Below are positions 1 through 64,000 of a DNA stretch of 64,000 bases, one piece after another; within the stretch, counting starts at the first letter, position 1, and the number at the start of each line of letters is the position of its first letter. The translations under genes were made by a program, and so were the position numbers. This stretch comes from Zygnema circumcarinatum SAG 698-1b (taxonomy: Eukaryota > Plantae > Zygnematophyceae): the NCBI GenBank assembly GCA_037447605.1, contig CM074806.1, positions 2,666,001 to 2,730,000 of the forward strand, in the 5' to 3' direction. The notes under the pieces are model-generated. The model worked only from the letters and a program-made list of their open reading frames with translations. It had not been told where the DNA came from and ran no database searches.

Positions 1-228
1 CAAACAGCAGTATTTAGTAAACATTCGGCTCAGATTAGCAAGGGATTAATTTGCCAAACTGGGTCTCCTGCAGAACACCCAACCCCGAGCGGGACACCAC
101 GATCAGCAACTCAGAGGAAAGAGGAATAATCAGTTGAAGCCTAAACATCCCTAAAGACGCTAAGTTGAAAGCAGAATCCACAACACAACAGCACAGCAAG
201 AAATGACATTCTTCTGATGAGAATTCAC

Positions 229-2480
229 CTCTGTACGTGGTCAAGGATGAGCAGCCGGGGCCCAGGAGGGATCTTCACTTCTTGAAGCGCACTGCAATTT
301 ACGACAAGTTTGAAAAGACAAAAACGAATTTCTTCTGGATTGAATCTCTCCCAAAGAAATAGGCAATACACAGCAGATCAAGGATTGCATGAGAAAATGG
401 ACGTCATGAGCGTGATGATAATGACAAGACATGCATCCCAGTCCTAAAGTCACTAATAACCCATCAAAAGAGAAATGGGAACCAAAATTAAACTGATGTC
501 AAACGTAGTAAAGGTTCACACTTTGCCCAAAAACAAGAGAACAAGACAGTAACTCTCTTCCGGGATGTAAAAATGCAGATGGGCTCTGCACAGCAGGATG
601 CAAGGAGGGTAGCTCATTGATTCTCATGATTAAGGCGTCAAGTCAAATAAACGCTTTCTGAAAGGCTGAGTTCTGTCCTCACATGCGGCAGCTTCTTCTG
701 CAATGCAAGCGTCAAAACCCTCTCTGATGTCATGCCACAATCAGCAACTGTGCTCCTGATAGATGCTTCCACGACAGAATATGAGGAAACTTAACCTCGG
801 CCTAAAAAGTCACTGCGGACTCTGCTAAGAACCAATACAGCCTCACCACATGGCTGGACAGCCTCACCTGTCGTTAAGAAGTGGCAGTGTTTGGTCTGTA
901 AGCAAGCCCTTCTTGAAGTTTTTCTCGTACTTCTGCAGGCCAAGATTACTGAGCATGCTCTTTGTTCGCATGTAGTTCAGGTCATCAGCTGGCTGTTGAC
1001 TGAATTGTTGACCAACCTGCACCAATTCAATGAGCGAAGAAGCCATCAACATGCAATTCACTGAACTTGAGCCACGAACCACTCTCTTTCTTTCTTCTCC
1101 CCTCCCGCCATTTTCCCCCCTTCGTTCTCTAGTTCTCTTTACCACTCCAAAGACAGTAAATCGCCGTCACTGCTAATTTCGTGGAAGGTCGGATGTCGTT
1201 ACCTTATATATGCCACCCTGTATGAGTGCAAAAAATATGCCGGTCGAAATGGCATTGGCAGCAGGATTGGGGCCTCCCATTCCGCTCACAAAAGAGAATG
1301 CAAGGCCGGAACCAAAAGCTGCAGCCATGCTGCAAGCAAAGAGTACGGGACAGGTAATTGTCATGCAATGGGCCTGAATGGAAGTGACGCACCAGGGAGT
1401 TACTTGCCTTCTACGAAATATGATCAAGAAGAGAAAATCTCTCTCTCCCTTTCAATTTCGTTAAACAGAGGAAGCAAGATGGCAAGATGACAGGTGACTC
1501 GCTAAATCGCCTGAGATTTCTTTCACTAAACGAGAAAAGATAGAAGGCTAAAGACCAGAGGAAAAATTGACTATACATATTTCTTTTTCGTCCAAAAAAA
1601 ATCTAAAATTCCACTAATACGAATCCTGCAAGATATGGAAGTGAAAATCTCCCAAGTGCAAGCACTACTAATCACTCACTTGGTCTGAATGTCATCTACT
1701 CCCCCTCGCGCCCGCTTCATTGCTGCGGTGATTCCTGCATTGATGCCGGTCATAACCGCGAAATTCCGCGCCTGAGTCCATGGACCTCCCGCCAGCGCCT
1801 GTTTCCCCCCAGCAAAACAAGTAGTGATCAGAAACACAATAAGTAATGAAAGTAATAAATCCGGGAAAATAATCAACTTTCTTTGTCAGCAAGTAGAAGC
1901 TCAAAAACTTGAAAATGTATGCGTGCGCGTGCCTTGTGTTCCAGCAAGACAAAAAGGAGCATAAAAATGGCCCTGCTCCAGCCTCAAACAAATAAAGACG
2001 AATCATACAGGAGGACGTCTCTCCCAACTCAACAAAAGACAATTCAATGTCGAGTGACCCCCTTTTTCACCATCCAGTTTATCCCCCCTCGTCTTCAGAA
2101 GCTAAGAAACAGAAGGCCGTTAGTAATTCCAACACAACTTCCCAAACAATACTCACTAATAAAAAATATAGCTAATTGAACAACTTAAACATAAACTACA
2201 GCACCTACGGGATGACAGAGAGTAGGAATAGTAGAGTAGCTCCCACCTTCATCTTGCTCATGGTGGCTGCTGCCTCCGGCGTGATGGCGCCTGGCGGAGG
2301 GGCGATGTTGGTGGCCATGTCGCTGGTGAGGGTGCCCATCATGCCGCCGATGAAGCCGCCCTGCAGGCCGCTCGCCGCCGTCACCACCGCCACCTCCACA
2401 GCCGCCGGCTGCTGCTTCAGCCACGCCTTCACGCGCACCTCCACATCCTTCAGCTTCGCCTGCACTTGCGCCACCACCAT
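229..2480 (-). CDS. HP30: Tim17/Tim22/Tim23-family organellar import translocase subunit with C-terminal SAM domain (HP30-like); last few codons unresolved
   Basis: Exons 2480-2247, 1798-1680, 1329-1203, 1016-868, 291-229, all GT-AG and frame-consistent. Peptides MVVAQVQAKLKDVEVRVKAWLKQQ, QARNFAVMTGINAGI, FGSGLAFSFVSGMGG, LQKYEKNFKKGLLTDQTLPLLNDSALQEVKIPPGPRLLILDH match plant HP30 (family knowledge). The final exon ends in phase 2; the terminal mini-exon (near 150 or 68) is ambiguous. Confidence 0.88.
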
Positions 2481-2854
2481 GGCTGCACTCCCCCCCTCCC
2501 CCCCTCTCACTCTCTCCTTCCCTCCCGCTCCCTCTCCGCCACTGCCTCTCTTTTTCTGTCTCTTGCGCTTTCTTTACTGCCCTCTCGCCCTCCCTCCCTC
2601 CCTCCTCCGTTTTGTCGTGTGGCTGCTGGCACCTGATGGCCCGCAGTTTCACCTCCCTTCGCCCCCTCCCTCTTTTCGCGTCCCGCCTCGCGACACGTGT
2701 CCCTCCTTTTCTCTCTCTCCCTCTCTTCCTCTCTCTCCGACCCTCCCACCTTCACACGCCCCTTCACATAAACCCTCGGAATCTGTAGTGCGGCTCCCAA
2801 GGTTCAGGGCCGGACCCCGGCCAGAGGCCCAGACTCCAGAGCGGGCCCTTGACC

Positions 2855-3142
2855 GTACGGTACGGAGATGTCGTTTTTGGACCTGGGCTCGGCAGCGCAA
2901 GCGCTTTTCGCGTTTGCTCGTGGTTTCGTTTTTCCTCGTGGTTCCTTATGCCACCTTTGACTTCTATACGGCTCCAATCAGCCGATGCCAGCTCATGCAA
3001 CTCGACTTCTAGCCGTACATTGCAATGGATCCAAAAGGATACTATTCGTACGGCCTGTCGGCCGCTTTTTGTACGAATTCGAGTACGGCACTTTTAGAAT
3101 GTTCCAATCTGCAGACGGTCCGTCTGACTGTACGGTCCGTAC
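2855..3142. promoter_or_regulatory. Bidirectional HP30/FKBP53 promoter region with a cluster of 8 GTAC motifs
   Basis: The divergent ATGs at 2480 (-) and 3338 (+) are about 860 bp apart. GTAC at 2855, 2860, 3015, 3048, 3071, 3083, 3130, 3139, mostly as CGTAC/GTACGG. Flanked by CT/GA-rich UTR-like tracts. Confidence 0.6.
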
Positions 3143-3337
3143 GGCTCGAGGGTTCAGAGCCATCCGTTCAAATTCTGTCCCTGCCCGGCTGGCCCTCAGT
3201 CCTCGCCTCTCTCTCGTGAAGGGGGACGATTCTCTCCCGCATCCTCCCGTTCTTTCGCTCGCTCTCTCTCTCTCTCTCGCTCTCTCTTTCCCTCTCTCCC
3301 GCCGCGTGGGCGCGGCTGCCTCCTCCGCCACTTCATC

Positions 3338-6300
3338 ATGGCGTTCTGGGGTGAGCGGGAGGGTGGCTGGGCGGGAGAAGGAGGCAGCGAGGGCAGGGCA
3401 GGAGGGTGGAGCTCTGTGCTTGGAGCTGGAGTGCGCGGTTGGCAGCGTGGGGACGCCTCTGACTCGTGGTCGTTCCGTGCTGTGCTGTGCTGTGTGCAGG
3501 CGTGGAGGTGAAGCCGGGGAAGGCGTATCGCCACTCGCCCGACGACGGCAATGGCAGCCAGCTGCACCTCTCGCAGGTCACCTCTCTCGCGCTTTCTCTC
3601 ATCGCATTCATTCTCTCTCTCTAACATAGTGCCTGGAAATTTAATTAGAGTAGGAAAAATGGCCACAGGTATGCTGAAGCGGAGAAATGAAATGTAAAGC
3701 TCGTTCATTTTCTTCACATATATTTTCTTAATCATTTTGTAGCTTGAAAGGCTTTTTCCAAAACTATTTTGATGCTGTCTTGGTTATCTTTCATTACTAT
3801 CTGCAGGCAACACTGGGGTTGACTGCGAAATCCAAGGAGAGGGTTGTGCTGAGCGGTAAAGTGGCGGATCAGAAGAGCGTTCTGCTCTGTTCCCTATCTA
3901 TGGGAGTGTTGGAATCGTGTCCTCTCGACCTAATTTTCGATGAAGAAGTTATTTTTTCAGTAAAAGGCTCGTCGAGCATCCATTTGAGTGGATATTATAT
4001 GCCCCTGTCGTCGGGGCACAGCCACGATGATGACGAGGATGAGGAGGAAGATTATGAGTAAGTATCCAATCACGCAATTGCTTACTGCCAAACATTATGG
4101 GTTTGGTCAGCTACCGTTTCAAGAGATGTCAAAAGCCAGCATGAACCATTGCTTTGCAGTATGAAGACGAACATGGTTTTTTTTTTCAAGAAAAAAGTTG
4201 CCGTTGAATTCCTGTTTGATTGCTTCGGGACTCCCGCACGACTCATGTTAAATTTGGAGAATCAAGTGGAGATCAGAGGGTTTTTAAATACTCAAGTGAC
4301 TCTTCGACTTTAGACGCTTTTATTTTCCGCTCTCGTAAGAAACCCTCCTACTATCAAAATTCTTTCGCATTTCTGAAGTATGTGGCGAAGTTGGGCTTGA
4401 GGGTGTTCAGTGATGGCTATGTGGATGGCGAGGCTGATGAATTTGACTCCGATGACGTCATGGACGATTTTGACTTGGGTTACGATGAAGACGACGAGGA
4501 CAGCGAAGATGACGATGAAGAGGATGACGAGGATGACGTGCATTACACAATTCTTCAGTCTGGGACCAGTGGAGGTGAGTGAGAGGCGCTTCGTGGCTGG
4601 GTAACTTTGGTGTTTATCATTTTTATTGTTTCACCTTTTCCTTCCGTTTGCGAGGTTGTCAGATGTGATAGTTTTGTCATTTACCTTCACGTAGAGGTTT
4701 TTAAGAAAGTATTCGCCAGGTGTATGCTTACTCATTTGTGCAGCTCTATACCATAGGGGAAGGTCGGAACTGGCTGCATGGGGTCGTTCTCAACCTTAAA
4801 TCTTTCATGAGGTTTATCACACGCAAGCCAACAACTTATTGTTGCAGGCTTCAAAAATCTATGTCACATTTTAGCATTTAGTTTCTAGCGCTCTCGCTGC
4901 ATTGGACCTGTAGGTGGGAAGCGGGGGGTCATAAGGAGAAGGTGGGGCAGGGATGCGTCATACGAAAATAATTGTTTCAAGAAGGAGAACGTGCATGCAA
5001 CCGTGAAGAGAAACAGTGTATACTTGTAGTCCTAATGTGACCGTTGAAATATGGCTGCATGAACAGCTGATTAGGATTGAATAAGCAGATGGGTAGGCCA
5101 ACCAGAGGTCATGCCAGTGAGGTCCACCTGAAGAACAGTGTCTTTGTCTTGGGGCAGTGAGGATTGAGGAGGTCACGGATGAGGAAGCAGCGAAGGAGAA
5201 ATCTAAAGCTCCCCAAGCTCTGTTGGGACCGCCAAAGGTGGAGGAGTTGGATGAGGACAAGGAGGAAAAGGAGGCTCCACCTAAGAAAGCAGTTGAAGCG
5301 AAGGCTCTTCCCCAAGGAAAACCAGAAAAGAAAGGCAAGAAGGAGCGGGTGCAGAATGGGGATGTAGGAAAGGTAGTAGAGGCGAAGAAAGTGGATGAGC
5401 AGGCAAAGAAGACGGGGGAGGAGCTGGATGAGGATGAAGATGGGTTTGAAGTGAAGGGCAAGCGGCCTTCACCGGCTGGAGGTGCAGAAGGGAAGGCGAA
5501 AAAGAAGCAAGCAGTTGTATCTGCACAGTAAGTAAAAAGACTCGAAGTTTTTTTTAAGCCCCTAAGACGCAAATGCCCGTTGTAGTGACTTCATGAACAT
5601 GCATGCTTCTATATGTGTAAAATTCAATGGGCGTAGCTATTTCATGCGACTTAATTTTCAGTCAAAGGCTTAAAGGAGTCAGCAATCACGCTGTGCTGCA
5701 GGGATACTCCTACGGCAGCGGTTTCTCACACTGAACCCGTATTGAAAAGCGAGACACAGGGCGAGGAGAAGAAGGGGAGTATGGAGCCCGGACCTGAAAA
5801 AATGAAGAAAAAGAAGAAAGTGAAAGGTCAAGAGGCTGGAGGAGAGGAGACGAAAGTCGAGTCTGTAGCAGCAACAGCCAATGATGCAGAGCCACCTGTG
5901 GCTGTAGCGGAGACGACTGCAGCAGCAAAGCAGAAAGAAAAAGGGAAGGAGAAGCAGGAGACAGAGAAAGAGAAGGAAAAAGGAAAGGATACGGTGAAGG
6001 AGAAGAAGGAGAAGAAGGAGAAGGAGAAAACGAAGGGGTCAGAAAAGGCGGATGCAAAAGATCAAGCTTCAGCAACGGCAGGCGCAATGGCCAAAGCTTC
6101 AGCTCCAGTGGTCCGGAGATTTCCTAACGGTCTCGAAATTCATGAACTGGCCATGGGGAATCCGAGCGGCAAGCAGGCGAAGGAGGGAAAAAGGGTGAGT
6201 GGACTAGAGGAAAAACAAAATCCTATTTTTCTTTCCTTAAATAGAGCGGAGGATCTAGTGAGCAGTGTGCATGCCGAGCTCTGCCGTGAGGGCTTTCAAC

Positions 6301-7268
6301 AGTGGGATGAATGCACTTGACTAACCTAGTTGGTTATTGTGTCTTGCAGATATCGATGCATTATACTGGGAAACTGAAGAATGGGAAGGTCTTTGATTCC
6401 AGCATCGGAAAAAAACCCTTTTCTTTCCGCCTCGGTAATGATGTCTGCAGCGCCCTTATTAAATTGCAATTTTGTAGTGTTTCGTTCATTTTTGACATAC
6501 CCAAAGAAGTACATTCGGTGCACGTTTGGTTGTTGTGCAATCTAGTCATGATCTTCCTTAGCTTATGCAAAAGCTGTTCTCAAATAATGAGTGGTGTGAC
6601 AATGGACTTTGCAGGAGTGGGTGAAGTGATTAAGGGATGGGATGTCGGAGTAAATGGTAAGCTGTGGCCGCATATTCTTGTGAATCACTGTCCTGTCTAA
6701 TCCAACTCAATCTTCAGCACAGTTGTATTGGAAACAAAGACAACTGCAATTGAGTTTGTACCTGCTGGGCTTCCAGTTTGAAATAGGGTATTTGCCATGG
6801 CGTCAGAGAGACTGTAGAAGCTTCATAGAATGTAGGCCCATCGGCTTGAAAGTAGAAGTTTTCAGAGTATCCGTATCTCACTTGAGGAGAGCTGCTGATG
6901 GACTGCAGGCATGCGGGTCGGTGATAAAAGACGCCTATTAATCCCTCCTCAAATGGCGTAAGTGCTTTCCTCCCATGATCCTTCAAACCATGACTTTGGA
7001 GGTGCCTCAGTAATTGCTGTCTTCAAGAGAAGCTGTCGATTCAGTAAGGTTGTGTACGCGTCTACTTGGCAAAGTGCCCATCTAAATTTGGCCCTTAACT
7101 TGGAGGGGATGCTGAGGGAAGTGTTCTTGGTTCCTTTTGCCTTCTTGAGCATGGCTCTCAGTAGAATTAGTTTCTGTGGTGTGCAGGTATGGGCCAAAGG
7201 GTGTTCCGGGCACCATTCCAGGAAATGCTTGGCTGACATTCGACGTGGAGCTTATCGATGTGAAGTAG
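3338..7268 (+). CDS. FKBP53: FKBP53-like nucleoplasmin-domain/FKBP peptidyl-prolyl isomerase (histone chaperone), ~541 aa
   Basis: Exons 3338-3350, 3500-3576, 3807-4057, 4411-4574, 5158-5527, 5702-6194, 6350-6434, 6615-6656, 6909-6957, 7187-7268 (1626 nt, in frame). MAFWGVEVKPGK...LHLSQATLG nucleoplasmin-like N-terminus, acidic tract, K/E-rich linker, FKBP domain ([57 protein letters not shown]). Confidence 0.95.
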
Positions 7269-8151
7269 GGTCTCAAACGAGAGGGATTGAATGCGGCTGC
7301 TTGATTGTAAGGGGGTCCAAGGCTCTCTTCTCTACAATTTTTGGTCACAAATTCATTCATTGTAGGCATGTGGTGAGAACTCGAAATGAGTTCTGGAGTT
7401 TTTTTGTCCAACGCTGTTCGTGAAAACTGGATATGTGGGAGTATCTATGGGAGGCTATGCAGATGGAATGGGCAGCTGGAGTCTTTCAGTTAGAATGAAA
7501 AATCTTCTTGTAGAATTTTGGCTAAAGGCGAAAAATGCAAAAGTTCACAATATTGCAGAGTGAAACCAATCCCTAGCAAATATTGACGTGCTTGCCACTT
7601 TCATATGGCTGGCGTATGCTTTCTGCCAAGTCGTCAGCCACTGCATATGGCATGGCATGCAGATACAGTGCGTGTCTATGTTACAAATCTGATTGGTTAC
7701 ATCCGTAGTTGAAAAGCCGAAACGTTATCTTCAGCTTCAGCTTTAGGAACATCAGCATGACTGGGACTGGATTCAAACGGAGGAGAAAATGGAGAGTGGA
7801 CCGCCTCCAATAAAAAAACGTTCCACTTGGTGACTATGCCATGGACCAATGGAGGACTTATTGAAAATCGTTTTTGTCAAACAATGCGAAAAGACCTTCT
7901 CAGGGATTGAGCGCACGGCACAAGTGATCTCTCACTTTGGCAGCGCCTGAAGCTAACGATGACTTTCAACGTATATCTTGGTTCCATGAATAATTTCGTT
8001 GAGCATTGTTGGAGTAAGAAAAATGTCAGCAATAGATATTTTTCATACTTTAACGCATTGAAAGTCATTGCGCACTACCTGAGAGTAGCGCACCACTGGC
8101 TAGAACTTCGGGGAATTTTTATGACAGATGAGCAAGTTTCACATATTTTTA

Positions 8152-8213
8152 AAACATCTCTGTATTTGATACCTCCCTCCTGAAACATCTCTGTATTTGA
8201 TACCTCCCTCCTG
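8152..8213. repeat. Perfect 31-bp tandem duplication
   Basis: AAACATCTCTGTATTTGATACCTCCCTCCTG at 8152-8182 and 8183-8213. Confidence 0.9.
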
Positions 8214-9337
8214 AAGAGCCTTTTCTGGGCACCTTGTCACCTTGTCACCTTGTACCGTAATATCTTGCCTACAGAGATTACTCCATACTTTCCCCAATTC
8301 ATGTACTGAATATGCCAACGCCTGACTTTCACAGATCTTAGGGAGCACACCTCGTGCAGCACGACATATAAAGCTCTTAAGAATCTGGCGCACACTCATC
8401 TTAGCACATCAAGGGTCCATAACCTGAGAATGCTGTATGGTTTTTTTGTCAAACAGACAGGTCAACAGGGGGCAAATGATACATACACAGCAATACTACC
8501 TGCAGTCCTGCACAAGCTTGAGAGGTGTGGTGTCAACTGCAGAGAGAAGAACGTCCACGATATCAAAACGTCATTCACTATGGCTATTTTTCCGAGTTTG
8601 CCCTTTCATTTCGGTCTTGGGTTCTTCCAAATAACATGGTTCTGAGGTACTAGTGACGAATGGGATTGGAGGTGAATAAATGCGATAGGCATGCAGGCAC
8701 CTGACATATGTTGCTAACCACAATCTTCTCTTGCTAGTACGAAATGATTGCCAATACCTCCTTCCAACACTACGACACAGATCTTTCAGGTACATTTTTT
8801 CAGTGCTCAACACCCTCAACAACCAAAAACCGCTCAGCTTCTTATGGGTCCAACACTAAGAGAAACTGGAACACAGCTCTGAAGTCCTTCCATTCAAGAG
8901 GCTTTACTTCGAAAATTAATCCTTACCTTTAAACGCATAGGAGTTTGACAATCAGAAAAAGCAAAGTAAGACTTGTATTTCAGGTTCTTTACAACTCACT
9001 TCTGCTCACGACCTGGGCCTGCCAAGAGAGGCCACTTACATTATCATGCCACCTTGGATTCAATCGCTGGTATGAAAAAGTTCACCGACTTCGACGGGGT
9101 TTCATCCCCCCGTCCAGCACATCCCGCAATCCAAACCAGGTTCAAGAGAAAATCTGACACTTAGGAGTCCAATAGAGTTCGCATGCATTAAACAGCCAAT
9201 TATCTGAAGCCACCACAAAGTCAGCAATACAGGTGGTTCCTTTCCACCTTCCCACACCAAACCATAAAAACTCTCACGAGTCAGTGGCAATAGCCGGGAG
9301 AGACCATAGAGACCCCGAACCCTGGAAGCTCTTCCTT

Positions 9338-9395
9338 TGTTTGATCAACACTTAAGACGAAACTAATGTTTGATCAACACTTAACACGAAACTAA
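9338..9395. repeat. 29-bp tandem duplication (1 mismatch)
   Basis: TGTTTGATCAACACTTAA(G/C)ACGAAACTAA twice, downstream of the RAMP4 stop codon. Confidence 0.9.
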
Positions 9396-9618
9396 TTTCA
9401 TTTTTTTTAAAGAATGTCATAAACGGAACAACGGATAATGCTTTTGTCAAAAGGACACTGTACAACTCAGCTGGTTCAGCCATACATATTGGCTGACTTG
9501 AAGCAAGGCCGGAGGATATAGCAGGTTGTTGCTCGGATCAATGCACCGACTGACGATCATATAGAACACCGAATACTGGCCAAAAAATACTATTTATCGG
9601 TTTGTGTATCAGAAGAGG

Positions 9619-10331
9619 CTACATCCCTCCAATGCCTGCTTGGGCTGTCCTAATAATCTGGAATATGGCTGCAAAATCAAACAAGACAAAGATCGCAAGA
9701 CTTTAATCACCCAATTGCATTTTCACCACCGAGACTTGATCAGGCCATTGAAGCCTCATAGGTGTCTATCAGAATGGTAGGCAGGATTAAGGAAGACGAA
9801 AACCACACAAGAGCAGAATCCCAGCCAACCAATCCATGAGAACAAACGGACATTACCAAACGACAGTCTGAATACAAGGAATCGCTGGCAAAAAACTGCA
9901 CATTCTCAACTGCATCTGCCTGCTCAACGAGTTGAACAAACCAAACAGAAAAAACTGAGCGAATCCAGTGGTTACCTGAGCCGATGACCACGAAGAGAAA
10001 AAATCCAAGAGCGATTGGACCAACAGGGTACTGCGACCCCTTCTTTATCCTCGTCTCCGGAACATTCCCTCTCTTCAGAACATTCTTCTCAAACTTCTTT
10101 ATCTTGCGATCAGCTAGCCGTCTTGACGTTGTCTGCACAGCTCCATCAGCAACCACCTTCTCTCAATAAACATGCTACTGCAACCCTGCTGCCGCAATAA
10201 CAAGACACGTGACAATGCAAAACAACCGAATGCTAGAGTGTCAGCCTTCCAAGCACCCACCCCTCTTCCCTCCAAAAAATCCGCCCAAACTAAAGTTTGA
10301 CAACTGGCACCGCCATCAAAAACCCTACCAT
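9619..10331 (-). CDS. RAMP4: RAMP4/SERP1 stress-associated ER protein, 69 aa
   Basis: Exons 10331-10329 (ATG only, followed by GTAGGG donor), 10132-9976, 9668-9619. Protein MTTSRRLADRKIKKFEKNVLKRGNVPET...YPVGPIALGFFLFVVIGSAIFQIIRTAQAGIGGM*. Confidence 0.93.
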
Positions 10332-12519
10332 AGTGCTGACTTCCGCTTGCACAGTCGCTGCAAACCACAAGCTCCAGGAGGCACCTTGCTGCCGCTACTG
10401 CTACCCTCCGCCCTGCCCTCCACCCTGCTTTCCGCCCTGCAAGCTAGCAAGCAAGCAAACGCGCCCCTTCCTTTCAAGCCGAGGGACGAGCTACCCTTCC
10501 GCCTGCCAAGCTCCGAAGGCTCCTCCGCCAACTGCCTCGTCTCTCCGGGCCGGCCCGAGGGCAGGGCAAGGCCTGTCCGTACACCTTGGAGCCCCTACTT
10601 TTTTTTTGTCGCGACGTCGGAAACAATCGAGTTGGCCGGGGCAGGTTTTGCAATTGGATTAAAAATAGGGTCAAGATTTCAAATATTTTTTTGGGAAAAC
10701 TTTGATAATTATTTAAGAATACGTATGTTACAAAGTGGAAAATTGTGCGACGATACATCCGTCAGCATTGAACTTTTCGGTACTTCAAGTACTGTTTCTG
10801 GTTTACGTCTATTGCGAATTTCCATTGGCCTTTCAAATTTGAAAAAGGAAAATGGCAAGTGATCTTTTTCCGGTCTGATCAAACTTTTGACATCAATTTT
10901 TTTGCGGCGGATTCCGGCGGTCCCATTGATTTGCCAACTCAGACACGTGCAGTCTCCGTCGCTGATTGGCGGGGAGTTTTTTTTCCTCTCTCTATATGAC
11001 CCTTCGCCAGGAAAAAGTTGGTCAACGCCGGCAGTCAGCGACCGGCCATCCCGTCGAAATATTCGATTCAGCTTCTGGAATTGTTTTGCATGTCTCTAGT
11101 CTTGACCTGGGCCGATCTCAATCTCCAGTGGAATCTCGGAATCTCAGCCGTCGATTTTCCCGGCCCAACCAACTAGCCGCCGATTCGCTCGAATCGATGG
11201 ATTCAACCATCCTCCGGTTACCGCAATCTCTTGGCAGAGCTAAACATTGCCAATGGTTCCAACTATTGGTTGCAACGGTTGGTGACCATTGGTGGCAATG
11301 CTTGGCAGCCATCTGTTACCAATGGTTTGCGAACTGGTGGCTAGCAAACAATAGTTTTTCAGATGGTTCGACCTTTCAAGTGTTGAACTTTACCGCACTT
11401 AAAGCATGAACTTGGCGAAATCTTGCTCTAAAACATAGAAATGTTCCCTCAAGGAACCGGACTCATCACTTCACTTATTCTGCAAGGTTTTTGTTGTCAT
11501 GGCGCGCCTTAAACAATCGCAGGAGAAGACCTTTCAGTAAATGTCGGAAATTCCTTCTGTGTGGGTGAACGATAAATTCCTTTGCTCACTTTGCATAAAG
11601 ACAAGCCCTGGCTGTGGATCACAAAGGTACAAGCGAAACATCTTAACATGTTCTATCCCTTTAGTTAACGAATGTACCTTAGACAGAGCAATATGTAGAG
11701 GACATCTGATAGATTCAAGACTGCACCTGGCTTCTATGAGGTAAAGAAACCCTACGATTGTTTACCACAAACCACAAAAAAGTGATGGAGAAAGCAACTT
11801 GTGAAGTGTAGTTTCACCTCACCTCGACGCTCTCCAAACTGCAAACTAGACGTCTTAACAAGCCACCATACATGAAGCATGCAGAATGGGCAGGCAAAAT
11901 TTTCAAAAGGGGGGTGCGAAAGCCAAAATAGGGGGGTGCAGTAGAATTCTCCAAACTTGAATTGCTCTCGCACTGACCGTACATTTCATCCATACGACCG
12001 TACATTCATACGATTCCAGCCATTCTAAAAGTGTTTTATGAAACGGCCTGACTTTTAGAAGTTTTTGATTGGAATTCTAATACACGACCCTGCGTTCAAT
12101 GAAATTTTCCCTGCGTTCGAATGAATGATGTTCGCTCCTTTCGGTTCGAATGAATGTCAACACCTAATCTACTTCGCTAGCGCGAGGACGCCACGTGGCG
12201 CAAGCGCGAATATCGTATCGTGTCGTATCGTATCCTGTTCCCTCGCTGCCAAAGCCGCCGTCCTCCGTCCGTCCGCAGTTCGCCGCTGCGAGAGGGGGTT
12301 CTCGTGGTTTCGAGGACTTGGGCCGCGGGGACGCGACGTGGCGCCCGGCGGAGCCTGAACTCTGTCCATGGCCACATCGTGTCCGCCCATTGCGCGTGCG
12401 AGTGAGGGCAATTGACGGCTCTGGTTCCACTACGGTTTGGACCAAAAAAACCGCGCCCCGTTGTTTTAGCCGGGACGTGGACGGCTCACACGGAACTCGC
12501 ATGTGGAGGCCCACACTCT

Positions 12520-12686
12520 GTACCATTCACACTTTCCGTACCTTTGTTTGTACTGTTGGTACCATTCACACTTTCCGTTCTTTTGCTCGTACGTTTGGTA
12601 CCATTCACACTTTCCGTACATTTGTTCGTACCGTTCGTACCATTCACACTTTCCGTACCTTTGTTTGTACTGTTGATACCATTCAC
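12520..12686. repeat. 39-bp tandem array (4 full units; the 5th is split by the hAT insertion and resumes at 13572)
   Basis: Units start at 12520, 12559, 12598, 12637, 12676. Each begins (G/A)TACCATTCACACTTTCCGT. Units 1 and 4 are identical. The four full units contain 11 GTAC. Confidence 0.93.
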
Positions 12687-13571
12687 CAGGCCTCTTCAAA
12701 TAGGGGAGATCCCCTAAATATCGTAAATAGCTTATTTATGTAAGATTTTGAGATTAGTTTACGTGATTTCAACTTAAATACCACACAAGCCCCAAAAAAG
12801 CATTTTTTTGGTTAAAAACAAAAAGGAAATGAATTGCATTTGCAACCACGATAGCAATGATATATATGAACTTTACTTGTTGGTATAACAACACGGCTTT
12901 AGAAACTGGTGCAACCTCTTCGACTCTTATAGATTGGTAAATTTTACCAATCAATTAGAACAACTGTGCATTTGGCAATCACAACATATAGTTGCTTATT
13001 CAAAAACCCAATTGCACTGAAACTTTGTAGATCCAATCCTAAGCTCTCTATTTCCTTTTCCATCCATCATTAATTACTCCAAGTATCACTTTAGAATCCA
13101 TCATAGTCTTGAAATTTCCTCACAAAAACTCTATTCCAAATCATAACCTCTGAAATTCTAGGTGTAGTCACAAAAGAAAAACTGAAATAGGAACTAAAAT
13201 TAGAAATGAAATGAAAAATGGTCTCACTCCCTTAGGAGTTTTAGGCTGATCAAGAAAGCTATAGAAGTGATGCAAACTACTCAAAGAGACCCTCGAAGAG
13301 CGGTCAAACTATCAAACTGTTTGCAGTGAAGAATGCCTTCCAATGAAAAGTCTGTCAACCTCTTTCGAAACTCGTCTTTCTCCCATCCAATTACTGAAAA
13401 ATCAGACTCGACGGTAGCAGTGTTGGGAAATGATGAAGCAAGGTCTCCACAAAATTCTCGTCCGTACGTGCACGGTTTCGTCCGTACAGTCCATATTTAC
13501 GTGTTTTTACAAAACCAAGTTAGGGGACAGTCCCCTATCTTAAGCCGAAGTCCCCTATTTGAAGAGGCCTG
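12687..13571. mobile_element. Non-autonomous hAT-like DNA transposon (MITE-type), 885 bp
   Basis: Perfect 21-bp TIRs CAGGCCTCTTCAAATAGGGGA (12687-12707) / TCCCCTATTTGAAGAGGCCTG (13551-13571). 8-bp TSD CCATTCAC at 12679-12686 and 13572-13579. AT-rich interior with no transposase ORF. An 8-bp TSD with CAG...CTG termini is typical of hAT elements (established knowledge). Confidence 0.92.
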
Positions 13572-13952
13572 CCATTCACACTTTCCGTTCTTTTGCTTGT
13601 AAGTTCTCGCACGTTTCTTCGTACTGTAATTGTTCTGATTTTTACTGTATGTGGTCACGTCACGGGCAGGAAATTGGGCATGCTTGTGCCGGGACTGTGC
13701 CTCCAACCCTAACAGAGGGGCCTTCCTCCTGCGCGGGAAAGCTGAGAAATGGCAAGGAGCAGAGATATGAAGTGTGGGCATGCATGCGCTATGATGCAAA
13801 GAATAAGTCAGCTATGAAACTGTAAATAGAGGAACTGAGGGATTTAAAAAGAGGTGAAGGAAGGTGTTGGACGAGTTACTGGCGGATACCTATTGCAGTC
13901 TGCTGCAGAGGAAGCATGTGAGAGCAATAAGTAAGAGCAGCAATTGGGAGCC

Positions 13953-16900
13953 ATGGCTTTAGAAGAACCGAAGGCGAGGTCACTTGAGACTATCAGAGCC
14001 ATTGTAACGAGCGACCTCGATGAAGCTCAGCGCGTTGAAGCGTACGAGACGTAAGTAGCGGCATGCATATGCACTAGAGGTCGTGGTGAGGGGATCAGAT
14101 ACTATAAAGTATTTAATGCAGAGTTCTAAAAGGACAAGGTGTCTCTCCGAACGATGGTGTAGGCTACCTGATTTTTGGCAGAAGTTAACGGCTTCTTACA
14201 AAATAACAAGCCTTCTAAAAGATATTTTGCGCGGCTGGCTCTGCTGGAATAACGATTATGCGAATCAACATGCCATTTGGTTTAATTTGTAGCGAAAAAA
14301 ATATGCTGACCAGCATTCTCCTTTCAAGACCTTTTCGTTTTGCGTAACATTAATTTTCTTCCCCACAGTGTCCTTTTTTCATAGCGTGTTGGCTGGGCAA
14401 ATTGGGATGTTTTGGCAGCTTTCTTGCATTTCAAAAATTACCAGACAACGAGGAAGCAATTCAATGGCTTTGTCGGATCCTCGAGCCTCTTCTTGCAATT
14501 CTTCGCAATGACATGACAACAAAGAATGAGGAGTTGTGAGTATTGACGTGTTCTTGTAAAGTAGGATGTAGTAGAGTACAGATACAGGAAGTGCGGCCTT
14601 GTCGTGTCCTTTTAAAGCTGGCATGATGGACCAGCCAAACACACTTTTATGCGACTCCACTTATATATTAGTGCACCGGCAGGATACTCCTGCTTTTCGC
14701 CTCTCGTTGGAATAAAAAAAATTAAGCTTAATAAGGTTCATCATCGGGTGGCGCAGGGCTGGGTTAGCCATGAAAACTCTCGGCTATTTGCTTCATCACA
14801 AGACAATTGTAGCAGTCTGCACAGGTAATAGCATGAAATCTCCTGCTTCTGTTTTTTGCATAACCGAGGATTCATCATCAATTTGAACATATTCCAGAGT
14901 TCATTTGTAGCCATTTGTCTTTTTCCATTACCGTTTTGGTCAATCCAATTGTTAGGTTGTCCTTCCTGTTGGCAGACGATTCAGCTCGTGCCATACTTGT
15001 GGCCCTTGTGGAGATCATTACAACGACGAGCATGAAGGTGGGTCCCCAAGTAGTTCTTTTGAGCTAGATATTTTATTTGCAACCGTAGTATACCATATTG
15101 TCTTATCCCCTTTTCTTGTGTTCATTGTTTAGTGTAGAGCAAAAGTCTTTTTTTGGTTCTGATTCTGTTTATGGAGGGACCAACGGCTTTATGTGCAGCG
15201 TCTGTGTTCCATAGGAGCGTGGTGCATTGCTCAACAGCAGCTTCGACCTGAATTGATTGCCCCTCATGTGACTTCTATAGTGGCTGCTCTAGTCCACGCT
15301 GTTGATAACCCAATGGATTCCCTGGCTGTATCAGTGGAGGCCTTTCAGGTATCCCTTTCATGACCTTTAGAAGGAACAAGCATAATGTACAAATAGCTTT
15401 TTTTGCATGCAGAACTTCTTGGTATCAGGTTTTAAGTCTGATAAAGGACATGAAAATATGCATTCAAATTCCAATCGTTAATTGGTTGCTGATCAAGAGC
15501 CGATGTAGCTTGTAAGTCCATATGCGAGTGAGACTTTTCTTTTTGGCGGGTCATGCAACCACAACTTGGAGAGCTTCTAGCTATGTCCTTTGACATTTGT
15601 TAACATTAAACAAGGAAGTTCGTACACAATAAGAAGATGCGATCTTATGCCAGAGCAGACAAGCATTTAGTAAAGCAATTTTGTGGGGCTAACCGCTGCA
15701 AGTTGCGTCAAAAGAACTTGATATTGCCGTCCGTATATCGGTAAGGATTGGGAATGGTATTGTTTGTCAGAATGTACTGGGAAGTATTCGACGCTTCTGT
15801 CAGTCTGGTTGCTGACATTTGTCTGGAATGCAGGCTCTTGTGACACTGTTGAAGACACATCCTGCCCAGATGAAAAAAGAATCTGCTGTTTGGGCACCCG
15901 TGGCTTGTCGGCACTTGCTCAGTGAGGAAAAGCTGAAGAGGGAGTCTGCTGAAGGGCTGCTAGCTGCAGCAGACGAGATACTACTTCCTGCAACATCAGC
16001 TCTGTCACTTGTACGTCCTGGGCTCTCCTGCGTCGCTCTGTGCCTCTCCCGCTTCATTAAGTTTAGTTACCCTCACAAGCCTCACAAGCTCATCTCTGCA
16101 TTAGCAATCATGTATGGACTTAAAGATACGGCATTAAACATTGTTTGCAAAAATCTCAAAAATTAGAATCATGGTTTTTGCTGTGTTTGTTCACATTGTC
16201 TTGTAAGGTTCAACGGATCTGAATTGGACACAGCTGTCAATCCTGATTAGCTGAAGCCAAGTGAAAGTGTGCAATCTGTGATTTGAAAAAAATAGCTGCT
16301 GGGAAACGACTACGGGTGTGCATGTGGTGTACAAACGTTTTAATAGGTAAAGAAGAGTTGAAATGAATATATACAAATGAACTTCTTTTGATCCTCCAAC
16401 CGGTAGCACTGCATTAATTACAAGGATGCAGTGAGGGAGAGTGACCTTGCCACTTGGCTGGGGATTGGTCCATGTACACTGCACCCATGTCAAAAGGATA
16501 TCGAGTGTGTGGTCGTTGACGACATTTCAACTGAAGGCTGTCTATTTTGCTTAGTTCCTTGCACGAGCCTTATTCCATTTCTTGTCATATTGGGATGAAT
16601 CAATGTTGAAAATTGGGTTGCACTTTGGGCTGATGGGAGCAGAGCATCGCTAATTTGGTGAACAGGAATTTGCTGCCGTGCATGGAGAAAGCAGTGAAGA
16701 ACACTGAGATGGGTTTCGTGGTGGTGCGAGCTTGGCCGTGGCTAGTGAAACTGCTTGGGCGCAAGCTGGTGGAGAAGAATACAGATGGCAACCTTCTGGT
16801 GAACCGTTTGCTCAAGATACCTGAGAAGACTTTTTTGTCACCTCAACAACCCCTTCGCATAGCAACACAGGTAAAAATCGCCGCTAAGCTAGTCAGAGAG

Positions 16901-19900
16901 TTTCTCAACCACGTGTACGGCCTGGAGTAGAGTTAGCGTGAATGTTTTCTCAAAAAAATGAATGCGATACTTACAATGTTGGCGCACTATTCTGAGACCA
17001 CAGTAGATTGCTAACCCTGAAGGATAGGCATCTTCCATTTGACTTTCTTCTCTATACTTGAGTCACCAACTACAGCTGCCTCGTCTGCTTTTCCTTGTTT
17101 AGTCCATGGCAATTGCTTGTAGTTGCTGAGTCGTGAGATTGGATGGAGGCCACCTATATATGTTTCAACTTCCTTAATTGTGTCAGGCTGACGTACATGT
17201 CCGGGCTACTTTCTTCTCCTTGCATAATTGTAGGATTGTACGAATAATGAGTGGTCTATATAATCCAGTACTGAATTTATTCCTTGCATGCCTATTCAGT
17301 GACGTTCACATTCATGCAAAGTATAGCAATTCTTCTACTCAGAAAGCAGAGTAGTCTATGTTTACCATTGGTGGGATATCAAAGTAAGGCATAAACCATA
17401 TTAACTGCGAGATTGTGTACAGAACTGGTGTGATGGGCTTTAGATTTTTATCCTTGAAAGGGAATAACGACATGAGATGTTTGAGCCTGTGCGTTACTGA
17501 TCTTCAAACCTCTCCAGACATTTTGGAAACGGATGTCATGGTTGGCTCTGCGTGAAATTGCTGTGTAAAACAGGTACTGGTCCTCGTTAATCTTGGTAAT
17601 AGAGGCCCCTTCGACATGCACAAAGATTAATGTTGCTAACTTAGTTTTGTACTCTTTTGTTTGTCATGGCTTTCTGTTTCAGAGGGCTTGGCAGGCACTC
17701 ATTGACTGTCTCCTATTTAACGGAGCAGCACCTGGTGGTAAAGGAGGTAAGGATTTAATTGGATTTTTTTAAAAATACTGAATTGGTGTTGTGAGAATAC
17801 TGAACAAAGTTGCTGCATTCATTCATGGCTTATAGCATTGTATCTGCAACAAATATCGGCAAGATGCCTGCTTCTGGTTTGACCGCAAGCATCTCGCACG
17901 CAAACAAACGGTTCATCTGACTTGATTAGCGGCTGCTGACATCTCCTTGCTTGTTTGAATGTGGACGCTGTTCTGCAGCAGTGGCTCAACCAGCGCCGAA
18001 ACGTTTGGCTCTGCTCATGATGCCACTTATCAACAACATGACATATGAGAATGACTTGCACGTCCGTATGGCATGCTTTCGTACTTGGAGCTACTTACTC
18101 AATCGACTGGAGAGTTGCATTACGACAACAGCAGTGTTTCAAGCTGTGATTCAGCCCATGTTTGATGTCATATTGCGTAAACACCCTGGTAAGGACGGCT
18201 GTCTCATTTGGCGGCAAGCGACTAGGTTGCTGGAAGGATTGCTGAGCGCTCGAGGGCAAAATCAGGCAAGTGAACAGCTACAGGAAAATTCACAGGCCGC
18301 AGAAGGCACGAATGCGAAAGAGGAAGAGAATGGTCCGTCAAAAGTCAGTGTAGGCAGTGAGGATCATTTCGACCATAGTACAGTGCAGTGGGGAGTATGG
18401 AGGCTAGAGCAGACGGATGAGCTGCTGAAACTGATAACGTTAGTCTTAAAGGCAGAATGGAGTGACCTTCGACCATCCACTTTGAAAAACGGAACCGAAT
18501 TCCATTCAACTAGCAGGGTCCTGAGGCTGTGGGAGCTTTTGGTAAAGGGCATAGAAGCAGCGGGCAGGGCAGATATACGTCCAGCACAGGAGCATGTTGC
18601 TTCGGTTCATTCACTAATGCGTTTTATGCACCAGATCTGTGTCAGAGATGCCTTTGCTGGCTCGAGCATGGATACCCAACAACAAAAGCTAAGGATGCAA
18701 GCTAACTGGTCGCTTCTGAAAGTTCTCATTACAGAACTCAAGCCACTTATCTTAGCTTCATCCTTTTATAAGCTGCCTATTGTGGAAAAAGGAGATGCTG
18801 CATTTGCAGCTTGGGCCAACAGTAGGCAAGAGATGGCCCCTGCAAGCAGGTTCGGAGAGGCTGCAGTCGATATTATAAGCGAGGAGGATGTTTTGGGGAG
18901 CTCAGACCCTCATTCAGTCGGAAGGGGTTCTCCTGCTTTCTACCTGACCGCTGTTTGGCTTCAAGCGGCATTGCTTCGTGGTTCTTTAAGTGGGTCATTG
19001 GAGGAGATAGTTAACCAGCTCCATGAGCTGATTTCTGTAGGAATGAAGGGCCAAGAGGAGCTGACAGATATTATGGTCATGCTGAACGTCTTGGAAGGAC
19101 TTAGTTCATGGTGGAAAAAGGGCGTAGAGGCTTTCCCAGGAGCATCGGTCACTGACATGTCCTCTCAGCAGGACACTGAAACAGATGAAAGGAATTTATC
19201 AACAGCAGCAGATACTGAACCTTGGTCGAAGCTAGATCTCCTTCTTGGGGTATGGAGAGTCATCGTCTCAGAGCTTTACGCACAGATAGCTGGTAGCAAT
19301 GACATCAAAGAACTGGGGGGCAACCGTCCAGATTTTGCGTATCAAGTATTAGAACAATTAATGCTGTTTCCTTTGCGGTGTGTCTTACTGGCAAACCAAA
19401 GGGACGTTTCTTCAGCGGGGCTCGAATCGACGAAAGAGCATTGGGACCAACTCTTGCGCACTGTCTATTGTGTAGCGACACTGAAGAATTTGCAACCAAA
19501 TGTCCTTCTTGCCAGAGTGTTTAAAGGTCTCTTAGAACTTATGGATATCCAGGGTAAGCCAAAGGCAGAGGGGACGTCCTTTCAACCTGCCGTCGATGGT
19601 TTGAAAGGCCCTCCTTCAGACTTGCTTTTTTCTTTCACTGCTGACAGTGCGAGAGTGCTCGAACCCCAAAGTAGTGCAGCAATGGCCATTACGAGGCAGC
19701 GTCGGAAGCACACCACAGTTGGTGGCGGCTCTCAGTCACCAGCGCGGTCTAGCAAAACTGTGGGAGGAAAAGAGGTGTTCGACTCAAGCTCCATCAGTGA
19801 CTTTCTAACTTTGCTTTCTAGGTATTGTGTGACTCACCAAACCATGTATGCCTGTTAAAAAAAAAAAAAAACCCCAAAAAAAGCTGTGATGTAGGGAAAA

Positions 19901-22900
19901 AGCAGTCAGGCATAAGTTGGTTTGAGGTCTTTCTCAGGCGTTGGGCGTCTATAGGACTCTTACTATCCACTGTGCATGATTTGTGGTCGTGACTTCTACT
20001 TGTGTCTTACAGGCTGTTGGATGTATGTCGATCACGGGATTGCTGGCATGAAGCTAAACGGTAGGCTCACCGAGTGACTTCATCAACCTGCTTTGCTGCC
20101 TCTCCCTAGTTCAATGTGTGCCATCGTCTCCAATGCCAACGTTAGGCATAACCAGCACATGTATGCGCTTTCAGAACGTCGGGTTGTTGGAGTACGTAGC
20201 AGATGTACACTTTGCTGTATCATAGGAACATTTTTTGGCTCAGCATTCGGCTGCTTTGCATTTTGTTCAAGGACTTTGCTTCTAAGAATGTTTAAATGTA
20301 GACACTTAGTCGTTTCTGTTGGATATCATTCATACTACAGGCATTTAGATAACCCTTTCTCACATTCAGTCTTCTTCTCCCTTCATGAAACTGTTGACGG
20401 CCACTGAAGGGAAGCTAGCGTTTAATGAAAGGGCTTCAATGGACAGACTGTGATTGGCATTCCTTTTGGTGGCAAAATGCATTTAGTTGTCACAAGCGGT
20501 AGTACTGGGACTATCTGCTTAACTTGAGGAGACCTCGGTGAACATACTGAAAGGTTTAAGTTGCAGCTGTTGGTGGAAAAGTACTTATGTTCCATATGAT
20601 TTTAAGCCGCCCTTTATGAAGATCGGCTAACTAGACCTCATAGACTTGTGCAGAATGTTGCCTGCTGTTTCTGCTTTGGCGAGTCGCCTGCACTCCTCCA
20701 ACGATTTCCTTCTTTTTGCCGAGGTGTGCTCCGTTTATGCCACATACACGAATATGCTAGAGTGTAGGTGCTAGCTATACATTTGCTGTACCTTGCTGTT
20801 GGTTTCAGGGTGTGATGTCTTCCAACAGGGAAGCTTTCCTCAGAGCATAAGAAATGAGCATCCTGGTCAGTAGATTGTTCGCCAGTAACAGATTCATTTG
20901 GGACCACGATAGCAGAACGAAAGAACGAAGAGATGAACGTTAGAATAATTAGAGAACCAAAAGTCAATAAAAAAGAAAAATTAGTACATGGAGCAATAAC
21001 TTCCTAGTGGGCTTGTGTGTGCACATATTTTATGCAGGCGATGTTTTCTCCTTTGGAACAGTGGCTTCGGATGGGGTGGGATTCTCCTGATGTTCGCAAC
21101 TCTCAGTTGCCCCAGGACAGCCAAGAGGTGATGCATGTGGACATAGCGCAGGAGCTTCTTCAACTCTTGGAGACATGTTGGCAGGATATGCTAACAGGGC
21201 TGCAGAAATGCCATCCTCGAGTCCAGTTTGATTCAGAATTACTCACACTTATGGCTCCTGCGTTATCCGCTGCCTTCGTGCATCCACGTACAAGCTTAGC
21301 CAATGTCACCATTGTCTTCTGGGAAGCTACGTTTGGCAAAAGGCACCTCGTGCCTCTGAAGTATCCGTCAAACTTGGTGCCGGTATTATCTAGTTTGAAG
21401 AGCAAATCAAGCATTAGTCTTCCTTTTTGGATCGATATTCCAGAACAAAATGGACATGCGACTTCAGGAAGTACAGCTGCTCCCAGCGGACCTGGGAAAT
21501 CTTCTGAGCAGACTGTGCCTCGTTTAGGGCCAAAATCGCGGCCAAAAGCTTTAGCTTCACGAGGGAGCTGGGCTGCAGACTTCCACGTTTTAAATAATGT
21601 CCAAAGCAAAAAGCAGACTGGGAGGGAAACTGCTGCGCATGAAAGTGCATCCAATGTCATGGCAGCGGCTCGGCCCTGGGTTGGGAAAACAGGGGCTCGA
21701 ATATTGGAAGGCTTTCTTCATGAACAGAGAGTTCGCATGCAAGGAGTGGGAGAAGCTTCCGATAGCACGACGGATCGCCGAGAAGATGGTACAGAAAAAG
21801 TTGGTGCTGAGCAGCAGAAGGACAATGGTGAGAGACCAGATGAAGCTGCTCCACTTACTTCGAAGACATCCTTGGACAAGGTGGTGACTGCAGAGGGAGC
21901 AAGTGATACACAGAACCCAGCCAATACTGCATTTGAATGTGGGGTTGCTACTGAGCATGCTACTTTAGATGCATCGGTTTCAAGGAAGGAAAATGCAGAT
22001 GTTCATCTCGAGGTCCTTAATGGGGAAACCTCTGCGCGTACACGTGGATTTCCCCTAGGGCAACTAAAAAACCCAATAGAGAGAAGAAAAGCAAGTGCTG
22101 CATTTCTTATGAAAAGTTTGCAGAAAACAATAGAAACTCCTCAAAGCGACTTACCTGTGGGGGAGGACGTCTTGGTGCCTGGGAATACCCGCTCCACGAT
22201 GTCCAGCTCACCTGCCACTGTCATGAAGGAGGATGCGCTGAAGGAAATAGAGCCTTTGCCTTCTCATGTCGAAACAGCACCTTTAGAACTTCCAGCAGAA
22301 TCTGTGCAAACGAAGAAGAGACTGCAGACGAGTACGGTCCCGGGAAGCCCAGATGGTTTTGTGGTTATCGCTCCTAGTCAGAAGCGACTGAAAGTGCACT
22401 TGACACGGCATCAGAAGGAGGTTTTAGCGGCTCAGCACGGGCAGGGACCGGAAGCTGGGGGTGGGGGCGGGGGCAGCATGATGTATGGGACAGGAAGAGC
22501 ATTCAATGGGACAGTGCCGGAAGGCTCTTTGCCGAATCGATGGTGGGAGGATACTCAAGACACCGTTGAAAATGGTGGTTGTAGGCAGGATGGACCGATC
22601 ACAGTCCCCCACAAAACCCCATCCAGTAGGGACGTACGAACAGTTGCATCGGGACAGGATGAGGAAGCTGGCACTTGTACTCGGACAGTGGTCTTTGTAA
22701 AGAGGCAGAAAATCCACGACAATCAAGCAACTCCTATTGCTGCGTCCACATCTGGTAGTCAACCATCAGTCAAGTCTGGTAATGGCTCAGCTGCAAAAAC
22801 AGAGAAGGACAGGGAATCAAAGGCGATTGGATTGCTCGGCAATGGTAGCGATGCAGTTCTTAAACGCTGCAATACTGATTCAAGACCGAGGAAAGACGAG

Positions 22901-23986
22901 CAAAGTCAAGAACAGAAACCAAGCGATGATCCTTTTGAATCCTTCCATAAATCACCAGAAGTTGTCGCGCAACAGACAGAGCCTGGGCATGCAGAAGAAG
23001 GAAGAGCAGCTTCGATGGTGGAAGCAGAGGATTGCTGTATTGTCCAAGCAGAGCAAGCTTCTGATGGAGAGATTTCAGCCAACAAGCGCAGGAAGGTTAG
23101 TAAAGAAGGGTCTGCAGAACTTGTACGAAAGGTTGTCACATCAAATATTGACGGGGCTCTTTCTCTGAAGCAAGCAGATAGTTCATTCAATTTTCTCGCA
23201 TGTGAAGCTGAGTCCACCAGAGGCGATTCGGGGAATGGAGGAGTACAATTCAGCTGCGGTCTTGCAGCCTCTGAAAAAGGAAATCTTGAATCGTCGTGTA
23301 TCAATATCCGGATGACAGCGCACAACTTAGCTGCAACTAATAGGTCTGATGCGCAGCAGCCTAACGAGCAGGCCGAGCAGATTCATGAACCGCCGTTCGA
23401 ATCTGGGGCGGGAGAAAAAGCGCTCCCTGAGTTAGAGGCTGGACAGACATCAGAAATTATGTGCGAACAGGTCGACTCTGTGACACATCTGCCTCAGCTT
23501 CCTGGTCTGTCACCTGACGCCTTACTTGGGGATGTACGACAGCCTTCTGTTGGAGTAGCAGCTGGGAGAGAAGGGAATGAAACTGAATGTCCAACACCCT
23601 TTCCCCTCACATTCCAAGCAGCTGCCGCAGACGAGATAGAAGCACAACAGCTATGTGAGCTGCAGGCAAAGGGCCTGAAATCTCTTCAATCAAATGGGAA
23701 ATTGGATGAGGTCTGCAGCAGAGAAGACTGGTCTGTCGCAAGACGAGAAGCCATGGCTTCCTTGCTGCGAAGGTTTCAGGAGGTTTCGAGGGAGGTGGTC
23801 GGCACTCTGGAAGGTCACAGACAGGATGATGAGTCCCTAGTGGACATTGCGGAAGAACAGGCGGAGCACGCTGCCATCCTCACTGAAGTGGCGGCTCTCC
23901 AGCGCTGCCTGGCCTCCCACGCTGCGAGTATCTGCTCGCGCATGGCTAAGGCCTCCTCCAAGAAGATGGATACCATTCTGTCATAA
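13953..23986 (+). CDS. RIF1: RIF1-like (Rap1-interacting factor 1, Rif1_N HEAT repeats) protein, ~1957 aa
   Basis: Exons 13953-14050, 14419-14535, 14757-14824, 14976-15037, 15199-15348, 15834-16010, 16643-16870, 17683-17746, 17979-19821, 20013-20060, 20654-20723, 21038-23986 (5874 nt, in frame). Peptides AMKTLGYLLHH, IGAWCIAQQQL, VRAWPWLVKLLG, RAWQALIDCL, KRLALLMMPL, CFRTWSYLLNRL, HPRTSLANVTIVFWEATFG..LKYPSNLVPVL resemble plant RIF1-like proteins. Long disordered C-terminal half. Small internal exons are less certain. Confidence 0.8.
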
Positions 23987-24863
23987 GGGAGGACGTCGAG
24001 GGCAGCAGTTGGCAGGGGTGGGCTGGGATGGTTGTGCTGTGTGACCCTCCATCTGGACAGACTTGGAAGGAGAGCGTTGGCGTTTACCTTGTCCATAATT
24101 GTATAGCATATGGAGACCGGAGATTTTTCTTTACCCGAGAAATTTTTGGCGCGATAGAAGATGTTCGTATGGTAGTTTTCTTTCCCGTTACCAGGGTTTG
24201 GCAGTTATTGGGAACTGGTGATGTATAAGAACTAGCAGCTATTCCTCAAATAAGCGAATAGGAACTTGGTGCTCCTATTTTTTGCAACTACATTGCAAAT
24301 GCATACGGTTTATAGCCACACCATTGTTCTTGCTCTGTGGGGATAACAACACTGTTGTCGCAACAGTAAATTCAAGAAAAGAAACATACTCAGACATGCC
24401 CAAATTTTGCGTCGCAGATCTGCAAGTCCTAATGTTTGGTGTGGTTGTAAAGACCAAATCATAAATCTATATCTCGCTTTTTCTGTTGTTTTGATTCTAC
24501 CTTCTCCGAAGTCTGATTTCTGCATTACCTTAATGGCACCTTTTGATATCATCTCCGTATGTTGTAGCGTCCCCTTCTGTTAGTTCCCATGGCACACCAT
24601 GGCCATGACACGCCACAGCTCAACTCGGCGCATCCGACATCGCTTCCGTTTCCACATTCCAGACGTAGCCAACACAATATTACATCGGCTGTTTTTTCCT
24701 CGCACTTCTGGTGTACTTCAGCACTAAAAGACACAGAGTGCTCAGAAGAGTAACAAGTTCAATAGAGCTGTGGATGGACACCGGAAAAATTCAGGCAATG
24801 CATGCCGACCAGCACAGTAAAAAGATGAAAAGGAGCCAGGCAGTGCATGGTTAGCCAGAGTCG

Positions 24864-26543
24864 TCAATGGTCCTGCCAATGCCTGTTTCTTGCTTTCAGC
24901 ACCGGGACTTCTTCGTCTTCTTCCTCGTCATGCAGCGTCCCCATGTGTGTTGAAGGTGTCTGCAGGACAACGATCATTAAAATACAATTGGAATACAGTA
25001 AGCCTAGGTACCTAGAAGGCAAAAATGGATCACAACAAGTCGTAGAACAGCAAGGCGGTTGGAACAGATGGGAACCACTAGTAGGAAGGGAACAAGAGAA
25101 AACAAGATTGAAAAAACAAATGAAGGATGTTACAGACAGAATGCAGGCGATCGTGTGATGAGATCAAAGACAAAATCAACAATCATAGAAGAGAAACAGG
25201 CAAGAGCAACTCCAACTCCCTCCCAGAAGAACATGTGATTGCTGACGCAGGCATGAAATTGAGGTGGAGGTATTCTTCAAGAATTAATCAAGGAGCGGCC
25301 TTTTCGTCAAAGCTTTCCCATTGGTGATCGTTGTCATTCCAGCATGTAATCCTTCATGTAAAGAAGCTTACTTTAGCCATTTGCCCCGGTACAGTTCCTG
25401 GTGGAAGGTTATGCGGTCGAGGATAAGGAATGAGGTAGTGCCATCCAATTTCCATCCGCGTCTCTCCTTCAAACAGCTGTGCCATGATTACACCCATGAA
25501 ACCCCTTGAATGCAATTATGAGGATACGGCCTGAAAATCCTCAGGCGCCGATAAGCCATGCTGTCTTTGCCTCGCTTAATTTTCCTTTTCTTAAATGCAA
25601 GTTGACACGAAAACGTTAACCCTATGGCCAGGCCTGCATTCTTTACCCAATATTATCTACAGAACCAATGCAGTATTCTTACTCTGCATTCGCTACATTC
25701 CAGCGTGACACATTTGCATTCAAAAAAGGTGAGAGGAGCTGGTCACATGGACACATATGCATGCACACTTGAAGCAAGTGCTATAGATAGATAGGAATTT
25801 AATGTTTGATTCTACCACTTCACATCCATGCAACTGTAGACCTGCCAAAAAGTCAGACTAATGTTGTTTCAACTTGATTTCTCACAGAACCACACAGCTC
25901 ACTGGCTCACTTGTTTCTCTATGGCCTCCCGATCAGCAGCATCTCGATTTTTTCTGAAAAGCTTCCGGGTCTCATCCTGGACTCCCCCACAGCCTTTGTT
26001 GTTTCAGTCCTGCGCAGACATCACCGACTCTACTCAGGAAGTGTGATCTGTAAGGCATCAATTCAAAAGCTATGGTCTACAATCCATGCTTTTTACAACA
26101 AACGTACTAGTAGCTTCCATTCTTACAGAACGCCAAACGGAAGCCGACAAACCATTCTATTTATGGTTTTGCTCGGCCACCTTCATACTTGATAACACCT
26201 TTCCAGTGTTTGGGATGCATGAGTTGGATGACAATCGCTAAGTTCCAGTGTTCGACATATCTATCCTTTCACTTCTAGAACCTCGTCGCATGAATCTTCC
26301 TGCAAACTTTGCACGAAGCCCCCGTATGGACATGAATTCTCCTGACTGCATCTATTGCAATGACACGAAGCATGCTTCATGAATGTTGACTGCTTCTAGT
26401 CACATTAAGGAAACGTAACAGTGCACAAGGGAGCTTGCCCGAATGTACTCCTTCTCTTCTTCAGGCCCTGGCCACTTCCGTGCACTCCTAAGGAGCCGAC
26501 GGTAAAGATTTAAAGCGCGACCTCTTGTCGCTGAGAGCGCCAT
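24864..26543 (-). CDS. LYRM1: LYR-motif protein (LYRM1-like), 123 aa
   Basis: Exons 26543-26439 (GC donor), 25976-25911, 25476-25372, 24959-24864. Protein MALSATRGRALNLYRRLLRSARKW...KEYIRDETRKLFRKNR...LFEGETRMEIGWHYLIPYPRPHNLPP; the LYR motif and the HYxIPYPRP block are characteristic of LYRM1. Confidence 0.85.
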
Positions 26544-27294
26544 AGCAAAGGCTGCTGCTTGAGGCTCTCTCTCTCCAAGCTGAATCAACAGCACAGCAGC
26601 GAAGCTCGTCTTCTTGAGCGAAAAGCAATAGGTCGAGTATTCAAGCACTGTCCTTAGGAATTTGCCGAGCAGAGGTTGAAGCAAACTGTTCCACAGTATG
26701 GATCGATTCGCATCACAGTCGAAATTGCAGGGCTGTGTGCCCCGCCTTCTGCCTCAAACAGGCACTCCGCATGGAACCTCTCCACGGAGAAAAAAGACGC
26801 CCTCTCTGCTACGACGGCTCGTGGAAAACAAAATACGAAACTGATGAAGGTTTAGACGGTCGGATAGAGGCGCATCTTTTTGTCGGGTTAACGCACACCC
26901 CAAAAGCAAACGTGATATAATCAGGCGTCGCCACGTGGATTGTCGGCAGGCGGTTGCTGGAACCATTTTTGTAAGGTTGTGTCGTACGGAACAAATTAAC
27001 AAAACATTTTTTTTTTTTTTTTCAAAGGAGATGTGGCATTGATTGATGTGGTATTTTTTTACCTTGGCCTTGGCTCACAAGGGAGAGGAAAGTGATGAAG
27101 TGTGAACTTCATAAAAAAAACCATGACATTTTGAAAACCAACTTTAGGATAACTTAAGTTAATGATTTTTTTGGTTTTTTACTTTTGAAAAGTTGTAAGA
27201 AAAAAAAATATATTTTACATTTGAGGCATTTGCCTGACTGAGTGACTGCCCCCCCCCCCCCCAAGCATTCCTTAGAGAGCGCTGAGGCTGCAAG

Positions 27295-29334
27295 ATGGGG
27301 GGCAAAAATTCAAAGGAGAGATCAGAGGAGGGGAGGGAGGGTGAAGGCGCTCCGTCTACACCAGAGGAGGGCCCTGCTTCACATGCAGACCATGGAGGAG
27401 AGTTGGAGGAGAGAGAAGGTGAAGGAGAGCTGCAGGAGAGAGAAAGGAAGGAGAGGGTGGGCGATGGATTAGAGGAGGAGGAGGAGAGTGGAGAGAAGGA
27501 GGGATCCGAGGGAAGAGGGAAGGAGGGAGAAAAGGAAGGAGAGGTAAGGGAGAAGGGAGAAGGAGTGGAGAACCGAAAGGAAGGAGAGGATAGGGAGAAG
27601 GAAGGAGGAGGGGCAAAGGAAGACAAGGAAGACAAGGAAGGAAAGGAAGGGAAGGAGGACGAAAGGGAAAGGGAGGAAGGAGGGCAGAAGGGAGAAAGGG
27701 AGCGAGAGGAAGGGACGGATGAAGGACCGGGGGAAGAGAGAGAGAGAAATGGGAAGGACGGAGGAGAGAATGATGAGGTTGTTTGTCCTGCCAAAGATGA
27801 AGGCGAGTCTTTGGCAAGCAGCACAATCTCAAAGGCTGCCACTTCGGCGGGAGAAGCTAGCCAACATTCTGGAGCGTCTATATTCGCTCTTCTCGTTTTG
27901 CTACCACTCCTGCTCACTCTGGCTGCAATCTTGGCAATCATTTTGCCTGGAACTCCAACTACGCAATGGAAGATCATGCCCCCACTGGTGCAAGAGCATT
28001 ACGGCAAGGGCTTAACTCTAAAAGTGGCTGTAGACGGCATTCCTCTTCAAGTCTTTCTTCGATCAGCTGGGCCGAAATCCGGCGAGGTCGTTCTTTGTCT
28101 CCATGGAGCAGGCGCGAGCTCTTTCTTGTTTCGCAATGTTCTGCAACTTTTAGCGAAGGAGGGCTTAAGAGCAATAGCCTTGGATTTTCCTGGAACCGGT
28201 CTTTCTGACAAACCATTGGTTCCTGAAGTCTACGGCACTTATCAATTGTCACGCGTGATCAGCCAAGTCATGACATCCTTGCAGCTTCCGCCAGTGCATC
28301 TTGTGCTGCATGACACTGCCGTGTTTGCTGGAATGTCGTGGGCTTCCAGCAATGTTGACATGCTGCGCAGTCTCACTCTTCTGGACTCTCCGATGGAGCT
28401 CCCTTTTGACCCAGCTTTCCCTTCATGGATCGTTGCTTCTCCTCCGCTGGCAACCATAGTCACCTCCTTTGACTGGTCAATGAGCCTCTTGTTCCGTACA
28501 TACTGTTCAAGAACGATGTCAGCAGAAGTAGCTGCTTCACATGCTTATCTCTTGACCCGCAATGGAGGATTGAAAGCTGTATCTATGGCAGTTAGCCAGA
28601 TGAATAGGAGCATTGCATTTGCGGAGGGTCTATATCGAGACGCTGTTGGTATACTCGGGCAGACTGATTCTCAAATTTTATGGGCGAATTCATGGTCCTC
28701 TTTATGGAAAGAAGAAGGAGAAGAGCTGTTAACCCGCTGGCCATTAGCGACGCTTCATCAGCATGGAGGTAGTCGATGGTCACAGGTGAGCTAAGAAGAT
28801 TTGGTAACTTAAAGTTTAAAGTGGAAGATCGAAAATGTATCTTGTATTTTCTTTGTTCTCAAATCGTAGAATTCAAGGATGCTGGTTTATGAAACCTGAG
28901 GCAAATTCATTTATTTACTCATGCACGCATACCCTCGGCAGTCAATAGCAGTCGTTAATGTTTGTGCGATTTCTTTTCGTCTCTAAATGCTGAAGTTATC
29001 CCAGATGCTGTGTTTCGTTTCTGGTGAGTTTTCACGCATCGTGGAAAATCTTTCATGCAGAGTTCTCAGCTTTTGTGTTTGGGGTAGTTTCAACATTGTT
29101 TTTAGCATATAATTAAATTTCGTCCAAATTCATCCAATGGGTTTGCAGGAAGATGTGCCAGAGGAGATCTCACGGCTAATTTCAGCTTTCGTTCGCTCCC
29201 TGCCCCCTACCCGGTGGTCTCCTCCAGCAGAAGAGATTCCAGAACGTATTCAGCGCCAGTTTGATGCGATGCGAACCCAGGGTCATATGCATGGCGGCCA
29301 CAGCCATGGACCTGGCTGCAGCCATTCGCATTGA
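27295..29334 (+). CDS. AXR4: AUXIN RESPONSE 4-like ER membrane alpha/beta-hydrolase-fold protein, ~558 aa
   Basis: Exons 27295-28785 and 29149-29334. Charged N-terminal tail, one hydrophobic segment (IFALLVLLPLLLTLAAILAII), VLCLHGAGASSFLFR, ALDFPGTGLSDK, HLVLHDTA, GGSRWSQ|EDVPEEISRLISAFVRSLP...IPERIQ, His-rich C-terminus, as in plant AXR4. Confidence 0.85.
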
Positions 29335-30070
29335 GGCACTGCCTTTTGTGACTATTGCTGCCGCTCCATGGAGCCACCCATGCTTCCCTTCCCCATCTAC
29401 TCTCACAGGTGTGGGCAAGGACATGGCCTTGGCGCTGGCCAAAATGCTCCGCCTTTGCCATATGGCTCATGTAAACGTGGTAACCATTTTCTGAGTAAAT
29501 CGGGAGCAGGGGAGGTGAACCCCTGACATCGTCAGCTCCCCCTGCTCCGCATATGCTTATGATCACTCCTTTTCTCCCCGGCGGTTAGTGAGGATGGATT
29601 GCTGGAAGCCGCATCGTTGTGCGCCAATCCTGTGTCCAAACTGTTACAACAAAATAACGATTGTGACTGTAGCGTTTGCGTTTTGTAGAGGCTCGTCGCT
29701 AGAATAAAGCTCGAAAAGGAAGGGTCCGCGCATTGAAAAAGCTGAAAGTTGCTCGAAGATGCTTGTTGTAGAGCTGTGGTGCAAATAATGTTTTCATTCC
29801 GCCTGGCCATTTTTAGATGAGATTTTCTGTTACAATGCTCTATCCCTGGCGTCTGTCTGCCCTGATCCTCCAGCATACCACGCAGGCAAACAACACTGCC
29901 ATCCAAGAAAAAACAGCATGAACCACACATTGCAATGGCATAGATCGAGGCTTAGACACGCCGTACACGAATGAGCTTTTTTATTTTCATCATTCGCACC
30001 AACAATGTGGAAAAGCCTGACCCCGCGGCTGATTTTTGGGAGTGCCCTGCCTCTGCCCTGCGCCCTAATC

Positions 30071-33000
30071 CTAGTCCAGGGCTTCAAAGTTCATGATCTC
30101 CTCCTGCACATCGACGACCTCCTCCACCTCCACCTCCTCCGCCTCGTACTCTTCGTCGTCGTCACTGAGGTCCTTGCTCCAGAGCATCCCCCTCACTTCG
30201 GCCTCCTGCTCCGCGTAGCGGTTCCACTCCGCCTGCCACGCCCTCCACTGCTCCATGAGCTCCTTCCGCTTCTCGACCTCGGCAGCGCTGGTCGCCTGCC
30301 CGGCCTCCTCGTCCTCCACCTCGTAGCGCTTGCTGTACTTGCGGAGGTTCTTGGCAACCTCAGCCTCTTTCTCCGGAGTCAGCAGGGAAGGCTGCCTCGG
30401 TCGCCACAAGAACTGCGGAAAGAGAGAGAGAGAGAGAAAGAGAGAGATCAAATGGATGTGACAGAACGACCTTCAAATGGGCAACCTCCCAATCACGTCC
30501 CTAACTTCATGCCTTTTCTTGTAGCAAAATGTGTGTAATGCTACAAGTGATGCGTGCGTTTCAAACCTTCCGTTCAAGTTGAGTTTCTCTAAGGATTGAA
30601 GGCACTGACCTGAAGGAACCGATCCCTTGGAAGGCGGTACAGAAGCTTTCCATGGAATGACCATACGTTGAATCCGTTCTCCATTTGGTGCACAGAAGTC
30701 ACTGAGGTTGTCACATATCTGAAACCATCCTCCAAAAATGAGTTAGTGTTGAGCCTTTAACTCAGAGCTTCACTATGTTGAGAAGCCTAGAACAGATGCA
30801 TATGACAACATGCTTTACAGCATGCTTCTCGTGGCTTAAATCATGTATAGGAAACGCAATCAGCTTAAATTGGCCACTTAGCAACTTATTCTAACCCAGA
30901 AAACAAAAGTCCACGGCCTACTTTGGTCTGCCTCTATGAATCTGCCTCAATTAACTGACAGACAGCCAAACTCCTTCCGAACAAGGCTCTCCAACTAAGA
31001 GTCGACTCCGTTTCTTGCAATGTTGTCTTATTCCGGATGGCCTGCACATCCATGGTATGTGGACATACCTCCCTGTAGGATCCCAGTCGATATCAGTGGC
31101 CATGAAATGCTCTCCAGTGGCCAAGCTCTCAGCATCATCCACATTGTAGAATTCCAGTTGCCCATTGAAGCCCTTGAGACCTGCCAGAACAATGAAACGT
31201 CCCAGCGGAGACCAGAACAGCGCGTTCACCTGCTTGCTTTTCAAAGTGGTCAATTTGGTCACCTTCTGCACGCCTGTGCCGCCTGCACTCCTCATAGTGT
31301 AAAAGCTCACGTCAGGGCGTGGGCCATCCCCATGCACGAGGGCAAAGCGATGGCCCTTTGGTTCCCATGCAAAGTCAATGACTTTATCGTTTTTGTTTTC
31401 CAGCTCCAAAACCTAAAACATCAAGCAAGAAAAACACAATTCAAGGTTAGCCCAAGGAAAGTAGCGAAAAACACATCCCCGTTCCTCAACCCAACAACTA
31501 CCTAGCATGCACAACGAGAAAGAGTGGCAGGTCGCTCATCAGTCGATGATGAATATTGCCCACTGTACCAAATACCAAGCATCAATCACCCAATCGAAAC
31601 AAAAAAACAACCAAGCGATATTTTGAGAAAAGCATCTTTTCATTTATTTTTTAGCTGATTCCTGCAGATGCTCGCATGGTCAATACAGTAGCCTACCAAC
31701 AATCCCCAAAGAGAGCTCAGAACAGGGTGGAAAGAAGGGAGATAGATTCGATTGCCCTCCCACGCCAGCTCACCTCAATAGGGATGTCTCGTTCGCGAAT
31801 GCGGAAAAGTTCAAAGCCGCTGTGAGTGCTCTTGCGGGTCTTGGTATACCGATCGACCTTCACGGCCAAGTAGTCGCCTGCACTTTGCCAATACATCTTG
31901 CATTCGCTCACACTGAACAGATTCTTCTGTCGCAGTTCCTCGCGAGATGGAATTTGCATGAGACTGACCTGCAGACGTAGCAGAGGCCACAACTTCTCGT
32001 TTAGGAACGATAAAATTTTCCTGGAGTTCTGATGAAAATTCCTTAAACAGCTAGCGGCAATAACGAATAAGAAAGGGTATTGAAATAATGGTATTGAGTG
32101 AAACAAATGAATCGAAATGACAGACGTAATTGGCCGAAGATCACAAGTTAATCTAAAAAGTCAAACACATCGACAATGACGATGATACACACAGCATAAA
32201 CAGCAGATAGAAACGAAGAGGTATACATACTCGGGCAGGCTGGTTGCCTCCAGCAGATTCAGGAATAAACATGGCCAGAAGTGGCTCTGCAGGTGACCAG
32301 AAAAAGTCGAGAACTCTGTCGACCTTGACCGATTTTTTATCCAACAGCCCCATGGTGCTTGTCTCATACACACTAATGCAGTTCTTGCCAATTCTCGCAA
32401 AGTATTTATCTTCTCGTCCACCGGCCCACCTGTACGACAATTGCATCAAAACCAGTAGAGCAAGTTTAGGCACCCCGGCATGGACCGCGACAGGTTTAAT
32501 CACCTCCGAACAGTACTTTAAGCATTCCCTCACCAGTTACGAAACATCTAGAAAGACAGTAATCAGACGCTTCAATCAAGCACTGAAATCCTAAACAGTG
32601 GATCTCTTCTCATGGTAACGAGTCCATCCTGTAATCTATTGACCAAGTTGATATCTTTGACCGAATTAAACCTACCCACCTGAATACTGGCCATTGAACA
32701 CCTGCTACACCGCCTGCCCCTCCTGTGGCGAAGTCATCGGCTGGCCCCTTGAACTCGCGCAGAATCTTTCCACTTCGAAGGTCAAACATGTTCAAACTCA
32801 CTTTCTGCTCACAAATTCACCACTCATTCCCAGTAAATCAAAGTTTGTCCAATGGCTGGCATAACCCAGAAACTAGAAAATTAACAAAATCCAAAACTCC
32901 CGGATCCGACTTATGGCACGAAGCAAAATGAATGCTGACCTATCACTTAAGCACTTCTGGGTCCAGCAACGAGACCTACTGCTGATATGGACTACTACAG

Positions 33001-35735
33001 CAACAAGGTGTTGTACGAGTAGAAATTTATCTTTTCTTGAGGAGCCAATTGCAGACGACTTACACTCTGGGACAGCTTTGCAAATCATGAGCATTGACGG
33101 TAGCATTGGTTTCTTATTTCCTATCTGCATCCCAGGAAAAGCCCAGAGCTCCCATTTTACCTGGCTATCTCGTGGATTAGCGGGCTCGTGGCTGCTGTAC
33201 GTAACAAGAAATTTCTCTCCAGGTGAAAAGTCAATCAGCCGTACCTGGGAAAAAATTCCCCCCCAGCCCCTTCAGCCATAGCTGCAATAAGGGGACTTAA
33301 TCCAGTCCCAAAATTCGAACCACCAATATAAACATCCTCTAAAAAGCATGAAATCTGCCGTTTTCTCCAGGTCCATCCTTGCTTTACCATACCTGTGGAT
33401 GAGCAAAGCGCACAAGCCGTTGCCAGGTATGCCCTCCCCAGATAGCAGCACCCTGCCGATGGATTGTTGCCAAATAGGTTCCGAGAGGTGACCATTGAAC
33501 AAAGCTTTCCGTCCAAAACTGCATGAAGCAAAAAACATCTTCTCTTCCCATAAGTTCAAGGTCATTTTTCCAATTCAGCTGCTAAGGGAAACTAAGCCTG
33601 AGAAAATGTCGCACTTGCAATGTACGAAACCTAGTCACTCGTCCTATGTGACTTGACAAGTTGTACTACAGCTCAGAAAGGAAACTAATTTCCTGTTACC
33701 ATCCTCGCAAATCCTTTTCTTCTTCAGCGAAAGTATTGGTTCCGAAGCGACTAAAGGTTCCATGTTTCCGTGGTTCATGTATATCATTTAGGCAGTTATT
33801 TTCGGCATTTAAAACTCTGTGTTTCTATAGTCTTGAAAGTGACCTTTCAAAACCATACGTGGTACCTCAAAAGAGTCAGCCACGAGATTTCACAAACTGC
33901 TCCTTACCTGAACAACAGAGCAAACCTAATATGCCTACTGAATCTAATGAAAACAGATACTCACAGTTCTGTGATAAACAGGATCTGGCTTGCCCTGTCG
34001 GGCATCGTTCCAATACACTTCGGTCTCTGAACCAAACCGAATAACAAATTGATCGCGGCCACGCTCATCCATGAGCCATTGCCACAAATTCTCCTGCAAA
34101 AACTCATGACAACAATACTTTCAGGGCACGCACTTCCAACGGCCGTAATATATTTCCAGAACATGCGTCGTCTTATCATGACATCCTGCATATGACACCG
34201 CGCAGGAGGGCCCTTAGACCGAGAGGATCACACTCTCTTCATCCTGCAGCAGGGGAAGACTGACATTGAAAGAAACTTACTGCAGGAGTATATTCCTTTG
34301 TTGGAGGCGGCGCATATTCCTCTGAAACTCGTGAATATTTATCGAAGTCGTCGAACATGCAGACCTTAAAGATATGTGCTTTGTCAAGCTTATAACCATC
34401 TGTCTGCTCTCGCGCTGCTTGAGCCTCCTGTGATGAGCACCGACATAGCAAAGTAAGAAAACTCCTAGTGGCCCCAACGGCAGTCCTTACACTAACACCT
34501 GAATTCGGACAATACGACACCATCGACAGTCATCCGACAACCTAATCTTAAACAAAAAATCAGAGGAATATCTTCAGTGTGTCGATTCAGTGTAGTGTTT
34601 ATGTACGTGACACCATAAGAAATATCAAGTGTACAAGTCGCAAAAGATGACTGCATTGAAACAGCAAATAGAAAATCATGTAGCCATACCTGAGGAGTGG
34701 CATACTCCACAAAGGCATATCCTTTGGTTTTCTGCGTCTCTTCATCCACAGGCATCCACAGACCATTTTCGCGAATGGTGCCCATCTGACTAAAAATTTT
34801 CTTCACGACTCCTACCAGCTTTTCGAACTTACTGGAGTCCACAGAAGGCAAATTATCCACGACCACAACATTTCCAAACCCTGTCTCCGTTTCGATCGCT
34901 TCTTCTTCCTCTTCTTCATCATCACTGAACAGCAAACATTGGAATAAGCGGAACTTTAATCGTTTCTTTCCTATCAGATGTTGACGAGAAACTTGTTAAA
35001 CCCAAAGTGAAGAAGGTTAAGGTCTAAAGCTCTGAGGGAGAATGGTTCTGATGTTGGAATTGCACGTTTACATAGAGGATATGTTCTAGAAATAAGTTTT
35101 ACAGGTCAAGATAACGACATGTTTGTTTTCTTCTACACACTGAGATGAATTACAGAGCACAGATGATTATTTAAAAAAAGATTTCGAATCTTGGTACAGT
35201 CTTGTGTGGAGTCTTCTTGTATAACAGATAGAAGAGCCGATGAAACGAGGACGACGAGGGGGCGAACAGGAGGGTCCTACAGTTGAACAACAATTGATAG
35301 AGTACGAACAGCAGAAACGAATACATTCGCCTGCTCTCTGCAGCTGGAAGGCAAAGAAGACTTGGCTAACGTACATTGTTAACAAAGCGACATAATCTCA
35401 TTTATGAATATGCCTCACCTGTTAATGCCGAAATCCTCTCCCTCCGGAAGCTGGATAGCCTCGAGATTAACCTGATTCCAATCGATGTTAACATTCACTT
35501 TGATTTCCTCAAGTAATCTTGAACCCTCATCTTCGTTTTCTGCCCTTCCCCCAACCCTGGTCTCTGTCCTCGTCTCTTCCGCCTCGTCGTCGTCATCATC
35601 ATCCTCCTCCTCGTCGTCCTTCTCGTCTTCCCTTTCCTCTGCTCCACCTCCCTTCTCCTCCCTCTCTGCAACTGGCGCCGCTCCTTCTTCCTCCTCCTCC
35701 TCCTCCTCCCGCAAATCATCCCTCTCCTGCCCCAT
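30071..35735 (-). CDS. EIF3B: Eukaryotic translation initiation factor 3 subunit B (PRT1), ~783 aa
   Basis: Exons 35735-35419, 34924-34690, 34427-34281, 34093-33965, 33518-33393, 33244-33161, 32804-32680, 32429-32231, 31968-31774, 31412-31069, 30718-30610, 30412-30071 (2352 nt). RRM (VVVVDNLP...KGYAFVEY), WD40-type repeats (WSPLGTYLAT, FAWEPKGHRF, WDPTGRYV) and FLWRPRQPSLL...KNLRKYSKRYE. Confidence 0.96.
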
Positions 35736-35853
35736 GCCTGGCCTCTTTCTCGGAATTAATCACCTAATCCTGTCGAGTGCGAGCCAGCAAGAGTCTCCTC
35801 CTTCCTGCTGCAGGACGCGGGCCGGCGAGGGAGAGGGAGCCGGGGGAAGGGAG

Positions 35854-35884
<31 letters not shown>

Positions 35885-35953
35885 GAGGAGGCAGCAAGAC
35901 GCGCGTTAGGGTTCGGCGCCGGATGGGAGGGAGGGGCCTCGGGGGGGGGGGGC

Positions 35954-36043
35954 GTACGGCCACTGAAAACCCTGCACCCCGTGCCGTACACTATTTCGTA
36001 GTTTATCGTACAGTACTGTACCGCGGTGTACCTGGAACCGTAC
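35954..36043. promoter_or_regulatory. GTAC cluster (7 in 90 bp) upstream of eIF3B
   Basis: GTAC at 35954, 35986, 36008, 36013, 36018, 36028, 36040. Telo-box-like TTAGGGTT at 35906-35913 and a (CAG)n tract at ~35856-35880 lie in the presumed 5' UTR. Confidence 0.55.
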
Positions 36044-36723
36044 GGCCGCTGGTATTGCCGTGCGCTGTTGAGAAATATTGGTTTGGCATTTTTTCGTGCA
36101 ACTGTGGAAAGCCATGGAACGACAACGCAACTGTAACTAGACGTATGACTGTGTTGCTCGACATGTAACGGACGCGCGACTATCATTTGCGACTACAGGC
36201 TTGGGGCCTCATGCTGGGCAATGGGGGGGAGAGTTCGGCTAGAAAGTAATGACTTGGTTAAAAGGACTGATGTAGTCGGCGAGTGACTGGCTAACCTGGC
36301 TTGTCTGGGAAAGTCAAGGACTCCCCTCGAAAGTGGTTGACCAGCACGTTGTAGCGGCTGCTATTGTGACCAACAAAGGGATAGTAGCCATGAGGGGTTG
36401 TTAGCTTAAACGCTTCCAACCAGGCTTCTTTTTTTTTTCCTTCCAACCAGGGGCAGTTAATGGAATAAGATCGACAGAAAGATAAAGAGGAAATTTCATT
36501 AAACTCACGATGGCGAGGCAGTCAAATGTACATGGACAAAATCAGCATGGGGAACCACGAGGAACTGGTCGCAAAGGACCCAAGGACACAGAAAGGTGTT
36601 GCCATGACCATGCATGCCCCCATGCCCCCATGCCCCCATGCCCTTCCCACACGCGCATGCATGCCTGCATCCATCCCCATGCCTGCCGCGCACCTCATCC
36701 ATCCGCGATTTCAGGTCACCGGT

Positions 36724-36935
36724 GCCACGTGGCGCCGACCTCCGCAAATCGCAGGGCAGTGCGAACGGCCCCGCCATCCTCCCCCACCGAGCCTGCCCCG
36801 AGCCGGCCGCGAGCGGCGCCCGAGGCTGTGGGTGCGGACCGGACGGCCCCCCGCCACGAAGAGCGCCCCGGGCCTGCGCGGGCGGCCGCGGCCGCAGGGC
36901 CACTCCGCCCGAGGGCCGGGGCGGGGCCTTATCCT
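36724..36935 (+). promoter_or_regulatory. Putative light-responsive module upstream of SBPase: palindromic G-box plus I-box-like element
   Basis: GCCACGTGGC at 36724-36733 and CCTTATCC (GGATAAGG on the minus strand) at ~36928-36935, 90-300 bp upstream of the ATG at 37024. G-box plus I-box is the classic Calvin-cycle gene module (established knowledge). Confidence 0.5.
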
Positions 36936-37023
36936 CGCGCCGCGCACTGTCTCCTTGCCTCGCTCTTTCGCTTTCTCTCTCTCACCCTCGCGCGCACTCC
37001 CTCCCCCACTCGGAGTTTGCAAG

Positions 37024-39676
37024 ATGGCAGCCATGACCGCTTCCATCAGTTCCGCCGCCTGCACTCTCCCCGCTGCCCATGCCAGCGTTGCTGGTTCCGC
37101 GGCTGCTTCGCCTGCTCGATTGGCAGTTGCCCCCTCTGCAACTGTTGCAGCCCGCAGCCTTGTAAGAGTCGAGATGTGATTGCTATGGTTCCCATTGCAT
37201 TGTAGCTTTTTTTTCTCTGGGATCTTTCTTGCTACCTAAGCAGCAAGCAAGGATGCAATAGCAAGGAATGCAGTTGCAAAAGAAGCTTATCTTGCCACTA
37301 GAGGAGTTTTGGTGCAGGCTTCGTCTGGCAGTGCTCTCCTTGGAAATGCTGTCCCCTCGAATGCACGATGCTCTTCCCGCCGCGCAGCTGCTGCGGCAGC
37401 CATGGTTTCTCCTCGCGCTGAGATCGGAGACTCCCTGGTAAGCCAGCAATCCCTCCATTTCGAGGCCTCCCGCTCGCACTGGGGACTTCTCTTCAAGTGC
37501 AGGTCCTGAACTCGATCTCTCGCTTTCATGCAAAAGCGTGTCGACTTTCCTAACATGGCACTGAGTGGATCCAGGAGGAATTCCTTGCCAAGGCGACAAC
37601 CGACAAAGGCCTTGCCCGCCTGATGGTGTGCTTGGGAGAGGCCCTCCGCACCATTGCCTTCAAGGTCCGTACCGCATCCTGCGGAGCGACTGCCTGCATC
37701 AACACTTTTGGTGATGAGCAGTTGGCTGTGGATCTTCTTGCCGACAAGCTGCTTTTTGAGGTATGCGACTGCACTTGTACTAAAATTTCTTTGTTTTTCT
37801 TGGCACCTCTTTCCCCGTCTCCCCAGCCCTCTCTCTTATTCTCACTTACGCGCGCAACACGCACACGTGTTTTTGTCGTGGCGTCAAATCTAATGCTAAA
37901 AGTTTTGGTGTAATGCAGGCGTTGAAGTTCTCCCACGTCTGCAAGTATGCTTGCAGTGAGGAGGTGCCGGAGTTGAAGGATATGGGTGGCCCGGTCGAGG
38001 GTAAGTTTCCTATTTACATTCCGAGTTTAGTAGTGTAATGACTGACAACTATGCAAAGCTGGACATGACCTGGCAGACCGAGGTACTTAAATATGTATTA
38101 GCTTTACTTCTTATCCCTTCAGGTGCTTTACCAAACAGAAATGAACGCCTGTAATGGTGCCGCTGGATGTCCGCGTCCAATTTCTTTGTCGAGTTTCATA
38201 TGCCTTTGCTGAATCACCTCCTGTGTCATAAGAGACTGTCATTAGCATTTATTGATGAAAGTGGAAACTCTTTTTCTTTTGAAAATTGGAATCTTACACA
38301 CTCCAAGCTTTATTAGTGTCAACAATCACCTCGATTTTTCACACTGACATCTTTTTGGTGAAGACAAGTCCTTTTTTCTGTTTTCGACTTATGGATTCTT
38401 GTATGTGGTCTGCCATGTGGCTTTTCCATCATCAGGAGGTTTCAGCGTTGCGTTTGATCCCCTTGACGGCTCGTCCATTGTCGACACCAACTTCACCGTG
38501 GGCACAATCTTCGGAGTATGGCCTGGAGACAAGCTGACTGGCGTGACCGGCCGTGATCAGGTTGCTGCCGGCATGGGCATCTATGGCCCGCGAACCACCT
38601 ATGTGCTCACCGTTGCTGGCTTCCCTGGCACACACGAGTTCCTTCTCATGGATGACGGTATGTTCTTGCCTCTTGTATGAATGTCTGTTTCACTTCACCA
38701 ATGGGAGGTTGCTCATGCGGCGCTCCTTTGTTCCTTTGCCTTTGCTCTTTTCACCAACTTCATTCCTACTCAAAAGTTGTGACGTGGAGGATAGTTGCTT
38801 GCGGAGAAGATCGGAAGAAATGACATCTGAAAAAAACCGATGTGCTCTGCTTTCAACTTTTATCACAATATCTCTAGAATCTATTCGATACATTTTTTGA
38901 GAAAGTCTGAATCTGAATCTAGAATCTGGAATCTTGAGAACTGATGAAGTGGTTGATGGTGCACTGTGCAGGCAAGTGGATCCATGTGAAGGAGACCACC
39001 ACAATTGGAGAGGGAAAACTTTTCTCCCCTGGCAACCTGCGTGCTACCTTCGATAACCCTGCCTATGAGAAGGTGAGCTCAGCGTGTGACCTTCTGCATT
39101 GTAACATTTGATTTAATAGGTTTGGTTGAATGTACTGCAAAAGATAGGCGAGTGGTTTCTTTACTGACATTTCAAATGTTTGAATGTTCTGACAGCTGAT
39201 CAACTACTGGGTTGAGGAGAAGTACACTCTCCGTTACACCGGTGGAATGGTGCCAGATGTCAACCAGGTAGAAATCGCCCTCACCTCCACAATCCCCTCC
39301 AACTCAATTTAAAATCCTCTCGCAGTGGACCAATCAATCATCACTCTTGCAGCCCAACTTATTTTGTATGATATCTGATGTACCTTTGGCTTCTGGGGAT
39401 CAGATCCTTGTGAAGGAGAAGGGTGTCTTCTGCAATGCCAACTCACCAAGCACGAAGGCGAAGCTTCGCCTACTCTTCGAGGTCGCTCCCCTTGGACTCC
39501 TCATAGAGCAGGCTGGAGGATACAGCAGCGATGGCTTCATCTCGGTGCTGGATAGGGAGGTTATTAACACTGACGATCGCACACAGGTCTGCTATGGCTC
39601 TAAGAATGAGGTCCAGCGATTCGAGGAGTATCTGTATGGCAAGTCACGCCTGGCTGAGGTTGTTGCCTCAGTGTAG
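37024..39676 (+). CDS. SBPase: Chloroplast sedoheptulose-1,7-bisphosphatase, ~397 aa
   Basis: Exons 37024-37161, 37318-37437, 37575-37760, 37919-38000, 38436-38657, 38972-39072, 39196-39267, 39404-39676 (1194 nt). Ala/Ser-rich transit peptide, EIGDSLEEFL, redox motif [65 protein letters not shown]. Confidence 0.97.
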
Positions 39677-40751
39677 ATGTTTCCCATTTATACTTTTCCT
39701 AATATCTCCCTTGTTCCCCGTCTTGGGGCTAATCGCCCTTTTCTTTCTTCAATGTTATGGTAAACGAGAGCAGCTGAACGGAATTAGAGCTGCAGAGCTG
39801 TCATCCCGTTGGTGATCAAGAGCCTATCAGTGCCGAGTCTGTGAGGAGAGTCTTCAGCCCGAATGAAGTGGCAAAGGTTGAATCTTTTGAGGCCTCTATA
39901 GTTAGCCAGTAGAGTGCGCTCGCAGGAGTGTACACTGAAAGCCGAATAGGTTAAGGTGTAAAATAGGAGATTCCATGAGCCTCTAATTTTTGCAGCCATT
40001 GCTGGCAATGCACCCGCGTTCATTTTGGGTGATCCCCTTAAAACTAGAATGGATAGCCTCACGGAGAGGTTTCTCTGTGACCTTGCTATTTGCTGCAATG
40101 CCCTTCCCCGTGAAAAAAATCAGCCAGCTACAAGCTCCAATAAGTCAAGAAGTTGTCTTTGAAGGAAAGAAGGAAGATAGGGAATTGGGGCAGGGAAATG
40201 GGGGGGGGTTAGGGAGGCGGGGAGCAACGCCCTGTTCAAGCAATGAATTACTCAAAACTGTGGGGTACCACATTATCACACTTTGACTGTTTCCGACCAG
40301 CGCGACGGAGTTTCCGATTTTGTCGTACCACTCTACTCCCGAGCCTGCGATTGGAACGTTGTGGCTTGAACCAAACCCCAACTTTGACCAAAAAATCGAC
40401 TTCATTCAGGCACTCGGAGGTGAATGGCCTCCGCTGAATCGCTGTTAAAAACGTCTTCCCAATTGATCACGCCCTGATGTCAAGCCTGATACCCCCTAAT
40501 AGAGCTGTCTCTTGTATGACTTGAATGATTAGAGAAAAATGGGAGGAGAGGAGGGAGGGAAGGGAGGGAATCTGTACAATCAATTAAATTTCGGATTGCA
40601 CTTAGGTGGTGCTTCCGATGCAGCTTCACGACAATACTGTATCAATCATCATCTCAATGAAGGTCAATATTGTCCCCTTTTATTGCATAGTTTCCTACCG
40701 TAGTTAGACAGCCCGCACTCGTGCCCGCGTGTCACGACTCACGCACGTTCT

Positions 40752-41610
40752 GTACCGCGGTACAATCGTACGATACATTTTGTACAGCGTACGGTTCAAG
40801 ATTTCCGTACGATTGCCATGCTGGGCATGTCCATGGCATATAAACCGTACATGCCGTCCATGGTCGTGCACATACAGTGGGGGTCCTCGTATTTACCACC
40901 CTGAGTGCGTCCTCAATATTTTCGCCCCGATTTTGCCGAAACCACCTTTTTGTACGGTAACTTGTGTTAGCCGTACTAGCCGTATTTTTCGTACTTTTCG
41001 TACTTTTCGTACATTTCGTACTGTCCGTACTATCTGTACTAGCCGTTACGGGCTTACGCAAAACTCACCTAATCTCCCCGCTCGTGCCGCCGTAAGAGGC
41101 GCTCGCTCTTTTCCCCGTCTTCTTGAGTTCGATACGATACGATACGATATGGTCGATACGACACGAAACTTCCCGATACGGTACTATCCGACCAACCGAC
41201 CAACCAACCAACGTACCGCAGACTGGGCGATTTCCGCACACGACTGAGGGGATTAGCCCGTCAGTTGTTACATCTGCTCCATATACCATCCACATGAACC
41301 ATCTACAAGCAAGCATATTGACTTTAAGAGGTGTGTTGGTATTGAGCGTCCTATCAGTAGCACAAGGCACCCAGTTTTGTTTCATTGCCGTGGAAGCCCG
41401 TCAACCCCCAGCCCAATATTAACTCACTCATTTATTTCATCATGGGTGTGCTCGTCCACTATTGATAATTATAGCATCATCAATGAGACGAACAACATAG
41501 TCCTAAAAACTACGCTTATGCGTCACGATATGTCACGATACGATACGACGCTAAATGATACAGTACGATGCGGTACGATACGGTACGATATGGTACGGTG
41601 CGATACGTAC
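40752..41610. repeat. CGTAC/CGATA-rich simple-repeat region upstream of PBB
   Basis: 15 GTAC in 40752-41039, including (TTTTCGTAC)n at ~40986-41040. (CGATA)n at ~41129-41162, (CCGACCAA)n at ~41188-41210. A further 5 GTAC in a CGATA/CGGTA tract at 41563-41610. Confidence 0.85.
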
Positions 41611-41726
41611 GGTCCAACATGAACTCTAACATAATACCGCCCGTCTATTCGTAACACGAACCTTATATATGCAAAATTAATATTTTCGCCTCATATTGGC
41701 CGGAACCAGGGTGGAGACCCCCTACT

Positions 41727-41785
41727 GTACATATACATACATACATACATACATGCATACATACATACATACATACATACATACA
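41727..41785. repeat. (TACA)n microsatellite
   Basis: tacatatacatacatacatacatacatgcatacatac... about 14 units. Confidence 0.9.
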
Positions 41786-42013
41786 TGCGCGCATCGGCTG
41801 CCTGCGAAGCGCAGACGGGAGGGAGGGAGAGCTGCGGTTCCTCGTTCGCTCCTCTCCCGTCTGCCCTCCTGCCTCGCCTCGCCTCGCCTCGCCGCTGCAG
41901 CGCTGCGGTCGGTCGTGAGCAGGCCCGCGTGTGCAGAGCAGACGAAGGAGAAGCCTCGCTTTCGGCCCTACTCGCTCGGTTCATCTCTGCGCCCTTTTCC
42001 TGGCGCAGCAGCC

Positions 42014-45000
42014 ATGGGAAGCGCGTCCTGTGATGTGCCAGAGAAGGGCGGCTTTTCTTTCGATCTCTGCCGGCGGAACGCCTCCCTCGCTTCTTCTGGT
42101 CTCACTCCTCCCACGGCGCTGAAGACAGGCACAACCATAGCTGGCGTCCTCTTCAAGGTTTGGATGCCTTCTCTCGCACCCCCACCCCCTTGTTCTCTCT
42201 CTCTCTTTCTCTCTCTTTCTCCCTTTCATCCTCTCTCTCTATCTTGTTATCACTCTCCAACTACATGCACACAGGCACACATACACGTGATGCAATATAC
42301 ATTCATGGAACAAAGCGTGTAACCAACTGACACACACCATGGTTATGCTGCATTCTGCTAATCACATATTTCAGAATTTTAGCCAAATTATTGGAACTCT
42401 AATTCAAAGTGGACACACTTCTTTTTGTTGTAGGATGGTGTGGTGATAGGAGCGGACACACGTGCCACTGCCGGTGATATTGTTGCTGACAAGAATTGTA
42501 TGAAGATTCACCATCTAGCTCCCAACATTCGTTGCGGTGGCGCTGGGACTGCAGCTGACACAGAAGCTGTTACTGGTGCGTTGCAGTTTACTCACGTATT
42601 TCCCGTTAATTCTTCTTCTTCAATGGGGGGCAGAGTGATAAGGATGCGTTAGATTTGGGTCTCGCTTGTATGTTTTGTTCTGCTTTAGAAAGTGTCAAAA
42701 CGCTGGATGTGAAAGATTTAAGGCTCTTCTTTCGGTCGTTTGGGTGGATGGGAGCAGCGATGATAAGCTCAAACCTAGACCTGCATCGCTATGCAACTGG
42801 TCGGCCGACTCGAGTCATCACTGCTCTCACCATGCTTAAGTCGCATCTCTTCGGGTGGGTCCTCCCTTGCCACCCGTCTGGCCTCCTCTACCTTACTAGT
42901 AGGAGCTTGCAGCGGTAGTTCTGTGGAACGGGGGGCTCCTCCAGAATTGGCACGGCCCATACAAGCAATCCTGTACCATCGGCCGTTTCTATCTATTCCA
43001 GCATAGTATTTGGGCAAAACTTGCTTCGTTTCCTTGACGATGAATTGTTCCCCTACTGCCTTTGCTACTGTTATTGTCACTCAAGAGTAGAAAATAGGTC
43101 GTCGTTTTGTTATTAGTAAAGTAATTGCTTCACGACTAAGGGATTTGGTTTTCGGGTTCTATGGCCTGCGGTATGACAGATATCAAGGCCATATAGGGGC
43201 AGCACTTGTACTGGGCGGAGTGGATGCAATGGGTTCACATTTGTACACGGTACGCTACCACCGTTGGCCTTTAGGAAGGATATGCAGGGAACTCTACGGG
43301 TTTGGATTTTGTCATCTCAAATTAATAAATTAATTAATTATTATTTATTTATTCTATTCATATGGGTGAAGAAATGTGGAGCGGCACTTTTGTGGAAGAG
43401 CAAGAAGCACCGTTGGAAAGTTAGCCAGGAACTAGCATGTTCAGCCTGCCATTTTCACCTCTGTAGCCTCTATATGTGACTCCTTGTCATATGTTGCGTA
43501 TGAGTGTGTAGATCTGCCGAGACTGAGGAGAGTTTCATTTGTTAGGGCCCAGCCACTCAGATTTTATCGTGGGGGCATTCCTTCCTAAACGGCCACTTAG
43601 AGGAGCTTGCGATGTGTCATGAAGGGCTTCCTTCTAAAACATGCGAAATTCCATATGTTCATGTAGTAACCGAGTCTTGAATTTAATTTTTGACCACGTC
43701 GAGGGATTCGAGCAGCTGCACTTCAGGAGCATGGCAGGGACTCATGTAACATGGTTACACAGAGGAATCTCATTTGTCCGCGCATGATGCATTTTAGCTT
43801 TTTATTTCCTGATTTTCCTGAAGAGTTTGTGAACTTCAGATTTATCCTCATGGTTCCACGGACTGCCTACCATATGCAACGATGGGGTCGGGATCTTTGG
43901 CGGCCATGGCGATGTTCGAGTCTCAGTACAAGGAAAACATGACCGTAGGTTTCACTGTGTACAAGGCCTCTGCATTATCAGTCGTTCATGCCAAGCTACT
44001 ATGGAAAGCATGACTAACTTCAACTATGAACTCGTCGGAAAGCCTCCTGAGTCTGCTAGGGGGGAATCTGGGCAGTCGTGACAGATGAAATGAATGTGGT
44101 TAAGGGGGTTTTTGCAGAGAGAGGAAGCCATGGAGCTTGTTTCATCAGCCATTAAAGCAGGCATATTCAACGATCTTGGGAGTGGAAGCAATGTGGATCT
44201 CGCAGTCATAACCAAGGTATAGCATTCAAACATAAGTAGGACTGTATGTTTTTTGTTTGGATTCCTCCAATCCCCCCCATAAGAATCTTGAAAAGTAGGC
44301 TCGGTAGATGTTTGTAGAGAATGAAGAACGTGCAGACGGGAAACGAGAAGCTAATTGGAGGCTTTGGACATTGGCATTTATGTGAGCTTGAAGCATAGAT
44401 AAATGGTAGTTATCTCATTGCATGAGACTTGAACTTTCCCTTCATATATAGTTTTGGGTAAAGTCATTTTTGCCACTTGATGTACCTTACGACTCACGTC
44501 TAGACACATCTGTTGTTCTCGAGTCCACTTGCTGCAAATGTCGTTAAACACATGCTCTAGATTGGACATGGAGGATGTAATGTTCAGGTTGTAGGCGCTA
44601 CAGTATCAGCACAGCAAGTAGAGGACACGTTACAGGTTATGTGCTCAGATATGTGTGCTTATCTGTTAACTTACCATTTTGATAAAGTCGACAGCTTTCT
44701 CGTTGTAACCGTGTCGATTATGTGGAATCTTGGCGGTTGGCAGGATGGCATTGAAGATTTGCGCAATTATGAGAAACCAAACCCTCGACCATACGCTCAC
44801 TCAAAGGGTTACGTCTTTCCAAAAGGCTTTACTAGTAAGTCCGTCTGTGGCTCCTCTAGACACAGAATGCGGAATGCTTGAGCCAAGCGAGTTGATCAGG
44901 TTCGCTGTAGTTTTCCTGTCTGTGTGTCCTCAGCATACGTACATTCTGTGTGCTTTGCAGAAGTTATGAAAACACATGTTGAGGTGTTGCGGCCAGCAGC

Positions 45001-45034
45001 GACAGTTGGCGGAGAGGATGCCATGGAGGAGTAA
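42014..45034 (+). CDS. PBB: 20S proteasome subunit beta type-7 / beta-2 (trypsin-like site), 273 aa
   Basis: Exons 42014-42157, 42434-42575, 42758-42854, 43180-43249, 43840-43944, 44118-44216, 44744-44834, 44961-45034 (822 nt). [11 protein letters not shown] propeptide, catalytic KTG|[51 protein letters not shown], ends AMEE*. Confidence 0.96.
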
Positions 45035-46288
45035 AATGCGAGGGCAAGGTGCGTTTCTAAGATCGCATGAGTTCTGGTTATGAAGGCTGCTGGTCGCTGG
45101 ACCTGCGTTGACGAGCTGAGTCTCAGATTGTTTCCAGGAGTAGAGGTTACGTTGGAGGACTCCTTTGGTGTTGTTTCACTAAGACTCGGCGTCACAGCTA
45201 TTATTTTCAAACTGAGTAACAGTGAGCAGCGGGAGGAGAAAGGAAGGGAGGCGTGCTGCAGCACGACTGAAGTGTTGTATTCTTGTGGGTGGGGCGGAGT
45301 GGCACAGGGCTGACGCACGAAGAGCTTCGATTTTCTCAGCAGTCGCTATGCAGGGCAGGAATCACTGTCCACGGTTTCGTGCCGTCCACATGTGAATAAC
45401 TAAACTGTACGCTTATTTTGTAACAAGCCGTCGACCGGATGGATTCTGCTTACCACATGCTTCTTGCAAAGGCAATGTACACATATTGTTGGGCTTTATG
45501 TGCCGCTGCTGATTTCATCTTGTGATCATGGCATCGAAGAATGGTATGGTGTTTATGTCATGCCGGCAGTTTTTGGACTCGGCCTGCTGTGGATCAGACA
45601 GCATGCAGCCGAGGGCAAAGGGTCACAGCAGTCAATATTAACTCAAAATCAATAAGTCGACAGCACTGCCGTTTACTTTTTTACCTGTATTGCAATGCAC
45701 AAACGTAGGATATCAGCATTCACTCGTTCCCATCGCTGTATGGACCATGACTGACTGAATGATTAACTTCGGCCTCACAATGAAAAACGTACTGAGCAAT
45801 CGACATTGAGTGCCCAAGCGTGTGACGACTATTCTACATATTTACGGGTACCAATACTGTAACAGACGCTTTGAGCACAGTACGTAGCCCAAGAGGACAC
45901 ACAGGGAAGAGATTGTCATGTTGAATGTTAGAGTAACAAGTTAGAGTCACCTACAGATTTCTGAACCTCTAAATAAATGCCCGAGGACAAAATAGAGATT
46001 TTATCATATCTCAGTTTTTCAGATCTCTTTTTCACAACTCAGAAAAAAAACAAAAAACTCGACACCAAGGTAATACAATACTTTGCTGTACATAAAAAGT
46101 AACCCCATAGAAGCAGAGCAGGGACATAGCTATCATAAGACAATCATGCACGTGCACTTCCTTCCCAAAATAGAGTGAACCAATCTCCAGTTCGCCCTCT
46201 TCTCCCTTTGCCCTCGTTCAAGCCACGGATGATTCAAACCCGGAGCCTGCATCCGCACACTGAGAAAAAGAAAAACCCAAGAGGCGCG

Positions 46289-49200
46289 TCACTGCTGGTA
46301 GCAGCTGCCCGGGTAGGGCGGGCTTTCGCGGGCAAAAAAGTTGCGCACAGGAGCGGCGGGGATTCCCCTCTTTGTCAGCAGACAGCGGAACCATTCAAGG
46401 CGCTCCAAGACCTCTCCCCTGCTACCCTCCTCCACTGCTTTCCGGGGGCTCCATAGCCGCTCTGCTCCACCCACCCCATGGCAAACACCAGTTATTTCCT
46501 CCATCACCCAGTTTTCACTTCAACATGGAAATGGCACCCGGAATCCTCGTCATTTCAGGCGAGCTCTCACACACAATTTAGCCCGAATGATGCCTGCTCT
46601 ATCTAATAAGGCAGTCTTAACCCCCCGAAGGCAACCAATCAACACACCTGCAGCTGCAGCCGCGCGGGGCCAGATAGTCTGCAGCACGTCAGACGGGTCT
46701 GCTGTTTCCCCCCACATGCAGACCTCCCCACCCAGCACAAGCTTCTGCTCCTCCAAATCGTTGATCCCAGCGTGCGGCTCGTTGTTATAAAATTGTTCCC
46801 ACGGGACATCTAGGTGGTCAAGATACCATACATCCTGATTGCTCACAATGCAGCGGTGGCCTGCTGCCACCACCTTCGGTGCAATGCCAGGTTGTATCCT
46901 GCATCCCCAGCCACAGCGTCTTCAACATCCCATTTTCTTTTACAGACACCATGAACAACTAATCGACCCCTTTTCTCCCTTTCTGTACTCAAATCTTGTC
47001 TCCTAAAGTTTATCAGCTCTATCTCCTCTCCAGCACCGAGTATACAATAAAAATTACCGTACCAGTTGTGAACAATGCTGTTCGGATGTAATCGCTCTCC
47101 AAATTCGTCAAATGGCTCCTCCCTACAACCAAATCCACGTCCGCCTAATGTACCGTAAGATGTTAAAGCTAAGATATAAAAAAAAATTATATACATATTC
47201 TTCATATTCATATTCAACTTAACTGACAACTCTTCACGTATACAAGATTGAAAAGACTTCCCCTGCCTCCCCAACAGCCACATGTCACGCAAATTGCCCC
47301 TGCTCTCACCAGTTCACGGGCTCCCAGCCGCGGGCGAGGGCAAGTCGCTGTGCGCGCAATACAAACTCCGCATATGCATCATGAGCACTCAGATTGCGGG
47401 CCACCAGCCTGCATCCATGGTCATTGTCAAATAGAAGATCTTCTGAAACCCTGCTCAATTCTAATTCACGAGGTTTCCTGCACACAAATGGCACATTGCA
47501 CAACATGAACTTCAGATGCAAGCCTTTTCCCCAAAGGAGGCACGTACCACTCCTTAACTCGAGGCGTTTGGGTCCAACATGCTGCCGAAACCCAGTGCAA
47601 AGAAATTCCCCCAAGCCCCAACTGTGACAAGGTAAGCTTTCCATTACGATTAAATCGATATCTTCTTGCAATAGCTTCTGTTGTTCATAATCTCAAGCCA
47701 ACGTGACTGCTCGTTAAACAATAAGCAGGATTTTTCTTACTCGTGTCCACTTCGTCCCCACCAAGGTGCAGCAAGCGATAAGGAAACACCTTGGCGAAAT
47801 CTGCAAATCTCCATAAAGACGTCAGTGTGCGTGCTTCTTAGAAGTGGGGAATATGGACATGCTGCAGAGTGGGCCTGTTGAGAAGCTGAACAAAAGATAT
47901 CATCGACGAGCTGAAGCAATAGGCAGAGCTTTATGATGACCTGACAGAATGCCGTCGATCAGCTCAAAGGTAAATGGCTTGCTGATGTCAAGCAGACTCC
48001 GGCATGAAAGAGATGGCCAAAGCTCTGGGTAGCCTATCCCCCTGCGACCATCGTCCCCATTGCAATGAAGCCGAACCGATGCGAGGAGACGTTTAGTTAT
48101 ATCAAAGATTAACATTTACCTTGTGCTGCATTGCTCGAAAGTCAATGCTCAGGTGAGAGGGATAGAGTTAGTGTGGAAGAGGAAAAAAAGGTCATTTCTC
48201 CAATGGTAACAAGACGGTCGAGTTTTTGCACTCTCGATTGAACCAGCCATATCGCCTACAGGGCGTGGCACCATTTAGACCAAACATAATGATCGAGTTC
48301 AACCCTTCCGGGAACTGCGTTCCCGCTAACTATTGTTGGACGTTCAATGAGTGATGTGGCGATAAATTTAGGTTTTTCCTCATACCAGCACACCGCCGAC
48401 TATTCAAAACAACGTCGTGCAGACGTACGCGTTACTTGTAGCAAGTATTTATCGGCTATTTTATAGTTGCGATGGATAGGCGAGAACAAGAAATTGTTGA
48501 GACGCTGTTGGTACGCTGAACGGTTGTCTTAATGACTGTTGAAACGTCTCTACTATAGCTCACGATGGAGAAAGGCCCAGAGAGAGAGATGAGGAAGCGA
48601 GAGTGGCAAAAAGCGGGAGAGAGAAAGAGAGACGCACCAGCACTTTGTGTGCCCCGGCACGTCCAGCTCGGCCATCACCTTCACCCCTGCAGCCCAACAG
48701 CCGTGGTATCATCCAACACTGCCCAGCCAGAACATCAATCTCCACATTTAAACTTGTTCTGATCCGTTGAACAAGTCCTTCTTCCTTTGAGGAAAACCAA
48801 CGCAGTGTTGCCATCGTTTCGTCAGAAAACGGCATCGTAAGAGTCGGTTAAGCACCTCGCAAACGAGCATACCTGCAGACTCCAGGCAGGATAGAAATGT
48901 TAGCATTTACCCAACCCAGATCGCTCACAGTCAGTAGTCTATCATTCCAGCTGCCTTCCATGGGTGAAGGAGATGGAGTGCTCACTCCACCAGCTCGCTC
49001 GCATCGTCGAGACTGAATCTTTCCTCCTCCGAATACGAGCCCTGCCACAGCTTTGGGAACGACGGTATCTCGAGGGGAAACGACTGATCGTCTACAATGT
49101 GCCAATGCCTGCAGTGACCTCTCCCCGTTGTCAAGGCCACGTTCAGTACCAATTCCGTCCAATTTCAAAGAGTAACGAGAAAACTCGATCCTCTACTCCT

Positions 49201-51081
49201 TCCGCAATCTCCCTTAGAGCAGTAATGTCTAACTACAAACATTTGCAACTCCCCAAAGAGTTCTGCTGAGTACACTCACAGCACATTCAGTTTCGCATAG
49301 GCCATGGAGTCCACCACAAGTCGAAGAAATTTCATGGGCTCATAATGGCGCGAGGTGTCTGCACAAGATCATAGTCCCAAGCACAAGACTCATACCCTGA
49401 CTTCTAACAACTTGAACCAACTGCGTACATGCAATGTTGATGTATCATTCCGTCAACAAACTGAGAACAAACCTCTAATATTCAAAAAAAAATCAATAAA
49501 AAGTGCTCCAAAAGCATCGTCTTTGTAGAAAGGGCAATGATCCCCACTGCCCTTCAGCTACATGTTTTTTGACTTGGAAACCGTACAAACTGATAAGTTA
49601 CACATCGGATGTCTATCAAACGTGCGTTCCAATATAGGCTATCAAATAATTGCATTGGTTGTTCAGATTTAACGACTCATATTGCACTAAAGCGTTGGCA
49701 CAGACAGTGTCACCGGCTTTCACCCACTCTCTCCCTGCCTTCAACCGATTTATCAAGTTCATGTGGTCCAAAAACTATCAAAAAAACCTTAGGACTCATT
49801 GGATATAAATAAAGACTAGTCGAAGAGATCTCTCATCTAATCTTGTTTACGTAAATGCAGAGCTAACCCTACAAAATGTAAAGGCCAGCCTACCGACAAG
49901 AAGACCACGATGACGAAAACGAGGAGCGTCTGTTATAGACCATGGGGCCTGCTGGATTTGGACAACTCGTGCATGCCAATCGTAGTGAGTCAGCTGACTC
50001 AGAGTCTGCTCCCCACTCCCCAACCCTCGTCCCCCTTTCAAAGAAGTGTTTCCTGCACTTCTTCCCAGTTCCACCTATTGCATAAGTGATTTCTGGAAAA
50101 CAAATGAGCACGGACGACTGCCTCTTTCTATATGAAAGTCAATCTTCTTCCTCAAAGCAATGCCGTAAGTGCTACGCATTCAGAACTAACCACAGCGACA
50201 GAACGAGAGGACAAATGCGACAAATAAAGCTGGGAAAGAGGAAAATTACAAAAATCTCACCTGCAACGCTTGGAGCACCCCATACACTGTCGCAGCCTGC
50301 GAAAGAAACCACTCCTTCCCTCACTGAGGCAAGTTCGAAACAGTATCTTATAGACAGGAATCATTGTTTCACTATCTCCAGCAGGAGATAAAGTGGTTTC
50401 TTATGTGAGTGATTTCCATACCTCCACTATCGCGGCTGAGCCATTGGAAGGGACCTCCAGGTAGTACGACTCGTCTGTCTCTAGTTGCAGCTGCAGGTCC
50501 ATTCTCAGTCCAAAAGTGCAAGAGAAATTTTCATAGTCTTAGTGCCAGCTGGATGAAAAAGAGAGACACGGCCAAAGAAAGAAGCGGAAGCATTTTTTTT
50601 CATTTTTTCGGCATGCAAACTTTTAAAGGTCACCTGCGCGTACCGTTTCATCTGCAGAAGCCACGCTGACAATGACTTCGCTGAGCTCAACGACCTTGTC
50701 CGAGCCAACCTCCTGTGCAAAGACATGGTGCGCTGGATGCGTAAAAATGAGGCTGTTCGTCCGCTCAAAAGCTGCCAAAAGCAGGGGAGAGTCTGCTGCA
50801 GGTCCGACGGCCTGGAAATGGAGAGGTCGCCGAAGCTGGACATGAGCGCTGCCACGGGTAAAGGATTGAGGCAGAGGCCACAGCAAGACAGCTTCCTCCG
50901 CAAGGCTTTTATTTGAAACATTCGCGTCAAAATTCGGCTTGGGGTCAGTAGAACCAGCGCCTGCTGCAGCGCCCTTTCCTTTCATAATCGACCAAGGAAG
51001 GTTAGAGAAGCGGCGGGCAGAGGCCTCCTGCACGAACACCGCTGCGAGAACTAGAAGCAGGGCGCCTTGCAGCCTCGCCAT
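46289..51081 (-). CDS. HEXO: Beta-hexosaminidase (GH20, HEXO1/HEXO3 type), ~566 aa
   Basis: Exons 51081-50644, 50490-50422, 50296-50261, 50005-49894, 49358-49280, 49108-48986, 48872-48856, 48686-48638, 48041-47941, 47800-47741, 47581-47548, 47408-47310, 47122-47063, 46898-46648, 46461-46289 (1701 nt). Signal peptide, LLWPLPQ, DAPRFRHRGLLVDTSRHY, LNVLHWHIVDDQSFP, ELDVPGH, catalytic HLGGDEV, GGEVCMWGE, WPRAAAAAERLWS. Confidence 0.95.
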
Positions 51082-51109
51082 CGTGCACTACCGCTCTCCC
51101 TCCCTTCCT

Positions 51110-51157
51110 CCCTCACTCCGTTCCTCTCTTCCTCCCTCACTCCGTTCCTCTCTTCCT
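51110..51157. repeat. 24-bp tandem duplication in the HEXO 5' UTR
   Basis: CCCTCACTCCGTTCCTCTCTTCCT at 51110-51133 and 51134-51157. Confidence 0.85.
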
Positions 51158-51217
51158 CCCTCCCTCCCGCAGAGCACGAGTCCACAAGGAAGCGGAGGGA
51201 GGAGCGGGGGAGGGAGC

Positions 51218-51475
51218 GTACGGTACTGGGGAGGACAGCCGCCCGGCCGTACAGCGTACGAACACCTGCTCCCTGACGCGTCGACCCTGTGAAGTCAATC
51301 CGGTGACGTACAGTTAGGGATGGCTTAATTACGACTATATAATATATATTATATTATATAACTGTGACGACTAGATAACGGCTGTTATATAATACTTTAC
51401 AACGCCTTTACAACATGTACGGTCGTACGGTCATACGGTCGAACGACTGTACGGTATTATGCGGTACGGGTGTAC
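51218..51475. promoter_or_regulatory. GTAC cluster (10 in ~260 bp) with AT-rich core upstream of HEXO
   Basis: GTAC at 51218, 51223, 51249, 51256, 51308, 51417, 51425, 51449, 51464, 51472. Near-palindromic TATATAATATATATTATATTATATA at ~51336-51360. Confidence 0.55.
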
Positions 51476-51515
51476 GAGCAGACAGAGTGAACCAGACGGA
51501 CGCATTTCGCAACGC

Positions 51516-52591
51516 TGTAGCGTAACGGAGCTGCGTTCGACGGATCCGCGTCCGTTCAGTTGTACTTGACATATTCATATTCGGTGTCACGGACCGGCAT
51601 AATCCAGGAGTTGCCGACGGAAAATGCGAGAAGGCGGCGCCATGTGTTGGCGGCCCACGGCACGGCACACCATCCAGCTAGGCGCACTCGGAAGCGCCGC
51701 AACATGCCGCCGATTGTCAGCAGTTGACCTATCAGAAGGCCCCACGTAGTCACTCAGGCCTCTCAGTGGGCAGTTGGCCAATCAGGGACTGTCACTGCTA
51801 AGGCTCAAGATCTATTGTCAGTGTTAAGTAGATGGGATGTCAGTGATGCTTGATTGTCTTTTAGTGCTGGGCTTAGTATTTGTATTTGCTGTGTGGTTTG
51901 TTGTCTTGTTCTTCTCTTCTTCCTCTTCAGTTCCAGCAACAGATGCTAAGTGTGAGAGAGAGAGAGAGTTCCATGCCATAGATAGAGAGAGAGAGAGAGA
52001 GAAAGAGTCTTCTTGCTGATAGCATTTAGACGTCCCATTCAGCCCAGCCAGACAAAGATTTCAGTGAGAAGATACTTTCATTGTAATGACAATCCCCAGC
52101 CAACCGCTGGCTGGGGTGACTTTCCAAAATACAACCTTTATCTAAGTTGAGTCCTGTTTTCCCTTTGCGGTCACTATGCCAAGCTACCCTCTTGTTCTAT
52201 CCTGCCTTACATTCCTCCCAATGACCAATGATANNNNNNNNNNCGTACCAACGGTTACCCGTAATTGTACGGACGAACGGCGAATTCCAAAAGGGGGATC
52301 CGGGCCGCGGCCCGAGATCCAATCGCGGGACCGGATTGGTCCCGTGGTGCCGGTAATCCCCAATCCTCCCTTAAGCCGAGGAGGGGACCTTGGCTGCTGG
52401 TGTGGGGCGCACCGTGACTATGTGGTGCCCCCACGTGTGAACCAGTTCTTACGGTTCGGACCTAGGACCTCCGTGGTCCTATAGGGTATCCGATGCCCTA
52501 ACCGTTAGGTACTGCATTGGATGGAAACATAAAGCCACGCCGGGCCCTAAGTAACCCTTCCCCCTTGGGGTGACTGTAGCGTTTCGCTACA
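51516..52591 (+). repeat. 5' LTR (interrupted by an assembly gap)
   Basis: TG...CA termini with inverted TGTAGC/GCTACA. 51516-52233 aligns with 60180-~60890, near-identical over ~51830-52000. The block after the gap shares the GGGGCGCA...GTGCCCC motif at about the same distance (~190 bp) from the end as in the 3' LTR. Confidence 0.8.
52234..52243. other. Assembly gap (10 N)
   Basis: Run of N. Confidence 1.
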
Positions 52592-52691
52592 CAAGCTGAT
52601 CTTCATGAGTATTCAGAGGAAGACCTGGGACCTCAAGAAGAACAGGCGATCGGAAATCCAAGGACGGATTCAGACTCAGAGGAAGAAGCAA

Positions 52692-54710
52692 TCAAAAAGT
52701 TCTCCCGACAGGGGTGGCGACCGAGGAAGCCGTGCCGGAGGAGCTAGCGCCGTTGACATTAGGCAGGGGATGTGAATGCGGATCACTTTGGTTGACAGGG
52801 AGTCTGCGCAAGGCAGTTGCAATCTCGGCGATCCGGGCTTGAGCACCTTCTTCAGATGTGATGGGGGATTCGGACCAAGCCGGTTGCAAGGCTGCGGCAA
52901 TCTGGGCAGTGCGTGAGCGGGCATCAGGATCGGGCTCAGCACCCAATGCGTTTGTCAGGGAAGGGGAGTCCATGGGGTGCAGATGGATAGGCGGACGTTG
53001 CAGGATGGTATAAGCGGGTGAAGGAGGTGGAGGCGAGCGAAAGGGAGCCGGAGTTCTTGGTGGTGTGTGAGTAGCCGGGAGCATGTCCATGAAGGTGATC
53101 TCTGCAGGTGAGCTCCCTGCAGCTGCCTCTTTCCCCTTTCGGGCCTTCTCACTTGAGAGTCTCCGCATGCATACACGGGCATCATGTCCCGTGATCTGGC
53201 AGAAGGTGCAGGTCCATGGTCCACAACGCAGCCGCGGATTGTGATTCAGGCCGCAGGCAAGGCAAACGCCCTCTGGAACCCCTGCCTCTGTCATCCGACG
53301 GCGCAGATCGGCCCTGGCAGCTTCTCTCTCTTCGGGTGTGCGATCGGAATAAGGACCCCGATATCCTGGACGAGAAACGTCTGGGATGTGAGGATTCACC
53401 GCCGGCTCAATGGGATGCGCCGGATCATGAGGGTATGGGGAAAGGGGAAGGGGCTTGGTCGCGCTGGCTATAGCCAGAGGCTGCACCACAGGGACTGCTC
53501 GGACGTCCTGAGCAGGGATGCCGGAGAAAGACGGCTTGTTCCTAGAAGATGTAGTGTAGGGATCATACAACTGCTGATTCTGTGTCTTCAGGAACTGCTG
53601 GTAGAGTCGATCTTGTCGTGGATCTGTTGCATTCATGTAATGTGTTCGTACATGGCGGTTGCCTCTCTCTCGATCCTTCTGAATTCGCTCTGCCCTTTCT
53701 AACAAGGCCTGGGCATCTGCTTGTGGGTTGTCGCGCAGCTCACGATCCAGGTGGAGATCCTTCTCGCTGATAGCCTTGCGGAACCACTGGTGAACTTCGG
53801 AAAAGTCAGGCAAGTTCTCGATCGTATTTGCCATGCGCACAAAACGCTCAGTGAATTCAAACAGCCGCTCATCACTGTAGCATTCTATGTAGCGAAGTCG
53901 GTCTAGCACAGTGATCGGATCTGAAATCCAGCGTTGTCTGAAAGCTTGCTTGAATGTGTCCCTTGTCAGGGTGCCGACGACATCCGCTTTGTGCCAGTTT
54001 CGGGACAGCTTCCAATTGACTGCCTCTCCTTCCAGCGCTCCAAGGGCCAGCTTGATCCACTGGTCCTCCTTCAGGTTTGCTTGTGCTGCCTTCTCCTCAA
54101 GGTGTCTCAGCCATGCTTCTGCATCTTCCTGCTTGCCGGTGAAGCCTCTTGTGATGATGCCCGTGGTATCCCTCACCTCACTCTTTTCAGGAATCATGGC
54201 TATCAGTTTTGTCATCATCTCTTCCATCTTGCTGGGAAACTCAGATCTGACACGTGTGCTTCTCTGCAGGTTGGTGCGAAAGCTGGAGGGTCCTTGCGAT
54301 CGTCCTGCCCTTGCCCCTGAAGCCGCTCGCCTGGGGCTGCCGGATGGGTAAGTTGTGAACGCCGGAGGTGAGGGTGTCTTCTGAGGAATCCCTTGCTCTG
54401 CTGTAGGACTGCGTGCCGCTGCTGTGCTTGAAGGGACTCCTGGTGCAGTAGTTATCCGACTGAGATCCCGTGGGTTGTGTCCCTGGTGGGCCGCGGGGGG
54501 GACCTCAGGTTCGAACGGCACTCCTCTCTTCACGGCATCTGCGGCCGTGACAGCGACTGGGCAGGCTGCAAGCTTGATCATCCTGCGTGCATATCGCCAG
54601 CGAAGTTTATGGCCATCACTGCCTAGATGGAGTCGCTGCAGCTCTTCAATCGACTCGATCTGCTCAAGGTAAGCCAAACTGGGATAAGGGTTCTCTTCGG
54701 TGATGCCCAT
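52692..54710 (-). CDS. gag: Ty3/Gypsy Gag (capsid plus two zinc knuckles), 672 aa, uninterrupted, antisense to pol
   Basis: Capsid-like FTGKQEDAEAWLRHLE...WIKLALGALEGEAVNW...TFKQAFRQRW. Knuckles CLACGLNHNPRLRC (CX2CX3HX5C) and CTFCQITGHDARVC (CX2CX4HX4C). Frame open from ~54787. Confidence 0.9.
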   Translation of the reverse strand: MGITEENPYPSLAYLEQIESIEELQRLHLGSDGHKLRWRYARRMIKLAACPVAVTAADAVKRGVPFEPEVPPAAHQGHNPRDLSRITTAPGVPSSTAAARSPTAEQGIPQKTPSPPAFTTYPSGSPRRAASGARAGRSQGPSSFRTNLQRSTRVRSEFPSKMEEMMTKLIAMIPEKSEVRDTTGIITRGFTGKQEDAEAWLRHLEEKAAQANLKEDQWIKLALGALEGEAVNWKLSRNWHKADVVGTLTRDTFKQAFRQRWISDPITVLDRLRYIECYSDERLFEFTERFVRMANTIENLPDFSEVHQWFRKAISEKDLHLDRELRDNPQADAQALLERAERIQKDRERGNRHVRTHYMNATDPRQDRLYQQFLKTQNQQLYDPYTTSSRNKPSFSGIPAQDVRAVPVVQPLAIASATKPLPLSPYPHDPAHPIEPAVNPHIPDVSRPGYRGPYSDRTPEEREAARADLRRRMTEAGVPEGVCLACGLNHNPRLRCGPWTCTFCQITGHDARVCMRRLSSEKARKGKEAAAGSSPAEITFMDMLPATHTPPRTPAPFRSPPPPSPAYTILQRPPIHLHPMDSPSLTNALGAEPDPDARSRTAQIAAALQPAWSESPITSEEGAQARIAEIATALRRLPVNQSDPHSHPLPNVNGASSSGTASSVATPVGRTF

Positions 54711-55229
54711 CTTCAGTCTCTTCAGTCCTCCCTCCTTCCACGGGTCATCCCTTGGGATCCATGCCTGAGGAGGAAACTGACGATCTCAATGAGGATGAGC
54801 CGACAGCGGCGCAGCCAGAGCCGACAGCACCGGCGACAGAAGACATGCATGTCAACCCGCCCCATCGCCCTCGGGCAGCCCGTTTCTACCCCCAAGCAGC
54901 CGATCGTCGACCACCCCCCCCGACGGACGGCCTATCACGATTGAGCATGGTTCGCCGACTCATAGAGAACAAGGCTAAGATGCGGCATTACCTTGTCACG
55001 ATTGTCTTATTTGGGTACTGCAGTCTTTGCGGCCGTGGATTCATAGCTGGCGACAATGCGAGCCACCCTGCTGACCTCACCGTTCTATGGCACCTCTCGG
55101 ACATCCTAAGCCACGGATATCCACCACATGGCCACGGCGCCTCTTCCAGACCCAGTTCGCTCTCCCCACCACCCTCCTCGCCAGATTCATGTCCTCCCTT
55201 TGATCCCAACACCCAACGTGCGAATCATT

Positions 55230-58200
55230 GTCAATGTATAGCTAAACGGTCATCCAAGCAAAGCCATGATCGACACAGGAGCTATGCGCACAGTTCTGTC
55301 CAAGCCAGTGATGAAGGCTGCAGGGGTTAAGTTGGACAAGACGCTCGAGCCCATTCCCCGATATGTGGGGGTTGAGGGGAGCCTACATGAAGAAAGTTGG
55401 GCCGATTACCCAGCCGTCGCTCGGCCTTGGCGAGATAGAACCCGCGGTGAATCACGGTCATCCGCGGCTGTGAGCACTATTCTATCCTGTAGCGGGCTCC
55501 AGTTGGCTCATTGCGTGGGAGCTTCAGTATCGACTTTGCTAAGTGTCGGTACGCCTCTGGCTGGCGGGACGGTACTCCTTCCCATCATCCTCGAGTCCTT
55601 TGCCACCTCCGCCTTCCCCAAACGCCACGCCACGGCGCAGGTTTCCTACCCAGAGATCACCATGTACCATGCTGTCGGCAGCCCCCATTCTTCCTATGGA
55701 TCGGCCAATTCTGATACCGATGACGAGACTTCCCATCTTGCTCCCCCGAATCCAGCCCTCTGTGCGCCGACGGAGGAACTTTTGCAGCCCAGGAGATAGG
55801 CACCAGCTTCCGGCCCACCCGAGACCATCAGCGATGAAGAGTGGGTACGGAGATAGAAAAGGAGTCAAATGCGATTGTGGGGCCAGCGATGTTCCGGACC
55901 GATCAAGAAGCATTCTCAACTCGTAAGTGCTGCGCCAAAATCACCTAGTTTTAAGCCACGACATTCCGCTGCGACAGCCACGGCAAGACCCGCGATTGAG
56001 CACCGTCGTCACGGGGATGCACCTCCGTGATGACCATGACTCCCCACTGCAGCTTTCGCGCTCGGCCCGGGCCGATGTCGAGCAAACGGTCCCGGAAGTG
56101 AAGCGTGGCGGCCGGCCCGATGGAACCGGAGAAGGGCCTTAGGCGACCCGGCCCGTTACGCCCCAAAGCCAGGATAGCACCTCGCACAATGGAATTGCTC
56201 GGAAGCGGAATGCCATAGCAGTAGGATCCTTATCGTTCTGGGATGTGGACCTGATTCTCCAGCGTCTCCCGAGGCCAGATGGTTCGGCCTGAACATCGCG
56301 AGAGTCCTTACGGCGGTCCCTGCGGCCAGGCCCGACCGGCCGCAAGGCGGGCTTAAATGCGGCCACGCTTTGTGCGGTGGGCGGTGCTTCCTTTGGGCTC
56401 AAGAATTCCAGCCCGGACTCACGGCGCACGGCCAGCCAGGTATTCGGCCTGGCCAGCGCTAACTTTCCTGCTGAGCCTTCGTGGATGATGCTTCCCTCCG
56501 CAGCCAGGGGCCGTCCTCCACCGCGACATTGACCAAGTACTTATTTGACTAAATTGATGCTGGCGTTTGAAGGTGCACGCAGGGTGCAAAATGGGGCCAT
56601 CGAGGAGATCACTCATCTCGGGCACCGCCTCGGCATCAATGGCCTGAAACCATCACTCGACAAGATTGAAGCGATTGACCTTATGCCGATTCCACAGAAC
56701 CTCACTCAGCTCAAGTCTTTCTTGGGACTCACCTCATTACATCGCGGTTCATCGAGAACATTCCTTATCGGCGCCCCACTGCATGCCTTGGAAGCCGCGA
56801 GGTCCGCTTCTGAGATGATGGAGCCGGTAGCGGGGATTTGTGAGGGCGCTCAAAAAGGTGCCCTCACGCCCCGGGGCTCCTTATGCGCATCAATTCGACC
56901 CCCACCACGCCCACCATCATTGGCCGGCCCGGAGTCGGGGGCAGACTTTGGAAGGTGGCGATCCAAGCCTTCTCGGATGGGGAACACCCGGTCAGTTATG
57001 CTAGCAGGGTTTGTTCGGAAACCGAGACCAAGTACCGCCCTACTGAGGGTGAGGCAGCGGCTATTCTCTGGGCACTGGAGAAGCTCAAGCTCTTTTACAG
57101 CCTACCAGCCCATTATCATTAAGACTGACCACATGCCACTCACTTGAGCGCACATCACATGGCTACCACTACGACCTAAGTTTGCCACGATGTTGATGAA
57201 GTTGGAGGTATAATGTGCTCAAGGTCACTCACCGTCCCGGCCGTAGTCACGGCAATGCTGACGGCCTCAGTCGCAATCCTTCGGCTCCCCTCCTCTGTCA
57301 CGATCCGGCCGTTCCTGAACCCATCCCTCCACCCACCCTCTTGAACCCTGAGCATCTTCCCATTGAGATTTTTATTGCCGATCAAGACTTGCATGATGTC
57401 ATATTCGCAGATGGGCTGATCGATATTCCGGCCACGGCCACCACCCTCCATTGCTGGCAAGACCCTGACTTCACCCACGGCCACCCTCATGCGGATCCTT
57501 GGGAACTCCTCATGGATGACGACGGCGAAGCTCCCTTTCTTCCTCCCCATTTCCCGGCGCAGTGGCGTCCCATTCCGGACTCACTTTCCCTTACTGCTCT
57601 CACGTCACTTGTGGCTGCGCCCGCACGGTACTTGCCCCACTTGCTCGGGGCCAGCGGCGGGCTGCGGCTGCTTCCTCCGCCCTTCGGCACTTCTTTGTTG
57701 ATGATGGCGGACAAAATCTTGTACCTCCCCTCACGGCCTTCTGTTCCTTTCCCCAATGAACGCATGGAGATTTTGGATGTCGCCCACGATTCCCAGCCCG
57801 GCGGATTCCACCTTGGCCAGAAGAAGATGGTCGCCATGCTGCAGGAGCGCTATTACTGGCCCGGACTCCATGGCGCAGTGAGCCGATACGTCGAAACCTG
57901 CACCCGTTGCCAACGCGGCAAGCGCTCTGCTCCCCCCGACCGCCAACCCCTAGAGATGGGTGAGATCCCGATCCGAGGCGTTGCCGAAGATTGGAACATC
58001 GACACCTTTTCTATCCCCCAGCTCGGCACCCCCTCTGGCTACATTCGGGTCTTCCTAGCCGTGGACAGATACACCAAGTGGGTGGAAGTTCACGCGACAG
58101 AATCTAAGCATTCAGTCCACTCTGCCCGCCTCCTGACGGCCATCATTCACCGTCACTCTCTCCCCTACTCTGTCCACTCTGACAATGGCACCGAATACAA

Positions 58201-58730
58201 GGGGGCGTTTGCCAAGCTCATGCAGGACTTCCGCATCATTCACCGCACCTCTAGCCCCTACTCCCCTGGCGAATGGGCTTGGAAGCGTCTCCTCTGAGAC
58301 GGTCAAGGCAGCGTGCGTTAGCGGCTACTTGTGAAGGCTGAGGCCGGGCTGGCGCGAGTCATCCTCCACAGTCTTCCGTGCAACACCTCAGTTCACTCCT
58401 CCAGCGGCTTCTCTCCCTACGAGGCTCCTCATGGCCGTAAGCCCCATTCCCTTGACCTCCTCTGTGAGCCCTGCTTCTCACGATAGCGCGCCTCCACCGG
58501 ATGGTGCAAGCCCAGCCGACTCGGCCTGCGCTTCCAAACCCTAGATTCCATGGCCTCCCACCACCTCGAGCAGCGCCTGAGGCGACAACTCACCCGACTT
58601 TGGGAGCCTTGAAGCTGTGGCTAACTCTCTCCCGCGCCAATCCCGGTCGGCGCGCGTCATTTCATTTGGCTCGGGGAATCTTACTGAAACCGATTTCAGC
58701 CAGACTTTTCGTGGTTGGGCCCCTTCATTA
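55230..58730 (+). pseudogene. pol: Frameshifted Gypsy pol (protease, RT, RNase H, integrase)
   Basis: Protease V*LNGHPSKAMIDTGAMRTV (stop just upstream). RT remnant FVDD at 56478-56489 and LGH...GLKPSLDKIEAI...LKSFLGL. RNase H GEHPVSYASR...EAAAILWALEK...IKTDH. Integrase HHCC (AHDSQPGGFHLG...CTRCQ) and core (WNIDTF, AVDRYTKW, HSDNGTEY). WLGPF at 58712-58726. Multiple frame changes. Confidence 0.88.
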
Positions 58731-60179
58731 ATGTCGGTCGTCCGGAGATCGAGGTTGGGCCATCATTTAGGAAGGCCACGACTCTAGATAAGAAAAACGC
58801 GGCTGGCGTTCGTGGATGCGACATTACGTGCCGCTTAGCGTCGGCCAGTTCCTCCCGCGATGAAATTTGTGTTTCGCGACCGACCCTTGTGATCTCCTCG
58901 TACCCTACCCGATGGCCCGGTAGTGTTAGTGTCTTTATAGTTAGACATTATGCGGGTTCACACTAACATTGTTGTGGTCTCGGTTGGGAAACATGAGATA
59001 CGCTAGTATTGATCTGGAAATACGGTCGGGCCAAATGTGGTAGCCCGTCTCGCTTTTGAGCGCCCGGAGAATGTCAGCGATATGTGAACGCTGTCGAACC
59101 CGCGCAGGCATCGCAGTCCTTGGACTCGCTTAGTCAACTACGGAGGAGACGAGTCGGCGTACCTGAACGGGTAACAGCCTTGAGAAATGCGGCTTAACCG
59201 AGGAGATTTCGTCGCCCAGGGCCAGCCTTGAATAGTAATATGCAGTGCCTTGTAGCAAACATCTTGTAGCCTTGTGACCTTGTCTGGGCGAAGCGGCGGA
59301 AGATGTCTGCCTTCGAGCAGACGACAATTGAATGGCCGAGCTATGCAGGCGGCTTGGCCAGAGTGGTCTTGGCGTAGGTTCGAAAGACGCAAAACTGGAT
59401 GTTGAAACGTACCCATTGCTGAAGCGCATAGAGGCCGCCGTGACGTGACATCCGGTCAACAAAGGAAGATGTCAATGCTGCGGCTATGTGATTATATAGG
59501 AGTTTAGCTTTGTTATGTAGGATACCCACATTAGCCTCTTGTAGTCAGTGACTTATTACGTACTGCACTTTCGTGTTCTTTAGAACATACACTTTATTAA
59601 TACTTAAGGTAGTGAGTAAGGGGAGAAGTAGCTAGTGAGAGGGGGAGAACTTCATGTGGGTGACATTCTTATTATAAAGGAGTTTTAGAGCTGTGAGCTT
59701 TCTCTATACTCTCTAGGTATTAATGATTTCACGTGCTTTCGTCTAGCGTTCATTACCATGAGTTATAGGTATGAGTGAAGTGAGATAGAGTGAGAGAGAG
59801 TGAAGATGTCTTCATCGGTGGGAACCGGAGTTCCAATGGAGGGCGACACGCGAGGTGGCGCCGGGAGCAGCGAGCAGATCCATGCTCCAACAATGACGAC
59901 TCCTCATTGGTCCATTTCTACTTCCCGCCACTTTTTGCCCCCTTCGCCACCATTTCGCCAGTATGCCGTATCTTTCGATTTTGAATTTGTCTTACTCCCT
60001 CCTCCACCTCCGGTCCTGCCGATACTCCCCATTGCCGAATGTACGCGGAAGCTTCTCCACACGGCCACCGACTCGCCTCCCGTCCACGTCATCCTTAGCT
60101 CCTCCCCTACCCTTTGTCTCTTCTTCCTTGCGCCCGCAGGGGCGTGCGCTTGTTTCCCCCCCCCGGCATGTGCTACAGA

Positions 60180-61174
60180 TGTAGCGTAACGGAGCTGCGT
60201 TCGACGGATCCGCGTCCGTTCAGTTGTACTTGACATATTCGCCAGCCGATTATCCGCGGACCCGGCATAATCCGGGGTTGCGGCCCGAAAATGCGAAGCG
60301 GCGCCATGTGTTGCTTGACTCCGCGACGCGGCACACCATCCAGCTAGGCGCACTCAGGCGCCGCCCAACATACACCGCCGATTGTCAGCGATTGACCTGC
60401 TCCGAAGGCCCCGCGTAGTCACTCGGGCCTCTCGGTGGGCAGTTATTATCGAGGGGTATCCTTTGCTAAGGCTCAAGATCACATTGTCGGTGTTAAGTAG
60501 ATGGGATGTCGAGTGATGCTTGATTGTCTTTTAGTGCTGGGCTTAGTATTTGTATTTGCTGTGTGGTTTGTTGTCTTGTTCTTCTCTTCTTCCTCTTCAG
60601 TTCCAGCAACAGATGCTAAGTGTGAGAGAGAGAGAGAGTTCCATGCCATAGATAGAGAGAAAGAGAGAGAAAAGAGTCTTCTTCTTGATAGCATTTAGGC
60701 GTCCCATTATTGACCGGACAAAGATTTCGGTGAGAAGATACTTTCATTGTAATGACAATCCCGACCAACCCAGGCTGGGGTGACTTTCAAAATACAACCT
60801 TTATCTAAGTTGAGTCTGTTTTCCCTTTCTTGGTCCTTATGCCAAAAGTACCATCTTGTTATCACGCCTTACATTCCTCCCGATGACCCAGTAACTAGAA
60901 GCCTAGCTAAGAGGCCCAGCCAAGGAGGGGCGGGAGAGAGCCCCAAGGAAGAGGGCTCTTTGCTCGAGTCCAGCCTTGGGTGGGGCGCATCTTGGGATCC
61001 CTACGTGCCCCATTGCAGCGTACCTCACGAATCTCCCGGATCACGACTATCTTTGTGACGGACCCACAGAGACCAACTGACCGCTTCATTGGTTTGGCCG
61101 CGGACGAGTGGCCGTCTGTTGCATGCACAAATAGCTCGGCGGTCTCCTCTTAACCCCACTTATCTTGTGCTACA
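60180..61174 (+). repeat. 3' LTR (~995 bp)
   Basis: Starts TGTAGCGTAACGGAGCTGCG and ends TTATCTTGTGCTACA. Contains the same (GA)n and CT-rich blocks as the 5' LTR. Confidence 0.88.
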
Positions 61175-64000
61175 GCGTGCCGCGAAGATAGTGAGGTGCG
61201 ATGCGAAGCTGAGCCGCGATGGCATGCGGCCACCGGCGTCGATGTGCTGGCTGTAGGTTGGGGTGGTGTTGTGGAACACACTGCGGCTAAACATCGAGAT
61301 CGAAAGGTACGCGCGGCAACAAGATGGCGGTGACTGAACCTGTCGCGCAGCTAACGATGCTCTCACCGACTGGTCTCTTGGCCCGTCTAGTGATCGTGAT
61401 GGTGGCCAATGCGAGGATGAAGCACGGGCTGGGGGCGGCGGTGGCGAAGCGGACACAGCGGGTAAAGGTATTTATTTGGAAACTCACCCGACGGCGGTTG
61501 CTGAAATCGTACCCGATGGTAATGTGCCAGAGTAACGTCTACTTGAGCGAATGGGACGTCACCAAATATTTATGGTAATTCTTTCTCTCACAACATGGCA
61601 TGGAACTCTCTCTTCTCTCTCTATAACACTTGGCATGCATTTAGCAGCCTTGAAGAGAAAGACAGCCGCCGCAACAAATAAATACTAGAAAACCCGGCAA
61701 GGCATCGCGGCGCGCTCCCAGCCTGCTGCTTGACAATAAATCTTGAGAATAACTGGCCAGTAACGATCCTGACAACCAACTGCACTAGCAACGGCAATAC
61801 GTGGAGCTGCCGAATAGGTCAGCGAGCCTGTCGGCGGCGCTTAAGCGGTGTTCCCGGTGCGCTGGCGGATGATTAATGGCGTTCGTAGACACGCGCGCAT
61901 GGCGCGCCCTGTCTCCGTTGGCGGCTCACCAGACCCGCCCCGATAGTGACGCGAGGCATATGTCAAAAAGTACGGTGGCGACGCATCCGTCGAGCGCCTT
62001 CCGATACGCTACATCTGTATCTTGCGCCGCGCTAACGGCGTCAACAAAATATCAGAAACGATGATAACGTGGGCCGCTGGCAGTGTCGGAGAGCCGTCGG
62101 GCTTCGTAATGGAAATATCGGAAGAACGTATATCGGAAGCGGCCAGGCTGGCCGGAATGTAGGCGAAGGGGCAAAAAGTGGCGGAAGTCTGAAGAAATTA
62201 GCGGCGGGGTAGAAATGGACCCGGTAGGGAAGTAGTCATGGCGGGGTAGATGCGGAGGAGAACTCTTGTCGATGCATGAGCGATTAAACCATCGAGGAAG
62301 GAACGGCGTGGCGGCCGCGAATGCGATCCGGTGTGAGCGCCCGGTAGCAGGAGCGTTCCGCTGGGTCGGGGCCCTCGAAATGATATGGCCCAACACGGGA
62401 TCTCCGACGGGGTGACGAGATGAAGAAGGGGGCCCAACCCGCGGAAAAGCGTTGAGTGGTTTGGCGAGATTCACGAGCCAAATGGTGATGTGGCGCTACG
62501 ATTGGGCGAGGAGAGCGTGGCGTGAAGCCTCCCAAAGTGGGGTGAGTTATGCGTACGTGGCGGCTGGATTGAGGTGGTGGGAGGCCATGGAATCTAGGGT
62601 TTGGAAGCGGAGGGCCAGGAGCTGAAGCTGGGCGACCCGATCCGGGGGAGGCGCGTCATCGTAGAAGAGGGGCTCGGCGAGAGGAGGATCAAAAGGGAAT
62701 GCGGGGCTTCTGACCATAGAGGAGGCCGTGAGGGAGAGAAGCGTGGAGGTGGGCGGAGGTGTTATGCGTGAAGACGGGGAGAGGGATGACCTCGCGCCCG
62801 GTCCACTGCGGCTCAGCGCAGCAGCTGGACACCGCGCATCGCTGGCGAATGCAGATAGTACGTTCTGCAAACCCCGTTACGCGAGTATAGGCTAGGAATA
62901 CTTGATGAATGTCTGGAAGTCTGCATTAGCTTAGCGAGCCCACTTGTATTCAGTGCCATTGTCGAGTGGGCGAGTAGGGGAGAGTAGCGGTGAATGATGG
63001 CGTCTCGGAAGGCGGAAGTGGACGGAATGCTTAGATTACGTAGCGTGAACCTACACCCACTTGGTATATCACATCCCGCGGCTAGGAAAGACCCGAATGT
63101 AGCGAGAGGGTGTGGTAGGGGATAGAAAAAGGGGTCGATGTTCGATCTTGGCGCCCAGCGTATTGGGATCTCACCCATCTCGAGGGGTTAGCGTGCGGGG
63201 AGAAAAACTGCTTTAGCGTTGGCGGCGAGTGCGAGGTTTGATGTAGCGGCTCACTTGCGCCATGGAGGAGCCAATAGTAGCGCTCTGCCGCCGGGGCCAC
63301 CATCTTCTTACGTAGAGGGTGGAAGCTTTGCCCGGAGGTTGGGAATGGTGGGCGGCGTCGAGAATTTCCATAAGCTCGTTAGGGAATGGAGCGGGAAGGC
63401 GGAGGGAGGTAAAGAATAAATGCGTCATCATCGGCGAGAAGGGAATTTCCGGCGCGGCGGAAGCGACGAGCCCTCTCGGTGTCCCGTGACAAAATAGAGG
63501 CGGCGTCGCGAGAGTCATGGCGTAGCGAGAAGGGAGGTCGAGAATGGGCGTCATTGGCGGGAAATGGGGGAGGAAGAAGGGATTTTCACCGTAAATTAGA
63601 TCCATGAGGGAGTTCCCGCGGATCGCATGGGGGGTGGCCCGTGTAGGTGAAGTCGAGGGGGTCTTACCCGGTGATTGGAGGGTGGTGGCGCGTGGCGGAA
63701 TATCCCGATAATTCCATGCGAATATGACCTCATATGAGAGTCTTGCTCTGCGATAAAAGATCTCAATGGGAAGATGCTTCGAGGTTGGGGAGGGGTGGGT
63801 GGAGGGATGGAGTTGAGGAAACGGCGGATCGTGGCGAGAGGAGGGTAGGGGATTGCGGCTGAGGCCATTGCAGTGACTACGGCGGGGCGGTGGTGACTTT
63901 AGTACATTGTACTCCTCCAACCTATCACCCATGGAATTGCAAACTTAGGAAGTAGAGGCCAGCCATAATGTGCGGCCGGTGAGGGGCATGTGAAGTGGAT
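61175..64000 (-). mobile_element. Highly divergent inverted copy of the same element (integrase, 3' region, LTR), tail-to-tail with the 3' LTR; runs off the window
   Basis: The reverse complement of 63840-63960 matches 57160-57285, and that of 62560-62650 matches 58490-58600 (shared CGCTTCCAAACCCTAGATTCCATGGCCTCCCACCACCTC). An LTR start ACAGATGTAGCGTA lies on the minus strand at ~62013, and 62013-61175 aligns loosely with 60180-61174. Confidence 0.85.

Follow-up and report, generated by a model that had tools for sequence, protein, structure and literature searches.

Is a gag gene that points against its own pol a new kind of retrotransposon, or does the appearance arise from two elements lying across each other? 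The question is raised by a locus in a 64,000-nucleotide stretch of the Zygnema circumcarinatum SAG 698-1b genome (the window; positions 2,666,001 to 2,730,000 of contig CM074806.1), where a Gag-like reading frame sits between two LTRs, upstream of a gypsy pol, on the opposite strand to all of them. If all these parts belonged to a single element, they would make up an LTR retrotransposon of a so far undescribed organisation. An earlier note on this DNA offered an internal inversion, a mis-oriented contig or a real family with divergent gag and pol; none of these three is the best fit to the evidence. The locus is probably ordinary: the account that we prefer, and to which we give about half of our confidence, is a composite in which a reverse gag-bearing unit is nested in, or abuts, the gag of an older gypsy element.

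The plus-strand gypsy element and the two LTRs

Self-BLAST and alignment bear out the two equally oriented LTRs of the earlier note, both on the plus strand, at 51516-52228 and 60180-60890. They share 87% identity (K2P 0.144, 14 indel events in 700 bp) and their divergence is mosaic, 0.01-0.02 in the central 200 bp and 0.16-0.25 in the outer parts. The left LTR starts with TGTAGCGTAACGG and ends with GACCAA, that is, in AA and not in the CA of the TG..CA rule; ACAGA stands directly before the right LTR, and the bases that flank the pair (AACGC before it, GTAAC after it) form no target-site duplication. The plus-strand unit hence has no matched pair of LTRs that end in TG..CA and stand between target-site duplicates. 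Only 5 bases (TGATA) lie between the left LTR and a 10-N run at 52234-52243, the only assembly gap found by an N-run scan of the window, and the contig on the other side starts inside a putative repeat, so that both contig ends lie in repeats. Because of the gap between them, the sequence does not show that the left LTR belongs with the element to the right of it; it may be the 5' LTR of the plus-strand element that would have hosted the reverse unit.

The pol that had been placed on the plus strand is there, with the strand and the one-strand domain order PR-RT-RH-INT by which Ty3/gypsy elements are recognised, but it is not a continuous frame, being broken by frameshifts and stops. The protease remnant (55200-55540) matches Pfam gag-asp_proteas at 5.3e-06, with 27.4 bits against a cut-off of 28.2; its DTGA starts at 55272, an in-frame TAG precedes it at 55239-55241, and the frame shifts before the C-terminal motif. 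The N-terminal half of RT (55540-56390) is unrecognisable. The C-terminal half and RNase H, read in three frames and by tblastn with P0001, survive as remnants at 56390-57144, scattered across all three frames; 56390-57224 contains 1 stop and at least 5 frameshifts, and it is in RT-RH that the breaks of indel type cluster. The integrase (57200-58294) is one open frame of 365 codons that spans the linker, the HHCC finger and the DDE core (Pfam Integrase_H2C2 8.7e-17, rve 2.5e-12).

The plus-strand element may also retain a trace of its own gag. A frameshift-tolerant scan finds a decayed CCHC zinc knuckle (C-X2-C-X4-H-X4-C) on the plus strand at 55019-55062, in the usual gypsy nucleocapsid place some 70 codons ahead of the protease DTGA; the motif is legible only across one frame slip. 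The 531-bp flank that was scanned holds one real site, and any site at all turned up in 1 of 300 shuffles. On this one short motif with its one frame slip, we read the sense knuckle as the remnant of the plus element's nucleocapsid, and since the reverse Gag has two knuckle motifs besides it, two gag genes would be represented at the locus. No capsid-like sense sequence was found upstream of the protease, and Pfam returns nothing at E<=10 for the plus-strand frames inside the gag block, so no sense gag is hidden there.

Between the reverse frame and the sense knuckle lies a junction zone (54711-55018) that, from its sequence and frames, is assignable to neither the reverse nor the plus unit, and the boundary of the well-kept reverse unit with the decayed plus element must fall inside it. 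Its similarity to the LTRs is nothing beyond shuffle level. A plus-strand ATG at 54761, 50 bases from the gag ATG, opens a 208-codon frame that reaches the protease. A DGLSR motif at 54872-54943 was considered as an RH-INT linker and set aside as chance, the gap to the next CxxC being far too short for an integrase.

The reverse Gag-like frame and its left border

The minus-strand frame reported earlier is confirmed at 54710 to 52692: it encodes 672 aa from its ATG and stays open for 697 codons from stop to stop (52695-54785), whereas 1000 shuffles of 52244-55241 yield no open frame longer than 346 codons (mean 158). The strands of the frame, of the LTRs and of pol likewise bear out that it is antisense to both LTRs and pol. 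Its identity as Gag holds only moderately. In favour are a disordered N-terminal region, a capsid-like core of helices and, C-terminal to this core as in Gag, two zinc-knuckle motifs, which a Pro/Ser-rich tail follows. One knuckle is exact (C-X2-C-X4-H-X4-C, 53169-53210), the other a variant (C-X2-C-X3-H-X5-C, 53223-53264), and the pair spans 53169-53264. Exact CCHC knuckles are rare here, the pattern scan finding only two in the whole window. Against it, every Pfam threshold is missed: the whole 672-aa product has no match at E<=10, and the core alone has Ty3_capsid (PF19259) as its top match for aa 212-271 (53898-54077), at E 0.05-0.07 and 13 bits against a cut-off of 29.1 (profile positions 42-103), so that a significant capsid profile match is not among its features. 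ESM features of aa 160-400 lead to Retrotrans_gag clusters (0.94) and those of the frame also to zf-CCHC, which we take as a lead only; a single-sequence AlphaFold2 model of aa 165-530 is all-helical, with a mean pLDDT of 44.6 that is too low for a fold search. A LINE ORF1 was considered and rejected, as the core looks capsid-like and no endonuclease start follows. No protease is found on the minus strand within 450 bases after gag.

The gag stop is followed, after a spacer of 100 bases (52592-52691, minus strand), by what looks like the end of an LTR. Read on the minus strand from 52591, the sequence begins TGTAGCGAAACG, which agrees with the start of the family LTR (TGTAGCGTAACGG) in 11 of its first 13 bases, and a hairpin, TGTAGCG-AAA-CGCTACA at 52575-52591, places TGTAGCG on both strands. 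The window has 17 occurrences of this heptamer, where 4.3 would be expected. The non-coding segment from here to the contig end (52244-52591) is a putative start of the 3' LTR, or of a TRIM-like repeat, of the reverse unit. Nothing similar to the segment lies elsewhere in the window, polypurine-like similarity upstream of the terminus is weak, and neither an Rfam scan (E<=1) nor standard ARAGORN gives a tRNA-like module in it; weak cloverleaves appear only at very relaxed ARAGORN settings and were taken as noise. The LTR-type terminus of the composite reading rests on 11-13 bases and the hairpin.

The spacer has a purine fraction of 0.65 on the plus strand, and this bears on the acidic plus-strand peptides that the earlier note saw on either side of the block and listed under its inversion option. 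The peptides exist, those of the spacer because its minus strand is pyrimidine-rich; with all three plus frames open at 52609-52744, they are not evidence of coding. The same openness leaves a phase test for an in-frame inversion without power at this left flank. The 6-base inverted microhomology that had been pointed out at the block ends is at chance level, and a repeat comparison of the locus finds no significant inverted or direct repeats flanking the block.

Two opposed units or one rearranged element

In the composite reading, the locus would hold an old plus-strand Ty3/gypsy element (sense gag remnant, broken PR-RT-RH, integrase and right LTR) and a far better kept minus-strand unit, whose 672-aa Gag is followed by the LTR-type terminus that runs into the contig end. 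A gag-bearing LTR element would have landed, in reverse, within the gag region of the older element; the inserted one could have been gag-only from the start, like the TR-GAG elements discussed below, or internally deleted. A later deletion would have removed the 5' LTR and leader of the inserted unit together with most of the gag of its host element, and the assembler would finally have broken within the repeats, so that the 10-N gap would conceal the leader of the host element and the remainder of the LTR of the reverse unit. None of this is extraordinary: in plant genomes, LTR elements commonly nest in other elements, forwards or in reverse, and the sites that they favour include the gag-protease boundary and the 5' UTR (Jedlicka et al., 2019; PMC6911290); LTR elements that carry gag only are known (Chaparro et al., 2015; PMC4350172). 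The discordant preservation speaks for the composite, gag being open over its 697 codons while pol is broken by frameshifts and stops. With the divergence of the LTR pair as rate and substitutions alone counted, the probability that a neutral gag would have stayed open is 0.013 at a K of 0.07 per lineage and falls to 0.002 at a K of 0.1. Either the unit is young or its Gag is selected. The decay of pol is itself uneven, the integrase being open over its 365 codons, so uneven preservation need not mean different origins. Profiles of CpG depletion and purine skew over the block boundaries give no usable discontinuity. To the right of the gag ATG, the reverse unit shows neither a 5' LTR nor a primer-binding site, and the right flank has no similarity above shuffle level to 52244-52591 or to the family LTRs; for this reason the extra deletion has to be assumed.

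Searches for relatives give little to place the reverse Gag by. A word-index search and phmmer against 1.84 billion representative proteins find none, PDB sequences give no match and neither do metagenome and viral contig scans; for the integrase, the metagenome scan is equally without a match and the word search returns only three, all distant. Neither gag nor 52244-52591 nor the junction recurs in the window or in the protein, metagenome and viral collections searched, and a second copy of the pol family in the window, which is in reverse orientation, is cut off by the window end. The host lineage is thinly represented in databases, the closest match of one host protein being at 43% identity.

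Could a single gypsy element instead have had its gag segment of about 2.05 kb flipped, at this one locus, by break repair or through short inverted repeats? We consider this unlikely. The frame does occupy the usual gag place between same-sense LTRs, the minus strand has no protease behind gag, a second element's LTR is not seen on the right, and purines prevail on the plus strand of both flanks, all of which such a flip would accommodate. It does not, however, account for a sense knuckle in front of the protease when the inverted block already has two knuckle motifs, nor for an intact gag beside a heavily diverged pol and LTRs; moreover, inverted repeats at the block ends do not rise above chance, and the LTR-type terminus that follows the minus-strand gag stop after 100 bases would go unexplained. 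To take the gag between the two LTRs as the flipped gag of one element is, on balance, a weak reading.

That the arrangement is an error of assembly, with a contig chimeric at about 54.7-55.0 kb or a wrong scaffold join at the gap, is improbable. The 10-N gap does stand at an LTR end with the neighbouring contig beginning in a putative repeat, the locus is all repeats, and the indel-type breaks are clustered in RT-RH; but the gag-pol junction lies within one gap-free contig, the inverted duplication that chimeric reads produce is absent, and nested and truncated elements account for the picture without any error. The mis-orientation beside the N gap proposed earlier falls away altogether, because the gap is to the left of both gag and pol and, these being on one contig, mis-orienting it cannot flip one against the other.

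There remain two readings in which the reverse frame is more than debris: a selected Gag (host-domesticated, or of an active gag-only family) or, less likely, a gypsy lineage with divergent gag and pol. Even taken together, we think them rather unlikely. The former, in which host selection (for a restriction factor, for example) or life in a gag-only family has kept the frame open, is by itself as improbable as an assembly error. It would fit an intact 672-aa frame with an ATG start, a capsid-like core and knuckle motifs amid otherwise ruined surroundings, but the protein searches found neither orthologue nor paralogue, and the youth of an ordinary transposon copy accounts for the open frame equally well. 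The latter, a family that transcribes gag and pol divergently from an internal region, is very improbable: the gag ATG at 54710 and the plus ATG at 54761 do face apart and the gag and integrase frames are both open, but the 50 bases between the two ATGs are too short for a bidirectional promoter and two leaders, an LTR-driven genomic RNA would bear 2 kb of antisense gag before pol, the paired transcripts would form double-stranded RNA, a sense knuckle remnant precedes the protease, gag and pol are strongly discordant in preservation (PR, RT and RH being ruined in this copy), and literature searches on reversed gag and on internal inversions in LTR elements yield no precedent for such an arrangement.

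Meaning of the locus and comparison with known elements

The evidence thus points to everyday processes, in which transposons nest and lose sequence by deletion and the assembly breaks off in repeats. For annotation, the lesson is that a gag in the expected place between two LTRs need not be that element's own. The remaining interest of the locus is an intact gag gene, a sequence orphan in a sparsely sampled host lineage, whose product is a reasonable, if putative, candidate for activity or domestication.

With Ty3/gypsy Gag proteins (PF03732, PF19259, PF00098), the reverse Gag shares a helical core with the pattern F-x-G...W-L...W...F, one exact CCHC knuckle and the ESM likeness; it differs from them in its long low-complexity N- and C-terminal extensions and in staying below threshold in Pfam. 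Tat/Ogre-type gypsy elements offer a parallel in strand, as they too have a frame opposite to pol within the LTR-bounded region. Their antisense frames stand behind pol, ahead of the 3' LTR, and are not known to be Gag-like, whereas the reverse frame described here is upstream of pol and Gag-like.

TR-GAG elements, defined by two LTRs, a PBS and a PPT around a single Gag frame within less than about 4 kb, resemble the reverse unit in having a single Gag frame without pol and an LTR-type terminus close behind it (Chaparro et al., 2015; PMC4350172). The reverse unit differs in that a 5' LTR, a PBS and a TSD are not in evidence, its putative 3' LTR is cut by the contig end, its 672-aa Gag has no detectable sequence relative, and its host, Zygnema, is not an angiosperm. 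From nested plant LTR elements (Jedlicka et al., 2019; PMC6911290) the locus differs in that the nesting is deduced from one visible end, the putative start of the 3' LTR, the 5' LTR being missing and the other end lost in the assembly gap. In those nests, as would be the case here, a younger element sits in an older one in either orientation and the inserted unit is better kept than its host.

The reverse Gag-like frame

The antisense Gag-like ORF is a real feature of this locus. When ORF, LTR, Pfam and N-run positions were derived anew, the coordinates that the earlier note had given for the gag ORF and pol proved right, and the Gag-like ORF was found again on the minus strand (54710 to 52692), upstream of pol and antisense to both pol and the LTRs. 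It comprises 672 aa from its ATG (697 codons stop-to-stop) and is a real coding frame, because 1000 shuffles of 52244-55241 gave longest open frames of 158 codons on average and 346 at most. "Gag-like" is a working identity that we hold with moderate confidence. The ORF contains an exact C-X2-C-X4-H-X4-C zinc knuckle (53169-53210, minus strand), one of only two in the full 64 kb, directly preceded by a variant knuckle (53223-53264, minus strand). Its helical core (aa 160-400) taken alone has Ty3_capsid as top Pfam family, at an E-value (0.05-0.07) far short of the cut-off; in a protein language-model search, the core matched Retrotrans_gag clusters at 0.94 (24 of 30 matches belonging to that family set) and the whole protein scored 0.89-0.90. 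The whole ORF matched no Pfam family even at E<=10, nothing in a word-index search of proteins, none of 1.84 billion representative proteins at E<=0.001 and nothing meaningful in the PDB, and a single-sequence structure model (pLDDT 44.6) was too poor for use. These missing relatives say little, given that the integrase of the neighbouring plus-strand element finds only distant matches in the word search and that a host alpha/beta-hydrolase gene (27295-28794, plus strand, 499 aa, Abhydrolase_1 5.4e-13) has its closest database relative, from a EukProt transcriptome, at only 43% identity. The latter shows poor database sampling of the host lineage, which seems to be absent from the databases.

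A probably older, unevenly decayed plus-strand element

As the earlier note had it, a gypsy-type pol lies on the plus strand between same-sense LTRs (left, 51516-52228; right, 60180-60890; both plus): the DTGA motif of the protease begins at 55272, motifs of RT and RNase H can be made out by eye, and an integrase ORF follows at 57200-58294 (plus strand; Integrase_H2C2 8.7e-17, rve 2.5e-12). This element is damaged: an in-frame TAG (55239-55241) falls inside the first protease strand, the reading frame changes within the protease domain, the N-terminal half of RT is unrecognisable, and 56390-57224 is interrupted by one stop and five or more frameshifts. Decay is very uneven, the integrase being one open frame while 55540-57224 is broken, which could reflect gene conversion, family-level selection or uneven polishing. 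In the stretch that separates the integrase from the right LTR, 58650-59900 carries about 1 kb of extra, partly AT-richer sequence where the neighbouring copy has about 0.5 kb; this could be another insertion.

The LTRs are 87% identical (K2P 0.144, 14 indel events in 700 bp) and form a mosaic, with 98-99% identity in the central 200 bp (K2P 0.01-0.02) versus 80-86% in the outer parts (K2P 0.16-0.25), a pattern that points to gene conversion or to separate origins of the two LTRs. Their flanks show no target-site duplication (pentamers AACGC and GTAAC). The sole N run of the window (52234-52243) begins 5 bases beyond the left LTR, so that this LTR has no sequence join to the interior and the join is a scaffolding decision. 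On its left, the LTR adjoins a faint beta-hexosaminidase N-terminal domain match (50623-51081, minus strand; E 0.002, below cut-off), possibly a host exon, in which case the left flank would be host DNA.

In a neutral simulation at LTR-level divergence, counting substitutions only, gag stayed open in 1.3% of runs at K 0.07 per lineage and in 0.2% at K 0.1; with indels added at the rate seen in the LTRs, an open neutral gag would be far less likely still. Given the broken pol, this leaves two readings of Gag: it is younger than the plus element, or selection acts on it. Uneven preservation alone is no proof of separate origin, since within pol the integrase remains open over 365 codons.

Possible traces of two units

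About 100 bases past the gag stop, the minus strand reads TGTAGCG-AAA-CGCTACA and runs on until the contig ends. Of the 13 bases at the start of this sequence, 11 agree with the start of the family LTR (TGTAGCGTAACGG), which makes the terminus LTR-type, a weak point being that the assignment rests on 11-13 bases. TGTAGCG occurs in the window far more often than expected (17 times against 4.3; sites include 24563, 25697, 29668, 44602, 52575/52591 and 62013) and starts both the right LTR (60180) and the LTR of a neighbouring reverse copy (62013); it looks like a terminus common to several LTR/TRIM families of the Z. circumcarinatum genome. No protease follows gag in the 450 bases available on the minus strand, and the search to the right of gag detected no 5' LTR, PBS or repeat.

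Allowing one frame slip, a scan of the plus strand picked out 55019-55062 as a C-X2-C-X4-H-X4-C knuckle. It precedes DTGA by about 70 codons, the usual location of a gypsy nucleocapsid; of 300 shuffles of the 531-bp flank, only one gave any such knuckle. Here the plus element appears to retain a vestige of its own gag, though as a single short motif this is a weak point. As the reverse Gag carries a further pair of knuckle motifs, the locus appears to contain sequence from two gag genes.

We therefore favour, at about an even chance, a reverse gag-bearing LTR unit lying in or against the gag region of the older gypsy element. The reverse unit could be gag-only or internally deleted; a deletion may have taken most of the host element's gag along with the 5' LTR of the reverse unit, and the assembly gap may conceal the rest of the unit's 3' LTR together with the host element's leader. 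Such a composite would explain why the outer LTRs share one sense, why the ORF lies where gag normally would, why gag and the plus element differ in apparent age and why the contigs break in repeats, as well as the sense knuckle and the terminus beyond gag.

The 64-kb window contains gag, the junction and the non-coding segment beyond the gag stop (52244-52591) once each, and metagenome and viral scans for relatives were empty. A second pol-family copy with INT lies on the minus strand (62525-63992, 74% nucleotide identity), and the window ends before its gag. This diverged gypsy copy of the same family (61300-64000) stands tail-to-tail with the first; its 3' LTR start at 62013 (...ACAGA followed by TGTAGCGTATCGG) mirrors the junction at 60180. 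Two other long frames (17951-19858, 635 aa; 21017-23986, 989 aa; both plus) matched neither a Pfam family at E<=1 nor any PDB sequence; the first shows faint tblastn similarity (E 0.057) to the gypsy element's RT-RH piece.

Alternatives and known elements

An inversion of the gag block private to this locus is unlikely: it would fit where the ORF lies and the lack of another LTR pair but leaves the sense knuckle, the intact ORF and the terminus after gag unexplained, and the block ends carry no inverted repeat above chance. The inverted microhomology that the earlier note saw there spans 6 bases and is expected by chance; the acidic peptides it placed at the flanks do exist but arise from purine-rich stretches with all three frames open. 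An assembly chimera is quite improbable. Contig mis-orientation at the gap, an option of the earlier note, fails in its simple form because gag and pol share one gap-free contig. Selection for an open Gag, whether exerted by the host or inside a gag-only family, would agree with any origin of the ORF; we give it a low probability. A family-wide divergent gag/pol architecture is very improbable: the start codons lie just 50 bases apart, 2 kb of antisense gag would precede pol in the genomic RNA, PR, RT and RH are ruined in the present copy, and literature searches found no precedent.

Most likely, the locus is an ordinary composite of nested and truncated retroelements across an assembly gap; what still makes it interesting is the intact Gag ORF, a sequence orphan. 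LTR elements commonly nest in plant genomes in either orientation, favoured sites including the gag-protease boundary and the 5' UTR (PMC6911290). LTR elements with gag only are also described (PMC4350172), and the reverse unit may resemble these TR-GAG elements, non-autonomous LTR elements with a single Gag ORF.
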